The notes beneath the pieces are model-generated. The model was not told the DNA's origin, did no database searches, and saw nothing but the letters and a program-made list of their open reading frames with translations. From Chara braunii (lineage: Eukaryota > Plantae > Charophyceae), in NCBI GenBank assembly GCA_003427395.1, contig BFEA01000030.1:5141894-5205893 (forward strand): a DNA stretch of 64,000 nt. The letters run 5' to 3'. Below, one piece after another: positions 1 to 64,000 of this stretch. Positions within the stretch are counted from its first letter, which is position 1. Each line of letters opens with the position of its first letter. The position numbers and the translations under genes are program-made.

Positions 1-1225
1 TCCCGGTTTCGGCTTCTACATTCGGCTTCTACATTCGACTTTCGACCTCAGTGTTGCTCCTCAGTACCAGAGTACCTGTCGCATTGCTCCGGACTTCTAT
101 TCGGTTTTTGCAGTACTCCTACTTCATCCAGGCTACTTCGGTTCGACTTCAGCCTCGAGACTCATCAGTGGACTACTTCACTTCTTCAGCTACAGAGTTC
201 TCATCATTCCTACCTATCTACCACCCTCGAGCTTACCCTTCAGTCGCATGATGACCCCTATTTTCCCTGTCTATGTGGGTGTGTCCGCTTGCCGCCCTTC
301 TGCCTTACCTTATGCTGCGCGCCCTCCTCTGGAGTGTACGTTTTCCTTGCTCGCGGCTTCTGGCTACATGTCTATGTCGGCATAACCCTCTCTCCTTCCA
401 GGCTCACCTTATGTGTGCTCCCTTGTGTGAATGCCCTTCCACCCTTTCAGCTGGTAGTACCCGTTTGATGGTTTCCATTGAGCCCGGTGTCGTGCAGTTA
501 CTCCCCCTCTGAGCCTGATGACCCCTTACCTGGTTGTGTGGGTGCCCCCTTGGAGTTTACTCTGAGAGTTGTATCTGCCGCCTTCCCACCCATTCCTACT
601 TCTGCCATGTGACTGAGTCCCTTTCTCTTTTCTCAGGTATTGTGCATTGTGTACAGGGCACGTGAGACTGTGCCACATTCGTTTTCGCCTTAGGACATTG
701 GTTTAGTAATTCCTTGGCCTTTAGGGCCCCGGTGTTGATTTATATTCAGCCTATTTGGCTCATGAGACATTTTTCTCTTTCTTGGCCGACACAGGTCAGA
801 CATTTTTCTCTTTCTTGGCCGACACAGGTCAGCCATTTTTATACTTTTTGGGTCGACACAAACCAGACATTATGGTATAGATTAGGCTTGAGGCTTAGTC
901 TGCATTGCATCCCTTTTCCTGCATGGAGCCCGCTCCGCATCTAGGATTGTTTCTTTCGCTGTCCTTTTGGGGGTCCGCTATTTCAGCGGATAGCGTGTTT
1001 GATGTATCGCTTAATCCATTCACAGGTCCGAGGATCGTGTAGCGGTACCCCTACGGCCCGGCAGTGAGGCCGGACCAGTTTCAGGCCGTCGGCCTGACCT
1101 TGGTCCGGTACCAGGTTATCCCGTACCTGGATCTAGGCCGGTATATCACTTCGGCCTAGGTCCAGGGCGGGAGGTTCATTCATTATGTTCGTTCCGTCGC
1201 TCATTGCCAGACTGGACCTTCACTC

Positions 1226-1348
<123 letters not shown>

Positions 1349-1430
1349 CACGTGCCACTACACGTGCGTCACACAGAGGCCTGGGCCCTCACAATTCTAC
1401 CAAGTACTGAGAGCATGACTCAGCTTCCCC

Positions 1431-1680
1431 TTTTTTTTTTTTTTTTTTTTTTACCCCCCCGCCGGTGATAGTGGCGCTGATAAGAGCAGACACCACTACC
1501 ACTCGGGGAGAGGCTCCGTCTATTAGTGGGGAGCATCACCTGCTGGAAAACGGATCCAGTGTCCCATATACAGACTGTAATCAGATAAACGCTTATGTGT
1601 AAAGAAACAGAATTTGTAAAACAAGCACCAGGACTAGAAAGCAACACTCTTTAAACCATCAGTGCCTACCGGCTTCTTAA
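1431..1680 (-). mobile_element. LINE 3'-tail fragment with poly(A)
   Basis: The reverse complement of about 1470-1565 aligns with 19025-19125. Poly(T) at 1431-1452. The far boundary is approximate. Confidence 0.7.
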
Positions 1681-1829
1681 GCCCCCTCTGACGCGAATGA
1701 ATACAGACCTGCGCGGGAGGCCGATTCATCCACCGCATTAACCCCTAAAAATGTAGTAGTAGCTACCTGGTTTTGGTGGGGTTCAAAAAAAGGCGGGCAC
1801 AGTTTCTATAGCTTTTCTAAATTGTAGTC

Positions 1830-2436
1830 TCAGCCGAAGCCGGGTAATGGCCCCGGTACCTCAATCTGTTTTTGCATAAGTTCTTGATAAGTCCTTGATA
1901 TGTTCTCAAATGGGAGGTTGGGCCCGGTTCCCAGCACGCGTTGCTCCCCACGAATAGATTGGAGTCTCAGCCCCTCTCTGACGCGAATGAATACAGACCC
2001 GCCTGGGAGGCCGATCATCCACCGCGTTAACGCCCAAAAACACAATAAGTACTAATGGGAAAAGAAACAGAAAAGGACGCTACCCACTAAACAAACTTTA
2101 AAGCCAGGCTTCATCCTCAAAAATTATAAACAAGACCACCTATCTAAATGGGGTAGTGAGGCCCAAATGGGCTCACAATGACCCAGCCTTCGAGGTCTGT
2201 AGCCTACCGATCATCCGATGAAAGTGCTACCACGTGGCCCAGTGGTACTTTCAACACAAAATAACCTGCCTAACTTTTTTTTTTTTTTTTTTTTTTTGGA
2301 AACAAGACTTCAATCTATTTGTGGGGAGCAGCACGTGCTGGGACCCGGGCATAGCATCCCATATGGAAATTTACATAGGATTTTGAAAGTTTTGAAAGGT
2401 TTTAAGATACCGGGGCCATTACCCGGCTATGGCTAA
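1830..2436. repeat. Two oppositely oriented copies of a retroelement 3' tail
   Basis: GCCGGGTAATGGCCCCGGTA...CCCAGCACG...GCTCCCCAC.AATAGA occurs at 1830-1967 (+) and 2300-2436 (-, with poly(T)). The same tail is at ~48410-48600 and ~57540-57675. Confidence 0.65.
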
Positions 2437-4966
2437 AAAAAATTGGGGCTACTGGAAAAATTGCTACGACAAACTACAAAAATAGGCAAAATTCAAAAGA
2501 CGACACAGGAACCCCCCATCAATCCTCTTTACCTCACTCCGGCAAGACTTACTCACGCATGCAGACTCAAGGGACATTTGTGTATGAACGCCAGCTGTCC
2601 AAACTTGCCGAGGAATGCACTTACAGGCCCGGTCTCCCCACACCACACGTTGGAAGCCATCTGGCAGTCTGAAGACCCCAAACTCAAGGGATGGCTTTTC
2701 AGGGAAGGAGAGAAACAAAAATCAGGGTATTGGTTATGTCAAGGGGAGGGCAGGGTCGCAGCGCGACCGGGAGCGCTGCGCCTCGCCGATCTCGCCGTCG
2801 GGCTACTGAGAAGCAGGCAGGCGCAGACAGCACGACGAAGGGCGATGGGGAGCATCAGTGAGCAGAGAGGCGCGAAGGAAGAGGATGCGGCGCTTGGCGA
2901 CGAAGGGCGATGGGGAGTAGCAGCGAGCAGAGAGGTGCGATGGAACAGGATGCGGTCAGGGCATGTGACGAGCGGTGACAGGTGAAAGGAAGAGGGTTTA
3001 GGGCGGTTGGGGGGGTGGCTATGGTCATTGTGTAAACCGCTTTGGTGGATTTCGCAAATAGGAAGGGGTCGAGGGTGACGACTTAGCAGAAGGCTGTTAC
3101 TAGGGTGCTTCGTTCGTCCAGGTAAGTGCTTCTATTTGGGAAACGACTTCGGCCTTCTCCGTCTTGAGAGCTGCTAGTCTGGCGAGCGCGGGTTTTTTAT
3201 GGTATTTTTTCGAGGTTGCTTTTCTACAGGTTTAGCATCAGAGGTAGAGCTTGGATGATGGGATTGATCTCCCCCCTCCTTCCTCAAGTTTGGTGTGAAT
3301 GAATGTCTAGTAGGGTTCGAACCTCCTGCGACGACTCACTGACGGGCTTGGTGAGGTGGAGTCACACTGTCTTCTGATGCTTGGGGGATTGGAGATGGCT
3401 GTTGTTGTCTTCGGTCTTAGCATTGCCTCGATGCTTAGTGGCTAACAGTGGGAGGAGGGGGGTCCTCTTACCCCGAAGATGGTGGGGTAGGGTTCGAGGG
3501 GAAGGGTGGCAAGTAGGTGGGGGTCGAGGAAGGGGGAGGTGGAAATTTCTATTTGGAAGTTCTGCGTAATAGCTGTGATCTAATAAAAATTAAGTACGGT
3601 TTTGAAAGGAGTTTTTTATAGTTGTCTTCATCCTCTCACACACAATGGATTGTCAAGATGTTTTTCTGTTTAGCGTCAATTTGCTTTTCTGTTTAGTAAT
3701 TTCTTGATTTACTGTTGTAAGTGATCTTGTTGATTTTTTATATCCCCTAATAGGATTAAGTACGATTTTGAAAGGAGCTTCTCATAACTTTTTAATACGG
3801 GTCAATTGTCTTCGCCCTCTCACACACAATTGATTGACGAGATGTTTTTTTGTTTAGCGGCGATTTTTTTCTGTTCAGTAATTTCTTGATTTACTGTTTG
3901 AGCGATTTTGAACCTTGGGGTTCTGGAAAGCAGAGTCGTAAGTCCTCTTAGACATCAAAATCGATTCCCTAGTTTGGTTCCCTATTTGGAATTTCAAATC
4001 TTATTAAATCTTATTTTCAATCTCATATTTTCTCAAATTCGAAATTTGTAGTCTGATTTCGTGCGTGGAATATTTTAAAATTGTTTTCTTTCAAGTAATT
4101 AGTCTTAGTTATGATCTGGTCTTGGTCTTGTAAACAAAAAGGGGATGGTTGAAGTAGAGGCAAGAAGAATGTGAGGGGGCTCACTCAGAGGAGGGATCGG
4201 CGGTTCAAGGTAGTAAGTCTAACTAGAAGGGCGGGGTGGGACGACATTGGTCGGTGTTGGAGCATTTGCTCTTTAACCAAGGGAGCTTGAGGCCATTGAA
4301 GTTATGCCGAGGGCGGAAGGCGTAACCATCTTGTCTGGTGTAGTTGTTGTCGGGGCGGTGACCCTATAACCTTTTGAGGGGCCATACAGTTAAGAGAGAT
4401 GTCGAGGGGGGAAGGCACTCTCTGTCCGTCAGAAACAGTTAGGTCGGCACTGGGGCACTTTGCGTTGTCGTGTAACCCTAGCAGGGGGGTAGTCGAAACC
4501 TAATGATTTCTGGCACGAGGATTGAAAGTTTGGTCGGTGTGTCCTTCATCTGTGGTAAGGGTAGGAGATGGATGGTTAGTGGTTCTAGTTCTGGTCCTTC
4601 TTCCTCTTTGTTTTTTCAAATGGGAAGGTGAAAGTCGGAAGTACGGTTTGGAAGGAATTTTGGGTGGGCTCGTGCAGTAGAGGAAGGGTGGCTCAGGGGG
4701 GTAAGTCTACTAGAAGGGCAGGGTGGGGCGACATTGGCCGGTGCTGGAGCAGTGGCTCTGTAACCAAGAGGAGGCTGAGACCATTGGAGTTATGCCGAGG
4801 GTGGAAGGCATAACTACCTCGTTCAACGTAGCTGATGCCTGGGGCGGTGACCCTGTAACCGGTAGGGGGTTTTGCAACTAAGGAAGTTGTCGAGGGAGGA
4901 AGATACTTCCTGTCCGTCAGAAAACAACTAGTTTGGTGCTGGGGCAGTTTGTGTTGCCTTGTAACC

Positions 4967-7900
4967 CTAGCTAAAGGTCACGGAGTCGTCGGCAAAAGCT
5001 TCAGTTTTAAGCCGTTGACTAGATGACAACAAAAAGTCGGGGATATGGAGGTTTGGCCGAACATTCGAGTGCATTATCTCCGTGTACAAGACGTACAAAT
5101 TCGGCGCGACCAGGCAGCCCTGATGCACCGAATGCGAGAGAGTGAGGGGAGCATCCAATGACCCATTAACACACAAACAAAGGGACGAAGCTCTAAACAG
5201 AGCCGCCACCACCCTTTTGAAGTTAAGGCCGAAGCTAAAGGTTGATAACGTCACTTGCAAAAATTCTCACCCAACACGATCGTACGTTTTTTTCAAGTCA
5301 AGAAAAACAACCGCCAACCCCTGAGGACCACTCGCCACCAACTCCGGAAGCTGCTCAACAAGCATAATATTATGGAGTATTTGTTGACCCTGCAAGAAAG
5401 CAGTTTGGGAAGGATGGACCAGCGCTGGCATCACTTTTTGCAAGCGGGATTCCATAAGTTTGGCAAAAAGTTTATAGAACACCAGCATCGGCATAATCGG
5501 GCGTCAATTGCACACATCAGATTAATCGCCTTTTGTGTACAACCCCCTGCAACTGATCCTCATAAATGGGAACCCCATGCCATAACGAATTCATGATGCA
5601 CAGGAGGTCCGGGCACAAATAGGGAGAATTTAAAAGCGTTTAAAAAAGCAAGCCGGTAGGTTGTCCAAACCAGGCGCTCTATGGGGTGGTTGGCCCTGCA
5701 AGCAATGATAGCCTCATGCATAGATACGTCTGCTTCCAATACACACATTGGTCCGCAATCAAATGGTGATCCAAAGTCGACCATAAAACTTGACCAGAAG
5801 TTGTTATTCAGTATGTTGTGCCTGCGAACTACACATAGGGAGAGTTTTAAAGCGTTTAAAAAAGCAAGTTGGTAGGTCGTCCAAACCAGGCGCTTTATGG
5901 AATGGTTGGGCTCTGCAAGCAGTGATAACCTCATGCATAGATACGTCTGCTTCCAGCATCACACGTTGGTTCGCAGTCAAATGGCGATCCAAAGTCGACC
6001 ATAAAACTTGGCCAGAAGTTGTTATTCAATGTGTTGTGCCTGCGAAGTCAACAAGGAAGCGTAGAAATGTTTGACATACAAACCAATCCTCACGGTGTCA
6101 ATCGCTATCGGGGCATTATCGTCAACGGGATGGCGCATCAGAAGCATCAGTTGACTGTTGGCAAGCATCCTATGACCACGAAAAAAATGGGTCATCATCC
6201 AGTCCCCTTTGACCAACAAGATATCCGTTTTCTATTGACCGTCTCCCGAATTTTAGGCAGGGCAGTCAATATTCAGCGCCGCCGCACAACATCCAAGGCC
6301 TGCATGAAAGCTTGCTTATCCACCCTGACCGTCCGAGCTGTTGCAAGCACTGCAGCTAGCTCCGCTTGCAGAGAGTCTTGAACCGTTCTTCGGGCATTGC
6401 CCAAAATCCAGGCTAGTAGCAAGGCATGGGCCTGCACCATCTGCAACCCTCCCGCATTCAGGTGGAAGGACATGCCAGCCTCCCTCCATTTCAGTCATAA
6501 ATCACTCATAAAGGTAGTCATGGCTTGGATAGAATCAGCCACTTGGGAATCGAGCGAAAGTCATATTTCACACGAACCAATCAGTGCAAGTAACGTTCAA
6601 CAAATAATCCGAGTCGTTGTACGATAAGTCAAAGCAACGGGAAAGTTGAGGGAACAACATATCATCCACCCAAAACAAGTTTAGTATGAGGGATGCATTG
6701 CTGATTCACTGCTTCGGAAGCAAACCATGTATAAGCCCGCTCGTATGGGTGCAGGTATCGAAAAACGTCCGTGAAGTCGTAGTTGGCTCTAAAAGTGGAC
6801 AGGGTCACCGTCGCACCGCATCCACGGTGGGTGGGTCTACTTTCAAGTTGGGACTGTCCAACCCAAGACGCAAGGTAGTATTTGAATCCCCCCCATTGTT
6901 AATCGATCCACACGAGGCACAACCAAGGCAAGGACCGAAAGAACTCTAACCGGTTCGGGAGAGAGTGAGGTGCATAAGCATTAAAGACCGCCCAATCCTC
7001 CTCCTTTACCCGAAAATGGACCCAGATCCAGCAGCCAAGATGGTCCCAATTGTAGCCCGTAACACGGTCACGGTACGGAAACGAATGCTCAAACAAAAAA
7101 GCCACTTCCCCCTTCGTTCCTTGAACAGGCGCCTAAAGGTCGAACCCAGACCATCAACCCTTTTGTTCGACCACTGCTAAAATACCGCGCTTCGTTTCGT
7201 GCAATAAAATGATATGCAAACCCTTATTTTGAACCAATGTTTTTATGAGGGATTTTTTCACCCCAATCCGGCGGGATCCGAGTCCTCTAACATTCCTTGA
7301 TACTAATCGAATCCTGTTCATATGTACTATGCAGGTTGCGGGTTTCAGTCTCATCACTCAAGTTTCAAGAAGTTATTTGGTAAAATGTTCTTGTGCCATG
7401 GAATGTGTTCCTCCACTTTCGTCAAAAGAACAACATTCCAACAATCATATATTTTGGTATCTGTCGCAATTTGGCCAGCGTTGTTCTTCACCAGGGACAA
7501 TGACAGCCATCGGAGGCCCGACAAAGCAGTTGGAGCCCGAACAACAAGCTTAGCGACCACATCAACCACCGGAAAGTACAGGATATCAGTGCGACACTAG
7601 TCTGTGGTTGGAGTAAGTTGAACCCACTCAATCTCAGGAAACGACCGAATTTTGTATGTCGGCGTCAACCATTTACCAATTTTTCTGCCAACCGTTTCGA
7701 TGGTCGGGACCTCATGCACTTTGAAGTGTGGAATCCTTAAAACCTCTTTTGTTGTAACCGCTGCTAAAAGCTGCAGCTGTCTATCAACTGCTGTGAAAAC
7801 AAAAGGAATCACAACACAGAGCATCCCCTCCTGCATTGCCTCCAACAAGGAGGTCGGGAAAACATCAGCCCTTCAAGTCGGCAGCAACGTACGATCACTC

Positions 7901-9550
7901 AGTTCCTGTTGGGGCTCTGGGTGGGCTGGCTGAATGTCATCATTTTCCTCAACATCGGCCTAAGAAACCTTACCAAAGTCACCCAACCATTCCCGAATAG
8001 AGCCGTAAGGTTGAGGTTTGCTTGACTTGGGCCCCTCTGACAGGATTCCTATGCAGAGTCGGGCCTGGGCCTTTCTGCAATGGCATAGATTCCTGATGGC
8101 CTGGCACTGTAGGTTGCGCTTCAGTGTCCTAAGGTGCCAGAGGAGCAGAGGTAACCAGCGGAGGAGGCACCACTCCCAGTTGACTCCAATATGGTGCCAA
8201 TGAGGCATCCAATGATAATAGGAACACACCCGGTGCAGCGTTAGACCCAGCGGTCAAGGAGATGGTCGCCGGATACGATACAACAACTACCGGAGACTGC
8301 TGTATAGAAGCAGGGAGGGGCGAGGTGACCATGGAAACAAAGTTGCAGCAGGCGTAGATATTAATGGTACCACCAACGCCGACTTAGACACTGCAGGTTG
8401 TAACACTCGAGGCCAGGGGCACTGTTGTCGAGGCCGACCCAAAAGCGGTTGAGTAGGACCACGTAGTGGACGAATCGTTTGTGCTAACATACTTGGGACA
8501 ATATGAGGTCCCAGACGTATGGTTGTATCAACGACATTCGGTGCACCAAGGGGTGTCCTTAGTCTCAACATCCACTTTAGCCCAACCTTGAGGAGTACGA
8601 AACTTAAGCGAGTGACTAACCCGGGACCTAGCCTCCACACGCAGATGCAAGGTACGAGACTATGTGGATGCAAGGCGGAAATCCTATCCCAATTCAACAA
8701 TAACCATTTAGTGCGAACGAGGTAACTGCACCTGGACCCTGAAACAGAACCATCACTCAGTACCTACGCAAATAATCAGCGTTGTCGAGCGCATCAGCTC
8801 CCGCCTTTAGGGAGCCCTCCTGGCCATCTCTCCTGCATGTGGCTTTGCAGGCCCTACCTGCCTCTTTCTTCTCTCATAGCAAGTTGCCCGTCCATAGCTC
8901 GGACGGGTGCCTCAGGCTATAGCATCGTTTTTCAGGCCTTCGGTACGGAATGGAATCCCGCAGACCGAATGATTAATAAAGGTAAATAAATAGGCACCCG
9001 TTTTCGTCTGCGCCACGACCCCATACCCAGCGCGGTTGTTCGTTTTAGCCTACTGAAGCTCTGAATCGCACGGCTGCATTATCTTAGGTAGAACAGGTCT
9101 AGTTCTAGCATTTCCGCATTGACATGCCTCGACAACCCTGCTAGAAACTGCCGACTACCATCATTACTCTTGGACACCACAAGCGTTCGGACTAAAGTTC
9201 GAAAAAAAAAATCAGTCTCTCGATCATAGGCGAGTCTGAATAAACTTTTGGCAAACGTCGGTATAGTCCCTCAATTCAACGAAAAAATCGGACAGCGTTC
9301 GACATTGAAAAACCCTGAGCAGATACCCTTGTAAGGGTGTCTGCTCTGACACCGTGTCCTTCGCCCCGGGCTTGATCAGCTTCCTCCTCTTCGGATAGGA
9401 AGCATCGACGCAACATGGTGCAAAACTCCTCCGACGCACCTCCCTCGAATTGAGAGACCATGCACGGGAGGAGCTCCCTACAGTCGAAAAGCCCCCCAAA
9501 TTCACACAGATGGTATCCGCCCAAAAAGCAACAAACCACCTATAAACCAG
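4967..9550 (-). mobile_element. Decayed L1/Tx1-like LINE (possible ORF1, APE endonuclease, RT), truncated just after the FADD motif
   Basis: Frameshifted fragments in the expected order: VSRNVRGL...ILLHETK and FNAYAP (APE); KAPGLDD; LVHPSQTAF...FLDLKKTYDRV; VHQGCLVAPNLY...AFADD. Internal ~220-bp duplication near 5630-6040. The 5' boundary is approximate. Confidence 0.85.
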
Positions 9551-11914
9551 CAAGTCTTTCGAAACCGCACCGATAAAGCATGCTTATTCAAGTAAACAAG
9601 AAATTGAAACCAAAAGAGCATAAAATCAAGGGCAAAACAAAATCCGCAAAAATATTCATGTAAACAAAAAATTGAAACCAGCCGAGCATAAAATCAAGGC
9701 CAAAACGAAATTCGCAAATCCACTCACAATCATGAGTTACCCAACGATCAGCAACACTGGTAGCACGCTGTGAAAACTCAGCCAGTTATTGGGCGCACAG
9801 ACGTGTCCATCCAAAGAAGAAAAACCCAACCCACGAAGAAGTCGCACGGACCAAGATAACAGTTGGCAACCAACCAAAAACTTGAAGGAAAGTGCGGAGG
9901 AACTAGAGATCTTCCTTGATTCTTCAATAAAGGTCGTACGCTGCAAAAAACAGGCAGAGTAGGGATAACAACGGTCCGGGGTCATCAAAGCAATGAAAAA
10001 GAGTTAACCCAAGGAAAGAGATCTTAACAAAAGAAGGGTCGACAATGGAATTAAAGGAAAAAATTCAAACGATCGGAGGTCTCACCCCAAATCGTTCGTG
10101 GAACAGTTCGATTCCACGCTGTCAAACCAGCGAGGCCTCGAATCATTTGTAAACCGATTCAGTTTCACCCAGTCTGGCAACAATTCGGCCGGCATCAACT
10201 TCGCCCACAGGGAACACTCATATAACTTGGTCGAGGCAGTCAGCTGAAGATATTCATTCAACCTCTATAGGAGTCAGTGGTCATAGCAACTCAAGCTAAT
10301 GTCCTCCCAATCCCAACCTCTTCAAAACATCACACCCAGCCGTCCACACCAAGATTCACAACACAAAAGCAGAAGGAAGGCGTTGTAGCTAACTAGGACT
10401 CGCCACTATCTCCACAAAAATGTGCGCATGTGAGTATGTGTAAATGCATACAGTGGTCATGCATGTGCAACACTCGTGTGCTTCACAGCATGGATATCAT
10501 TGTGATCACATGTGATCTTCAACCTGACAGGTGTATGAAAAGTGATGTTTACATGAATGTGTTTGTGTGTAAGTACAATGAAGTATCTACAAGTACGCAC
10601 ACAAATGTGCGTTCTCATACATGTGTGTGTGGGTATGCACGTGTGTATGAACATGTTCCCACAAAAGCACCATAAGGCTGAAAGGTCTTCAACCACCAAT
10701 CATAACATCATGCATAGCGAAGCAGGGAATGTCCGAGTCATGAAACCTCACAATCACCACTAGAGTATTTTTTGTGACAATCACCGACAATAGGTAAAAA
10801 AACATTATGGACAAGCGGGTACTTCCGTCACACAGCAGTCGCAATCACCAGCCGCGTATTTACCGTAACAATCACCAGCAACAAGAAAAAATCACCGCCT
10901 TACCCGGAATATCACCAGCCACATGAACAAGCAACTACTCCCGTCGGCAAATGACGGCAATAACTGCAGGGCCGCACACACTAGAGTTACATAAATCAAC
11001 AAGCAGGTCGGCGAGTAACCACGACACCTAGCAGTGACAATCACCTTGCCACTCCCACGATTCCAAGCGGACAAATACGTACCTCCAACGATGAAAGGAG
11101 GCAACAATTGCAGGTCTGCACCCACCTGAAGAACATGAACGTCAACAACCAGCCCGCCAAACAATCTTCCCACATAATAGCATTAGTCACCTCGCAGCTC
11201 CCATGAGCGAAATGAACCGCACTAATTGCCTTTACCACTTGCGAACGTCACCCTGAACAGGAGGACAAGGTAGCAAGTAACAATCCACACCCACCGCTGA
11301 TCCCCTTATGTAAATTGTCGACCCAGCAGGCACGCGCTCCACAAGACTACAACATCAATTCCCCGTATCCACGTGGACTCCAATGGTTGGGCCTATAGCA
11401 GGTTCCCCGCACTCCACCGCTTCCACACGGACTCCAACAACCAAACCAATACGTAAGCGCCCCACTGACTAACATCAATCACCTTACCGCTCACACGAAT
11501 GAACGCTGACCACACTGATCACTTCAACCACACTCGTCAACACACCGCCGCACATCAACAACACGACAGCCACATCACCGAACACTTACTAGCCACAACC
11601 AACAAACAGCCTCGCTCCCCACATTTCGTCTCTCACACTCTCTCACTCCCATTCTCACACACGACCGGTTTCTCATGGCAAAATAAGGAACTAAAATGTC
11701 TCTGTATCTAACGACCGGAGGGGCTATCGCCCTCCCGATCAGGTTGAACATATGGTATGTCGCCGCTATCCAACCTCACCCGTTCGTCTACCCCACATCA
11801 ACGCATCATCCAACAATGCCAACAAGGAATCCCATAATCATCAGGTTGAGGTCAACCATCATAGCCGAGAGCCCGTCAGGATGTCGTTGAACCATCGCCT
11901 CTCCTAGCAACAAT

Positions 11915-12095
11915 GTACCCTAATTCCCCGCACCGTTCCACAACGCCCCTCCCAGCACCCATGTGTCGTAATTCCCCACACCGTTCCAACTACGCCCCTC
12001 CCAGCATCCATGTGCCCTAATTCGCCACACCGTTCCAACTACGCCCCTCCCAACACCCATGTGCCTTAATTCCCCCCGTCGTTCCCGCTACGCCG
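11915..12095. repeat. ~50-bp minisatellite (3-4 copies)
   Basis: TAATTCCCC.CACCGTTCCAACTACGCCCCTCCCAGCA.CCATGTG repeated. Confidence 0.85.
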
Positions 12096-12339
12096 TCAAC
12101 GAGGTATAGCATGTGTGAGTCAATTCAAGATAGCGCAGCCCCGCGTGGCAGAATAGCACAACCCGGCGTGCCATCGCCCGCTGCCCAACGTGGTTGGCTA
12201 AGGGTCCACCAAGACTCGATCACAGCCTGCATTTTAACAATTCACTTTTCTTTTTCCTTTTGTTTTGGGAAATTGTCTACCGCGTGGGCGTGGGGAACGC
12301 AGCCCTAAGGTAGCCAAAGCAATGAGACCAAGAGCGCGC

Positions 12340-12399
<60 letters not shown>

Positions 12400-14688
12400 N
12401 NNNNNNNNNNNNNNNNNNNNNNNNNNNNNNNNNNNNNNNNNNNNNNNNNNNNNNNNNNNNNNNNNNNNNNNNNNNNNNNNNNNNNNNNNNNNNNNNNNNN
12501 NNNNNNNNNNNNNNNNNNNNNNNNNNNNNNNNNNNNNNNNNNNNNNNNNNNNNNNNNNNNNNNNNNNNNNNNNNNNNNNNNNNNNNNNNNNNNNNNNNNN
12601 NNNNNNNNNNNNNNNNNNNNNNNNNNNNNNNNNNNNNNNNNNNNNNNNNNNNNNNNNNNNNNNNNNNNNNNNNNNNNNNNNNNNNNNNNNNNNNNNNNNN
12701 NNNNNNNNNNNNNNNNNNNNNNNNNNNNNNNNNNNNNNNNNNNNNNNNNNNNNNNNNNNNNNNNNNNNNNNNNNNNNNNNNNNNNNNNNNNNNNNNNNNN
12801 NNNNNNNNNNNNNNNNNNNNNNNNNNNNNNNNNNNNNNNNNNNNNNNNNNNNNNNNNNNNNNNNNNNNNNNNNNNNNNNNNNNNNNNNNNNNNNNNNNNA
12901 AAAAAAAAAAAAAAAAAAAAAAAAAGAGAGAGAGGCTGAATGGCAAAATTGAAATATGGGTAAAATTGCGACCACGATCTATTTCACGGTTGGAATGATT
13001 TTTTTTAACTTATTTAGAATTTTTCCTGGAAAGATCACAATAAAATCTAGGAGGACTCCAATTTTCATATTTTTTCACGCATTCTTCTGCACGAATACTC
13101 ACTGAATTTGCAGCACTTTTTTAGTTGGCCCACACATGGCTGAGTGGCAAAAATGGACAATGTGTCGAATCGGCGCGGCGATTATTTCGCGGTCTAAATG
13201 ATTTTTTGAAAAGGTTATAATATTTTGCCTGGAAAGAACACGAACTCATTTATGGATTCTCAAAATTTCGAATTTTTCTGCGAGTTCCTCCGACTACAAA
13301 AAATCGCTAAAGTGGTCTCTTGCAAAACGCCTATTTCGCTGCGCCTGACCTCCATGTTTTGAGAAGACGGGCCTCAACGCCTAGGCCTGAGAGCCGTTTT
13401 GCAGTTGACATACCCTCACTTTTTTTTGGGGTCCGCTTTCACCCGAGGACCAGTCCATCGCCCCCCACTTCGTTTTGGGGTTCACTTCCACCCGAGGACC
13501 GGTCCTTCCTTTTTCCAAAAGTTCCGGTTCTACCAGAGCTAGCTGTAGGTAGTCCACAATTTTGCCAAGGACTGGTCCCCAAATTTGTTTTGCCCCCTAA
13601 GAACCCACTTTGTGTCCTGGTCGCCCGCCGTCGAAAATGCGACACCTTGACACAGACGCCGAAGCCCACTATACCGCAGCCGAACAGTTCACTTTTTTGA
13701 AGTTTTTTCACCATTCCAATTGTCTGGCGCGTGGACACGGGGAAAGCAGCCCTAAGGTAGCCAAAGCAATGAGACTAAGAGCACGCACGCGAGAGAGAGA
13801 AAGAGAGAGTTTTGTTCCATTTATTGTTATGAGTGTGAGAGAGACGGAGAGTGAGAGAGATAAAGGAAGAGAGATANNNNNNNNNNNNNNNNNNNNNNNN
13901 NNNNNNNNNNNNNNNNNNNNNNNNNNNNNNNNNNNNNNNNNNNNNNNNNNNNNNNNNNNNNNNNNNNNNNNNNNNNNNNNNNNNNNNNNNNNNNNNNNNN
14001 NNNNNNNNNNNNNNNNNNNNNNNNNNNNNNNNNNNNNNNNNNNNNNNNNNNNNNNNNNNNNNNNNNNNNNNNNNNNNNNNNNNNNNNNNNNNNNNNNNNN
14101 NNNNNNNNNNNNNNNNNNNNNNNNNNNNNNNNNNNNNNNNNNNNNNNNNNNNNNNNNNNNNNNNNNNNNNNNNNNNNNNNNNNNNNNNNNNNNNNNNNNN
14201 NNNNNNNNNNNNNNNNNNNNNNNNNNNNNNNNNNNNNNNNNNNNNNNNNNNNNNNNNNNNNNNNNNNNNNNNNNNNNNNNNNNNNNNNNNNNNNNNNNNN
14301 NNNNNNNNNNNNNNNNNNNNNNNNNNNNNNNNNNNNNNNNNNNNNNNNNNNNNNNNNNNNNNNNNNNNNNNNNNNNNNNNNNNNNNNNNNNNNNNNNNNN
14401 NNNNNNNNNNNNNNNNNNNNNNNNNNNNNNNNNNNNNNNNNNNNNNNNNNNNNNNNNNNNNNNNNNNNNNNNNNNNNNNNNNNNNNNNNNNNNNNNNNNN
14501 NNNNNNNNNNNNNNNNNNNNNNNNNNNNNNNNNNNNNNNNNNNNNNNNNNNNNNNNNNNNNNNNNNNNNNNNNNNNNNNNNNNNNNNNNNNNNNNNNNNN
14601 NNNNNNNNNNNNNNNNNNNNNNNNNNNNNNNNNNNNNNNNNNNNNNNNNNNNNNNNNNNNNNNNNNNNNNNNNNNNNNNNNNNNNNNN

Positions 14689-14736
<48 letters not shown>

Positions 14737-15153
14737 CTGAATGGGAAAATTGAAGTATGGGTCATATTGAGGCCACAATCTATTTCACAGTTGGAATTAT
14801 GTTTTTTAATTTATTGAGCGTTTTTTCCTCGAAAGATCACAAAAAAATTTACGAGTACTCCAATTTTTAGTTTTTTTCACGTATTCTTCTGAGCGTGAAA
14901 ACTCCCTGAGTTTTGAGTACTTTTTCAGTTGGCCCACACATGGTTGAGTGGCAAAAATGAAAAATGTGTCGAATCGGTTTGACGATTATTTTGCAGTCTA
15001 AGTGATTTTTTGAAAATGTTTTTTTTTTTTTTTTTGAAAGAACATGACCTCATTTATGAATTTTTAAAATTTCAATTTTTTTTACGGGTTCCTCCGAGCA
15101 TCGAAAATCGCCAAAGTTGTTTTTTGCAAAACGCCTGTTTCATTATGCCTGAC

Positions 15154-17831
15154 TACCCTTGGAGGCTCCGCTGAGGGGCCTAGGGGTCTCAATGACAGCA
15201 ATAGGCCCCCCTACCACAAGTGATGAATGGATTTGTGCTCCAACCCTGACAAAATTGAGCAATTGGCGAAACAAACCCACCTCTATTCTTGGTAGGGCCC
15301 TGGTAGTCAACAATGTGATCTTTGCTTCCATATGGTACAAATGCTTAATCTGGCCACGATGTAAGGACGCACTAGGGACATTGAAGGGCAAGGTAGCAGC
15401 ATTCATATGGAGAGGGGATGGGGAACACACGAATGTCATCAGCAGGGTGACATGGGACTCAATTATCCAACCCAAGGTGGCAAGAGGATTGGACATAATG
15501 GATCCTTCCACACAATCTCAACCCCTCTGCCTTCAATGCGTTAAGAAGCTGCTTTTTGTTGAACATAATCCATGGAGGGCCCTTGCGCTGGAACACGTAG
15601 CCCGCTTAGTCCCCTCAGCCCCTCCCAGCGTGCACCCTCTCATATGGTTGGAAGACTGGTACTGGTCAATTCCTTGGAAGTGGTCGGACGGGGGGCCGGG
15701 GCAGAGGGGGGGCTGGACCAGTTTTGACCCTCGCTGCTTAGGTGCTGGAGGAAGCTCCCGCTTCGAAATAAGCAACAACTGGACAGATGGGAGGAGGTAT
15801 ACAGGCAGCCCCTGTTTGGCAGCAAGTGGCTGGCGGATAGACAGGGGCGTATAAGATGTAGCACGATGCCTCCTTGGAAAGGATGAGTGAAGCATGGAGT
15901 AATCCGATTAGGAGATCTGTGGAATTCAAAACAAGGACGATGGAAAACGGGAAAGGAGCTCCGCAAGATCCTAAAATACTGCCACCATGTTGAGGCTAAC
16001 GTGGACGACATTATTGAAGCGGTGTCCCTGGCATGGTATCACATTCTAAGACAAGGACCGACATTGAAGGAGGGGGACTGGGTGACTCTCATAGGGGATG
16101 AGGAACACCTGACCAGGGTCCATATGTTAAGAGAGCAAGTTGCTCTGGTTGAGATGTTCTCGATCGGCCAGACGGGGGGAGTCTACAGGGCAGTCGGGCC
16201 CCTTTCGAATGGAAGGTCAAACCCGAGTTATTCTATGTGCGGGTCATAGGCGAGAAGGGGGAGGCCCAAGCCTTTCAACTGGGCACAAATATCCAAGACC
16301 TTCCCTTGGATCCAATAGAGTGGACATGGAAGCCAGCAGGCCGCAGGGCCACCCCGTCACAACAGATTCACCTTCATAATGTGTCAGTTAAGACCACCTA
16401 TAGATTACTCAGACCTAAGCGTGGGCTGAAAGGTGTGATTGTGGATAGATGGGCAAAACACCTGAACGTGGATCGTAGCCTCCTCACACCGAACCCATGG
16501 TTCCAAGAGCGCAAAAATAGACCGACCAAAATCACTTCTCTTCATTGGCAAATCATGCATCGGTGCCTGCCAGCACTAGACTGGCTAGTGGATCATACCA
16601 ACTTGGAACAAAAAGGCTTGGCCTTGCCCTGGTGCCCTCGGTGCTTGCAGGCCTATCTCCCCTAGAGACTAGCTGAGACTATTGAACATATCTTCATGCA
16701 ATGTCCGACGGCCCGTTTTACTTGGCGTTGGTAGGACATAATCTGGAGAAAAATGGTGTCGGACTTACCGTGGCCCTGGACCTGGAGAGCCATCCTTGTA
16801 GGTTATTGGCTGCGAACCCAAGAAATGTCCCCCTATGCGGAGAACATGTATAGGCTAGGCCGTAGAACGGTCATCTGGGGACTGTGGTGGCAGTGATGTC
16901 TGCTTGCCTTGGAAGGGGATCGGGCAGAGGGACCGAAACTGACCGAACATATCCAACAGCAGGTGCAGATGGAAATAATGCTAAGATGGTAAACAGTGAA
17001 AACACAGTATGATCTTTTCCAAAGGAACAAGGAACGAGAGAGGGATAGTTAGCGAAGGTAGAATGGAGTGGGGGCGGGGGAGAGATGGTGGAATGCCGGG
17101 ATTATAGCTTGGTGTTCAAAGACTAGACAACCATAGAATCAACCTTTCCGTTATGCTCCCCAACTGATTTCTATGATCCCTTCCCGCCTCACCCACTAGC
17201 CCTCGCCGAGTCAGTACGAGACTGGAGATTATGAACGAGATCTGATTCTGCAAGGGTGAAAACTGGAATTCCTACTAACTGTCATATCTCCCATATGTGA
17301 TTCTTTGCAGTCCTCTTTAGTTCTCTTCAAACACACCATCTGCAGGTAGGCCTCTCTCACCCGGTGCCCCTCCGGGGAAAGGGGCAGCCTAGCAGATCCC
17401 CTCCCAAGATCAGGACGAGGAGATAGAGAAGGCTGCATCAGATCAAGCAATCATAATTTCCAAGTTTGTTCTGGGTTGTTCTGATGGGTTGAGGCAGGAG
17501 ACACTTCATTGTCCGTAAGTATTTGGCTATGCTTAGCAGCTGCACAGTTAACCCCCCAAAGTCGTTAGGGCAGTCAATGCTGGCAGCCAAAGTCTTACTT
17601 ACATGCTTAAGAAATGGTCAACTGTGTCTGTCTGTAAGTAGGATGAGAATATTGTTTAATTTTCTAATATCCTGCTCAGTTTAATACTATGGATTCCATA
17701 GTAACCAATGACTGGGGGAGGGAGGAATTAGTGTGTAACAACAGGTATCTGCCGCCAGTTTCAGGGTGAAGAGATTTTTCCCTCCTCTTTCCAATTTCCT
17801 GCTATTTACAGTAAGTTTGTTTTAAAAAAAA
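15154..17831 (+). mobile_element. 5'-truncated L1-like LINE (post-RT ORF2, zf-RVT region, long 3' UTR, A tail)
   Basis: LGRALVVNNVIFASIWY...FIWRG...RVTWDSIIQPK...GLDI; WQIMHRCLP...CPRC...ETIEHIFMQCP. Ends TTTAAAAAAAA. The host repeat breaks at 15153 and resumes at 17832. Confidence 0.88.
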
Positions 17832-17852
17832 CCTCCCTGTTTTGAGAAGACG

Positions 17853-19160
17853 CAATTTACATGGAGTTGGTGGGACCGTATCTGGCGGAATATGGAACTG
17901 GATATCCCCTGGCCCTGGTCATGGCAAACCATTCTAGCTGGACACTGGCCCCAGGCAGAGACAGCCACGACCTTTACAAAGAACATGTACAGAGTAGGCA
18001 GGAGGGCGGTGATGTGTGCTCTCTGGTGGCAAAGATGCACCCTCACCATGGAAAAAATACGGGTAGAGGGCGCGGAGATAACATAACAATTCAGCAACAT
18101 TTACACTTAGAGCTCACATGTAGATGGCTAGATACAAAAGAACAATTCCACCTTTTTAAACAGACGAGGGATGTCAGGAGAAGGATTACGGAATTCTGCA
18201 AGGACTGGGTAGGGGGGGAAAGGGAAGGTTGGATCGCAAGAGTGGTATGGAGTGGGGATCAAGAGGAAGGGTTAAGGGATTTAGAAGAGAAGAGAGACTA
18301 CAGGCTGGAGTTCAAAGATTGGATTAATATAGAGGCCTTGTTCCCTTTACGCCCCTCCACGGATTTCCCAGACCCTTTCCCACCCCATGCCCTGTCCCTG
18401 ACAGAAATCCCGTCCTGAATGAAATAATGATAACTTACCCTCCCTTCACCCACCTGACACCCGCCTCCTCCATATCTCTCATCTCATTTGTCTTTTGTTC
18501 CAAAATGCTCACGCGAGGAGCCCCTTTCTGGAGCCCCCTAGGGAGGCCCTAGCTTATCCATCATGAGTGCCTTTTTCCCACTGATGCAGCCGGTGGTGAC
18601 AGTCAGCAAGCTGGGTTTGGAGCAGACAGCTCCTAAGCAAGTATCAGTACTTAATTACCTATTTGGCGCCCTCTCTCGAAGGGTGAAGAGATACAAAAGT
18701 TCACCACTGGCCTCATGACTGGTTTCTATACATTTTGCCTCCCAGTGGGATGCAGGACCCTGAGGGTCTGCAAAGTTAAAATAGCGGGATAGCTACTGCA
18801 AGTAGAGCAGACAGGCAGACTATTCCTCAAAAGATTATTCTTATGCGTCTGCAGATTCAAGTAAGCGGGATAGCTACTACAAGTAGAGCAGGCCGGCAGA
18901 CCTTTCCTCAAAAAAATTCTTTCAGAAAGTCCTGCTCAATCAATCCCCTGGAATCCAGGGTAATCAATGCTGGCAGGCGCTCTTCTCAAGTCTCAAGTCT
19001 CTTGACTCCTTCACCTTGTACAAAGGGACTCTGGACCTGTTTTCCAGCAGGTGACGCTCCCCACCAATAGATGGAGCCTTCCCCCGGGTGCTAGTGCTGC
19101 CTGCTCTTATCAGCAGCACTAGCACTGCAGGCGGTGTGTTTAAAAAAAAAAAAAAAAAAA
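17853..19160 (+). mobile_element. Second 5'-truncated LINE of a related subfamily with poly(A) and 9-bp TSD
   Basis: Peptide IPWPWSWQTILAGHW...NMYRVGRRAVMCALWWQRC is homologous to the C-terminus of the 15154 element. A19 tail. TSD GAGAAGACG (17844-17852) / GAGAAGATG (19161-19169). Confidence 0.85.
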
Positions 19161-20354
19161 GAGAAGATGGGTCTCAATGCCTGGGCCTGAGGGCCCTTTT
19201 GCAGTTCACATGCCCTCACTTCTTTTTGGGGTCCGCTTCCACCCGAGGGCAGGTCCAACGCCCCCCACTTCTTTTTGGGGTCCGCTTCCACCCGAGGACT
19301 GGTCCCCCAAATTTTTTTGCCCCCTAAGAACCCACTTTGCGTCCTGGTCGCCTTCCGCCGAAAATGCGACACCTTGACACAGACTCCTAAGCCCACTATA
19401 CGGCAGCCTCAGGGCTGCAAACTTTTTTGAAGTTTTTTCACCATTCCAATTCGGCTATCTGATCGAGCGTGGACCGACAAAAAGGTCAGCGTCCTCTTCC
19501 CCCCGCCGAGCTGGGGTGAAACGGAAAAAAAAAGGGAGCCAGTTGATTGAAAAGCTAAAACCACCAATAAATATTAATAAATATTTATTTAGGTCCTCGT
19601 TGCCCCAGTCGCCATCCGGCAACATTTGAATGAATGCAGCTGGACAACGTGGCTCTCTTGCTGCATTCAAAATCTTGGTGGATGGCCACTATCGTACTGC
19701 AATACATAACAATAATATTTTATTATTAAATATTTTTATTATTATATATTTATATACATAGCATAGCATATGCCGGGCCAAGGTCCCCATTTGCATGGAT
19801 TACCAGATTCTGGCCGTTGATCTTTGCTTTCTACGGTCAATATCGCTTAATTCGTGTAAGTGGGACCTAGCCTCGGGACAAATCCGTGTGACTCTCTGAC
19901 GAAACATATATATATATATATATAATATTATATATATATATATATCGTCACAAACAGAACTGCCCGGTAAACCGTAGGCAGAGAGAGAGAAGAGGATATA
20001 TATATATATATATATACAGCGCTACATGTTGGCTGTCCTGTCGTGCCACCGTGTCCATTCAGTTTTCATCATCTTTCCATCGTGGGCGCCTTCTGCCCCG
20101 CGTCGCGGTCTCTCTGGGTGAATCTTTTCCGCCGCCTCGCCGTTGGCCCTCTGGCTGGTGGGTCTGTCTGTTCGTGGGTTTGTTTCCTCTCATCCGAGTG
20201 GAAATGCAAACGCAAACGGAAACGCAATCCACCACGGAAGACATATGAACTTCCGCACTCCCACACGTATACCATATATATATATATATATATTCCTTAC
20301 ATCTGGGGTCGACGGGGTAAAGTGACGCGAGTACGTGCCGTGATGGACATCGAT

Positions 20355-20630
20355 AACGCCGAGGAAGACGGACCGGCCATAGCTGAAAGCAGGCCGTAGC
20401 TGAACGGGAGGCCGTAGCTGAACGGGAGACCACAGCTGAACGGCGACTACAGCTGAACGGCGACTACAGCAGACCGTCCATAGCTGAAAACGAGGAAGAC
20501 GGACCGGCCATAACGGAATGTGGTGGCCATAGCTGAACGGGAGGCCAAATCTGAGCGGCGGCCATAGCTGACCGGGAGGCCAAAGCTGAGCGGCGGAAAA
20601 CGAGGAAGACGAACCGGCCATAGCTGATCG
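20355..20630. repeat. GC-rich minisatellite (GGCCATAGCTGAACGG) upstream of ADK
   Basis: About ten imperfect copies, 0.4-0.7 kb upstream of the ATG. Confidence 0.8.
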
Positions 20631-20889
20631 ATGAGGAAACGTCTCTCGTGATCTTCCTGAGGTCGTCGCTTGAGTTGCTCTTCTCGTTTTCAGTCCGCGC
20701 GCATTAACGCTCGGTTTCTTTCTCCTGTTTCCCTCTCTTTTTCTTCTTTCGTCTTTTCTTCTTTCCTTCCTCCTTTCTTTTCATCTTTTCTGAGTCCGTC
20801 TTCTTGTCCCGCCTTCTCTGGACGTGTTGAGAAAGCCGTTCTCTTTCGATTCCCTTCCCTCGAAAGCCACACAGGGACACACACACACA

Positions 20890-20935
<46 letters not shown>

Positions 20936-20954
20936 NNNNNNNNNNNNNNNNNNN

Positions 20955-21024
<70 letters not shown>

Positions 21025-21046
21025 TAGCGCGTTGAGTGCAGAAGAG

Positions 21047-21505
21047 ATGGCGAGCCGAATGTCATCCAGCGCGGGAAAGACGATTATGGCGGGCGCTAGG
21101 AGAGCGGCGGCGGCGGCGGCGGCGGCGGGGAGAGAGGCGGGAGGAGAGCTGATGGCGGGAAGGTCAGCCACGAGAGCGTCTGACGTGGCAAACAAAGCGC
21201 CATTCTCGTATGCAGCTGCCGCTCTGAGTGCCAGCGAGGCTTTGGAGCCGTTGACTTCGCAGCCGCCGTTGACTTCGCAGCCAGTATGGATGGACGAGTT
21301 TGAAAATGGCGGGAGAACGAGATTTGCCAAATTGCCTGAGGGAATACGGCTTCCCGCCCGTGCGCAGCTGGTGTTTCTTGGCCTTCCAGGGGTCGGGAAA
21401 GGCACTTATGCTAGCCGATTAGCGAAATTTCTTGGCGTGCCGCATATTGCCATGGGTGATCTGGTCAGGGAAGAGATGAAGACTGAGACGGAGCTGGCGA
21501 AACAG
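21047..21505 (+). CDS. ADK: Adenylate kinase (plant organellar type), exon 1 with N-terminal targeting-peptide-like extension
   Basis: ATG at 21047. P-loop LVFLGLPGVGKGTYASRL followed by HIAMGDLVREE. Ends at a phase-0 donor CAG|GTAATT. Ala/Arg/Ser-rich N-terminus. Confidence 0.93.
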
Positions 21506-21803
21506 GTAATTAGTTAATAATCAGATCATCAACTGATCAATCAACCTACTACTCGCTCACTCACTCAATCAATCAATCAATTAATCAATCAATCAATCAA
21601 TCAATCAATTAATCAATCAATTAATTCATCAATTAATTAATCAACAATCAATCACATACTGAGACGAACTAGGCTAACATGTAATTAATTAACAAAGACC
21701 ATCAGCCCCATCAATCCGTCAACAAATCAAAAAAATCAATAACCAATCTACGAACAAATGAATTAATGAACGGTCGGCCGATAAGTAAATGAATGCGTCT
21801 GTG

Positions 21804-21845
<42 letters not shown>

Positions 21846-22803
21846 GTAATTGGTTAATTTATCGAGTCGGTAATCGAAAGATCAATCCGCGAGTGTGCAG
21901 GTCTGCGACTGCTTTGAAAATAAATTCTTTGAAAATAAATGATTTAATTTGGTAGTTTGGTTGTTGGTGTTGCGTTGGCAGTTGCATTCTCTGCTGCTGC
22001 TGCTTTCCTTTTTTTTTTTTTTTTTTTTNNNNNNNNNNNNNNNNNNNNNNNNNNNNNNNNNNNNNNNNNNNNNNNNNNNNNNNNNNNNNNNNNNNNNNNN
22101 NNNNNNNNNNNNNNNNNNNNNNNNNNNNNNNNNNNNNNNNNNNNNNNNNNNNNNNNNNNNNNNNNNNNNNNNNNNNNNNNNNNNNNNNNNNNNNNNNNNN
22201 NNNNNNNNNNNNNNNNNNNNNNNNNNNNNNNNNNNNNNNNNNNNNNNNNNNNNNNNNNNNNNNNNNNNNNNNNNNNNNNNNNNNNNNNNNNNNNNNNNNN
22301 NNNNNNNNNNNNNNNNNNNNNNNNNNNNNNNNNNNNNNNNNTTTTTTTTGGGGGGCGGGGGGTGGGCGGGTGGTGTGTATTCTCAATCGCTTGCATTTTT
22401 CTTTGTTATTTTGAATATTTCGAGGTCGACGTCCTTCCGAGTTTAATAATTATTTCCCTATTAAATTAATAAGAGTATATATGTACGAGGACAACACATC
22501 GCGTGAACCTGTCCTCTTTTATCTAGATGATCTTGTCCGCTGGTTTGCCTCTATTTTCTTTTTCTCCTTTTTTTTGGGGTCTCTCTCTGTTGCTTTTCCT
22601 TTCTTCTTCTTTTTTCTTCTGCTTCGTATATCTTGATGAATCGGTGAAACTTGGACGAAGTCTGTCACAGCCCCTCGTTCCTTCCTTCTTCTAACAAAGA
22701 GTGAGTGCGTTCCTTCCTTTGTGGATAGATATAATATATACATACATATACTGTCACATATGTCGTCAAACAGACTGTTTATATATGTGTTTACGTACCT
22801 GTA

Positions 22804-22861
<58 letters not shown>

Positions 22862-22916
22862 ACATTCGTCGTCAAACAGACTGTTTATATATGTATATAC
22901 ATACAGGGATATGGGG

Positions 22917-22957
<41 letters not shown>

Positions 22958-22963
<6 letters not shown>

Positions 22964-23078
22964 TGAGCCTCCTGATGAGTCGGTGAAACTCCGACGAAAC
23001 AGTTTGTCAAAGCCCTTCGTTTGTTGTCCCCTTCTCCCTCTCTGCCTACGGTTTACCGGGCAGTTCTGTTTGACGATA
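22958..23078 (+). ncRNA. Short element carrying a type III hammerhead ribozyme (3' cleavage product)
   Basis: Stem I GAGG-gttgag-CCTC, CTGATGA, stem II GTCGG-tgaaact-CCGAC, GAAA-CAGT, then 3' hairpin CTGCC..CGGT-TT-ACCG..GGCAG. Confidence 0.8.
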
Positions 23079-24336
23079 AATATGTATATACACATATTAT
23101 AATGTATATATAAATATCGAATACATCTATGTATACACATACATATATGTATTATTTTTATATATTTATATATAATATTATATATATATGAAATATATTC
23201 GTCTTAACCCTCTCTGGCCACGGTTCTCCGGGCAGTTCTCTTTGACGATACATAGTGTATATTCGTCGGTGGTTGATAAAATTTTCGGTTCCGTCTCGAT
23301 GTCTCTACTTCTTCTTTTTTTTTTTCTTCTGTCGATCTCCTCCATCTCTCTGTGCCTCCTCCCATCGACCCCACCCATCTCTCCGCGTCTGCTCGGTGAT
23401 TGGACGTGCCAATCAGATCAGTTCATCCCCACCAATCGCCCGGGGTGATCGAAATAAAAATCGAATGGAATCGGTTAATCCCAATCAACCGGATGAATCA
23501 ATCAATCAGCTCCGTCAATCAATCAATCAATCAAATAGAGTCAAGTCAATGAATGAATGAATCAATCAATCAATCAATCAATCAAATTAATCAATTCATT
23601 TAATCCATCCATCCATCAATCAATCAATATATCAGTTGCTCATGGAACGAATCAATCAATCATTCATATAAGCATTCGGTGAGAGACTTGTATTCATGGT
23701 TTCCTCTTTTCGTCAGTCTATGATTCAATCATTCGGTCAGCATTGTATGCAATCATTCTCCCTCTCTCTCCCCTCCCTCCCTTTCTCTCTCTCTACCGCT
23801 CCCCCTCTCCCTCCCTGTCGTTTTTATATGATCTCTGCTATGATCTGCTTCGACTGGTAGACTAGTGAAAGCACATGCATATGATCTCTGCTATGATCTC
23901 GCTCCCTCTCTCCCTCCCATCGTCGTCGTCGTAAACGCTTTCGAAAGTAACGGGGATATAGATGGGTAGATTAATTAACGGGAGGCTAATTGATGGGTAG
24001 ATTAATTAACGACGACGATGCTGAGGGTCTGTTGATTGGTCACATAACGACGACGATGCTGAGGGGAGGAAGGGGGGAGGAACCCATCTACCCATCCATT
24101 AGCCTCCCTTTAATTAATGGGGATTTTTTTTTTTTTCTAACATTACAACTTTTCTTCCGTACGCAGTGTTGCTTATTTGTGTTTATGATATATAATATAA
24201 TATAAAATTATATTATAGTATGTTATAAATACAATACAACGTGAATCTTATATTATATATAATATAGTTTATTAGATATTGTATTTATTATAATTCAATA
24301 TGTAGTATTTGTACGATATATATGTATATATGTATG

Positions 24337-24454
24337 TCGTTAGACAGAACTGCACGGTAAACCGTAGCCAGAGAGGGAGGGAGGGAGAAGAGGACAACAA
24401 ACGAGGGGAGGCTGTGACAGACTGTTTCTTCGTCGAAGTTCCAACGACTGACTC
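24337..24454 (-). repeat. Copy of the hammerhead-bearing short element
   Basis: Reverse complement matches 22977-23076. Adjacent to a TA-rich tract. Confidence 0.75.
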
Positions 24455-24462
24455 AAAATCAG

Positions 24463-24784
24463 GAGCAAGGTCCCACTCGTGAAGAGGACTGGATTAATTA
24501 AGCGCCTGAATCTGGATGGGTTTTAAGCAGAGATGCACAGAAGCAGTTCAATGGCGATATAGTTTGATTAATTAAGCACCTGAATCTGGATGGGTTTTAA
24601 GCAGAGATGCACAGAAGCAGTTCAATGGCGATATAGTTTGATTAATTAAGCGCCTGAATCTGGATGGGTTTTAAGCAGAGATGCACAGAAGCATTTCAAT
24701 CGCGATATTCTGCATCTTTTTCACAAACACGTTCAGGTTCACGCTTTCAATCCAATCCTCTCTTTTGCTAGTGGGACCTTGCCC
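24463..24784. mobile_element. Palindromic PIF/Harbinger-type MITE with internal ~76-bp triplication
   Basis: TIR GAGCAAGGTCCCAC / GTGGGACCTTGCCC; TSD CAG. Confidence 0.8.
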
Positions 24785-25140
24785 CAGGAGGCCGAGTTGT
24801 TGGGTATCGGGATGGATGCAGCACCTTGCTGAGGGACCTGGAAGGTCGGGATTGGTTGAGTAGCGACGATGGTTTTGTCGTGATGTGTTCATTTTGTGCG
24901 GTTATTAAAAAAAAAAAAAGCGTAAAGCTTGTTAAGAAATTCGGATGACTTTTTTTTTTTTTTTTTTTGCGGATCACTCGGAATGACTATTATTTCAACG
25001 TTGGACGTTAAAAAATGTGAATGGATAATTTTTTGGATAATTTTTGGATAATTTTTGCGGACGACTCGGATGACTTATTTTCTTTCATTCACGTCAAAAA
25101 ATGGGAATGAATAATTTTTGGCAACGTGACACGGTTTCGT

Positions 25141-25195
<55 letters not shown>

Positions 25196-26457
25196 TACAT
25201 GAGCAGCGGTTGAATTCGGGCCTCTTCTGCACTACTCAACATTGTACATGCATTTGGACTGTTTCCGGACCAGGTGCTTGCGGACGAGTGCAGCATTTTG
25301 AATGTATTAGGAAGATTACCTGCTCCAGATACATAACAGTGTTGGTTGGTGGAGCGAGGGCCTTAACGAAATGATTCTGAAAAAAAAAAAAAAAAAAAAG
25401 GGAAAGGAGGAAAAAAAAAAAAAAACAATGGTTGAATTATTCTATCCGTTCGTTTATTGCTAATCTCATCTTGTCATGGTCGTTTTCTCCGTTGAGTTTT
25501 TTTTTTTTTTTTTTAGTTATTCATTTTTTTAAATATTTTCCATTGTTTTTTAGAAGTATTAAGAAGATGCTCCATTCTCGTCGCGACAGCTGTTTGGCAG
25601 TACAGGCTAGGTTCTTTGCACTTAACCGCATTCTCGTGCTCTCGCCGGAATGCGGTTCTCTAGGGAGTTTTCTGCAACGATAACCGTTTTTTTTTTTTTT
25701 TTTTTTGGGACACAAACATATCGACATCTGCAATGATAACCGTAACTAGGTAAGTAATTAAGTTTAAATAAACGAAATGAATGAAAACCTGAATGTAAGC
25801 AAATGAGTAAATAAATATATTGTCACATTGTGAATCAGAGCATCTATATAAGCATCTAGGCCACCATGAGCGACTAGTGTGGCGGCGAGGGGCAATGTTG
25901 TTTGCTTCATGAACGACCGGTCGCCCAACTGCGTTGGTCATATTCCTATTGGGTTGGCCCTCTGGTCGGCGCCCGGGTGGGCGCTGAACTCATTCGGTGG
26001 TGAGATGCGGTCGTTGCGCTGTCTCTTTTTCTTTTTTTTTTTTCTTCCCTTCCAAATGAGACTTTTCTTATCGATTGCAAGCGTTGAGCCATTTAGAATA
26101 AATATTTAGAATAAATAGCTCAGTTGGTATACACCGGGGCCAAGTCCCACTTATCTGAATCCTCGATTTGTAACCGTAGATTACGAAGATCAACGGTCAC
26201 AAATGAAGAGTCTGGCAATGTGGGACCTGGTCCCTCCGGTCTGTTGAAATACAGACCCAAGTTCTTTTTTTTTTCCCCTGAAAAATACAGACCCAAGTTC
26301 TTTTTTTTTTTTTTTTGAAAAATACTGACCCGAGTTCGAACTCCACTGCAAGCAGATGCGTGAATAATAAAGACCAGTTTGTTAAAAAAAAAAAAAAAGA
26401 AGAAGAAGATGAGTGAAATGTATTATAATTGGTACCAACTGAGCTAGTACACCCCCG

Positions 26458-26620
26458 GGGGGTCCCAGTAGCAAAGAGAAATGGATTGAGCGCGTGAATC
26501 TAGGCGAGTGCGTGGAAAGATGCAGAAAATCGAGATTCAACTGCTTTTCTGCATCTCTTCTCAAAACACGTCCAGATGCAGAAGCTTAATCCAATCCTCT
26601 CCGCTAGTGGGACCTCGCCC
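26458..26620. mobile_element. Palindromic MITE, same family
   Basis: GGTCCCAGTAGCAAAGAG...GCTAGTGGGACCTCGCCC; left TIR shortened; possible TSD CCG. Confidence 0.7.
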
Positions 26621-26656
26621 CCGGAGCCATGGCCCACTTTTTGAGGTTTAGTTCTG

Positions 26657-26822
26657 GGGCGTGGTCCCACTAGCAAAGAGGATCGGATCGAATGCCTGCG
26701 TCTGGACGAGTTTATGGAGATGTGCAGGAAATCGAGATTGAACTGCTTTTCTGCATCTGTGCTTAAAACATATCCAGATTCAGGAGCTCGATCCTATCCT
26801 TTTTGCTAGTGGGACCTCGGCC
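26657..26822. mobile_element. Palindromic MITE, same family
   Basis: ~166-bp hairpin; TSD CTG. Confidence 0.85.
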
Positions 26823-27116
26823 CTGGTTTCGAGTATGTATGCATGGCTCCCTGCCATCCGATTTTTTTTTTTTTTTTTTTTGTTGGGAAAGATCTTAAAA
26901 TTCCACGGCCACGGTGTGACCACGTTGAAAATACACGAGCCATCCGATTTATTTTTATTTTTATTTTTTGTTGGGAAAGATCTTAAAATTCCACGGCCAC
27001 GGTGTGACCACGTTGAAAATACACGAAACATAAAACTATCCCGCTACCGGTAGTGGGACATGGCCCCCGCGCTGTTCGAACTCCACTGGAAGCGTGGACG
27101 AGTGAAAGACAATTCT

Positions 27117-27486
27117 TTTTTTTTTTTTTTTTTTTTAATTTGGACCATTTCTCGGTTTATGCGTGTCTTCAAATGTATAGATATAATTTTTCAGGGTATG
27201 CATCGTTAAGTGCTCTAGTACATTATCAGTGGAAGTTTAAGATGAAGAGTCGGAGGGTCCCCAGCTCGTCTGGGACCGTAAGCTAAACCGGCTGTTGCTG
27301 CCGGGATAACCCCGGGTGGATATGTGAGGACCCCGGCCTCCTGTTTTGATTTGTTGTTAATGAAAGCAGTTATTTCAACAAAAAAACAAAAAAAAAGAAA
27401 AAAATTATGCGTGTCATCCTTGCGCAGGGGCCATGCTAATCTTCTCTCTCTGAATCGTTCCAATTTGAACGGATGTCCCGAAGGAC
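27117..27486 (-). pseudogene. U6: Full-length U6 snRNA retrocopy with poly(A), split by a later insertion
   Basis: 5' part 27486-27405 (GTCCTTCGGGACATCCG...GATTAGCATGGCCCCTGCGCAAGGATGACACGCATAA). 3' part 27170-27137 (...CGAGAAATGGTCCAAATT) then A20. ACAGAGA box altered. Confidence 0.92.
27171..27404 (+). mobile_element. Retroelement 3' tail with A-rich end inserted into the U6 copy
   Basis: 14-bp TSD TTATGCGTGTC(T/A)TC. Homologous copy with A tail at ~58630-58760. Confidence 0.8.
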
Positions 27487-27526
27487 AAGACTACGATTCT
27501 GAATTACCTTGGGCAAGGCCGGACTG

Positions 27527-27558
<32 letters not shown>

Positions 27559-28191
27559 AAAGCTACCTAGGGCTAGGGGGGCCAAGTCCCAGTTGAGTTT
27601 TTCTTCAACGCCTGAATCTGGACGTGTCTGGCAGCGTTGAGCTTTTCACGGCTGAATCTGGACGTGTTTGTGAAGATGCGCGGTTGAGTTTTTCTTCAAC
27701 GCCTGAATCTGGACGTGTCTGGCAGCGTCGAGTTTTTCTTCAACGGGTGAATCTGGACGTGTTTGTGAAGACGCGCGGTTGAGGAAACTGCACGCGATTT
27801 CTGCACACTTCCACAAAGACGTCCAGATTCAGGCGCTGAGGGAACTCAACGCTCCGGGCAGTTCGATGATGATATCTCAAGGCCGCATCAGATGCAGTAA
27901 TTAAAAAATATATATATATATATCCGATGGATACGGTAGTGACCTATCCACGCAGGGCACAGCCCTGCAAATAGCCTTAGGAGTAGTGGTGGGCAGTGAA
28001 AGGAAAAAAATATGCTTCTTCAGTATCTTTGCCCCTCTGCCGTCGATTTCAAGGGTGTAATGAAAGTCGGAAAATAAAATAGAAACGAATCTATTAGATG
28101 GATACGGTGGAAGAAGGTGCGTGGCCATGTATCTCTTCTGCCCACCTTCGGTTTGGAACCGGTCGGAGACGTCGGTGCCAGCCTGGACCAG

Positions 28192-28357
28192 GGGCGAGGT
28201 CCCACTAGCAAAGAGGATTGGATTGAACACCTGAATCTAGACTTGTTTGAGGAAAGGTGCAGAAAATCGAGATTGAACTCCTCTTCTGCATCTCTGCCTA
28301 AAACACGCCCAGATTCAGGATCTTAATCCAATCCCCATTGCTAGTGGGACCTTGCTC
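28192..28357. mobile_element. Palindromic MITE, same family
   Basis: TIR GGGCGAGGTCCCAC / GTGGGACCTTGCTC; TSD CAG. Confidence 0.85.
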
Positions 28358-29210
28358 CAGGCGTCCCTGAGGCATAGCTCGTGGAATCAATGGCTTGCTA
28401 AGGGCCGGTAGTTGGACCATTCGGCATCTCCCAAGTTTTTTTTTTTTTTTTTTCCAAGATTTCGAATGCATCTTTCTTTCTTTCTTTCCTTTTTTGCCAG
28501 GGGCCCTTTTCGGAGGCTGCCCGCCGTGGATTCGATTTATCTACGGCGCTGGGCGTCCTAAAATTTTGTAGGCGACCAGTTTTCTTTTCAGCAAGGCTGG
28601 GGCGTGTACCGGCGGTGGTGGTTTTAAACCGCTAGTACACGGCCTCAGCCTTGCAGAAAGTTTTTGTCGCCACAAGCAAAACTGGGAGGCGCCGGGGGCC
28701 AGGCCCGATGTAGGAAAATGAAAAAAAGTTCCACCGCCTCCGAAGTGGTGGGGGGTTCATGCTGACACCAGCGGGCCTATGTGAGGAGAACCAATTCAAT
28801 TACCTGCAAGCATAGGGCCTTGCGAGGCCCCGCCCCAACAGGGGTAGTCAGAGATGGGGTGGGGTCGCTGGTGGGGGTCCAGCTGATGCAATTCGAGCAT
28901 TTTGCCAGTGGCCGCACCTCCCTTACTTGTCTTAGGAGTAGTGGTAGGAATGTAGTGAAAGACAAAAATCATTTGAGAGAAGAACATAGTGTAGTTTAAA
29001 AAAAAAAAAAATTAGAAAACCAATTATCTGTTGAATCTGGACAGGATGGCCTTTCAGGCCTTTCAATTGCACAAACTGGAAAACATTTGTTTTTTTTATA
29101 TATATATCTATATAACCAAGCTATACAGCTAACAGGACAATAACAAGATTCTGCCTTTTTTTCAAAAAAAAAAAAGAAAAAAAAAAGAAAAGAGAGGAGA
29201 GGAAGGATCC

Positions 29211-29772
29211 AGCGGCCTAGCTAGTTGGTTAGGCATGCAAGTGGTGTTCTGGAGGTTGTAGGTTTGAGCCCCACAACCGCCTGCAGCGCACTTAGTGCCA
29301 AGCAGCGGTGATGGTCCCCTTGATACCTCTGATCGGTATTAGCAGGGTCCTTGGCCGACAGGGGTGTGAGTGTGAGTGTGAGTGTGAGTGGGTTGTGTGT
29401 AGTGTGTGGGAGCATGTTGGCCTTATACATTGCTGTTATTCGGTTGGGGGTGGGGGACGATGAAAAGGAAGGCGCAGGCTACTGGCAAAATGCTCGGTCT
29501 TTGCGTTACCTGGACCCCAACCGGTCCCCTCCCCCACCCCCCACCCCATCCTTGACCACCATGGTTGGGGCAGGGGGCAACATGCATCCCCTCTGATGGC
29601 TGGAGAGAGACAACAAAGCTATGTTCACAGGGGTTCCCTGTATAAGTAAAAGCCTTAGGAGTAGTGGTAGGTAGGTAGTGAAGGTGAACTGAAAGAATTT
29701 GAAAGATGATGAACAAAGATTTGAGAGAAGAATATAGCGTAGATGTATATAAAAAAAAAAAGAAGAAAAAAA
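29211..29772 (+). mobile_element. tRNA-derived SINE with A-rich tail
   Basis: A-box TAGCTAGTTGG, B-box-like GGTTTGAGCCC. Tail CCTTAGGAGTAGTGGTAGG is shared with copies near 27975, 28930 and 57790 (-). Confidence 0.65.
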
Positions 29773-30014
29773 GAGGAAGGTTTGCCTTGACGTTCCTCAA
29801 AAGGAAGTGGAGTTTTTTTTTGTTTTTTTTTTTTTCCCACTTTTGGGCGAGAACTGCAGCTATTTGGGGAAAGACAAACAATCAAACTGCAGCTATAGCT
29901 GCTATACTAACGGACGTATCTCAGTTGGTACACCCATGCACTATTGAAATACAGACCGGAGTTAGAATCCAGATGGACAGAATAAAATAATTCTTAATTG
30001 ACCGGTAAAGCTCA

Positions 30015-30626
30015 GGGGTGGACCCCACTGCTCGGCGGCTGGAAAAAGTGGTTGGCCAGAAAAAGCGGTGGAAAGACGGCGGAAAGACTTTGGCGGGTTT
30101 CCATGGGACCCCACCGCCAAAGTATTTCCAAAGCTCTGGAAACAGCAAAACATACCCGAAAGGGAAAAGTTGGAGGGTCCCCCCCCCAAAAGGAAAGTTG
30201 GGATGGGATTGTGGTGCACCAAATTCGTCCGTCGCTGGACCAGGACACACAACGGCCCACATCGGAACTGTGCGACAGGGCAGTGCATGTCCGAGGGGGC
30301 TTGCCCACCCATGAAACGGTCCGCCGTGACGTGAGCTGGACCATGCTCGCTCGGCATCTTCTTTCCACAGGAGAACATGGCCCCCCCCCCCTAGTCGGTT
30401 GGAAGGCCTTTCTGGAAAGGTCATGGAAGGCCGCGCTGTTCGGTTTTCAGGCCACCAACCGTGTAGAAATGCTTCTGACACCTTTCCGGCAACGTCCTTC
30501 CACGGTCTGTGGGGTCTGAAAACCCTTCCAATTCTGAGTTTCCATCCTCTTTTCCAGATCAGTGGAGTCCCAAACACACCGGCCTGGAAAGAAATTTCCA
30601 GGAAGCGGAGTAGTGGGGTCCGACCC
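30015..30626. mobile_element. 612-bp non-autonomous Harbinger-like element
   Basis: TIR GGGGTGGACCCCACTGCTC / GAGTAGTGGGGTCCGACCC; TSD TCA. Confidence 0.75.
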
Positions 30627-31321
30627 TCAGTCATGTGACCTCGAAGCCGTCGCCCCTCTTTACAAACAAAGAAAAAAGGGAAAAAAAAAAAAACAAAAAA
30701 AAAAAACCCTGCAGCTATTGGCTCTTTCATCCGACCTCCATTGGCATAGAAATATGTCAATTAGAACCTACCCTACATTGTGCACAACATGTGATAAGAA
30801 ACTGCGCTCAGATACTACCTCTGTGCTGAAATGACAATGTCACACGGGAGGCAAATTGTCTGGGACCCACACGGAAGGCAAAAGACCAATGGCCGTCCTT
30901 TTTTTTATTTGTTTGTTTATTTGTTTAGAGCACTTTCTCTACTCGTACTCTCTCTACCCATACTCTCTCTACCCATAGAAGTCACCTCCTCCTTTGTTAG
31001 GGAACATCCGCACGGCTTGAGAAACGGTTCAGGACCCATCGCGAACAACAGCAAACTTTGCTGGCCTAAAAAATCACATTTCTTCAATGCGGACACAATA
31101 ACGATCATAACAATCTCCTCGTGTAAATCCCATTTCTTCAATGCGGACACAATAACGATCATAACAATCTCCTCGTGTACCCGAACCCAATAAAATGGGG
31201 GGTGCCTTTCCGTTCTTGGGCCGCAGATACCGGGGGGCCTACCTTCTTTACCCGAAGAAGAAATCGTGCGCTCATTATACAGGTATCTAGACTGAAATGT
31301 AGCCCAAATTCAGCTGTAGTG

Positions 31322-31460
31322 AGGGCATACTCACATTAGGCCCTCAAAGCCCCCAAAACGCAAAATGAGCGGCGAGGTAGAGTCCTCCATTCGCAAGGAC
31401 TCAATGTGGCCGCTCATTTTGTCATTTTGCATTTTTGAGGCCCTCGTTTGAGTATGCCTT
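31322..31460. mobile_element. Hairpin MITE
   Basis: AGGGCATACTCA...TGAGTATGCCTT with nested inverted repeats; GTG on both flanks. Confidence 0.65.
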
Positions 31461-32232
31461 GTGAGTACGATTTATCCGCATGAAGGAGGTAGCAGTGGGG
31501 TCCTTTGATTTGTAGCTGTCCTTTCTTAGACTCGAGGCTGCAGTCTCGGGGATGCTCTACCAGCTTGTTTGTACTTGTCATGTATACTGTTTAGTACCTG
31601 CCGCGTTCTTAGCCCCCCTCTGTTTCAAATGAATACAGCCCCCCACGGCAGGCAGATTCATCCACTGCGTTAATGGCCTACAAGCCTGGTAGGTACTGGT
31701 GGTTTGACTCACTGTCAGTGTGAAAACTCTTTGCTCATTACCTCGGTGAACTTTCACTCGTTACCTCGGTGAACTTTCAACCGTCACTTGTGATGTCACT
31801 TGTCTGCACAGATGAACTAATGGACCGCAGTATGGTGATGTAAGATTTTCAGCAAAGAAAATAAAAATGAAAAATATATATATTTTCTTCACTCGTTACC
31901 TTGGTGAACTTCCAACCGTCACTTCTGATGTCATGTGTCTGCACAGATGAACTAATGGACGGCAATATGGCCATGTAAGATTTTCAGCAAAGAAAATGAA
32001 AATGAAAAAGATATATATTTTCTACGTACACCTGTATTCGTACGCTACTCGTATGCTAGGGGCCCGTACAACTTTTTTATTTTATTTTAATCCGGTATTG
32101 TTTTTGTTTTCTTTTTCTCAAATTATAATAAGAATCTGCAGATGATGCTCAGCCAAATGTTGCTTGTCTTGTGCTGTTGCAGCACTTCTTTTTTTTTTTG
32201 ATTTTTTAAATGACTTTTTTTTTCCCGTACAG

Positions 32233-32397
32233 GGCCTAGGTCCCATTAGCAAAGAGGATCGGATCGAATGCCTGAATGTGGATGTGTTTTATGCAGAGAT
32301 GCAGAAAAGCAGTTCAATCTCGAATTCCTGCACCTCTCGACAAACACGTCCAGATTCAGGCATTCGATCCGATCCTCTTTCCTAGTGAGACCCGCCC
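32233..32397. mobile_element. Palindromic MITE, same family
   Basis: Near-perfect hairpin; flanks CAG/CGG. Confidence 0.8.
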
Positions 32398-32691
32398 CGG
32401 GTTCCCTGGACAGATTACCTGTACGTTTCGCAAGGAAAGGCCCTGTACATATACGTTCGGTAACAAAGTTTTTCTTTAAAAATTTTAAAGAAGATTTTTG
32501 GAGTGGACGGGGCTAAATATTCAATGGTCGGAGAGCACATCGAACGAAAAGGCAGCGGAAAAAAAAGAGGAATCGAAAGACAGAGCTGCTAGTGTAGTGC
32601 GGCCAGTCCCTTCCGGTCCTGGTCGTGCGGGTGGTACCAGGGCCATGTCTCACTAGCAAAGAGGATTGGAATTACTGCATGAATCTATTAA

Positions 32692-32848
32692 ACCACGAGT
32701 ACCTCCTGAAAGTGCTCCGTGTTAACGGCGAGTCAAAAGTGGAAATCACGCCGTTTCCACTTGGCTGAATCGGGCCTACCAGCCCAGGCCCGTTCATCCC
32801 AAGAGCCACGCCCGTTAACGAAGAGCACTTTTAGGAGGTACTTGTGGT
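32692..32848. mobile_element. TTAA-flanked MITE
   Basis: TTAA|ACCACGAGTACCTCCTGAAAGTGCTC...GAGCACTTTTAGGAGGTACTTGTGGT|TTAA. Confidence 0.8.
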
Positions 32849-33353
32849 TTAATTAAGAAGGTATCGGTCAATTAACGAGTTCATGAATTATCGAGGCTCG
32901 TAGAGTGGCCCGAAACCATTGCCCGAGAATTTCGACTTGACCCTAGGGAAAAAGTTGTTCAGCATATTTTTCTGCATAACATTTTTTTTTCCCGTCTCTT
33001 TTGGATTTTTTTGCCCTTTCCTGGCTGGCCCGCCCGGGCAACCAAGACGACCCCGCAGCCCAGTTGGTAGCCCAGTCAGTCGAAGTTATTGAATTATTGG
33101 ATTATTGAATTATTGAATTAATTATGGCATGTGATCGAGATTAGTCACTTGTGGCCCTAACAAAACTAGTGCTCTGTAAGCGCCCCAGATAAGGCATCCG
33201 CCCCAGATAAACTACCCAAAGATAATTAATAAAGCGCCCATTGGAACTGTTTGTAAGAAACCATTCTAACTAAAGATATAAATAAAGATACATATAGTGC
33301 CGGAAAAGTGAAAATAAGGCCTCAACCATACATATCGCTCTTCGTTTCTAGTG

Positions 33354-33438
33354 TACGGCTAGCGGGACTCGAACCCACAAGGCGCGAAGCGCCGCCACAT
33401 CCTAAGTGTGGTGCGTAAACCAATTTCGCCATAGCCGT
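33354..33438 (-). tRNA. trnL: tRNA-Leu(UAG), organellar/bacterial type, inside the NUMT
   Basis: Acceptor stem ACGGCTA/TAGCCGT, anticodon arm CCACA-CTTAGGA-TGTGG, long variable arm, GGTTCGAGTCC. Confidence 0.9.
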
Positions 33439-33583
33439 TTCTTTCTGGAATATGTATACAAGTTAGTTGCCTGAAAGGAGTATAAGCATGTCTACCCCAC
33501 TTCGTGGCCTTATGGGTATAGCAGGATTTGAACCTGCGACCATTAGGTTAAAANAAGCATGTCTACCCCACTTCGTGGCCTTA

Positions 33584-33649
33584 TGGGTATAGCAGGATTT
33601 GAACCTGCGACCATTAGGTTAAAAGCCCAATGCTCTACCAACTAAGCTA
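33584..33649 (-). tRNA. trnK: tRNA-Lys(UUU), plant-mitochondrial type, lacking ~7 nt at the 5' end
   Basis: TAGCTTAGTTGGTAGAGCATTGGGCTTTTAACCTAATGGTCGCAGGTTCAAATCCTGCTATACCCA closely matches plant mitochondrial trnK as recalled. Partial duplicate at 33513-33553 next to an N. Confidence 0.88.
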
Positions 33650-33895
33650 AAAAAAAAAAAAAAAAAAAAACGAAAAACAAAACAAATACAAAAACTTGTG
33701 GCCCTTGGCATGTTTGCTGGTTTCTAATCTCATGGAAGCCTTGGGCTGTGGGCCCGTTATAAATGGAAGACTTTGGAAGTGGATTTTGGAATAATAATAT
33801 AAAAATTAAAAAAAATCTATAAAATAATATAATAATAAAAAAATATTTAGTAATAATAATAGTTAGTAATAAGTTACTAATAACTAATAAATATA

Positions 33896-33990
33896 TGAAA
33901 CTCCGACGAAACAGTTTGTCACAGCCCCTCGTTTGTTGTCCTCTTCTCCCTCTCTGCCTACGGTTTACCGGGCAGTTCTATTTGACGATA
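33896..33990 (+). repeat. 5'-truncated copy of the hammerhead-bearing short element
   Basis: Near-identical to 22984-23078, flanked by (TA)n. Confidence 0.8.
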
Positions 33991-34278
33991 TATATATTGA
34001 CGATATATATCACAAAAATAACTGTCGTAATAATAAATGCCATAATAAATCAGTTGCTCTGCAGAATGGATACTCCAGAGAGGCATTCCGTTCTATTCAC
34101 ATCTTTTAAGGGCTTTTTGGCAGACATCTCAACTATGGGGGTATTTTGCAAACCCTAATAATAAATAATATAATAACAAATTAACAATCAATAATAAATC
34201 AATAATAAATCAGCTGCTTAGTTATTCACCCTGTTTTTTTTTTTTTTGTCTTTTTTGTTTTGTTTTGTTAATCTGCAG

Positions 34279-34419
34279 ATGGAAGCGACCATTCGAAAAG
34301 GGCAGCTTCTCTCTGATGATGTCGTCATGGACTTGCTTGGTCGACGGCTCGAGCATGGGATGAGGGTCGGTGAGCGGGGCTTCATTCTCGATGGATTCCC
34401 TCGAAAGCATTCTCAAGCG
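34279..34419 (+). CDS. ADK: Adenylate kinase exon 2
   Basis: Polypyrimidine tract and CTGCAG acceptor. Encodes GQLLSDD and GFILDGFPR (adenylate kinase signature). Donor GCG|GTAAG. 141 nt, phase 0. Confidence 0.95.
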
Positions 34420-35058
34420 GTAAGAAATATCTCCAAAGTTACCACTTACTGATCAGCGAGTCTACCAATCACTAATTGCTAATTAGTAATCAATAGTTAC
34501 TAATTAGTAATCATTAATTACTAATTAGTAATCATTAATTACTAATTAGTCACCTAAGTACCTCCATGCTCTTCTGCTTGACCATTTGGATTTGAAAGTC
34601 ACAACTGCTTTCGTGCCCTGTCTCAGTGTTTCGCGCGTGCTATCGTTCACGGTCATTGTTCGATGAACTTAACGGTTACTTGTGATGGTTGTGGTCATTG
34701 TTCGTTCGGTGAACTTGTCGTCATTGTGGTCATTTTTGTTTGGTGCTATTAACCACGGCTAATAGTATTTGTGGTCGTAATTCTCGACTTATTGTGTCAT
34801 CATTGTGGTCATAGTTTGTGACTTAATGTGTCATCATTGTGGCGATTCTTTTGTGATGTTAACCGTGGTTAAGAGGTCTTAACGGGTCGTCGTGGTCGTT
34901 GTTTCTTTGGTGAACTTGTCGTATATATAGTGGACATTGTTTGGTGCTATTAACCGCGGTGAATAGTACTTGTTGTGGTCATAATTTGTGACTTGATGTG
35001 TCATCATCATTGTTGTGGCCATTCTTTGGTGCTATTAACTGTGGTTAATAGGTCGTAA

Positions 35059-35253
35059 AACACCGTTACCTTTTCCCCCCGCTGCTTTTGGGACAAAGGG
35101 AAAATAATAAAAATATCCTACTCCCAAAAAATCGGGGGCTGGGCCTATCGATGGCAGCCGCTGATGAATCTCATCGGCGGCCGTCGTTTTGTTTCGGCCT
35201 CCTAAAAAAGATTGGAGGCCACATGAGGCTGTCGTGGAAAAGGTAGTGGTGCT
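35059..35253. mobile_element. MITE with TTAA-type TSD (Kolobok-like RR...YY termini)
   Basis: TIR AACACCGTTACCTTTTCC / GGAAAAGGTAGTGGTGCT; flanks GTAA/TTAA. An empty-site paralogue GGTCTTAACGGGT is near 34876. Confidence 0.65.
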
Positions 35254-35400
35254 TTAATGGGTAGTTGTGGTCATTGCTTGTTTGGTGAACGTGTGCCGTA
35301 TATAGTGGTAGCCGCGGTTAGTAGTAATTGTTGTGGTCATAATTTATCTTCTATTTTTACTTTTTTTATGCTCATGTTAGTTACCGGGGATAACTTGATT

Positions 35401-36405
35401 CAAATTTCAAATGTTTTTAGGATGGGAAGGAGTAGGTCTCGCATCATATTTGTTAATTAATTTTTGGTTTACATGACTTCAAGCAATGACGTAAATGTGT
35501 CCTTGTTGTGGTCGGTGATAAAGCATAGTCAGTCATGATCAACAAACGCTAGACACATAGCCGCGACATGCGCAGTGATCATATGTGAAACTCAATCTCG
35601 AAACCTGAGTTTAAAGAAAGACAGACATGAAGCTCATTTCACAGCTTCAGCTATGACTCCATAGCTTCAGCTATGACACCTCCGTCGACTGAAAGAATAG
35701 AGTGGCGCTCAGACCGAGGCGCTGGCATCCCCGACTAGTTTCGGTCGCTGCCAGTTAGCGACCTCATCGGCGGGTGGTTCGAGATTGTTGTGGTCATTGT
35801 GTGGTGCCATTAACCGCAGTTAAAAGCACCAAACACTCCTAGCTTATGACGGCCGATCGCCTAATGGGCGCCCGGGACAACAGCAGCCTAGCTTATAACA
35901 AATTTGATTATAATATTACAACTACAAATTTCAAATGTTTTTAGGATGGGAAGGAGTAGGTCTCGCATCATATTTGTTAATTAGTTTTTGGTTTACACGA
36001 CTTCAAGCAATGACGTAAATGTGTCATTGTTGTGGTCATTGTGTGGTGCCATTAACCGTGGTTAAAAGCACCAAACACTCCTAGCTTATGACGGCCGATA
36101 GCCTAATGGGCGCCCGGGACGACAGCAGCCTAGCTTATAACAAATTTGATTAAAATATTACAATGACAAATTTCAAATGTTTTTAGGATGGGAAGGAGTA
36201 GGTCTTGCATCATATTTGTTAATTAATTTTTGGTTTACACGACTTCAAGCAATGACGTAAATGTGTCATTGTTCTGGTCATTGTGTGGTGCCATTAACCG
36301 TGGTTAAAAGCACCAAACACTCCTAGCTTATGACGGCCGATAGCCTAATGGGCGCCCGGGAAACAGCAGCCTAGCTTATAACAAATTTTGATTAAAATAT
36401 TACAG
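35401..36405. repeat. ~242-bp tandem repeat (about 3 units) in ADK intron 2
   Basis: CAAATTTCAAATGTTTTTAGGATGGGAAGGAGTAGG at 35401, ~35926 and ~36168. Confidence 0.9.
35514..35784 (-). mobile_element. 271-bp insert with 11-bp TSD and a minimal type I hammerhead motif
   Basis: TSD TTGTTGTGGTC at 35503-35513 and 35785-35795, single in the sister repeat unit near 36027. On the - strand: CCGATGA-GGTCGCT-aactggc-AGCGACC-GAAACTAGTC-GGGG. Confidence 0.75.
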
Positions 36406-36565
36406 TGAATTAATGAAATTAATAATTATGTATGGCAAAACTCAAGGATATCAGATTATCTGTATCTGTACCTGGCCTGAAAAACTCGTGCCGAATACTC
36501 CTCTACTTGGATTGGCAGTAATTGTATCCAGTGTTGTTGGAATTTTATCGATGATGTGTTTACAG

Positions 36566-36841
36566 GAGATGCTTTCGAATATCGCCAACTTGGATCTGGT
36601 ATTGAATCTGCGGCTGCGGGAGGACGTGCTGGTTACCAAGTGCTTGGGAAGGCGTGTGTGCAGCGAGTGCGGCGGAAACTTCAACATCGCCGACATCGAC
36701 ATCGAATCAGATCGAAATGAGGGCGAGCGGATCGTCATGCCGCCCCTGCTTCCGCCCACCGAGTGCACCGACAAGATGACCCAGAGAATCGATGACACCG
36801 AGGAGATCATCCGAGCCAGACTGAAGGTTCACCAGGACGAG
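36566..36841 (+). CDS. ADK: Adenylate kinase exon 3 (LID domain); terminal exon not found in the window
   Basis: TTACAG acceptor. Encodes GRRVCSECGGNFN...PPLLPP...TQRIDDTEEIIRARL. Donor GAG|GTGAG. 276 nt, phase 0. Confidence 0.93.
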
Positions 36842-37439
36842 GTGAGATATTATATCCGGCCATGTGGTCGCAGTTATTGGAACGCGTGTGACCCCCCCCA
36901 CCCCAACACACCGATTACCGGACTGCATGATATACCCGTCAACCTCCACCACCCTAATCATCGGATCGTGTGCGACCCTTGTTGGCACACATGCGACCGA
37001 TTGTGTGTGACCCTTATTGGAACGCATGCAGCTAATCGTGTGTGACGCTTATTGGAACGCATGCGGCCCTGATTGGATGACGTGAGACCTGAATACAACG
37101 AATGTACAGTCATTGTTTCTGTATTTAGACTGAAATATACCCAAATACATGCACAGCTATAATGACCGTACGATGTATTTGTTTGCCTGGGCGGCCCGGC
37201 CGAGCAAGGGCCAAAGAAGGTCCCGCCATCCCGGTAAAAAAAGAAAAAAAGGTTATGCAGAAAAATAAACTGAACAACAACTTTTGTCTTGGCGTCACAT
37301 CAAAATTCTTTACCAAATTTAAAATAAAAACCATTTAAAAAATTTTAATTGTTTTTCGCTCTGCCGGGCAAGTGGTCCCGGGCCACTCTGGTAGATTGCA
37401 AAATGACGAAGTACACACGATATCACAGATGCCGAGCGC

Positions 37440-38680
37440 ATAATCATCGTAGCCGAAAAACGGCAAACGCACAGAAGTATTGGAAAAATGCTTTGGCACA
37501 GTAGTTTGCAGTGTAGCGAATCTCTTCTGCGAATCTCTTCTGCGAATCTCTTCTGCGAATCTCTGTCCGCCCTTTGCTATTGGCACAATAGTTTGCAGTG
37601 GAGCGAATCTCAACGTGTCCGGCCTTTGCTAAGCAGCATCACCCCGCAGACATCTCCCGAGTACTACGCCAACTAACTACTCGCCCCTCATTCGAGTAGA
37701 GCAGCCATGGACCGCGTCGTATGACCGCCGATGCAGCTCTCCCAACCTGTTGTCTTCATCGTCAGCTGCCTGAGGCCCGTCTTCATTCCGCCCTCGCGTT
37801 CCCTTGATCGATGTACAAGGAAAAGCACGCATTCCAGCTTTCCTCTGCTCATCAAACAGATTCACCAAGCCCACTGTCCTTCGCCCGTCCTTACCTACTC
37901 GAAAATGCAGTAGCAATGTCTGCATCTGCTCAGTGGGTACCTTCACATACTGGCGCTTGGCTCTTTCCCGTTTGCCCTTCTGTGTTCTTCGAGATTTCGA
38001 GCCGGTCGACTGCGCGCCAAACACATTCAGCGAAGGCGACCATCGCCGACTGCAGAAATCTTCGATCGCGGGGAGGTCTTCCACGTCTGACGTCTGACTT
38101 GATTATTGGGATGAGTACATAATTTTCGGTATCGTACTTGGGCAGCCACCGATGGAAATGTGCAGTACTTACCATTTTTCCCCTTCCCGCCTCGACTGAC
38201 GTGCTCGGCCCACCTGGCATCCATGGCTCTCCCAGTCTGCCCGACGTAGGTGGCCTTAGGTCGGGGAGACACCCACGTACACGCACGACCCCGGATTCAG
38301 CAAAAAAATCGCCTCCGTCTGCACTCAACTTGGCCCAGTCAAGTATGAACTTTTTACTTGCCCACGGCACAATCCACGCCACCGCCGCTGCTCTGAAAGC
38401 TGCCTCCAGCTCCCTACTAATGCCTTTCCTGTCTCTCTCCTGTCTCTCTCCTGTCTCGCACCAATTCTCCACACGTCCTCCACAAGACTTTAGTCTCGAT
38501 CTCTCGGTTCATTCAGACGTTGACTCCTCAGCCTCGTCAGACGCACTGCCACTCGATAAGTCGGACTCCGCGTCGACTCTACCCAGCTTAGCCTCGGGTT
38601 CATTTTCCAGAATCGTATCGTCGTTAGCTAGCAGCGCGTGCGGTTCAGTGAGCGCTGCCACTCTGGTAGCCGAACCTTCA
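37440..38680 (-). mobile_element. Fragment of a second, divergent Chlamys-type Penelope-like element (GIY-YIG region)
   Basis: SCVYV/VSPRPKATYVGQTGRAMDARWAEH...WSPSLN followed by a basic stretch, collinear with 53496-53918. Frameshifted. Boundaries approximate. Confidence 0.75.
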
Positions 38681-39274
38681 AATGAAAAAAAAAAGAAAAA
38701 AAAAAGAAGAAAGTTGCGGCCGTGAACAGTAGTTATCTTGACATGAAGTTGTGCAGCATTTCGATCTGCATCCGCAAAGTTATGTCTGTAGAGTTATATC
38801 CGTAAAGTTTTGCGTAGAGTTGTATATAAGATTGTGATCTTGAGGGGATGAAGGGATTGTAAGAGGTTGTGGGGCTAGTAGTCGTGTGCTTGCTTCTTCT
38901 TTTTCTTCTTCTTCTTCTTCGTCGTCTTCTTCTTCTTCTTTTTTCCCCCACCGTTGCTTGGTTGTGTGGGCCTCGCTGCCCTACTCTCGTCATCCACGGC
39001 TAGTAGTCGTGTGCTTGCTTTTTCTTCTTCTTCTTTTTCCCCCCGCGGTTGTTTGGTTGTGTGGGCCTTGCTGCCCTACTCTCGTCATCCACAAAAGACA
39101 AAAAATTATCGCAGTGGAAGATTCATTCCCGTTTTGTGGAAGATTCATGTTTTGTTTTCAAACATTTGGAGAGTAGTGGAGCCAAACCCTTAACTGTCCC
39201 TGTTGGCTCCTTTCCTTTTCTGGGAACCACAATTTTATCCGTAACGCGGACAGAGTTATCGACCAAAAAAAGGT

Positions 39275-39545
39275 ATACCTTTCTCGGCTGTTTGGCTAAA
39301 AATAGATAGTGTTGTTATCTCTTATGATCAGTTCGTTATCTGATGTTTATCTGATGTGTGGTCCCACTAGCAAAGAGGATCGGATCGAATGCCTGAATCT
39401 GGACGAGGTTATGAAGCTGTCCAGGAAATCGAGATTGAACTGCTTTTCTGCATCTTTGCATAAAACACATCCAGATTTAGGCATTCGATCCTATCCTTTT
39501 TGCTAGTGGGACCTCGGCCCTGATGTGTGGTCCATTTGACCATTG
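39275..39545 (+). pseudogene. U2: Older degenerate U2 snRNA 5' fragment interrupted by a MITE
   Basis: ATACCTTTCTCGGCTGTTTGGCTAA...ATCAGTT...ATCTGATGTGTGG, resuming at 39520. Confidence 0.72.
39354..39519. mobile_element. Palindromic MITE inside the U2 pseudogene
   Basis: Highly similar to 26657-26822; CTG on both sides. Confidence 0.8.
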
Positions 39546-39715
39546 TTGGGAAACAAACAAGAAAAAAAAAAGTGATCCACGAAGGTGTGCGTGAACTCGT
39601 TCAGAAAATTGTTCAGGAAAAAAAAAAAAAAAGAAAGACTTTTGAAGTTTGAACCACCACTACTTCCGATCCTGTTTTTACCGGGCCTGAATTTCAATGC
39701 GTAGTGCGCACCAAG

Positions 39716-39820
39716 TTTTTTTTTTTTTTTTTTTTTTTTTTNTGATCCGATGGGTCACGGATCAGATGTTAAACTGATCAGAACAGATACTACACTTTAT
39801 CTTAGCCAAAAGGCCGAGAA
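39716..39820 (-). pseudogene. U2: 3'-truncated U2 snRNA retrocopy with poly(A) and TSD
   Basis: TTCTCGGCCTTTTGGCTAAGAT.AAGTGTAGTATCTGTTCT.ATCAGTTTAA.ATCTGAT followed by poly(A). TGCGCACC(A/G)AGTTTT on both sides. Confidence 0.9.
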
Positions 39821-40008
39821 TTTTACTGCGCACCGAGTTTTGTCGAGCCTGGGTCCCAATGTATTTTCTTTTCTGGTACTCTACGGAAATGGGAAAAAAA
39901 AAAAAAAAAAACGAAATAAAAGGAAAAAAGCAAGTAGTAAGCTGGGCACGTGAAAGCAGCTGGAGGGCGTTACAGCCTACAGCAAAACACGGCTCTCTAA
40001 AAAACAAA

Positions 40009-40722
40009 GGGCCTCACCACACCTATCCCGAAAACACCGATTTGGAGAGGAAACGCATCGCCATACCCACTCTCGAAAATCGGTGTCAGAAAACTTTTCG
40101 AGAGTGGCCAGAACGCGGGTTTCAGGAGTGTGCTCACGAACTGTGGTCGTTGCCCCGCCTGCAAAGTAGCCACTTTCGAGAGTGGTCGAAGGCACCTCCG
40201 ATTTTGGCCCAAATTTCGAGAGGGTGCCGCGACGGCCAACGGTCTGCGGCCAGCGTTTTGTCGTGTTTGGTTCGAGAGACTCTCGAACCGAGGCCTCGGT
40301 CCACTACTCACCACACATGCACAAAAGACAAAAAATCTGGCGGTGTATCTTTCCATGGTGTAGCAGAAGATTCATTCTCATTTTGCACATTTGGTGAGTC
40401 ATGGAGCAAGACCCTTGCACCGCCACAGCACTCTCGAAAAACGCAGTTCTTTTCCGACACAGTGGAGAGCGCCCCCTTCGAGAGCGCAGTGCGGCGATGA
40501 GGCCTCTCCAACCGTTTTTCGCGATTTCCCGAGTTCGAGAGCGCTCTCGAACATGCCACACTGCACTCTCGAAAAACGCACTTCTTTTCCGACACAGTGG
40601 AGAGCGCCCCCTTCGAGAGCGCAGTGCGGCGATGAGGCCTCTCCAACCGTTTTTTGCGATTTCCCGAGTTCGAGAGCGCTCTCAAACATTTTCCCGTTTT
40701 CGGGATAGGTATGGCGAGGCCC
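40009..40722. mobile_element. 714-bp non-autonomous Harbinger-like element with internal ~136-bp duplication
   Basis: 27-bp TIR GGGCCTCACCACACCTATCCCGAAAAC; AAA flanks. Confidence 0.8.
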
Positions 40723-43546
40723 AAAAAGAGAAGGGGAAGAAAAAAGTGCAACAACCCTTTGACCGCAAAAACAGTTAGATACAGAATCTTTTTTTTTTTT
40801 TTTTTTGTCGAGAAGATACAGAATCTCGAGTCCATGTGAGGTTGGAGCTCCGTTGGTCGCAAGTGTCAGATCAGATGTCCGTGGAAAGTCCTGCCTCGTT
40901 GGCAGGGCAGTAAAAGAAAAAGAGAAGAAGAAAAAGAAACAAAAAACAAAAGAAAAAAAGAAAAACAGAACACTAAAGAATTAATACAATAATTCTGGGC
41001 AGATGCATTCCTGGAAGCACTACTGTGAGCACACCTCCTTCACCGCTTCTCCACCACCCTCCAACGTCCTTCCTTTCAAATATGCAGGCCCTCCCTTTTT
41101 TTTTTTTTTTTTTTTTTCCCCCTTTCGTCTGCAACCGTCAGCTGTCCGTGGAAAGTGCCCTGCCTCGTTGGCAGGGCACTAAAACCAAATGAGAAGGAAA
41201 CAGCAAAAAACAAAACAAAACAAAACAAAAAAACAGTAAACGAACCACGCCCAGATTCTGGGCAGATGCATTCCTGGAAGTACTACTGTGAGCACACCTA
41301 CTTCGGGCCTCGCTGCACTACTCTTGAAAGGTGCAAAACGAGAGTGAATCTTCTGCTAGAACATGGAAAGACACAGCGACATGATTTTTGTCTTTTGTGC
41401 ATTTCAAGAGTCGTGCAGCGAGGCCCTTCATGGCTTCCCCCCCGACGTAGTTCCCTTTCAACTGGGCAGCTTCTTTTTCTTTGTTTTTCGGTTGGGCGCA
41501 TTCTGGTTTATTTTCTGATTTTATTTTATTTTTACTTTTTTTTTTTATGTGGGTGAACTGATGGTAATGATTGGTGGTGGCTGTGGTTTGTGCAGTGTAC
41601 GCCAGTTGAGGATTACTACCGAAGCAAAGGGATTCTGCTTGACTTCGACGTCCTGGGTGGAATACCGCAGACGTGGCCGCATTTGCTGGAAACGCTGCAT
41701 CTTGACGGGGCAGTGGCAGAGGAGTCGCGAGCGGCCGCCTAGCGGGGATGGAGAAGGGGAGAGGGAGGAAGTTTCCTTCCTACCCCATGCATACCCCCCC
41801 CCCCCTGTTCTCTGCACTTTTGGACTTCATCAATTTTCTTTTTCTCTCTGAGATCTGGGAGAAAGGGAGAGGAAGGGTGCTTTCCCCCTCCCTTTCCCCC
41901 CTCCCCTCTTCCTGTGTGGTCTTTTCCCTCGAGGCAATCTGGTGCGAGGGTAAGCAAGTGTGGGGTGGAGACGTGGCAGAAGGAGAGGTGTTGGAATGAC
42001 CCCATAAGGACCCCTGTTGATGAAGTGGGGTAGTAATGACCCCTTGGGCGAAAAAAAGGAGGTAGTACTGACCCCCTCTCTGGCAAAAAAAGGGGGTAAT
42101 AATGACCCCTCTGTTAGCTTACGGGCTACGGTGGTAGATAGGCTAAGTCGGGCTACGGTGGTAGATAGGCTATAAGTCCAGCGTGAGGAACGTCAAAGCT
42201 CTGGTGCTGTTTTGTGGGGGATGAATGTCATTATCGAATCATTGCCCCTTCTTCTCCCTTCCCCCGCCCTTATCCCTCCCCCCCCACCCCTTATCCCTCC
42301 CCCCCCATAAAGGAGTGCGAGGTGTCGAAGGGCTGGTCTTTTCATCTATATTGATGCTTGTGAGGACTGCAGAGTAGTTGGCAGGCAGGTTGCTAGTGTG
42401 TCGCACTCTCGCGGCACGGTATAGTCTGTTTGTCACTTCTGCTGCTACTGTGAGCTGAAAAATCCACTGCATCACAGCCAGAATTCCCGCAAACGAATCT
42501 GGCTGACATTGCGACCAGGTTCTTCAGTAGATGAGGGCACACTAACACTAGCACTTTTCAGCTGAACCTGGCTAATATCACGACTAGGTACCTGCGGGAA
42601 GGTTCTAGTGCGAGGATGCCCTTGTTCGAATGGTGGTGAGATATTCTTCATGTACTCCAGCAGTAGCAGCAGCAGCGGCAGCAGCAAACATCATTGCCGT
42701 CGTCATCGGAGCTATCTTCATTGCATTCATCATTACGCCGCCATCTTCCTCGTCGTCATCACTGTTATCATCATCGCGATATCGTCGTTACGTCGTCATT
42801 ACGTCGTCATCGTCATCGTCGTTATCACTGGCATGATCATCTCGATATCGTCACATTAGTGAGTGTAAAGCGGCGACACCTGGCGGGCGCTACTCGTACC
42901 CGAGTTACTGCCGGGTGTCGCTACCGATTCATTCTTTATCCGTTTAGAGGAGGTTGAATTTGTTGCCATTCTTTGTGCATCGCTCCATTATGCAACATTT
43001 GGGAAAAAGATGCACCTGGACATGGAAATGGTCCTTATGCATTCAAAATGTTGTGTCAGTGCCAATGAATTTGGTGCATCAAACAGTCCGGATACTTGTC
43101 GAATCTGTCGAATGTGGTGGTGGAGCGAGGCCCTTTTTCCAGATTGGTCTTGCTGATCTGGCATTCCGGTATTTTGATAAGTTTCACTTTTTCGAAGTTT
43201 TTTCTTTGTTTTGACAAGTTTTACTTTTAGGATATATACACGCTCTAGAATTTTTTCTTTCGATCGAACTCTGGATGCGATTGCAGTCAGGTGCATCCAG
43301 GTCTGGCCGTAAGTCCAATCAGATATGCATTTATAAAAGTGCTAGTGTGGTTACGGCGTTAGAAGCTTTTAGAACGTTTTGGTAGCAATTTGTTATTGGG
43401 TGCTTTTTTCTTTTCTTTCCTTTTTTCTTTTTTCCTTTTTTTCTTCTTTTTTTTTTTTGTTGGAAAGAACAGGTCCATTCGAATTTGGAGCCCAACTCCG
43501 TATCCATTCTGCGGAGCATTATTTCAAAATAGATCAGATTTCTCTC

Positions 43547-43587
<41 letters not shown>

Positions 43588-43829
43588 NNNNNNNNNNNNN
43601 NNNNNNNNNNNNNNNNNNNNNNNNNNNNNNNNNNNNNNNNNNNNNNNNNNNNNNNNNNNNNNNNNNNNNNNNNNNNNNNNNNNNNNNNNNNNNNNNNATC
43701 CCCCAAGGTTTTATTCTTTGCTCATTAGCTTAGACTGGTAGTAGACTGGTAGTTGTTTTATCCTTCAGGCCCTGTCTCAGGTGCACTTTTTTCTCTCCCT
43801 ATTTTTTCCCCTGCACACTGCAGGTTTTC

Positions 43830-43861
43830 TGTTGCAGCCTGCAGGTCAGAGCTGTCAGAGT

Positions 43862-43907
<46 letters not shown>

Positions 43908-44015
43908 GCGTGTGTGTGTGTGTTTGTGCGTGTGTTTGTGGGTGTGGGTGTGTGTTTGAGAGACACAGCGGTGTAATTTGCAGCCTGCAGGTCCGAGCTG
44001 TTAAGAGTCTAATAA

Positions 44016-44093
<78 letters not shown>

Positions 44094-44270
44094 TGTGTGT
44101 GCGTGAATGGGTGTGTTCGAAGACACAGTGGTATAATTTGCAGCGTGGAGCTGTCGGAGTCCAGTAGCATGTGTTTGTGGGTGTGGGTGTGGGTGTGGGT
44201 GTGGGTGTGGGTTCGATAGACACGTCAGCATGATTTGCAGCCTGCAGGTCAGAGTTGTCAGAGTTGAGTC
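43830..44270. repeat. Tandem unit of TTGCAGCCTGCAGGTCAGAGCTGTC plus (TG)n, about 4 copies
   Basis: Motif recurs at ~43832, 43978, 44138 and 44235, separated by TG tracts. Confidence 0.8.
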
Positions 44271-44974
44271 TGTCGGCAACCATTATAAAAGGCAGCAATC
44301 TTGATATGAACCGACGACTTCCATCGAGATCGCCCGTGAGCTGGCCAAGCCAACACGATCGCTCGACTGTTTCTGGTGGCGGTCCACGTACACAGCTGTT
44401 GTGTGTGTCTTCGCTGTGAACTTTTCGGCCAGCCGATTGGGATTGCTGAACCGTCGGATCGAAATTACTATCATCGGGATTCTGCCACTTTCAAGATACA
44501 AGCCGAGCTTGTGGGATTTCGATGAGCAGACCTGGCAGCTTGGACAGAGCAAAGTTTTTGCGCGAAAATGCGTTCGGCGTCCTTCCCTGAACACAGCAGT
44601 CGCAACCGCATGGCCTCGACGGTTCTGTCGGCTGGGGGTGGCTATGGTGTTTATCTACTAGCCATCACTACTCAGTTGCGACAGAGTAATGAGTCTAATG
44701 ACATGGAGGCAACTGACTGGTGCTCAGAAGAGTTTTGTTCTGTTCCCTGACCATACACTTTCTTTAAATTCTTTTTTTTTTTCCGGACGGCGGACGGGAA
44801 ATAGGTAGGAAGTAGGTAGTGTTGTTTTCGTTTCACTTATGACCGTCATAGGCGTAATTAGATACAAAAGACGTCAACAGTTCAGCTTCAGGGGTGCACA
44901 GGTGTTAATGCACCCCCACTTTTAACTGCTCGCTAGCTGTGATTGCTTTCCCTGTGCATGGGATTGAAGTAGAT

Positions 44975-45013
<39 letters not shown>

Positions 45014-45674
45014 NNNNNNNNNNNNNNNNNNNNNNNNNNNNNNNNNNNNNNNNNNNNNNNNNNNNNNNNNNNNNNNNNNNNNNNNNNNNNNNNNNNNNNN
45101 NNNNNNNNNNNNNNNNNNNNNNNNNNNNNNNNNNNNNNNNNNNNNNNNNNNNNNNNNNNNNNNNNNNNNNNNNNNNNNNNNNNNNNNNNNNNNNNNNNNN
45201 NNNNNNNNNNNNNNNNNNNNNNNNNNNNNNNNNNNNNNNNNNNNNNNNNNNNNNNNNNNNNNNNNNNNNNNNNNNNNNNNNNNNNNNNNNNNNNNNNNNN
45301 NNNNNNNNNNNNNNNNNNNNNNNNNNNNNNNNNNNNNNNNNNNNNNNNNNNNNNNNNNNNNNNNNNNNNNNNNNNNNNNNNNNNNNNNNNNNNNNNNNNN
45401 NNNNNNNNNNNNNNNNNNNNNNNNNNNNNNNNNNNNNNNNNNNNNNNNNNNNNNNNNNNNNNNNNNNNNNNNNNNNNNNNNNNNNNNNNNNNNNNNNNNN
45501 NNNNNNNNNNNNNNNNNNNNNNNNNNNNNNNNNNNNNNNNNNNNNNNNNNNNNNNNNNNNNNNNNNNNNNNNNNNNNNNNNNNNNNNNNNNNNNNNNNNN
45601 NNNNNNNNNNNNNNNNNNNNNNNNNNNNNNNNNNNNNNNNNNNNNNNNNNNNNNNNNNNNNNNNNNNNNNNNNN

Positions 45675-45706
<32 letters not shown>

Positions 45707-46352
45707 AATGAGAACAACCCCATCGTGGGCGCAACATGGTAGTGTAGGCACTCTTTCTCTGAAAGCAAGCTCTCAAACAGTGACATGAATTGTTATTCAG
45801 CGTTGGTAGGGACTTCTAGAAGTGAGGGAGTGGAGGTTTGGGGTTGTTTGGACTGTTGCTTAACCCCCTCACTCGTTGCCGTCTTATCCCTTGCTGCCTA
45901 CGGCTTACCGGGCAGTTCTCTACATGACGATACATAGAGGCAATCAGCTAAAAAGGGGGAACACTGGAAGAAGTCGTGTGTCGCCGATCACTGTTGGGGC
46001 GCACGACTAAACCCACCCCTCTGATAATGTCCCTTCCTCTTTCCTTTTCCGTCTTCCTGTCGATTATCCTTACGCTTTCCTTGCTCTTAACGTTGCCTTC
46101 TCTCCTGCTGTCCCTTGTGAGTTTCCTCTTTCCCTCTCTGCGGACGGCTCACCGGGCAGTTCTCTAGGTGTCGATATATAGAGCCCATTAGCGAAAAAGG
46201 GGGGGGGGCACTGGAGGATGTCGTACATCGCCGATTGCTGTGGGGCAAGGGACTGAATCCCTAATAACGTCCCTCTGCCTCGCTTCTTCCTGTCACGTGC
46301 TCTTGCCTTGCTCTTAACATTCCCTTCTCTCTCTGCCCATCCTTGTGAGTTA

Positions 46353-46449
46353 GGGCCAGATCCCACTAGCCCCTATTGTTCATTTTCGACCCTCGATTAC
46401 GAAGATCAACGGTCAGAAATGAATAATAGGGGCTAGTGGGATCTGCCCC
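46353..46449. mobile_element. 97-bp Tourist-like MITE
   Basis: ~25-bp TIR GGGCCAGATCCCACTAGCCCCTATT; TSD TTA. Relatives at ~19776-19874 and ~26137-26232. Confidence 0.85.
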
Positions 46450-46465
46450 TTAGCGTGTTACCGAT

Positions 46466-46515
<50 letters not shown>

Positions 46516-47121
46516 CCTTTTTGCTACTGATTCATAATTTCACGGATTTGGGAGTTGAATGAAGCAGATGGGTAGTGGAAGCCAGTGGAGAACAAGCTAG
46601 TGGGCGTCTCAACTCTCGAGTAATGAACGTCACACTATGACTTTTGCGACCAAGCTCTGGACGGAATTTCCATCAGATGCATTCAGGTTAAGGGGGAGTT
46701 CTGGTCATGCGTTTCGGGGGGGAAAAGGTGCTAGTGTGAGTCCGCCCTGAGCAAGTCCTTGCAGTTATGCGAATCTCTTCGTGATTCCGAAATCTGCTGT
46801 CCTCGTGTGTGCCGGTTGTTGAAGTCCGCTGTCAATGAGGCTATTACGGCCTGGCGGCTTTCGAAGGCCAAGAGTTGGAGACCGTATTGAGATGTTTCTT
46901 TTGTGGGAAGCTCTGCTGATCGGTTCATAACTCATAGAATTGCAATCCATTGCTATCATATGGCATCTATATCAGGAGAGGAGGATTGCACCCTGTCCTG
47001 AATGTTCTGCTGAGCGGTTAATAACCCATGAAGCGACGGATATTGTATGTACTCCGTATGTTCAGCCGAACCATGATACGGCAATCGATATGGTGAATTG
47101 AACAATTGGCCCTCATCTTTT

Positions 47122-47340
47122 CCTTTCTTCTTCTTCTTCTTCTTCTTCTTCTTCTTCTTCTTCTTCTTCTTCTTCTCCTTTTTCTTCTTCTTCTTCTTCT
47201 TCTTCTTCTTCTTCTTCTTCTTCTTCTTCTTCTTCTCCTTTTTCTTCTTCTTCTTCTTCTCCTTTCTTCTTCTTCTTCTTCTTCTTCTTCTTCTTCTTCA
47301 TCTTCGTCATTGTCTTCGTCTTCATCTTCGTCTTCTTCTG
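47122..47340. repeat. (TTC)n microsatellite
   Basis: Direct reading. Confidence 0.97.
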
Positions 47341-48941
47341 TTCTGTGGATTTCATTTCTTCAGTGTTTCCATGTTTTTGATGAGGAAAGCATGCACTTCT
47401 CCTGAATAGAACGTACAGTCAATATCGCTGTATATGGACTGAAATTTGCCCCGAATACAGCTGTAAGGACAATATATTTTTATTTTTTTTGGTTATGACA
47501 AGATGTTCTATCCAGGGGAAGACGGTAGTTTCTCCTCCCTCCCTTTCCCGCTGTCTGTTTGTCATTTGATTTGCTCGAATGCGTCAGCGCGTCGAGATGT
47601 GTATCTCGGCTTGGTCCATCTCTCGAAGGCGCAATCTATCTAAGATTTTTTATTCATTTTCGTATCCTTCTACTAGATCAATCTATTTATACATCACAAA
47701 GATCTTTTTTTTTTTTTTTTTTTTTTAATTTATTTACATCACAAAGATCTCAATTCGAAGCTATCTGAAAATTTTGTAAAGGTAAGAAGCTTGGTCCACC
47801 TCTAGAAGGCGCAATCTATGTAATCCGTCTTTTTGTCTGTTTGTTTTCCTTTTTTTTTTCCTTTCTGTGGTTCGTTCGTTTTACAGCTTGCGGATGTGAT
47901 GACAGTGCTCTGCTCTTCTCACTGTGCTTATCGTTTGGAGCGTTGTTGGGGGGAGGGAGGGGGAGGGAGGGGGAGGGCACCGTGGGGGGCGATGGAGATC
48001 TTTTTTTGGGTTGGGTTGGAAGGCGGGGAACACGCTAATGCTGTGTCTACGACAATTGACTGTTGCGTTGTGCGTGTCATCGTTATGCACAGGGGCCATG
48101 ACAAACTTTTCCGTATCGAGTTTTGTGTGTCGTATTTGTGCACAGCGGAAGCTACATGGTGTACGGCAGTCGCAGTGTTCGTTTGGTCTGTGTCTTATTT
48201 TATTAAAAAAAAAAAAAAAAAAACCAGAACCGTGCAGTTCTGGCTCCTTTCCATTCTGGGTGAGCGTCACTCCGGTTCCTTTTCCACTGGCAAGTAAATA
48301 GTTAAAAAATAAATAAATAAATAAATAAAAATTAAAAAAAAATCAATAGGATCAGCAGTTTTCACAATTCTGTTGTGGATATAGCAGTGACATTGTTCAG
48401 GGTATTCTTAGCTGAAGCCGGGTCAATAGCACTTCGTGTCCAGCATGTGTTGCTGCGTGCCTGGAGAGGCGTTTGTAACATTGATTTGCTCCGGTCTCAA
48501 AATGCTCTACATATGTTTTCAAATGGGATGCTGGGCCCGGTTCCCAGCACGTGTTGCTACCCACGAATAGATCGGAGCACTTTTTGTTATAAAAAAAAAA
48601 TTGCGTGTAGGGATGCGCACATACTGTGCGCTCAGCTACACAGACCTGGCAGTCACTCCGCTCATTTCATTCCCTTAGGTTCTTGGATGGTCCTGGATTT
48701 TTTTTTTTTTTTTTTTTTTTTTATATTATATTTGGTGTCTGCTTTCTTACACACAAAAACACACACATGCACACGGGTTGGTGCGGGTAAAGCTGACCAC
48801 TTATCTCAGGGGTATAGCTATCTCTGGCCGGCGTGGTGACTCCTTTTTCGTCAGTCAAATGCATCCTGGGCAGTGCTTTTTCTTTTTTTGGCGTCTGCTT
48901 TCTTACACACAAAAACACACACATGCACACGGGTTGGTGCA

Positions 48942-48993
48942 ACTGTTGGGGTTCATCCTCTTGATGAGTCGATGAAAGTCCAACGAAACAGTC
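48942..48993 (+). ncRNA. Degenerate type III hammerhead of the same family, with stem III 5' strand retained
   Basis: ACTGT-T / GGGG-ttcat-CCTC / TTGATGA / GTCGA-tgaaagt-CCAAC / GAA-ACAGT. ACTGT pairs with ACAGT. Confidence 0.65.
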
Positions 48994-49213
48994 TTTTCAG
49001 CACAGACATGCTTTTCTTTTTTTTTTTTCTTTTTTTTTTTGTGGAACATGACAACACAGGTGCACATGCACCCATAAACACACGATGCACACATCCACAC
49101 AGACCCAGCAGGCTCTCATTGCCCCATCTCTACTGAGGCATTCTTCTGGCCAGTTCCCTCAAGTGGTGGCCCCCCCCCCCCCCTCCCCCTCTGATAACTG
49201 TTATCTAGACCCC

Positions 49214-49251
49214 CTGTCTCTTATACACATCTAGATGTGTATAAGAGACAG
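49214..49251. other. Nextera mate-pair junction adapter (artefact)
   Basis: CTGTCTCTTATACACATCT + AGATGTGTATAAGAGACAG, two Tn5 mosaic ends back to back. Confidence 0.98.
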
Positions 49252-49322
49252 GTGGTCCCCCCCCTCCCCCTCTGATAACTGTTATCTAGACCCCTGTAAG
49301 AAAATAGCAGGCTCTTATTGCC

Positions 49323-49360
49323 CTGTCTCTTATACACATCTAGATGTGTATAAGAGACAG
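49323..49360. other. Nextera mate-pair junction adapter (artefact)
   Basis: Exact 38-bp junction sequence. Confidence 0.98.
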
Positions 49361-49501
49361 CTGTTATCTAGACCCCTGTAAGAAAATAGCAGGCTCTTAT
49401 TGCCCCATCTACTGAGGCATTCTTCTGGCGAGTTCCCTCAAGTGGTGGTCCCCTCCCCCCCCTCCTGATAACTGTTATCTAGACCCCTGTAAGAAAATTG
49501 A

Positions 49502-49935
49502 GGGCCTCGCCACACCAATATCGAAAATGGCATTTTCGACTTTTTCTCCTCGCCACACAGCATGTCGAAATCTGAGATGTGAAAAAAAAAATCAGGAGCT
49601 GTCAGGGAAAGGGTTTTGACACCTCCTCTCGAGCAAGGCTTGTTTCCACTTCAGGTCTGCAACTTGGACATTTTCAACAGTCCTCCCATGGGATGTCGAG
49701 TTCTTGCCCGAAGGAGAACGGACCAATGCTTGTCCTATCTTCACCCCAGTTTGTCTCTTTTGTGCATAGGACTTGTGAGTTCTTCACTTCGACATGCTCT
49801 GTGGCGAAGAGGGTTTTTCTGTCGAAAGTTGCAATTTCTGTCGAAAGAGGAATTTTTTGTCGAAAGAGGCAGTGTCGAGAATTTCCTGACATATGTCGAA
49901 TGTCGTGATGTTTCGACATTGGTGTGGCAAGGCCC
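49502..49935. mobile_element. 434-bp Harbinger-like MITE
   Basis: TIR GGGCCTCGCCACACCAAT / ATTGGTGTGGCAAGGCCC; flanks TGA/TTA; many TCGA motifs. Confidence 0.78.
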
Positions 49936-50396
49936 TTAAACCACAAGCACACGGCCGCGGTTAAAACTGTGAACGACGAGAGACACTCTACAAAAATTTG
50001 GGAGGCTCAGGCCAACAGGGACCAAAATGGCTGGCGCTGACAGCCAAAACGAGAAACACAAATGGCATGCCGGCATTCTGGCAAAGCTTGGCGCGCAGGG
50101 AGAATCCGCCTTGTACAGAAACAAGGCCCGGATGTACTGGTGGTTTAGGATGATACAGCAGCAGCAGGGGTTCCTGATAATGAGAGCCTATAGCCTTCTC
50201 TCTGCTGTCCTTGGTTAACGAGGACCCCCACTTTCTGCCTCCATGGTTAATGGGTCTGAAATTAGGGTTTCGGGATCAAAATTTATGTTGTTGTTGTTTT
50301 TTCCCTGTTTTTTTTTTCCCTTTCTTTTTCCTTTGTTTGTTGCCTGTTGAGTTACTTTGTTGATTTATGCCTTTAATGGTCTGACTAGTCACTTTC

Positions 50397-50434
50397 CTGT
50401 CTCTTATACACATCTAGATGTGTATAAGAGACAG
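50397..50434. other. Nextera mate-pair junction adapter (artefact)
   Basis: Exact 38-bp junction sequence. Confidence 0.98.
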
Positions 50435-50662
50435 GGATTGGGGTGGGGGGGGGAGCGTTCAACGTTGCTGTTGTCATTTGGAGCGTTGGAAACTCCTCTG
50501 CTGACATTTCTGAAATTTTAAAATGCGCCGCCTTGGTGGTGTTTGGGCGCTGGGGGCTCGCGCTCTTCGTTGACGAAACTTGTTGACTGCGGTTGCCAAA
50601 ACCTGGCGGGAGTGTGGCCATGGCGATGCGTGGAGAGGTGCGCGGGCACATGTGGGGCAAAA

Positions 50663-53600
50663 GAGGAAACTACAGTACCCAAAAGAGGTTATGCTCTCTG
50701 CCACCTGTTGGATTGGCAGAAGAGAACTGGATCGGAAGGAATTTTGGGAAATGGCAGGGAAAGCAATAAATAAATTAATGGGCTGAACAAATGGGGGTGT
50801 GCTGTCGGCCTGTTTTTTGTGTGCTTGCTTTGGCATGACTGCTGCTTTGCCTCTACAACCAGCGGCGAACTGTGTTCCGGAATCTAGGTCATGTGCTGGC
50901 AAAAGCAGAAGCCGGTCTCTGGAGTGACCAGAAGTATGTCACCAACGTCTCCCTGCCACCTGTCGCGATGACAACTGGGTGTCTTCCCTGTACCTGGCGG
51001 ACTACATCCAAAGTGCGTCCGCAAAACCTGGCATACGGATTGAAGTCTTGAGTAGACCGTTGATGCCCTGGCACGGGGACAGTTGTTACCGTATTTTCTG
51101 GATGTTTTCGAGAATTTCTTTTTTCGGCGCCCCGAAGGGCATCTGAGGTTCTGTAAGGTAGGATGAGGGGTAGATGGATAATTGAACAGGCGGCCGGGGA
51201 CGGCCATGCAACGTCATACCGTATTTTCTGGATTTTTTGAGAATTTTTTCTCTTTTTTCGACGCACCAAAAGGGCATCTGAGGTACTGTAAGGTAGGATG
51301 AGGGGTAGATGAAAAATTGAACAGGCGGCCGTGGACGGCCACGCTAAGTCGGAGCTCGTAGAAGTGGTATAAATCAATTGGCTGTAGTATTGCCAATCCT
51401 CAATCTGAGTGGCGAATGAGTGTAAGGGTTGAGTTCTCGGCAGGGTGCGTCGAGAGTGACGATGGAGAAGTGGATTACGTCATGATATTAATGCTCATGT
51501 CTTCTTCTTCATAATAAATATTTTATTTCTCTTGACCAGAGCCTAAGTTTCAACCTTGCCGTGGCTTGGGGTGCTGTATCTCGCTCGAGAAACGTGCATC
51601 TTCTTTGTATTTGTATTTGCATTGCTTACATATGATTTCACCATATGTTTTATCCATTGATCTTAAAATCTTTAATCCATTTCTTTTACTTTATGTCATC
51701 AGGGTGTTATCTCGACGTATCCGACTTGTCTTGTCAATCACTTTAACTGCGCAAATCCGATAGAGCGCTTACCTGTGGGCAGGTGTCTCATGAAGGGCAC
51801 CGTGGTCCGAAAGGAGGGGCGTGCATTGACAACTAGAAGCACGAAGAGTTGTACTGAAGGGAATTGAACACGTATGGCTTAACATATTTGACATCCTTCG
51901 GAAGGACAGGCAGGTCTCCTACGAGGTCAACCTCCACATTGCAGGAAAGTGGAGCGTTGGGAGTTCAGAGTGGACAGTGGGAATTAGCCTGTGCTGTATA
52001 TTCCTCTCCTACGTCGCCTTCGATTGTGTACGGACGGGGGCGCGGTGGTCGAGCGGGGGGCCAATCGGGAGGTGGAAAGGAAGGTGGAGTGACTGCGGCC
52101 GGTACTGTGGGGTAATACCGGAGCAGGGCAAGGTGCTACCAATGGAGACCGGTGGTAACCAAGGGAGTGGCCAAGCAAGTGGCCTCCAAAACGACCATCC
52201 TACTGCGCACTCGCAGGATGGCCAGAAAGGTCCGGCTGCTAATGCGTTTCCAGGACCTGGCAACAGAGCTTACTTCACAAAGGAGTATATGGATATTCTA
52301 GAAAGCATCAAGATTAACAAGGCTATCGAAGAAGCTCGAAAGAAGATCAATGGGAACCGCCGAGGCGGTATCTGCATAACGGAGAACAGGGAGCAGCCAG
52401 AACCACCAGTACCAAGAAGTGCTGACAAGAATGAAGAACTCAAGGCCTGGGTTACAACTACCCTCGGAGATTCACTGAAGCAGCTCACCGAAAAGTTGGA
52501 GAATGTAGACCAAAAGGCGAAGCTCCCCGCCGGAGAGAAAGCCGAACTGGAGAGACTGAGAGCGGAGAAGCATGAAGACAAGGCAGACCAGGACCCATCT
52601 GGCAGTGAAAAACGCAAGAGGGCGAGAAATCGAACACCAGCGAAAGCATCTCCGAAACCTTTGCGCGCGAAGGAGCGCTCGCGTACCAATGTGAAAGCAG
52701 CTACCCGATCCAAGAAAAGGATCAAAGTATCGTCGGATGAGGAGAGTGACGAGTTGGGGAAGCTTAAGCAGAACTTGGAGAAGAAAATGGAAAGTAGCAC
52801 GGAATTGGCGGAGATAAAAGGGATGCTCATGATGTTGATGGGGGAGAGGGAAAAGGAAAAAGGAAAGTGCAAAGTAGAAGGAAAGGACCAGGGTTGCGAA
52901 ACGAAGGTCGAGCATAGCGAGGTTACGAAGGACAATGGTTTTCGAGCGCATGTCACCAGCGAGGAAGAAGACGAAGGCGGCCTTGCGATGTATATGAAGC
53001 TCCGATTAGACTTTTATAGCTTCCTGCACTATACGCACGTCCAGGATCTGTGCAAAGAGAAGGACATCACATACTACCGCCGTCTACCGGAAGGAAATCG
53101 GCGCGTGGGAACTGGCAAAGATCGACCTCCAGGAGTGCGTGGATAGCCTGGAGCAAGCCAAGCCTACCCAAGCAGCCGAGTGTTCCAGAGCGAGAGAAGC
53201 AGACGCAACTTCCCGAAACTCCGATAATCCAGACGCAACTTCCCGATAATCCGATAATCCAGACGGAGATGGATCCGATATCGGGAAACTAGTCTACGGC
53301 AGTAAGCGCTCGTTACTGCGTGCCGGAAATAGACTGGCTAAACTGAAGTCAACACTGGGAACGGACTATGCGGACGCATTGAACCGGATTCACTTGCTAA
53401 TGATTTTGCTTGCTTGTTGTAAGGGAGATATAGCATGAGGAAAAAATTTTGTCTGATATTGGGTCAGATTTGATAGCAAGGATTGGGGTCGGTTCTTGGA
53501 TGCTGACAATTGTGTGTATTTGCACCTCTCCTTGAACCACAAACTTACATACATTGGGAAGACAACGAGAACTCTTCGGGAAAGATGGTCTGAACATCGT

Positions 53601-56600
53601 CGAGCCGCTTGTGGGAACAGTAAACAAAAAATGCACAACTGGCTTCGCAAAGCCGGTACAGATCACTATGTACCTATCCGGAGTTGGTTTGGATCCGAGC
53701 GCACCATCGATGAGATGGGAAAACAAATAATCGGTAGCCATAACCCTGGACTAAATCTCAAACACACCAACAGAAGGAACCACAGCAGAAGAACTCGTAA
53801 GCAAACCAAAGGTAAGCGAATCGTTGTGGATAGCATTGTGGAACCCATTCCATTTGATTGTCCGACTTTGAACGTAAAGCATCATCCTGATTTGCTGACT
53901 GTGTTAAAGCTATTATAGAAACGAAAGTTGAAAAGTAACCAAGGATGGGAAGTATCCAACAATCAAGGTGCAAGATGGCTTAAAGCCTGGAGACTAGTGT
54001 GTCTACTCTTCGGGTTCACAAAAGTTGAAAAGAATGGGGTGAAAATGTTGTTGAAAGATGCGAAGTTGCAGATTGAAGAAGGGAGAATATGGAAGATTAC
54101 AGATTTGAAACGGTCAAGAACGAAGTCAGATGTTAAAAAGAGGAGTTGATTGCACTTTTCAAGGCCCCCTGAAAGCATAAGGACTTGTACAGACTGAGTT
54201 CAGTCGAACTAATTGAACTCAATAACAATGGAAAAACAATAAAAGAGCGTGGTGGTAGACAAATCATCAGAGGTATCTTAACCAACGTCTTCAAAAAGAA
54301 GTTCTTAATAAATCCACGTGTAAATATAACTGTTAAGATTCCCTTTTGTACCACTGTAGACAAAAAGAAAGTGGAAGGCTCAGTGAAGGATTGGATAAGG
54401 GGAAATATTTTGCCTACCCCGCTTGGTGAGTTGCATGCAAGAAGGACGCGGGCAGTATGGTTGAAAGCCAAGTCTGTCGGCGATCTTCTGCATTACCAAA
54501 AATCATTTGCACAATGTGGCAATTTTCAGTGCACGTGTGCTGATTTTGACTTGCCCAAGATTAATGGGCATGTAGCAGTCAAACTAAGTGAGGCTCCTGG
54601 GATACATCCATTTTTGCACAATGCAAAGAACATCCCCTTCTCGGGCACACTGGCCTCAAAGGAAGCAGTATCACAAGCTTGTAATGATGCACTCCAATGC
54701 ATGCATCAAATGAGGTTGACAACTCGAAGAATGAATATTGACTGGACTGGGTCAGGAAATCGGGGGAAAAGATGAAGGAGGGTTGTGTCCTGAATGAATA
54801 TGTATAAGGAGTCTTCTCGGCGTTGGAGGGACTTGTGATGGCCCTACTGGACCGTAACAACAGTGATACCTGGATTGAATGCACGAATGTGTATTCAGAT
54901 GGTCTCAGAAAATTGTTTGTTGAGAATGATAATTACCTAAACCTGAAGCAAGATCCTATCTCATCTCTAATTGAGATTACGAAGAATTACATGGAACAGG
55001 GGTTGCAGAAAATTACCCGATGGGACAACAACAGGACCCTACAGCATGCGTACATCCTTGCGAAGGAAAAAGACAAAGCGAAAAGAAGACCAATTGTCAC
55101 GTCGTACGCAAACCCTTTCAGAGTTGGCTCTGGCCTGCTAGCCACCGTATTAAATCACCTAATTAAAAAGATAAAGCTGATACACTTTAATTTGAACTCT
55201 ACGATGCAGCTCAAAGGCGTGGTTGAGGAGATTAACTCCCAAATGGTAACATGAAGGAAAAATATTTCGGCGAGGACCTATGATATCACTGAAATGTTCT
55301 CTCAACTACCCCACGAGGTAATTCTGGATGCAGGAACTTGGATGTTTGAGCATTTCCATCAAAGATCTAAAAAATGGATCCGAGTAAAATTGCGTGGAAA
55401 AATTGTCTCTTTTCGAAAATCCCACGGGGAAGTAGGGTGAGGCTCCGTCCGGTTACAGGATCTCATAAAGCTGACCTCCTTCCAGCTGCAGAACTGCGTC
55501 TTTCGGGTGATGGATTTTGTCCTTTGTCAAAGAAAAGGCATCCCGATGGGAGGAAGGGTCAGTCCCTCCCTTGCCAATGTGATGTGCATGTACTCTGAGC
55601 ACAAGTTCCTGACAGCACTGGGAGCAGATGCACGGTTTATTACCCGGACGCAAAGGCTCAGGCCGAGAGCAAATTAGACCGGATTTATGAATGCTACCCA
55701 CCGGATCTGATTATAAAAAGAAAGGACCCAGGCCTGGGAATATTGGATTTCTTGGAGACACGGATAGTGATCTCACCGAAGGACTCAAACTTGATCTTAA
55801 GTCACAAATTCAAAAACGCACATACGATTTGGGGTGAGGGACAACTCAAATTCAAGACCCTAAAAAATTTCGCATCTTATGGGCCTAAGGTGGCTGAGAA
55901 TGCGATTGTGGCCAACAACTTACTACGGATCTCGATGAACACGAATTCGGACGCGGCCACCCTATGGAGCGTCCTCACCTATTCAGAAGAAATGAGGAAA
56001 CTACAGTACCCAAAAGAGGTTTTGCTCTCTACCACCTGTTGGACTGGCAGAAGAGAGCCGGATCGGAAGGAATTTTGGGGAATGGCAGGGGAAGCAATAA
56101 ATAAATTAATGGGTTGAACAAATGGGGGTATGTTGTCGGCTTGTTTTTTGTGTGCTTGCTTTGGCTTGACTGCTGCTTTGCCTCTGTAACACAACCAGCG
56201 GCGATCTGTGTTCCGGAATCTGGGTCATATGCTGGCAAAAGCAGAAGCCGGTCTCTGGAGTGACCAGAAGTATGTCACCAATGTCTCCCTGCCACCTATC
56301 GCGATGACAACTGGGTGTCTTCCCTGTACCTGGCGGACTACATCCAAAGTGCGTCCGCAAAATCTGGCATACGGATTGAAGTCTTGAGTAGACCGTTGAT
56401 GCCCTGACACGGGGACAGTTGTTACCGTATTTTCTGAATGTTTTCGAGAATTTTTTTTTTCGACGCCCCGAAGGGCATCTGAGGTTCTGTAAGGTAGGAT
56501 GAGGGGTAGATGGATAATTGAACAGGCGGCCGGGGATGGCCATGCAAAGTCATACCGTACTTTGTGGATTTTTCGAGATTTTTTTCTCTTTTTTTTGCGC

Positions 56601-56867
56601 CCGAAAACGGCATCTGAGGTGCTGTAAGGTAGGATGAGGGGTAGATGAAAAATTGAACAGGCGGCCGTGGACAGCCACACTAAGTCGGAGCTCGTAGAAG
56701 TGGTATAAATCAATTGGCTGTAGTATTGCCAATCCTCAATCTGAGTGGCGAATAAGTGGAAGGGTTGAGTTCTCGGCAGGGTGCGTCGAGAGTGGCGATG
56801 GAGAAGTGGATAACGCCATGACATTAATGTTCATGTCTTCTTCCTAATAATAAATATTTTATTTCTC
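50663..56867 (+). mobile_element. Penelope-like retroelement with N-terminal GIY-YIG (Chlamys/Naiad-type), partial-tandem pseudo-LTRs, inactive
   Basis: GIY-YIG CVYLHLS...TYIGKTTRTLRERWSEH...NPGLN (~53500-53760) lies upstream of RT motifs RPIVTS, TYDITEMFSQLPH, QRKGIPMG...SPSLAN and DFLETRI. CxC...GH motif in the linker. Direct repeats 50663-51531 and 55994-56867 include the ORF end. Multiple stops and frameshifts; no YxDD visible. Confidence 0.88.
52142..53146 (+). CDS. Upstream ORF of the Penelope-like element (charged coiled-coil protein, possible SAP-like C-terminus)
   Basis: Long open frame (track ORF 51977-53146; ATG at 52142). K/E/R-rich, lies between the 5' pseudo-LTR and the GIY-YIG region. 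Confidence 0.6.
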   Translation: METGGNQGSGQASGLQNDHPTAHSQDGQKGPAANAFPGPGNRAYFTKEYMDILESIKINKAIEEARKKINGNRRGGICITENREQPEPPVPRSADKNEELKAWVTTTLGDSLKQLTEKLENVDQKAKLPAGEKAELERLRAEKHEDKADQDPSGSEKRKRARNRTPAKASPKPLRAKERSRTNVKAATRSKKRIKVSSDEESDELGKLKQNLEKKMESSTELAEIKGMLMMLMGEREKEKGKCKVEGKDQGCETKVEHSEVTKDNGFRAHVTSEEEDEGGLAMYMKLRLDFYSFLHYTHVQDLCKEKDITYYRRLPEGNRRVGTGKDRPPGVRG

Positions 56868-57675
56868 ACACGTGTGCCATGCCAAAGAAACCTGATAGGT
56901 TCCTGGCCATCACTTGTTTCGGTCGACTATGCGTCAGGATTCCCTGCCAATCTTAGGAAGGACAGCGAGAAGAAGTGGGGACAGCTGGAGGGCGGGATCC
57001 GGCCGCCGCCAAAATACCTTACAAAACTCATCGGGGGCTTGCCCTCCGCTCTTTGCTACGTAGATGCCGTTGGGATACCGCGCTCCTGCTCAATTGGAGG
57101 CGGCCCGTGGTGAATTCGTTTATATGTTGCGTGGTCGACGACCGATACGGTGTCTCCCCAGGGTTATCTTGCTTCTGGTGACCTGGAGCAGCGTGCAGCA
57201 TTTGTAGTGAGACTCGTTTGTTCAAGACGGTGAAGCCGAGGACCCCTTTTGCTCTTATGGATGCTGTTTGCATCGTTTCACTCACCTCTTTAGACGAGAG
57301 GTATAGGTATGGTTAGTTTCCTTTTGGAAATTCCCGATACTAGATGAACATGATAGAGGATAGTAGTTGTGGGTTTATTTTGGTTGGAAGTTGTCTGTAT
57401 CCTCGTCGATTTAGGTGCAGAAAGGGTAAACGCTAGATAGAGGGCGGGGGTAATGATAAATAAGTTATGAGAGTTGTTGTTAGATGAAGGGGTAATGGTC
57501 TGTCAATCACGTTTTGGATTAATGTTTAGTCAATTTTAATAGTTGTAATAACCCCGGTGCTTGAACACTTGTGTATTTCTATATGGGACGCTGGACCCGG
57601 TTCCCAGCACGTGTTGCTCCCCACGAATAGACCGGAGCATTCTATTAAGAAAAAATAATAATAAATAAAAAAAAT
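56868..57675 (+). mobile_element. Probable LINE 3' fragment with conserved tail motif and A-rich end
   Basis: Tail motif at 57590-57638 followed by an A-rich tract. The upstream part is coding-like but degenerate. Confidence 0.5.
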
Positions 57676-57890
57676 TCAAGTATTGGGGTTAGAACGTACG
57701 GTTTATTATTTATTAATTATTATTATTATCATTTTTTTTTATCCTTCTCTCAAATATTTATCATCTTTCAAATTCTTTCAAATCACCTTTCACTACCTAC
57801 CTACCTACCGCTACTCCTAAGGCTTACTTATACAGAGGACCCCTGCGAACAGAGCTTTGATGTCTCCCTCAAGCCATTAAAGAGGATGAC

Positions 57891-57931
<41 letters not shown>

Positions 57932-60900
57932 CAACCACCAGTACCTCCGCCAGTGTTGGGAAATTATGATGTCTTGGCCAATAGCCAGTACCCGAACTTT
58001 TCGGGGGTGGGACACAGGGTCGGCAATGTTCTATAAATTTGAATTTTATAGTGTCGCGAGTGAACGGAAAAAGGAAAACAAAAAATGTTTTCTCTACTGC
58101 AATGATGTCGGGCAGGGTAGTCCAGGAGGTCGTGCTCACAATCTTCCTCCACGGAATGCATCTTATAGGTAAGGCGGTCACATTCTGAATGTTACTGTTT
58201 TCTTTTTTTTCTTGGTCGTGTGTTTCTTATGAGTCCCCTGTCCGTGAATTGCTCAAGCTGTCCGTGATCTGCTCAAATTGTGTTTTGTCTGAGGATTGTA
58301 TGGCTCATCACATTGGCACTTAGGGGAATGTATCCAGCCATTTTCACGGTCGGATCCATGTGCCCGTTTTCCCCCCTTTTATTCTCTTTTTGGAATCTGA
58401 CAACTTGGCCACGGGGCTGAGATGCCCTCATTGAGGGCACACTCACACTACCACTTCCAAGAATGTATACAACTGCAATCACGGCCAAAGCTTTGTTTCC
58501 TTTTTTCTTTCTTCTTTTCTTCTGAGGTTCACGGCCGCAACTTTTCTTTTTCTGTAAGTGTGTAGATGAAGGTTGTGAGTGTTATTTGTCGGATTGAGTT
58601 TTTGGATAGCTCAAGAAAAGTTATATTGTGGGTCCCCAACTCGATTGGATCGTAAGCTAAACCGGCTGATGCTGCCGGGATAACTCCGGGTTTAATTGTG
58701 AGGTCCCCGACCTCTTATTATTGATTGTTGTTAATGAATGTGAAACCACAAAAAAAAAAACTTCTCTTCTTCTTTTTTGTTTTTTTTTGTTCTTTCCGTG
58801 AGAGTACCAGAAAGAAAACGGAGTGGCACCCAGGCTCGGCAAACTCGGAGCGCAGTGAAGTTTAGGGTCGGCAAAAACAGGCTCGGAGGTACTAGAAAGA
58901 AGATCAGAGATCGTGGGGCGCGGCGCGGCCGGGAACTCTGCGCCCAGCCGGCACCAATACGATCATGTCGGTGTGCTATGGAGAAGCTAGGCGAAGTAGG
59001 CGACGTGGCGGGCGAAAGCACGAGGCGTAGGATGGCAGGACGTGGCGACGAGTGGCGATGGGGAGCAGCAACGAGCGGCGAGGTGCAAGAGAAGAGGGCG
59101 GGGTTGATGGTGACAGGGTGTGATGGAGGATGACGGGCCAGGGGGTAGGGGTGGGTGGTGGCGTCTCGTGGGGCTCGCGACTACTAGTCAGTACGGTGTG
59201 GGAGTAATCGGGTGAAGCGGCGGGCGAAAGTGCGAGGCGCGTGATGGTAGGGAGCAACAACGAGCGGGTTGAGGTCTGTTGATGTTTCTTTTTGAGATTT
59301 ATCCTGCTCGTTTTGTTGAAGTGACACTGTGTTGTTAAAGCTTCTATGGGAGGCAACTGGAAGGAGTATTGTAGAATGTGCTGGATTGGAGCGAAGGTTT
59401 TTTTGTGTAGGGTGGGGGAGAAAAAAATAGTAGGAGGGAGCACGAAGATTGGGGGCGTCTTAGATCAGCACCAAAATTAGTTGGCTGGCGTCATGAGTGG
59501 ATGGAGAGAGGGGAAGGTTGTGAATTAAAGGAAAAATGGAAAGATACAGCTTGGAGAGAAGGAAAGGGGAGGAGGTTAGCTGTTCCTTTCTTCTCTTCAC
59601 TTCGCCTCTCTGCATCTCCTCCCTTTTAGTTGTCTTTTTACTCCTTTTCTTGATTGCTTTGGTTGTGTTTGTTGGAAGTGCCTTCCGGTTTTCACTGCAA
59701 ATAGGATCTTCTGTGATAAATCGTTGGTAGGTTCGGCGATGTCGTGTCACAACGAGCCCTGCAAGGATTTGGTAAGTGGGGGCTTGGGCCGATTGCTTTC
59801 TTGCCCTGTGGGGGGATGGATTAAGGTCTCTCCTCACAAGAAGGCATGTCGGTTTCGGTTCGGGGAGGGAATCGAAAGGAAAACGGGATTGGTGGGGGGC
59901 GGGTAATGCAATGGAGAATGGGGGAGGGGTGGGTTGCTCGGCTACGGGGGGGAGTGATGTGATTTTACTTGGTGTCGTTCTTATCGAAGAATAGGTCATA
60001 ACTGATGACTTTCTTCTAACTCATAGTTTGATTGGTAAAGATTCATGAAGTACTCACTTCTGTTTTGAAAAAAATATGATTCTGTTATAAAATTTCGAAG
60101 TACGATTTGAAATTGATTTCCTACAAATTCCCACAATTTTTTAAATACGGTCAATTTTTTTTCCCAACTTATTTCTTACGTTGAAATCCTTGGTTCAATT
60201 TCTTGATAGTGCTATCCATAAATCAGAATTCGAACTCTGATATCTAGAACTTGATTCTCAATAGTGACTCTAACCTAGTTTTAAATTTTGATTGCATGAA
60301 TTGCTTTTTCTGATAGATTTACAGATCTATAGAATCATAGTTTTAACTGTGCTTGAATTTGCTATTAAGTCATTCTAATCGTTAGATTCGTCATTGAAGC
60401 CTTGAATTTTCATTGTTGTACTCGATGAGTGTTCTACATATAATCTGGAAAATATTTTTGGCTTACCTCCAATATGTTACATAACCTCGGTTTGAATTTG
60501 AAACTGGTGCTGGTCGTAGTGGTAGGTTGGATGGTTTGGTAGGAACGTTAGTAATGCATTTTGCGGCGAAGGGGGCTAGCTAGCAGGATGGAATTAGGGC
60601 ACAGCAGCAGTAGGGAGAATGACCATATTGCGGTAAGTCTTGCCGGTGAGGGGTTGAGATAGAGGGATGCAGGGGGTTGAGGAAGGACTGCAACCAGCGC
60701 ATGAAGGAGTTTGAGGCATTGGAAACCACTGTCATGGTGAGGTTGGCGGCTTGTCTTGTGTTTGCTCATGCTCATGAACTCATAGGTTTGTGAATGGATG
60801 AAGCCAGAACAACGCTGGCCGGTGCTGGGGCGTGGTCGCGCTGCCCTGTGACCCGAGTTGTCGGGAGCAAGAGGCCTGGTAGAGAGATCTGGGGAGTTGT

Positions 60901-61809
60901 CGAGGGTGGAAGGCACTCCAGTGTCTGTTGACAAGTTGGTATCCAGACGACGTTGGTCGGAGCCAGGGTGAGTCGCCTCGCCCTGTAGCCTAGCAGGTAG
61001 AGGTTATTCTAGAGTGGGTCTTGCCACTCTGTAACCTAGCAGTTGGGGGTGTGAGGCCTGGTAGAGTCTGGGTATCGAGAGCATGTGGGTTGAGGTAGGC
61101 TTAATGCGGGCGGCTCAATCACACTAGGGCATTGTGGTTTCGGGCTGAAAACTTCTACGCATTCAAGACTCGAAGTAGTTGGTACTCTAGTTTTTTCTAA
61201 ATTTTCTTGACTCTTGGGACTTCTAGTAACTCGTCTTAGGTGGCTTCGACGCTGTTATACTCAGTGATCTGTGGTTGTTCGATGCCAGAACGATGCTGAC
61301 CGGTGCTGGGGTGTTGTCCTGTCCTGCACTGGGTCAGTGGGTGTGAGTGGGCGGGCAGCCGGACTGGGTCGGTGGGTGTAAGTGGGCGGGCGGCCAGGTT
61401 GGGTTGCTGGGTATAAGTGGGCGGGCAGTCGGGCAAGGTCGGTGAGTGGTTGGGTGCCGCGCAGGTGGGTGCGTGCACCCGCCCCATGCGTTTTGCCGAA
61501 AGTGACAAAACTGAGAGGAAGTGGAACGACGAACGCCCGAAAAACCAACAAAACAAAAGTCAAGGGAACGACGAACGCTTGGTTTCCAACAACATTAAAA
61601 AAAAAAAAAGGTCGCGTCAAGGAAACGGGAAACGACGAAAACAAAAGGGAAAAAAAGGTTTCCAACAAAACTCAAAAGAGCCCGCGATGAAAAAAAAAAA
61701 AAAAAAAAAAGCCCACGAAAGCGGAAAACGATGAAAACAGAAGAAAACAAAAGGTCGTGGCAGCGGGAAATGACAAACTTCGAAGGGGAACGAAAACCAA
61801 CAAAAAAAC

Positions 61810-62400
61810 ATAGGACGAATTGGCGCAGTATTTATTTCACGATCTTAAATATTTTTTAAATTTTTTTAAATATTTTTAATAGAAAGATCACAACCCAATC
61901 TACAGACCTATCAATCAGAGTTGTGGAGTCATCCTTCTGAGCGCAAAAAATCGCGGAAGTTGGGGTACGTTTCCCGTTGGCCGTCACATGATACAACAGC
62001 AAAAGACCCCAAAAAATGAATATAGGACGAATTGGCGCGGCATTTAATTCACGATCTTAAATATTCTTTTAATTTTTTAAAATATTTTTTGTGCAAAGAT
62101 CATGACCCAGTCTACAGGCCTATCAATTTTCAGAGTCGTGAAGTTATCCTTCCGAGCGCAAAAAATCGCGGAAGTTGGGGTACTTTTCCTGTTGGCCAAC
62201 ACATGCACGAATGACAAAAATGGACAGTGCAACTAAACGGCGCGACATTTATTTCACGGTTTATTTTTATTTTATTTTTTTTATTGATATTTTTCCTAAG
62301 AAGATCACAACCTATCTACGGGATCTCAAATTTTCAGAGTTTTTCCTCAATTCGTCTGAGCGCGAAAAATCGCCAGATTTGGTGCTTGAAAATTGCGGGA
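61810..62400. repeat. ~210-bp tandem subrepeats (about 3 units)
   Basis: ATAGGACGAATTGGCGC...AAGATCA...GAGCGCAAAAAATCGCGGAAGTTGGGGTAC repeated. Confidence 0.8.
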
Positions 62401-62892
62401 CTGGACCCGCCTGCCACACTGTGCAACGTTAGGGTTTGGACACACATGCACTTTCTGACCTGTCAGCTGCCTGACGTCAGATACACTTCATAAAGAAGCA
62501 GTCCCCAAAACCACACCGGGACCCAATCCACCTGTATGGTTAGGGCAGTTGCGTATTTCAAATCTGTGCGTGGGTTCAAACCCCAACAACAACCATTGAT
62601 AGCAAACTTCAAAATATTAAACCACCGGTCCCCCCGCCAGTGAAAACCCTCGGTCGCGGTGAGTTAGGGCCGGGTTTTTCGGCGGTAGCCGGCCGCAACT
62701 CACCGATTCACCTGCCCACAACTCACCAATACTTCGCAGTCCCAGGCGAGTGTACCACGTTCCCGCGTAGCAGACGGCGAACGCCGCCGGATTCCATCGA
62801 CGGCCGTGGCGACGTGAATCCGGTCCAGTGTTGGGGCCGCCCGGTAACCTCGATCGGACTTCGTGCCATTGGCGGCAACGAGGAGCGAAAGC

Positions 62893-62924
<32 letters not shown>

Positions 62925-64000
62925 CACGTAAAGAGAAAAAAAAAAAAAAATCGCGGTCGCGCTCTCACCGTCGTGCCTCTCCTAACAAAAACTGTAATGT
63001 GAAAACACGTACCGAACGCCGTGTTCTCCGGTCCATTGCGTAGGCTTTCCTTTCGGCGTGCGGGAACCGACCTCCATTCGGGATCGTGCACTGTAGTCCG
63101 CCATCGCCGCCAACCCCCAACGGAACCTCGGGCCGCTTGCTGTGTTGTTTCCCTCCACCGTCATACCCAACCCTCGAGCGGCCGCGTCCCGTGTCCATCG
63201 TTGCACTGCGGCGGGCAGATAGCGGTGCTGCGTTGCCCCTTTGTGCACGGCGGTGTGTGTTCGTTTAGGGTTCGTGCGTGGTTCTCAGTCTCGTTGTCGG
63301 CATGCAGTTGCGTCGTCACACAGCCGCGTGTTCCAAGTTCCCGTTCCGCTGTGCCTCGTGTGAGCCCCTCGTCTGCTGGAGTGTTTGAGTGTTTGATTGG
63401 TCACTGTACACAGTACATGGCGGTTTGAAGTCCCCGGCAGCGGCTGTTTGTGTTTGCGCGCGTGACTGCTGTTGTGTGGTCGTCGCTGCGGTGCGTCCTT
63501 CCACGATCGATTGTGCTGTGCGCATGCGGTCGCGCGTTTGGTGTTGTGTCGGCCGTTCGTGTTCGTCGACGTGCGCGCAGGTTTGTGTATATGAGAGTGT
63601 GGTCGTGTCAAAGTGTGTGAGTTGTCGTGTTTGTGAGTGTGGGTTATCATGTCCGTTTGTGTGTCGCTTATCTTGTGCTTGTGTGTGCGTTACCGTGTGT
63701 TTGTGTGTGCGTTATCGTGTGCGTGTGTGTGCGTTTTCGTGTGCGTGGTGGTGTGCTTGCATGTGCACTATCGTGTGCGTTCGTTTTTTGTGTGGTCCGG
63801 CCGCTATTAGCTGTTCAATTGGTTTCGTTATGTCTTTTTTTTGTTTTTTTTTTCTTTGTTGTCATATAATTCCCGTTCTTTGTCTCTTTACTTCGTACGC
63901 TCCACGTGTCACTTCCATCACGCGTCTTCTTCATCCATTAGTAGGGTAGATTTTTTTCTCCTCTTATCTTCTTCTTCGTGTAATTTTTTTTTTTTTTTTT

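Follow-up and report, generated by a model that had tools for sequence, protein, structure and literature searches.

The window, by which we mean the whole 64-kb stretch of Chara braunii DNA that was analysed, contains at 33159-33693 an insert that lies between two identical 12-bp repeats, ends in an A-rich tail and carries mitochondrial-type sequence in which two tRNA genes run antisense to the tail, one of them cut off precisely where the tail begins. We consider it probable that this insert is the product of an RNA-templated, LINE-type insertion, whichever donor supplied the RNA. The reading that fits the structure best is a chimeric processed retrocopy, templated by an A-tailed antisense RNA of mitochondrial origin; we hold it tentatively, at somewhat less than even confidence. 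Taken as a whole, the observation made in an initial annotation of this DNA is partly confirmed and holds with corrections.

Anatomy of the insert and its local counterparts

The sequence ACTTGTGGCCCT occurs as an exact copy only twice in the 64-kb window, once on each side of the insert, and the two copies agree at 12 of 12 positions; shuffled sequences gave a mean of 0.22 matches to it at ≤1 mismatch. The first A of the repeat is ambiguous with the tail, and the duplication is accordingly 11-12 bp long. The parts of the insert and its borders are these:

33147-33158, unstranded: left copy of the target-site duplication ACTTGTGGCCCT, an exact repeat, crossed by a nuclear-depth contig
33159-33217, plus strand: 5' part (segment A), 59 nt, not colinear with the mitochondrial donor, as judged from contig divergence and depth
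33218-33352, plus strand: mitochondrial-type non-coding stretch adjoining trnL, 135 nt; the organelle-depth match begins at 33218
33353-33438, minus strand: trnL(UAG), intact, mitochondrial-type, 86 nt, from ARAGORN and Rfam
33439-33512, plus strand: trnL-trnK spacer, 74 nt, covered by a high-depth contig of run X6
33554-33624, unstranded: assembly artefact, one N plus a second copy of 33484-33553, recognised by an exact 70-nt repeat
33584-33648, minus strand: trnK(UUU), intron-less, mitochondrial-type, tRNA positions 8 to 73, from Rfam and alignment with contig L001
33649-33693, plus strand: tail, A22 (33649-33670) and then a 23-nt A-rich heteropolymer (33671-33693), read from the sequence
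33694-33705, unstranded: right copy of the target-site duplication ACTTGTGGCCCT, an exact repeat

The trnL(UAG) gene is intact by ARAGORN and matches the Rfam tRNA model across its full length with 55.5 bits, and the trnK(UUU) fragment matches positions 8-63 of the tRNA model with 50.8 bits (33592-33649). The truncation of trnK is best seen beside the trnK gene of L001, part of a foreign mitochondrial contig that is described below, to which the window copy is identical at 59 of 65 positions (for trnL(UAG), 69 of 83 aligned positions are identical). The 5' end of the L001 gene reads GGGTATA-TAGCTCAGTTGG, and the window copy starts at the TAGCTTAGTTGG part; it lacks exactly the 5' acceptor strand GGGTATA (positions 1-7), in whose place the tail stands, and it retains the 3' acceptor strand that is the partner of GGGTATA. 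Thus, the copied sequence stops at tRNA position 8. A working donor trnK gene could presumably not carry an A-run at its acceptor strand, and tRNA structure, by comparison with the L001 gene, suggests that the A-tract is absent from the donor; the tail would then have been added at this point. These results uphold what the initial annotation had described at this site: a perfect 12-bp repeat on both sides, an A-rich tail on the strand antisense to the tRNAs (the tail on the plus strand, both tRNAs on the minus strand), an intact trnL(UAG), and a mitochondrial-type trnK(UUU) that ends in the tail.

A 3' end of the copied sequence defined by structure is not supported, as the folding of the plus strand ahead of the tail is unremarkable (z-score -0.49), and inspection of the sequence 5' of the tail revealed no canonical AATAAA signal. 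The target reads ...TAGTC/ACTTGTGGCCCT, in which the human-L1-type TT/AAAA nick site is absent. The targets of other local insertions are likewise not A/T-rich, and thus the enzyme seems less specific than human L1. The 64-kb window holds neither a paralogous empty site nor a second copy of the insert.

The footprint of this insert is matched by others in the window. Four local insertions, the first three found with a script survey and direct reading and the U2 copy with Rfam and direct reading, show the same combination of a tail and a short duplication:

29854-30719: 816-nt element with an A-rich tail, 11-bp duplication
40777-40825, minus strand: poly(A)-only insertion, 12-bp duplication around 7 nt plus A18
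47690-47749, minus strand: poly(A)-only insertion, 15-bp duplication around 8 nt plus A22
39743-39825, minus strand: 3'-truncated copy of U2 snRNA, cut after ~83 nt, with A26 and an imperfect ~14-bp duplication

The 64 kb contain more than 35 tracts of A or T that reach at least 18 nt, many of them pure, and A-rich mixed tails also end LINE-like elements in the window. Since these local insertions were made on assorted templates, target-primed reverse transcription of the LINE type is routine here. Local retroposition takes truncated, structured RNAs, leaves duplications of 11-15 bp, and uses targets that are not A/T-rich. An ORF for a LINE reverse transcriptase or endonuclease was not found among the 89 ORFs of at least 110 aa in the window, in which the sole Pfam domain is GIY-YIG, at 53457-53915 in a Penelope-like element. 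The initial annotation had proposed that LINE machinery captured a mitochondrial decay intermediate; the retroposition footprint on which this was based is real and has its equivalents in the window, and the capture of a decay intermediate remains an interpretation. A tRNA-derived SINE was considered and rejected: such an element would have a tRNA-related Pol III head at its 5' end, in the sense of the tail, whereas the two tRNAs here run the opposite way and the piece of trnK is at the 3' end.

Origin of the two parts and state of the assembly

Several lines of evidence support a mitochondrial nature for 33218-33648: its depth in DNA runs, a colinear contig of 1338 nt, and the likeness of its tRNAs to those of L001. 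The 1338-nt contig comes from run X6, in which the nuclear flanks are at depth 0; its own depth is 113.8, and over 33218-33553 it departs from the window at a single position (33310 G/T). In public runs X1 and X2, the summed contig depth over 33227-33625 is ~11,000-38,000 and 4,000-11,000, respectively, compared to ~7-37 in the adjoining flanks, a gap of roughly two to three orders of magnitude. Both letters at 33310 are well above nuclear depth in X1 and X2, and the difference is thus a polymorphism of the organelle. Small sequencing runs, as well as several soil and rice-paddy metagenomes, contained ~0.24 of the sampled words of a 1701-nt query, a fraction that corresponds to about the size of the insert alone. 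The G+C content of the mitochondrial part is 42.8%, and that of the Chara vulgaris mitogenome is 40.9%.

A 22-mer from the trnL anticodon arm had an exact match in one metagenome contig, the foreign 57.5-kb L001/L002, and had none in IMG/VR; a 22-mer from the trnL-trnK spacer had no exact match in the JGI metagenomes or IMG/VR. The contig encodes cox1 with LAGLIDADG ORFs, atp4, atp8, ccmF, tatC, rps4, nad5 and nad4, a gene content that identifies it as a mitochondrial genome. It resembles the window in its tRNA genes only, and its gene order differs, so that it says nothing on synteny. The donor is presumably colinear across the tail site. Neither of two 36-aa ORFs inside the mitochondrial part matched any record. 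The trnK gene of streptophyte plastids has an intron. A plastid origin was rejected, because the trnK here is intron-less and its closest relative is in a contig with cox1, nad4, nad5 and ccmF.

The first 59 nt of the insert have a different origin, such that two unrelated parts lie inside a single duplication. The organelle-depth contig matches only 33218-33553 and its sequence leftward of 33218 is unlike the window, which indicates that 33159-33217 is not colinear mitochondrial sequence. The first ~17 nt of this segment have single-copy (nuclear) depth and are on the contig that crosses the left junction. The remaining ~42 nt (33176-33217) have a summed depth in the thousands (bin 33170-33226) and are common to at least eight contig variants in X2, each of which continues differently past 33218; this pattern fits a piece of a dispersed repeat family. 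Segment A has no other copy in the window, no Rfam match and no similarity to the mitochondrial contig L002. Three other origins for this structure were rejected: a local origin of the 59 nt, by the lack of a match in the window; a group I or II splice junction at 33217/33218, by reasoning, as intron-end motifs misfit the loose-end sequences; and twin priming or 5' inversion, since the mitochondrial part is wholly colinear and adjoins the tail.

The assembly of the insert contains an error. The 70-nt segments 33484-33553 and 33555-33624 are 100% identical, spaced 71 nt apart, and separated by a single N (33554), which points to a gap-closing or unmerged-overlap artefact of 71 bp. Nuclear-depth contigs of the public runs X1 and X2 connect 33544 to 33614. 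Other N gaps in the window abut homopolymers, and a second single N adjoins the A-tail of the U2 copy. With the artefact collapsed, the true body of the insert is ~419 nt, plus the 45-nt tail. Of the two junctions, the left one is crossed by an X2 contig (32950-33175) with a depth of 16.9, which is nuclear depth, in a second sample. No contig covers 33683-33796, which takes in part of the tail, the right copy of the repeat and ~100 nt of the flank next to it. This lack of coverage at the right junction is due to the masking of 33638-33697 as a repeat in the mapping of reads and contigs.

The interior of the insert was probably gap-filled, and its identity to the mitochondrial haplotype may thus stem from mitochondrial reads. 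Many short contigs with depths of 12-29 show 3-5% divergence from the window in parts of 33218-33544. Several of these are ~61 nt, the length of single-variant bubbles. One contig of 369 nt, with a depth of ~7, has 4 differences in 33454-33544, and its length would reach the start of the neighbouring hammerhead repeat if it is colinear with the window. This contig might represent the true sequence of the locus, with the assembled interior having been filled with mitochondrial reads. In that case, the body could not be taken to be as young as it appears, although the perfect duplication and the pure A22 would still argue for a recent event. The diverged copies at nuclear depth also keep alive the alternative, already raised in the initial annotation, that an older NUMT supplied the transcript. 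That annotation had overlooked these copies as well as the 70-nt assembly duplication; its segment of ~490 bp was inflated by 71 bp, and it had also missed that the 59-nt 5' part is not mitochondrial.

RNA evidence, the proposed route and its rivals

Transcripts were examined in the oligo-dT RNA-seq run X21. The strandedness of this library was read from the neighbouring hammerhead unit, with its CTGATGA core on the plus strand, over which 365 first mates are plus and 2123 are minus. This imbalance marks the library as stranded, its first mates having the orientation opposite to that of the RNA. Over 33341-33625, X21 contains plus-sense RNA, antisense to the tRNAs, with no variant letters. The plus-sense depth is ~0.6-0.9 across trnL and the spacer, rises to 5.6 and 8.2 in the two duplicated bins at the trnK end, and is 0 in the flanks on both sides. 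This pattern is the one expected for a short, A-tailed, plus-sense RNA that ends near the tail site and is not transcribed from the flank, the tailed reads of which would lie in the masked 33638-33697. Thus, of the antisense A-tailed reads to which the initial annotation had pointed, we find tail-sense RNA concentrated at the trnK end, but masking of 33638-33697 hid the A-tailed reads themselves. Relaxed transcription of both organellar strands, fast decay, and RNA antisense to organellar tRNA genes are documented in PMC5009733, which names Holec 2006 as the source on polyadenylation-assisted RNA decay in the mitochondria of Arabidopsis.

In the preferred reading, the machinery of an L1-like LINE, which is highly active in this genome, would have nicked the target with a stagger of ~12 bp and used as template an A-tailed RNA, the last ~360 nt of which were complementary to the mitochondrial trnL(UAG)-spacer-trnK(UUU) region. 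The 3' end of this RNA would be the complement of trnK position 8, and its likeliest source is an antisense or read-through transcript of the mitochondrion, after trimming and oligo-adenylation. The enzyme would then have copied 59 nt more from an unrelated RNA of a repeat family, by template switching, before the product was joined to the upstream end of the target. Template switching by reverse transcriptase is classical for L1-type chimeras. As a speculation, reverse transcription may have begun on a heteropolymeric A-rich tail and jumped to the A-run. Several points count against this reading. The 59 foreign nt require an extra step, and the reading is further weakened by the heteropolymeric distal 23 nt of the tail, a target that is not TT/AAAA, the frequency of abortive insertions, the right junction without contig support, the absence of a 3'-end fold that would explain where the copy stops, the probable gap filling, the nuclear-depth contigs with 4 differences in 33454-33544, and the lack of a LINE reverse transcriptase or endonuclease among the window's ORFs of at least 110 aa.

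A nuclear donor would dispense with the template switch, and we regard it as rather unlikely, yet worth setting out. A transcript might have started at a Pol II promoter in the segment A repeat, read into an older trnL-trnK NUMT, been cleaved and polyadenylated in the nucleus, and then been retroposed, in which case sequence moved only from nucleus to nucleus. The segment at 33176-33217 belongs to a family of many variants and runs directly into the mitochondrial part, without an intervening A-run, the 12-29x contigs with 3-5% divergence show that older nuclear copies of parts of 33218-33544 exist, and the usual substrates of LINEs are nuclear RNAs, as in the U2 copy. However, the assembled insert has the organelle-depth haplotype rather than the diverged variants (a point that gap filling weakens), the plus-sense poly(A)+ reads have no variant letters, no canonical AATAAA precedes the tail, and no contig was seen in which segment A meets the mitochondrial part elsewhere in the genome.

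Two further explanations do without a mitochondrial RNA. It is unlikely, in our estimate, that a LINE insertion aborted within the poly(A) tail of an ordinary RNA and that end joining then closed the 5' side with extrachromosomal DNA fragments, among them a piece of mitochondrial DNA, which would thus have arrived as DNA. Abortive events are frequent, as the two local poly(A)-only insertions, with duplications of 12 and 15 bp, attest, the 5' side is composed of at least two to three unrelated pieces, and the orientation and ends of a DNA filler are arbitrary, so that no antisense RNA is needed. Yet nothing intervenes here between the mitochondrial sequence and the tail, whereas the two abortive insertions nearby retain 7-8 nt of template; poly(A)+ RNA of plus sense piles up immediately upstream of the tail site; and two rare processes would be needed at a single site. 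Very improbable is that the insert is an assembly artefact, with mitochondrial reads pulled into a scaffold gap and different true content between the 12-mers. A single N with an exact 70-nt overlap inside the insert, mitochondrial sequence ~100-1000 times deeper than nuclear sequence, and the lack of any contig over 33683-33796 are what such an artefact might produce. But both halves of the assembly hold a junction between nuclear sequence and insert, each independently with the same 12-mer, a contig of nuclear depth in a second sample extends across the left junction and into the insert, and the trnK fragment is contiguous with tail and flank on the right half. The remainder of the probability we leave to an explanation that we have not foreseen.

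Significance and comparison with known systems

For three decades it has been debated whether organellar sequence enters the nucleus in the form of DNA or of RNA, and the case for RNA has been mostly indirect, built chiefly on edited or spliced sequence. From an insert that bears the footprint of target-primed reverse transcription, the RNA route would gain a signature that can be counted. We think it possible, though less likely than not, that in this alga A-tailed decay intermediates of mitochondrial transcripts, here of the strand antisense to trnL and trnK, reach L1-like ribonucleoproteins and are reverse-transcribed, with template switching, into chromosomes. If so, part of the co-oriented patchwork NUMTs of this genome would arise via RNA rather than DNA, and this would be a direct, footprint-bearing example in the green lineage of transfer from organelle to nucleus by way of RNA. 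If the donor was instead a nuclear NUMT transcript or captured DNA, the locus would be an ordinary by-product of hyperactive LINEs. Because this genome retroposes almost any RNA, the question of an RNA route is testable genome-wide, and the main value of the locus is as an entry point for such a test of RNA-route NUMT formation.

The insert shares with conventional NUMTs the presence in nuclear DNA of mitochondrial sequence that is non-coding and possibly mosaic; in contrast to the insert, conventional NUMTs, made by end joining at double-strand breaks, have neither a poly(A) tail nor a 12-bp target duplication. Animal mitochondrial mRNAs are normally polyadenylated, whereas in a green-lineage alga such as this one A-tails on organellar RNAs mark decay. 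Retrocopies of human mitochondrial RNAs made via L1, with poly(A) and target-site duplications, were proposed in 2023 as an alternative route to NUMTs (retroSeeker, PMC11727581). The insert resembles those copies in that mitochondrial-type sequence in the nuclear genome is combined with a poly(A) region and lies between target-site duplications, but the copies described there are of sense rRNA or mRNA, whereas the insert is antisense to two tRNAs, ends inside a tRNA, and has a foreign 59-nt 5' part. A text search of the literature returned nothing comparable, that is, no NUMT with poly(A) and a target-site duplication, for plants or algae, which is not proof of absence. The polyadenylated cryptic and antisense transcripts of plant mitochondria (Holec et al. 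2006, as cited in PMC5009733) are of the class of template proposed here, antisense, unstable and A-tailed; they are documented in Arabidopsis organelles, with nothing in that record to show their escape to the nucleus.

The insert also resembles truncated, polyadenylated retropseudogenes of snRNAs, which are likewise structured, non-mRNA sequences with A-tails and duplications of 12-15 bp, and of which the U2 copy 6 kb away is an example. It differs from these, and from chimeras of the U6/L1 type, in that the template is organellar and the 5' partner is a piece of a repeat rather than a small nuclear RNA. Chimeras of two RNAs inside one duplication have reportedly been explained, by Buzdin et al. 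2002 and Doucet et al. 2015, by template switching of the reverse transcriptase. In the transfer of cox2 in legumes, an RNA intermediate is said to have been inferred, by Nugent and Palmer 1991 and Covello and Gray 1992, from edited, sense coding sequence, with no insertion footprints. The insert, by comparison, has the footprint and contains no coding sequence or editing sites, and an RNA intermediate between mitochondrion and nucleus is common to both. Overall, the insert is of a known kind, a processed retrocopy that is possibly a template-switch chimera; what is unusual is the strand antisense to two tRNAs, the end point internal to a tRNA, the chimeric 5' end, and the lineage in which it is found.

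A-tailed insertions and a U6 match around the insert

The candidate retrocopy that carries mitochondrial-type trnL(UAG) and trnK(UUU), referred to here as the insert, lies in the same window as several other insertions and small RNA sequences:

39696-39825, minus strand: U2 snRNA retrocopy, with U2 match, A tail and target duplication
47690-47749, minus strand: poly(A)-only insertion, a perfect 15-bp target duplication around 8 nt and A22
40777-40825, minus strand: poly(A)-only insertion, a perfect 12-bp target duplication around 7 nt and A18
29854-30719, plus strand: non-coding element of 816 nt; its tail is A-rich and its duplication is 11 bp long (CTGCAGCTATT)
27382-27486, minus strand: full-length U6 snRNA match (76 bits)

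Within the window, the U2 retrocopy provides a second case of a structured RNA that is both truncated and A-tailed. Its U2 portion, ~83 nt from the 5' part of the snRNA, is followed by a single N (39742), A26 and an imperfect target duplication of ~14 bp (AAACTCGGTGCGCA and AAACTTGGTGCGCA). The two poly(A)-only insertions are target-primed reverse transcription events that were either extremely 5'-truncated or aborted. The U6 match, which may be either a gene or a retrocopy, lies downstream of a long T tract (~27527-27561) on its own strand.

Assembly gaps, repeats and a trnK paralogue

33896-33997: hammerhead-bearing unit, left edge CTGATGAGTCGG
35784-36408: tandem repeat of 242 bp, 2.6 copies with 96% matches

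Homopolymer tails tend to adjoin the assembly gaps of the window, such as the single Ns at 33554 and 39742 and the N runs at 12400, 13877, 22029 and 45014. Single-N gaps can conceal exact overlaps, as does that at 33554 (an exact 70-nt overlap within the insert), and features are artificially lengthened as a result.

The summed DNA-contig depth of the hammerhead-bearing unit is ~3-4 million, compared to ~10 for unique DNA, and its signal in oligo-dT RNA-seq is both strong and strand-biased. Numerous joints lead back ~100, which suggests tandem or circular forms.

In the DNA runs, we found a variant of the trnK sequence (33590-33636; 33620 T>G and 33627 C>A) at nuclear depth (14-18). The variant letters in the stranded oligo-dT RNA run were confined to tRNA-sense reads, in which they accounted for 9 of 13 at 33620 and 9 of 12 at 33627. 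Elsewhere in the genome, the trnK sequence has a paralogue that is expressed.

GIY-YIG domain and mitochondrial comparison

53457-53915, plus strand: GIY-YIG endonuclease domain (Pfam E-value 8e-7)
51830-53143: open frame of 438 codons upstream of this domain, lysine/glutamate-rich

The GIY-YIG domain, the only Pfam match among 89 long ORFs of the window, probably belongs to a Penelope-like element; the 438-codon frame had no Pfam match.

The metagenome contig Ga0316217_10000471 is a 57.5-kb mitochondrial sequence from a eukaryote that encodes an unsplit ccmF-like ORF of 1046 aa (region 6662-9802), tatC, and cox1 with LAGLIDADG ORFs; its likeness to the insert is limited to its tRNAs.
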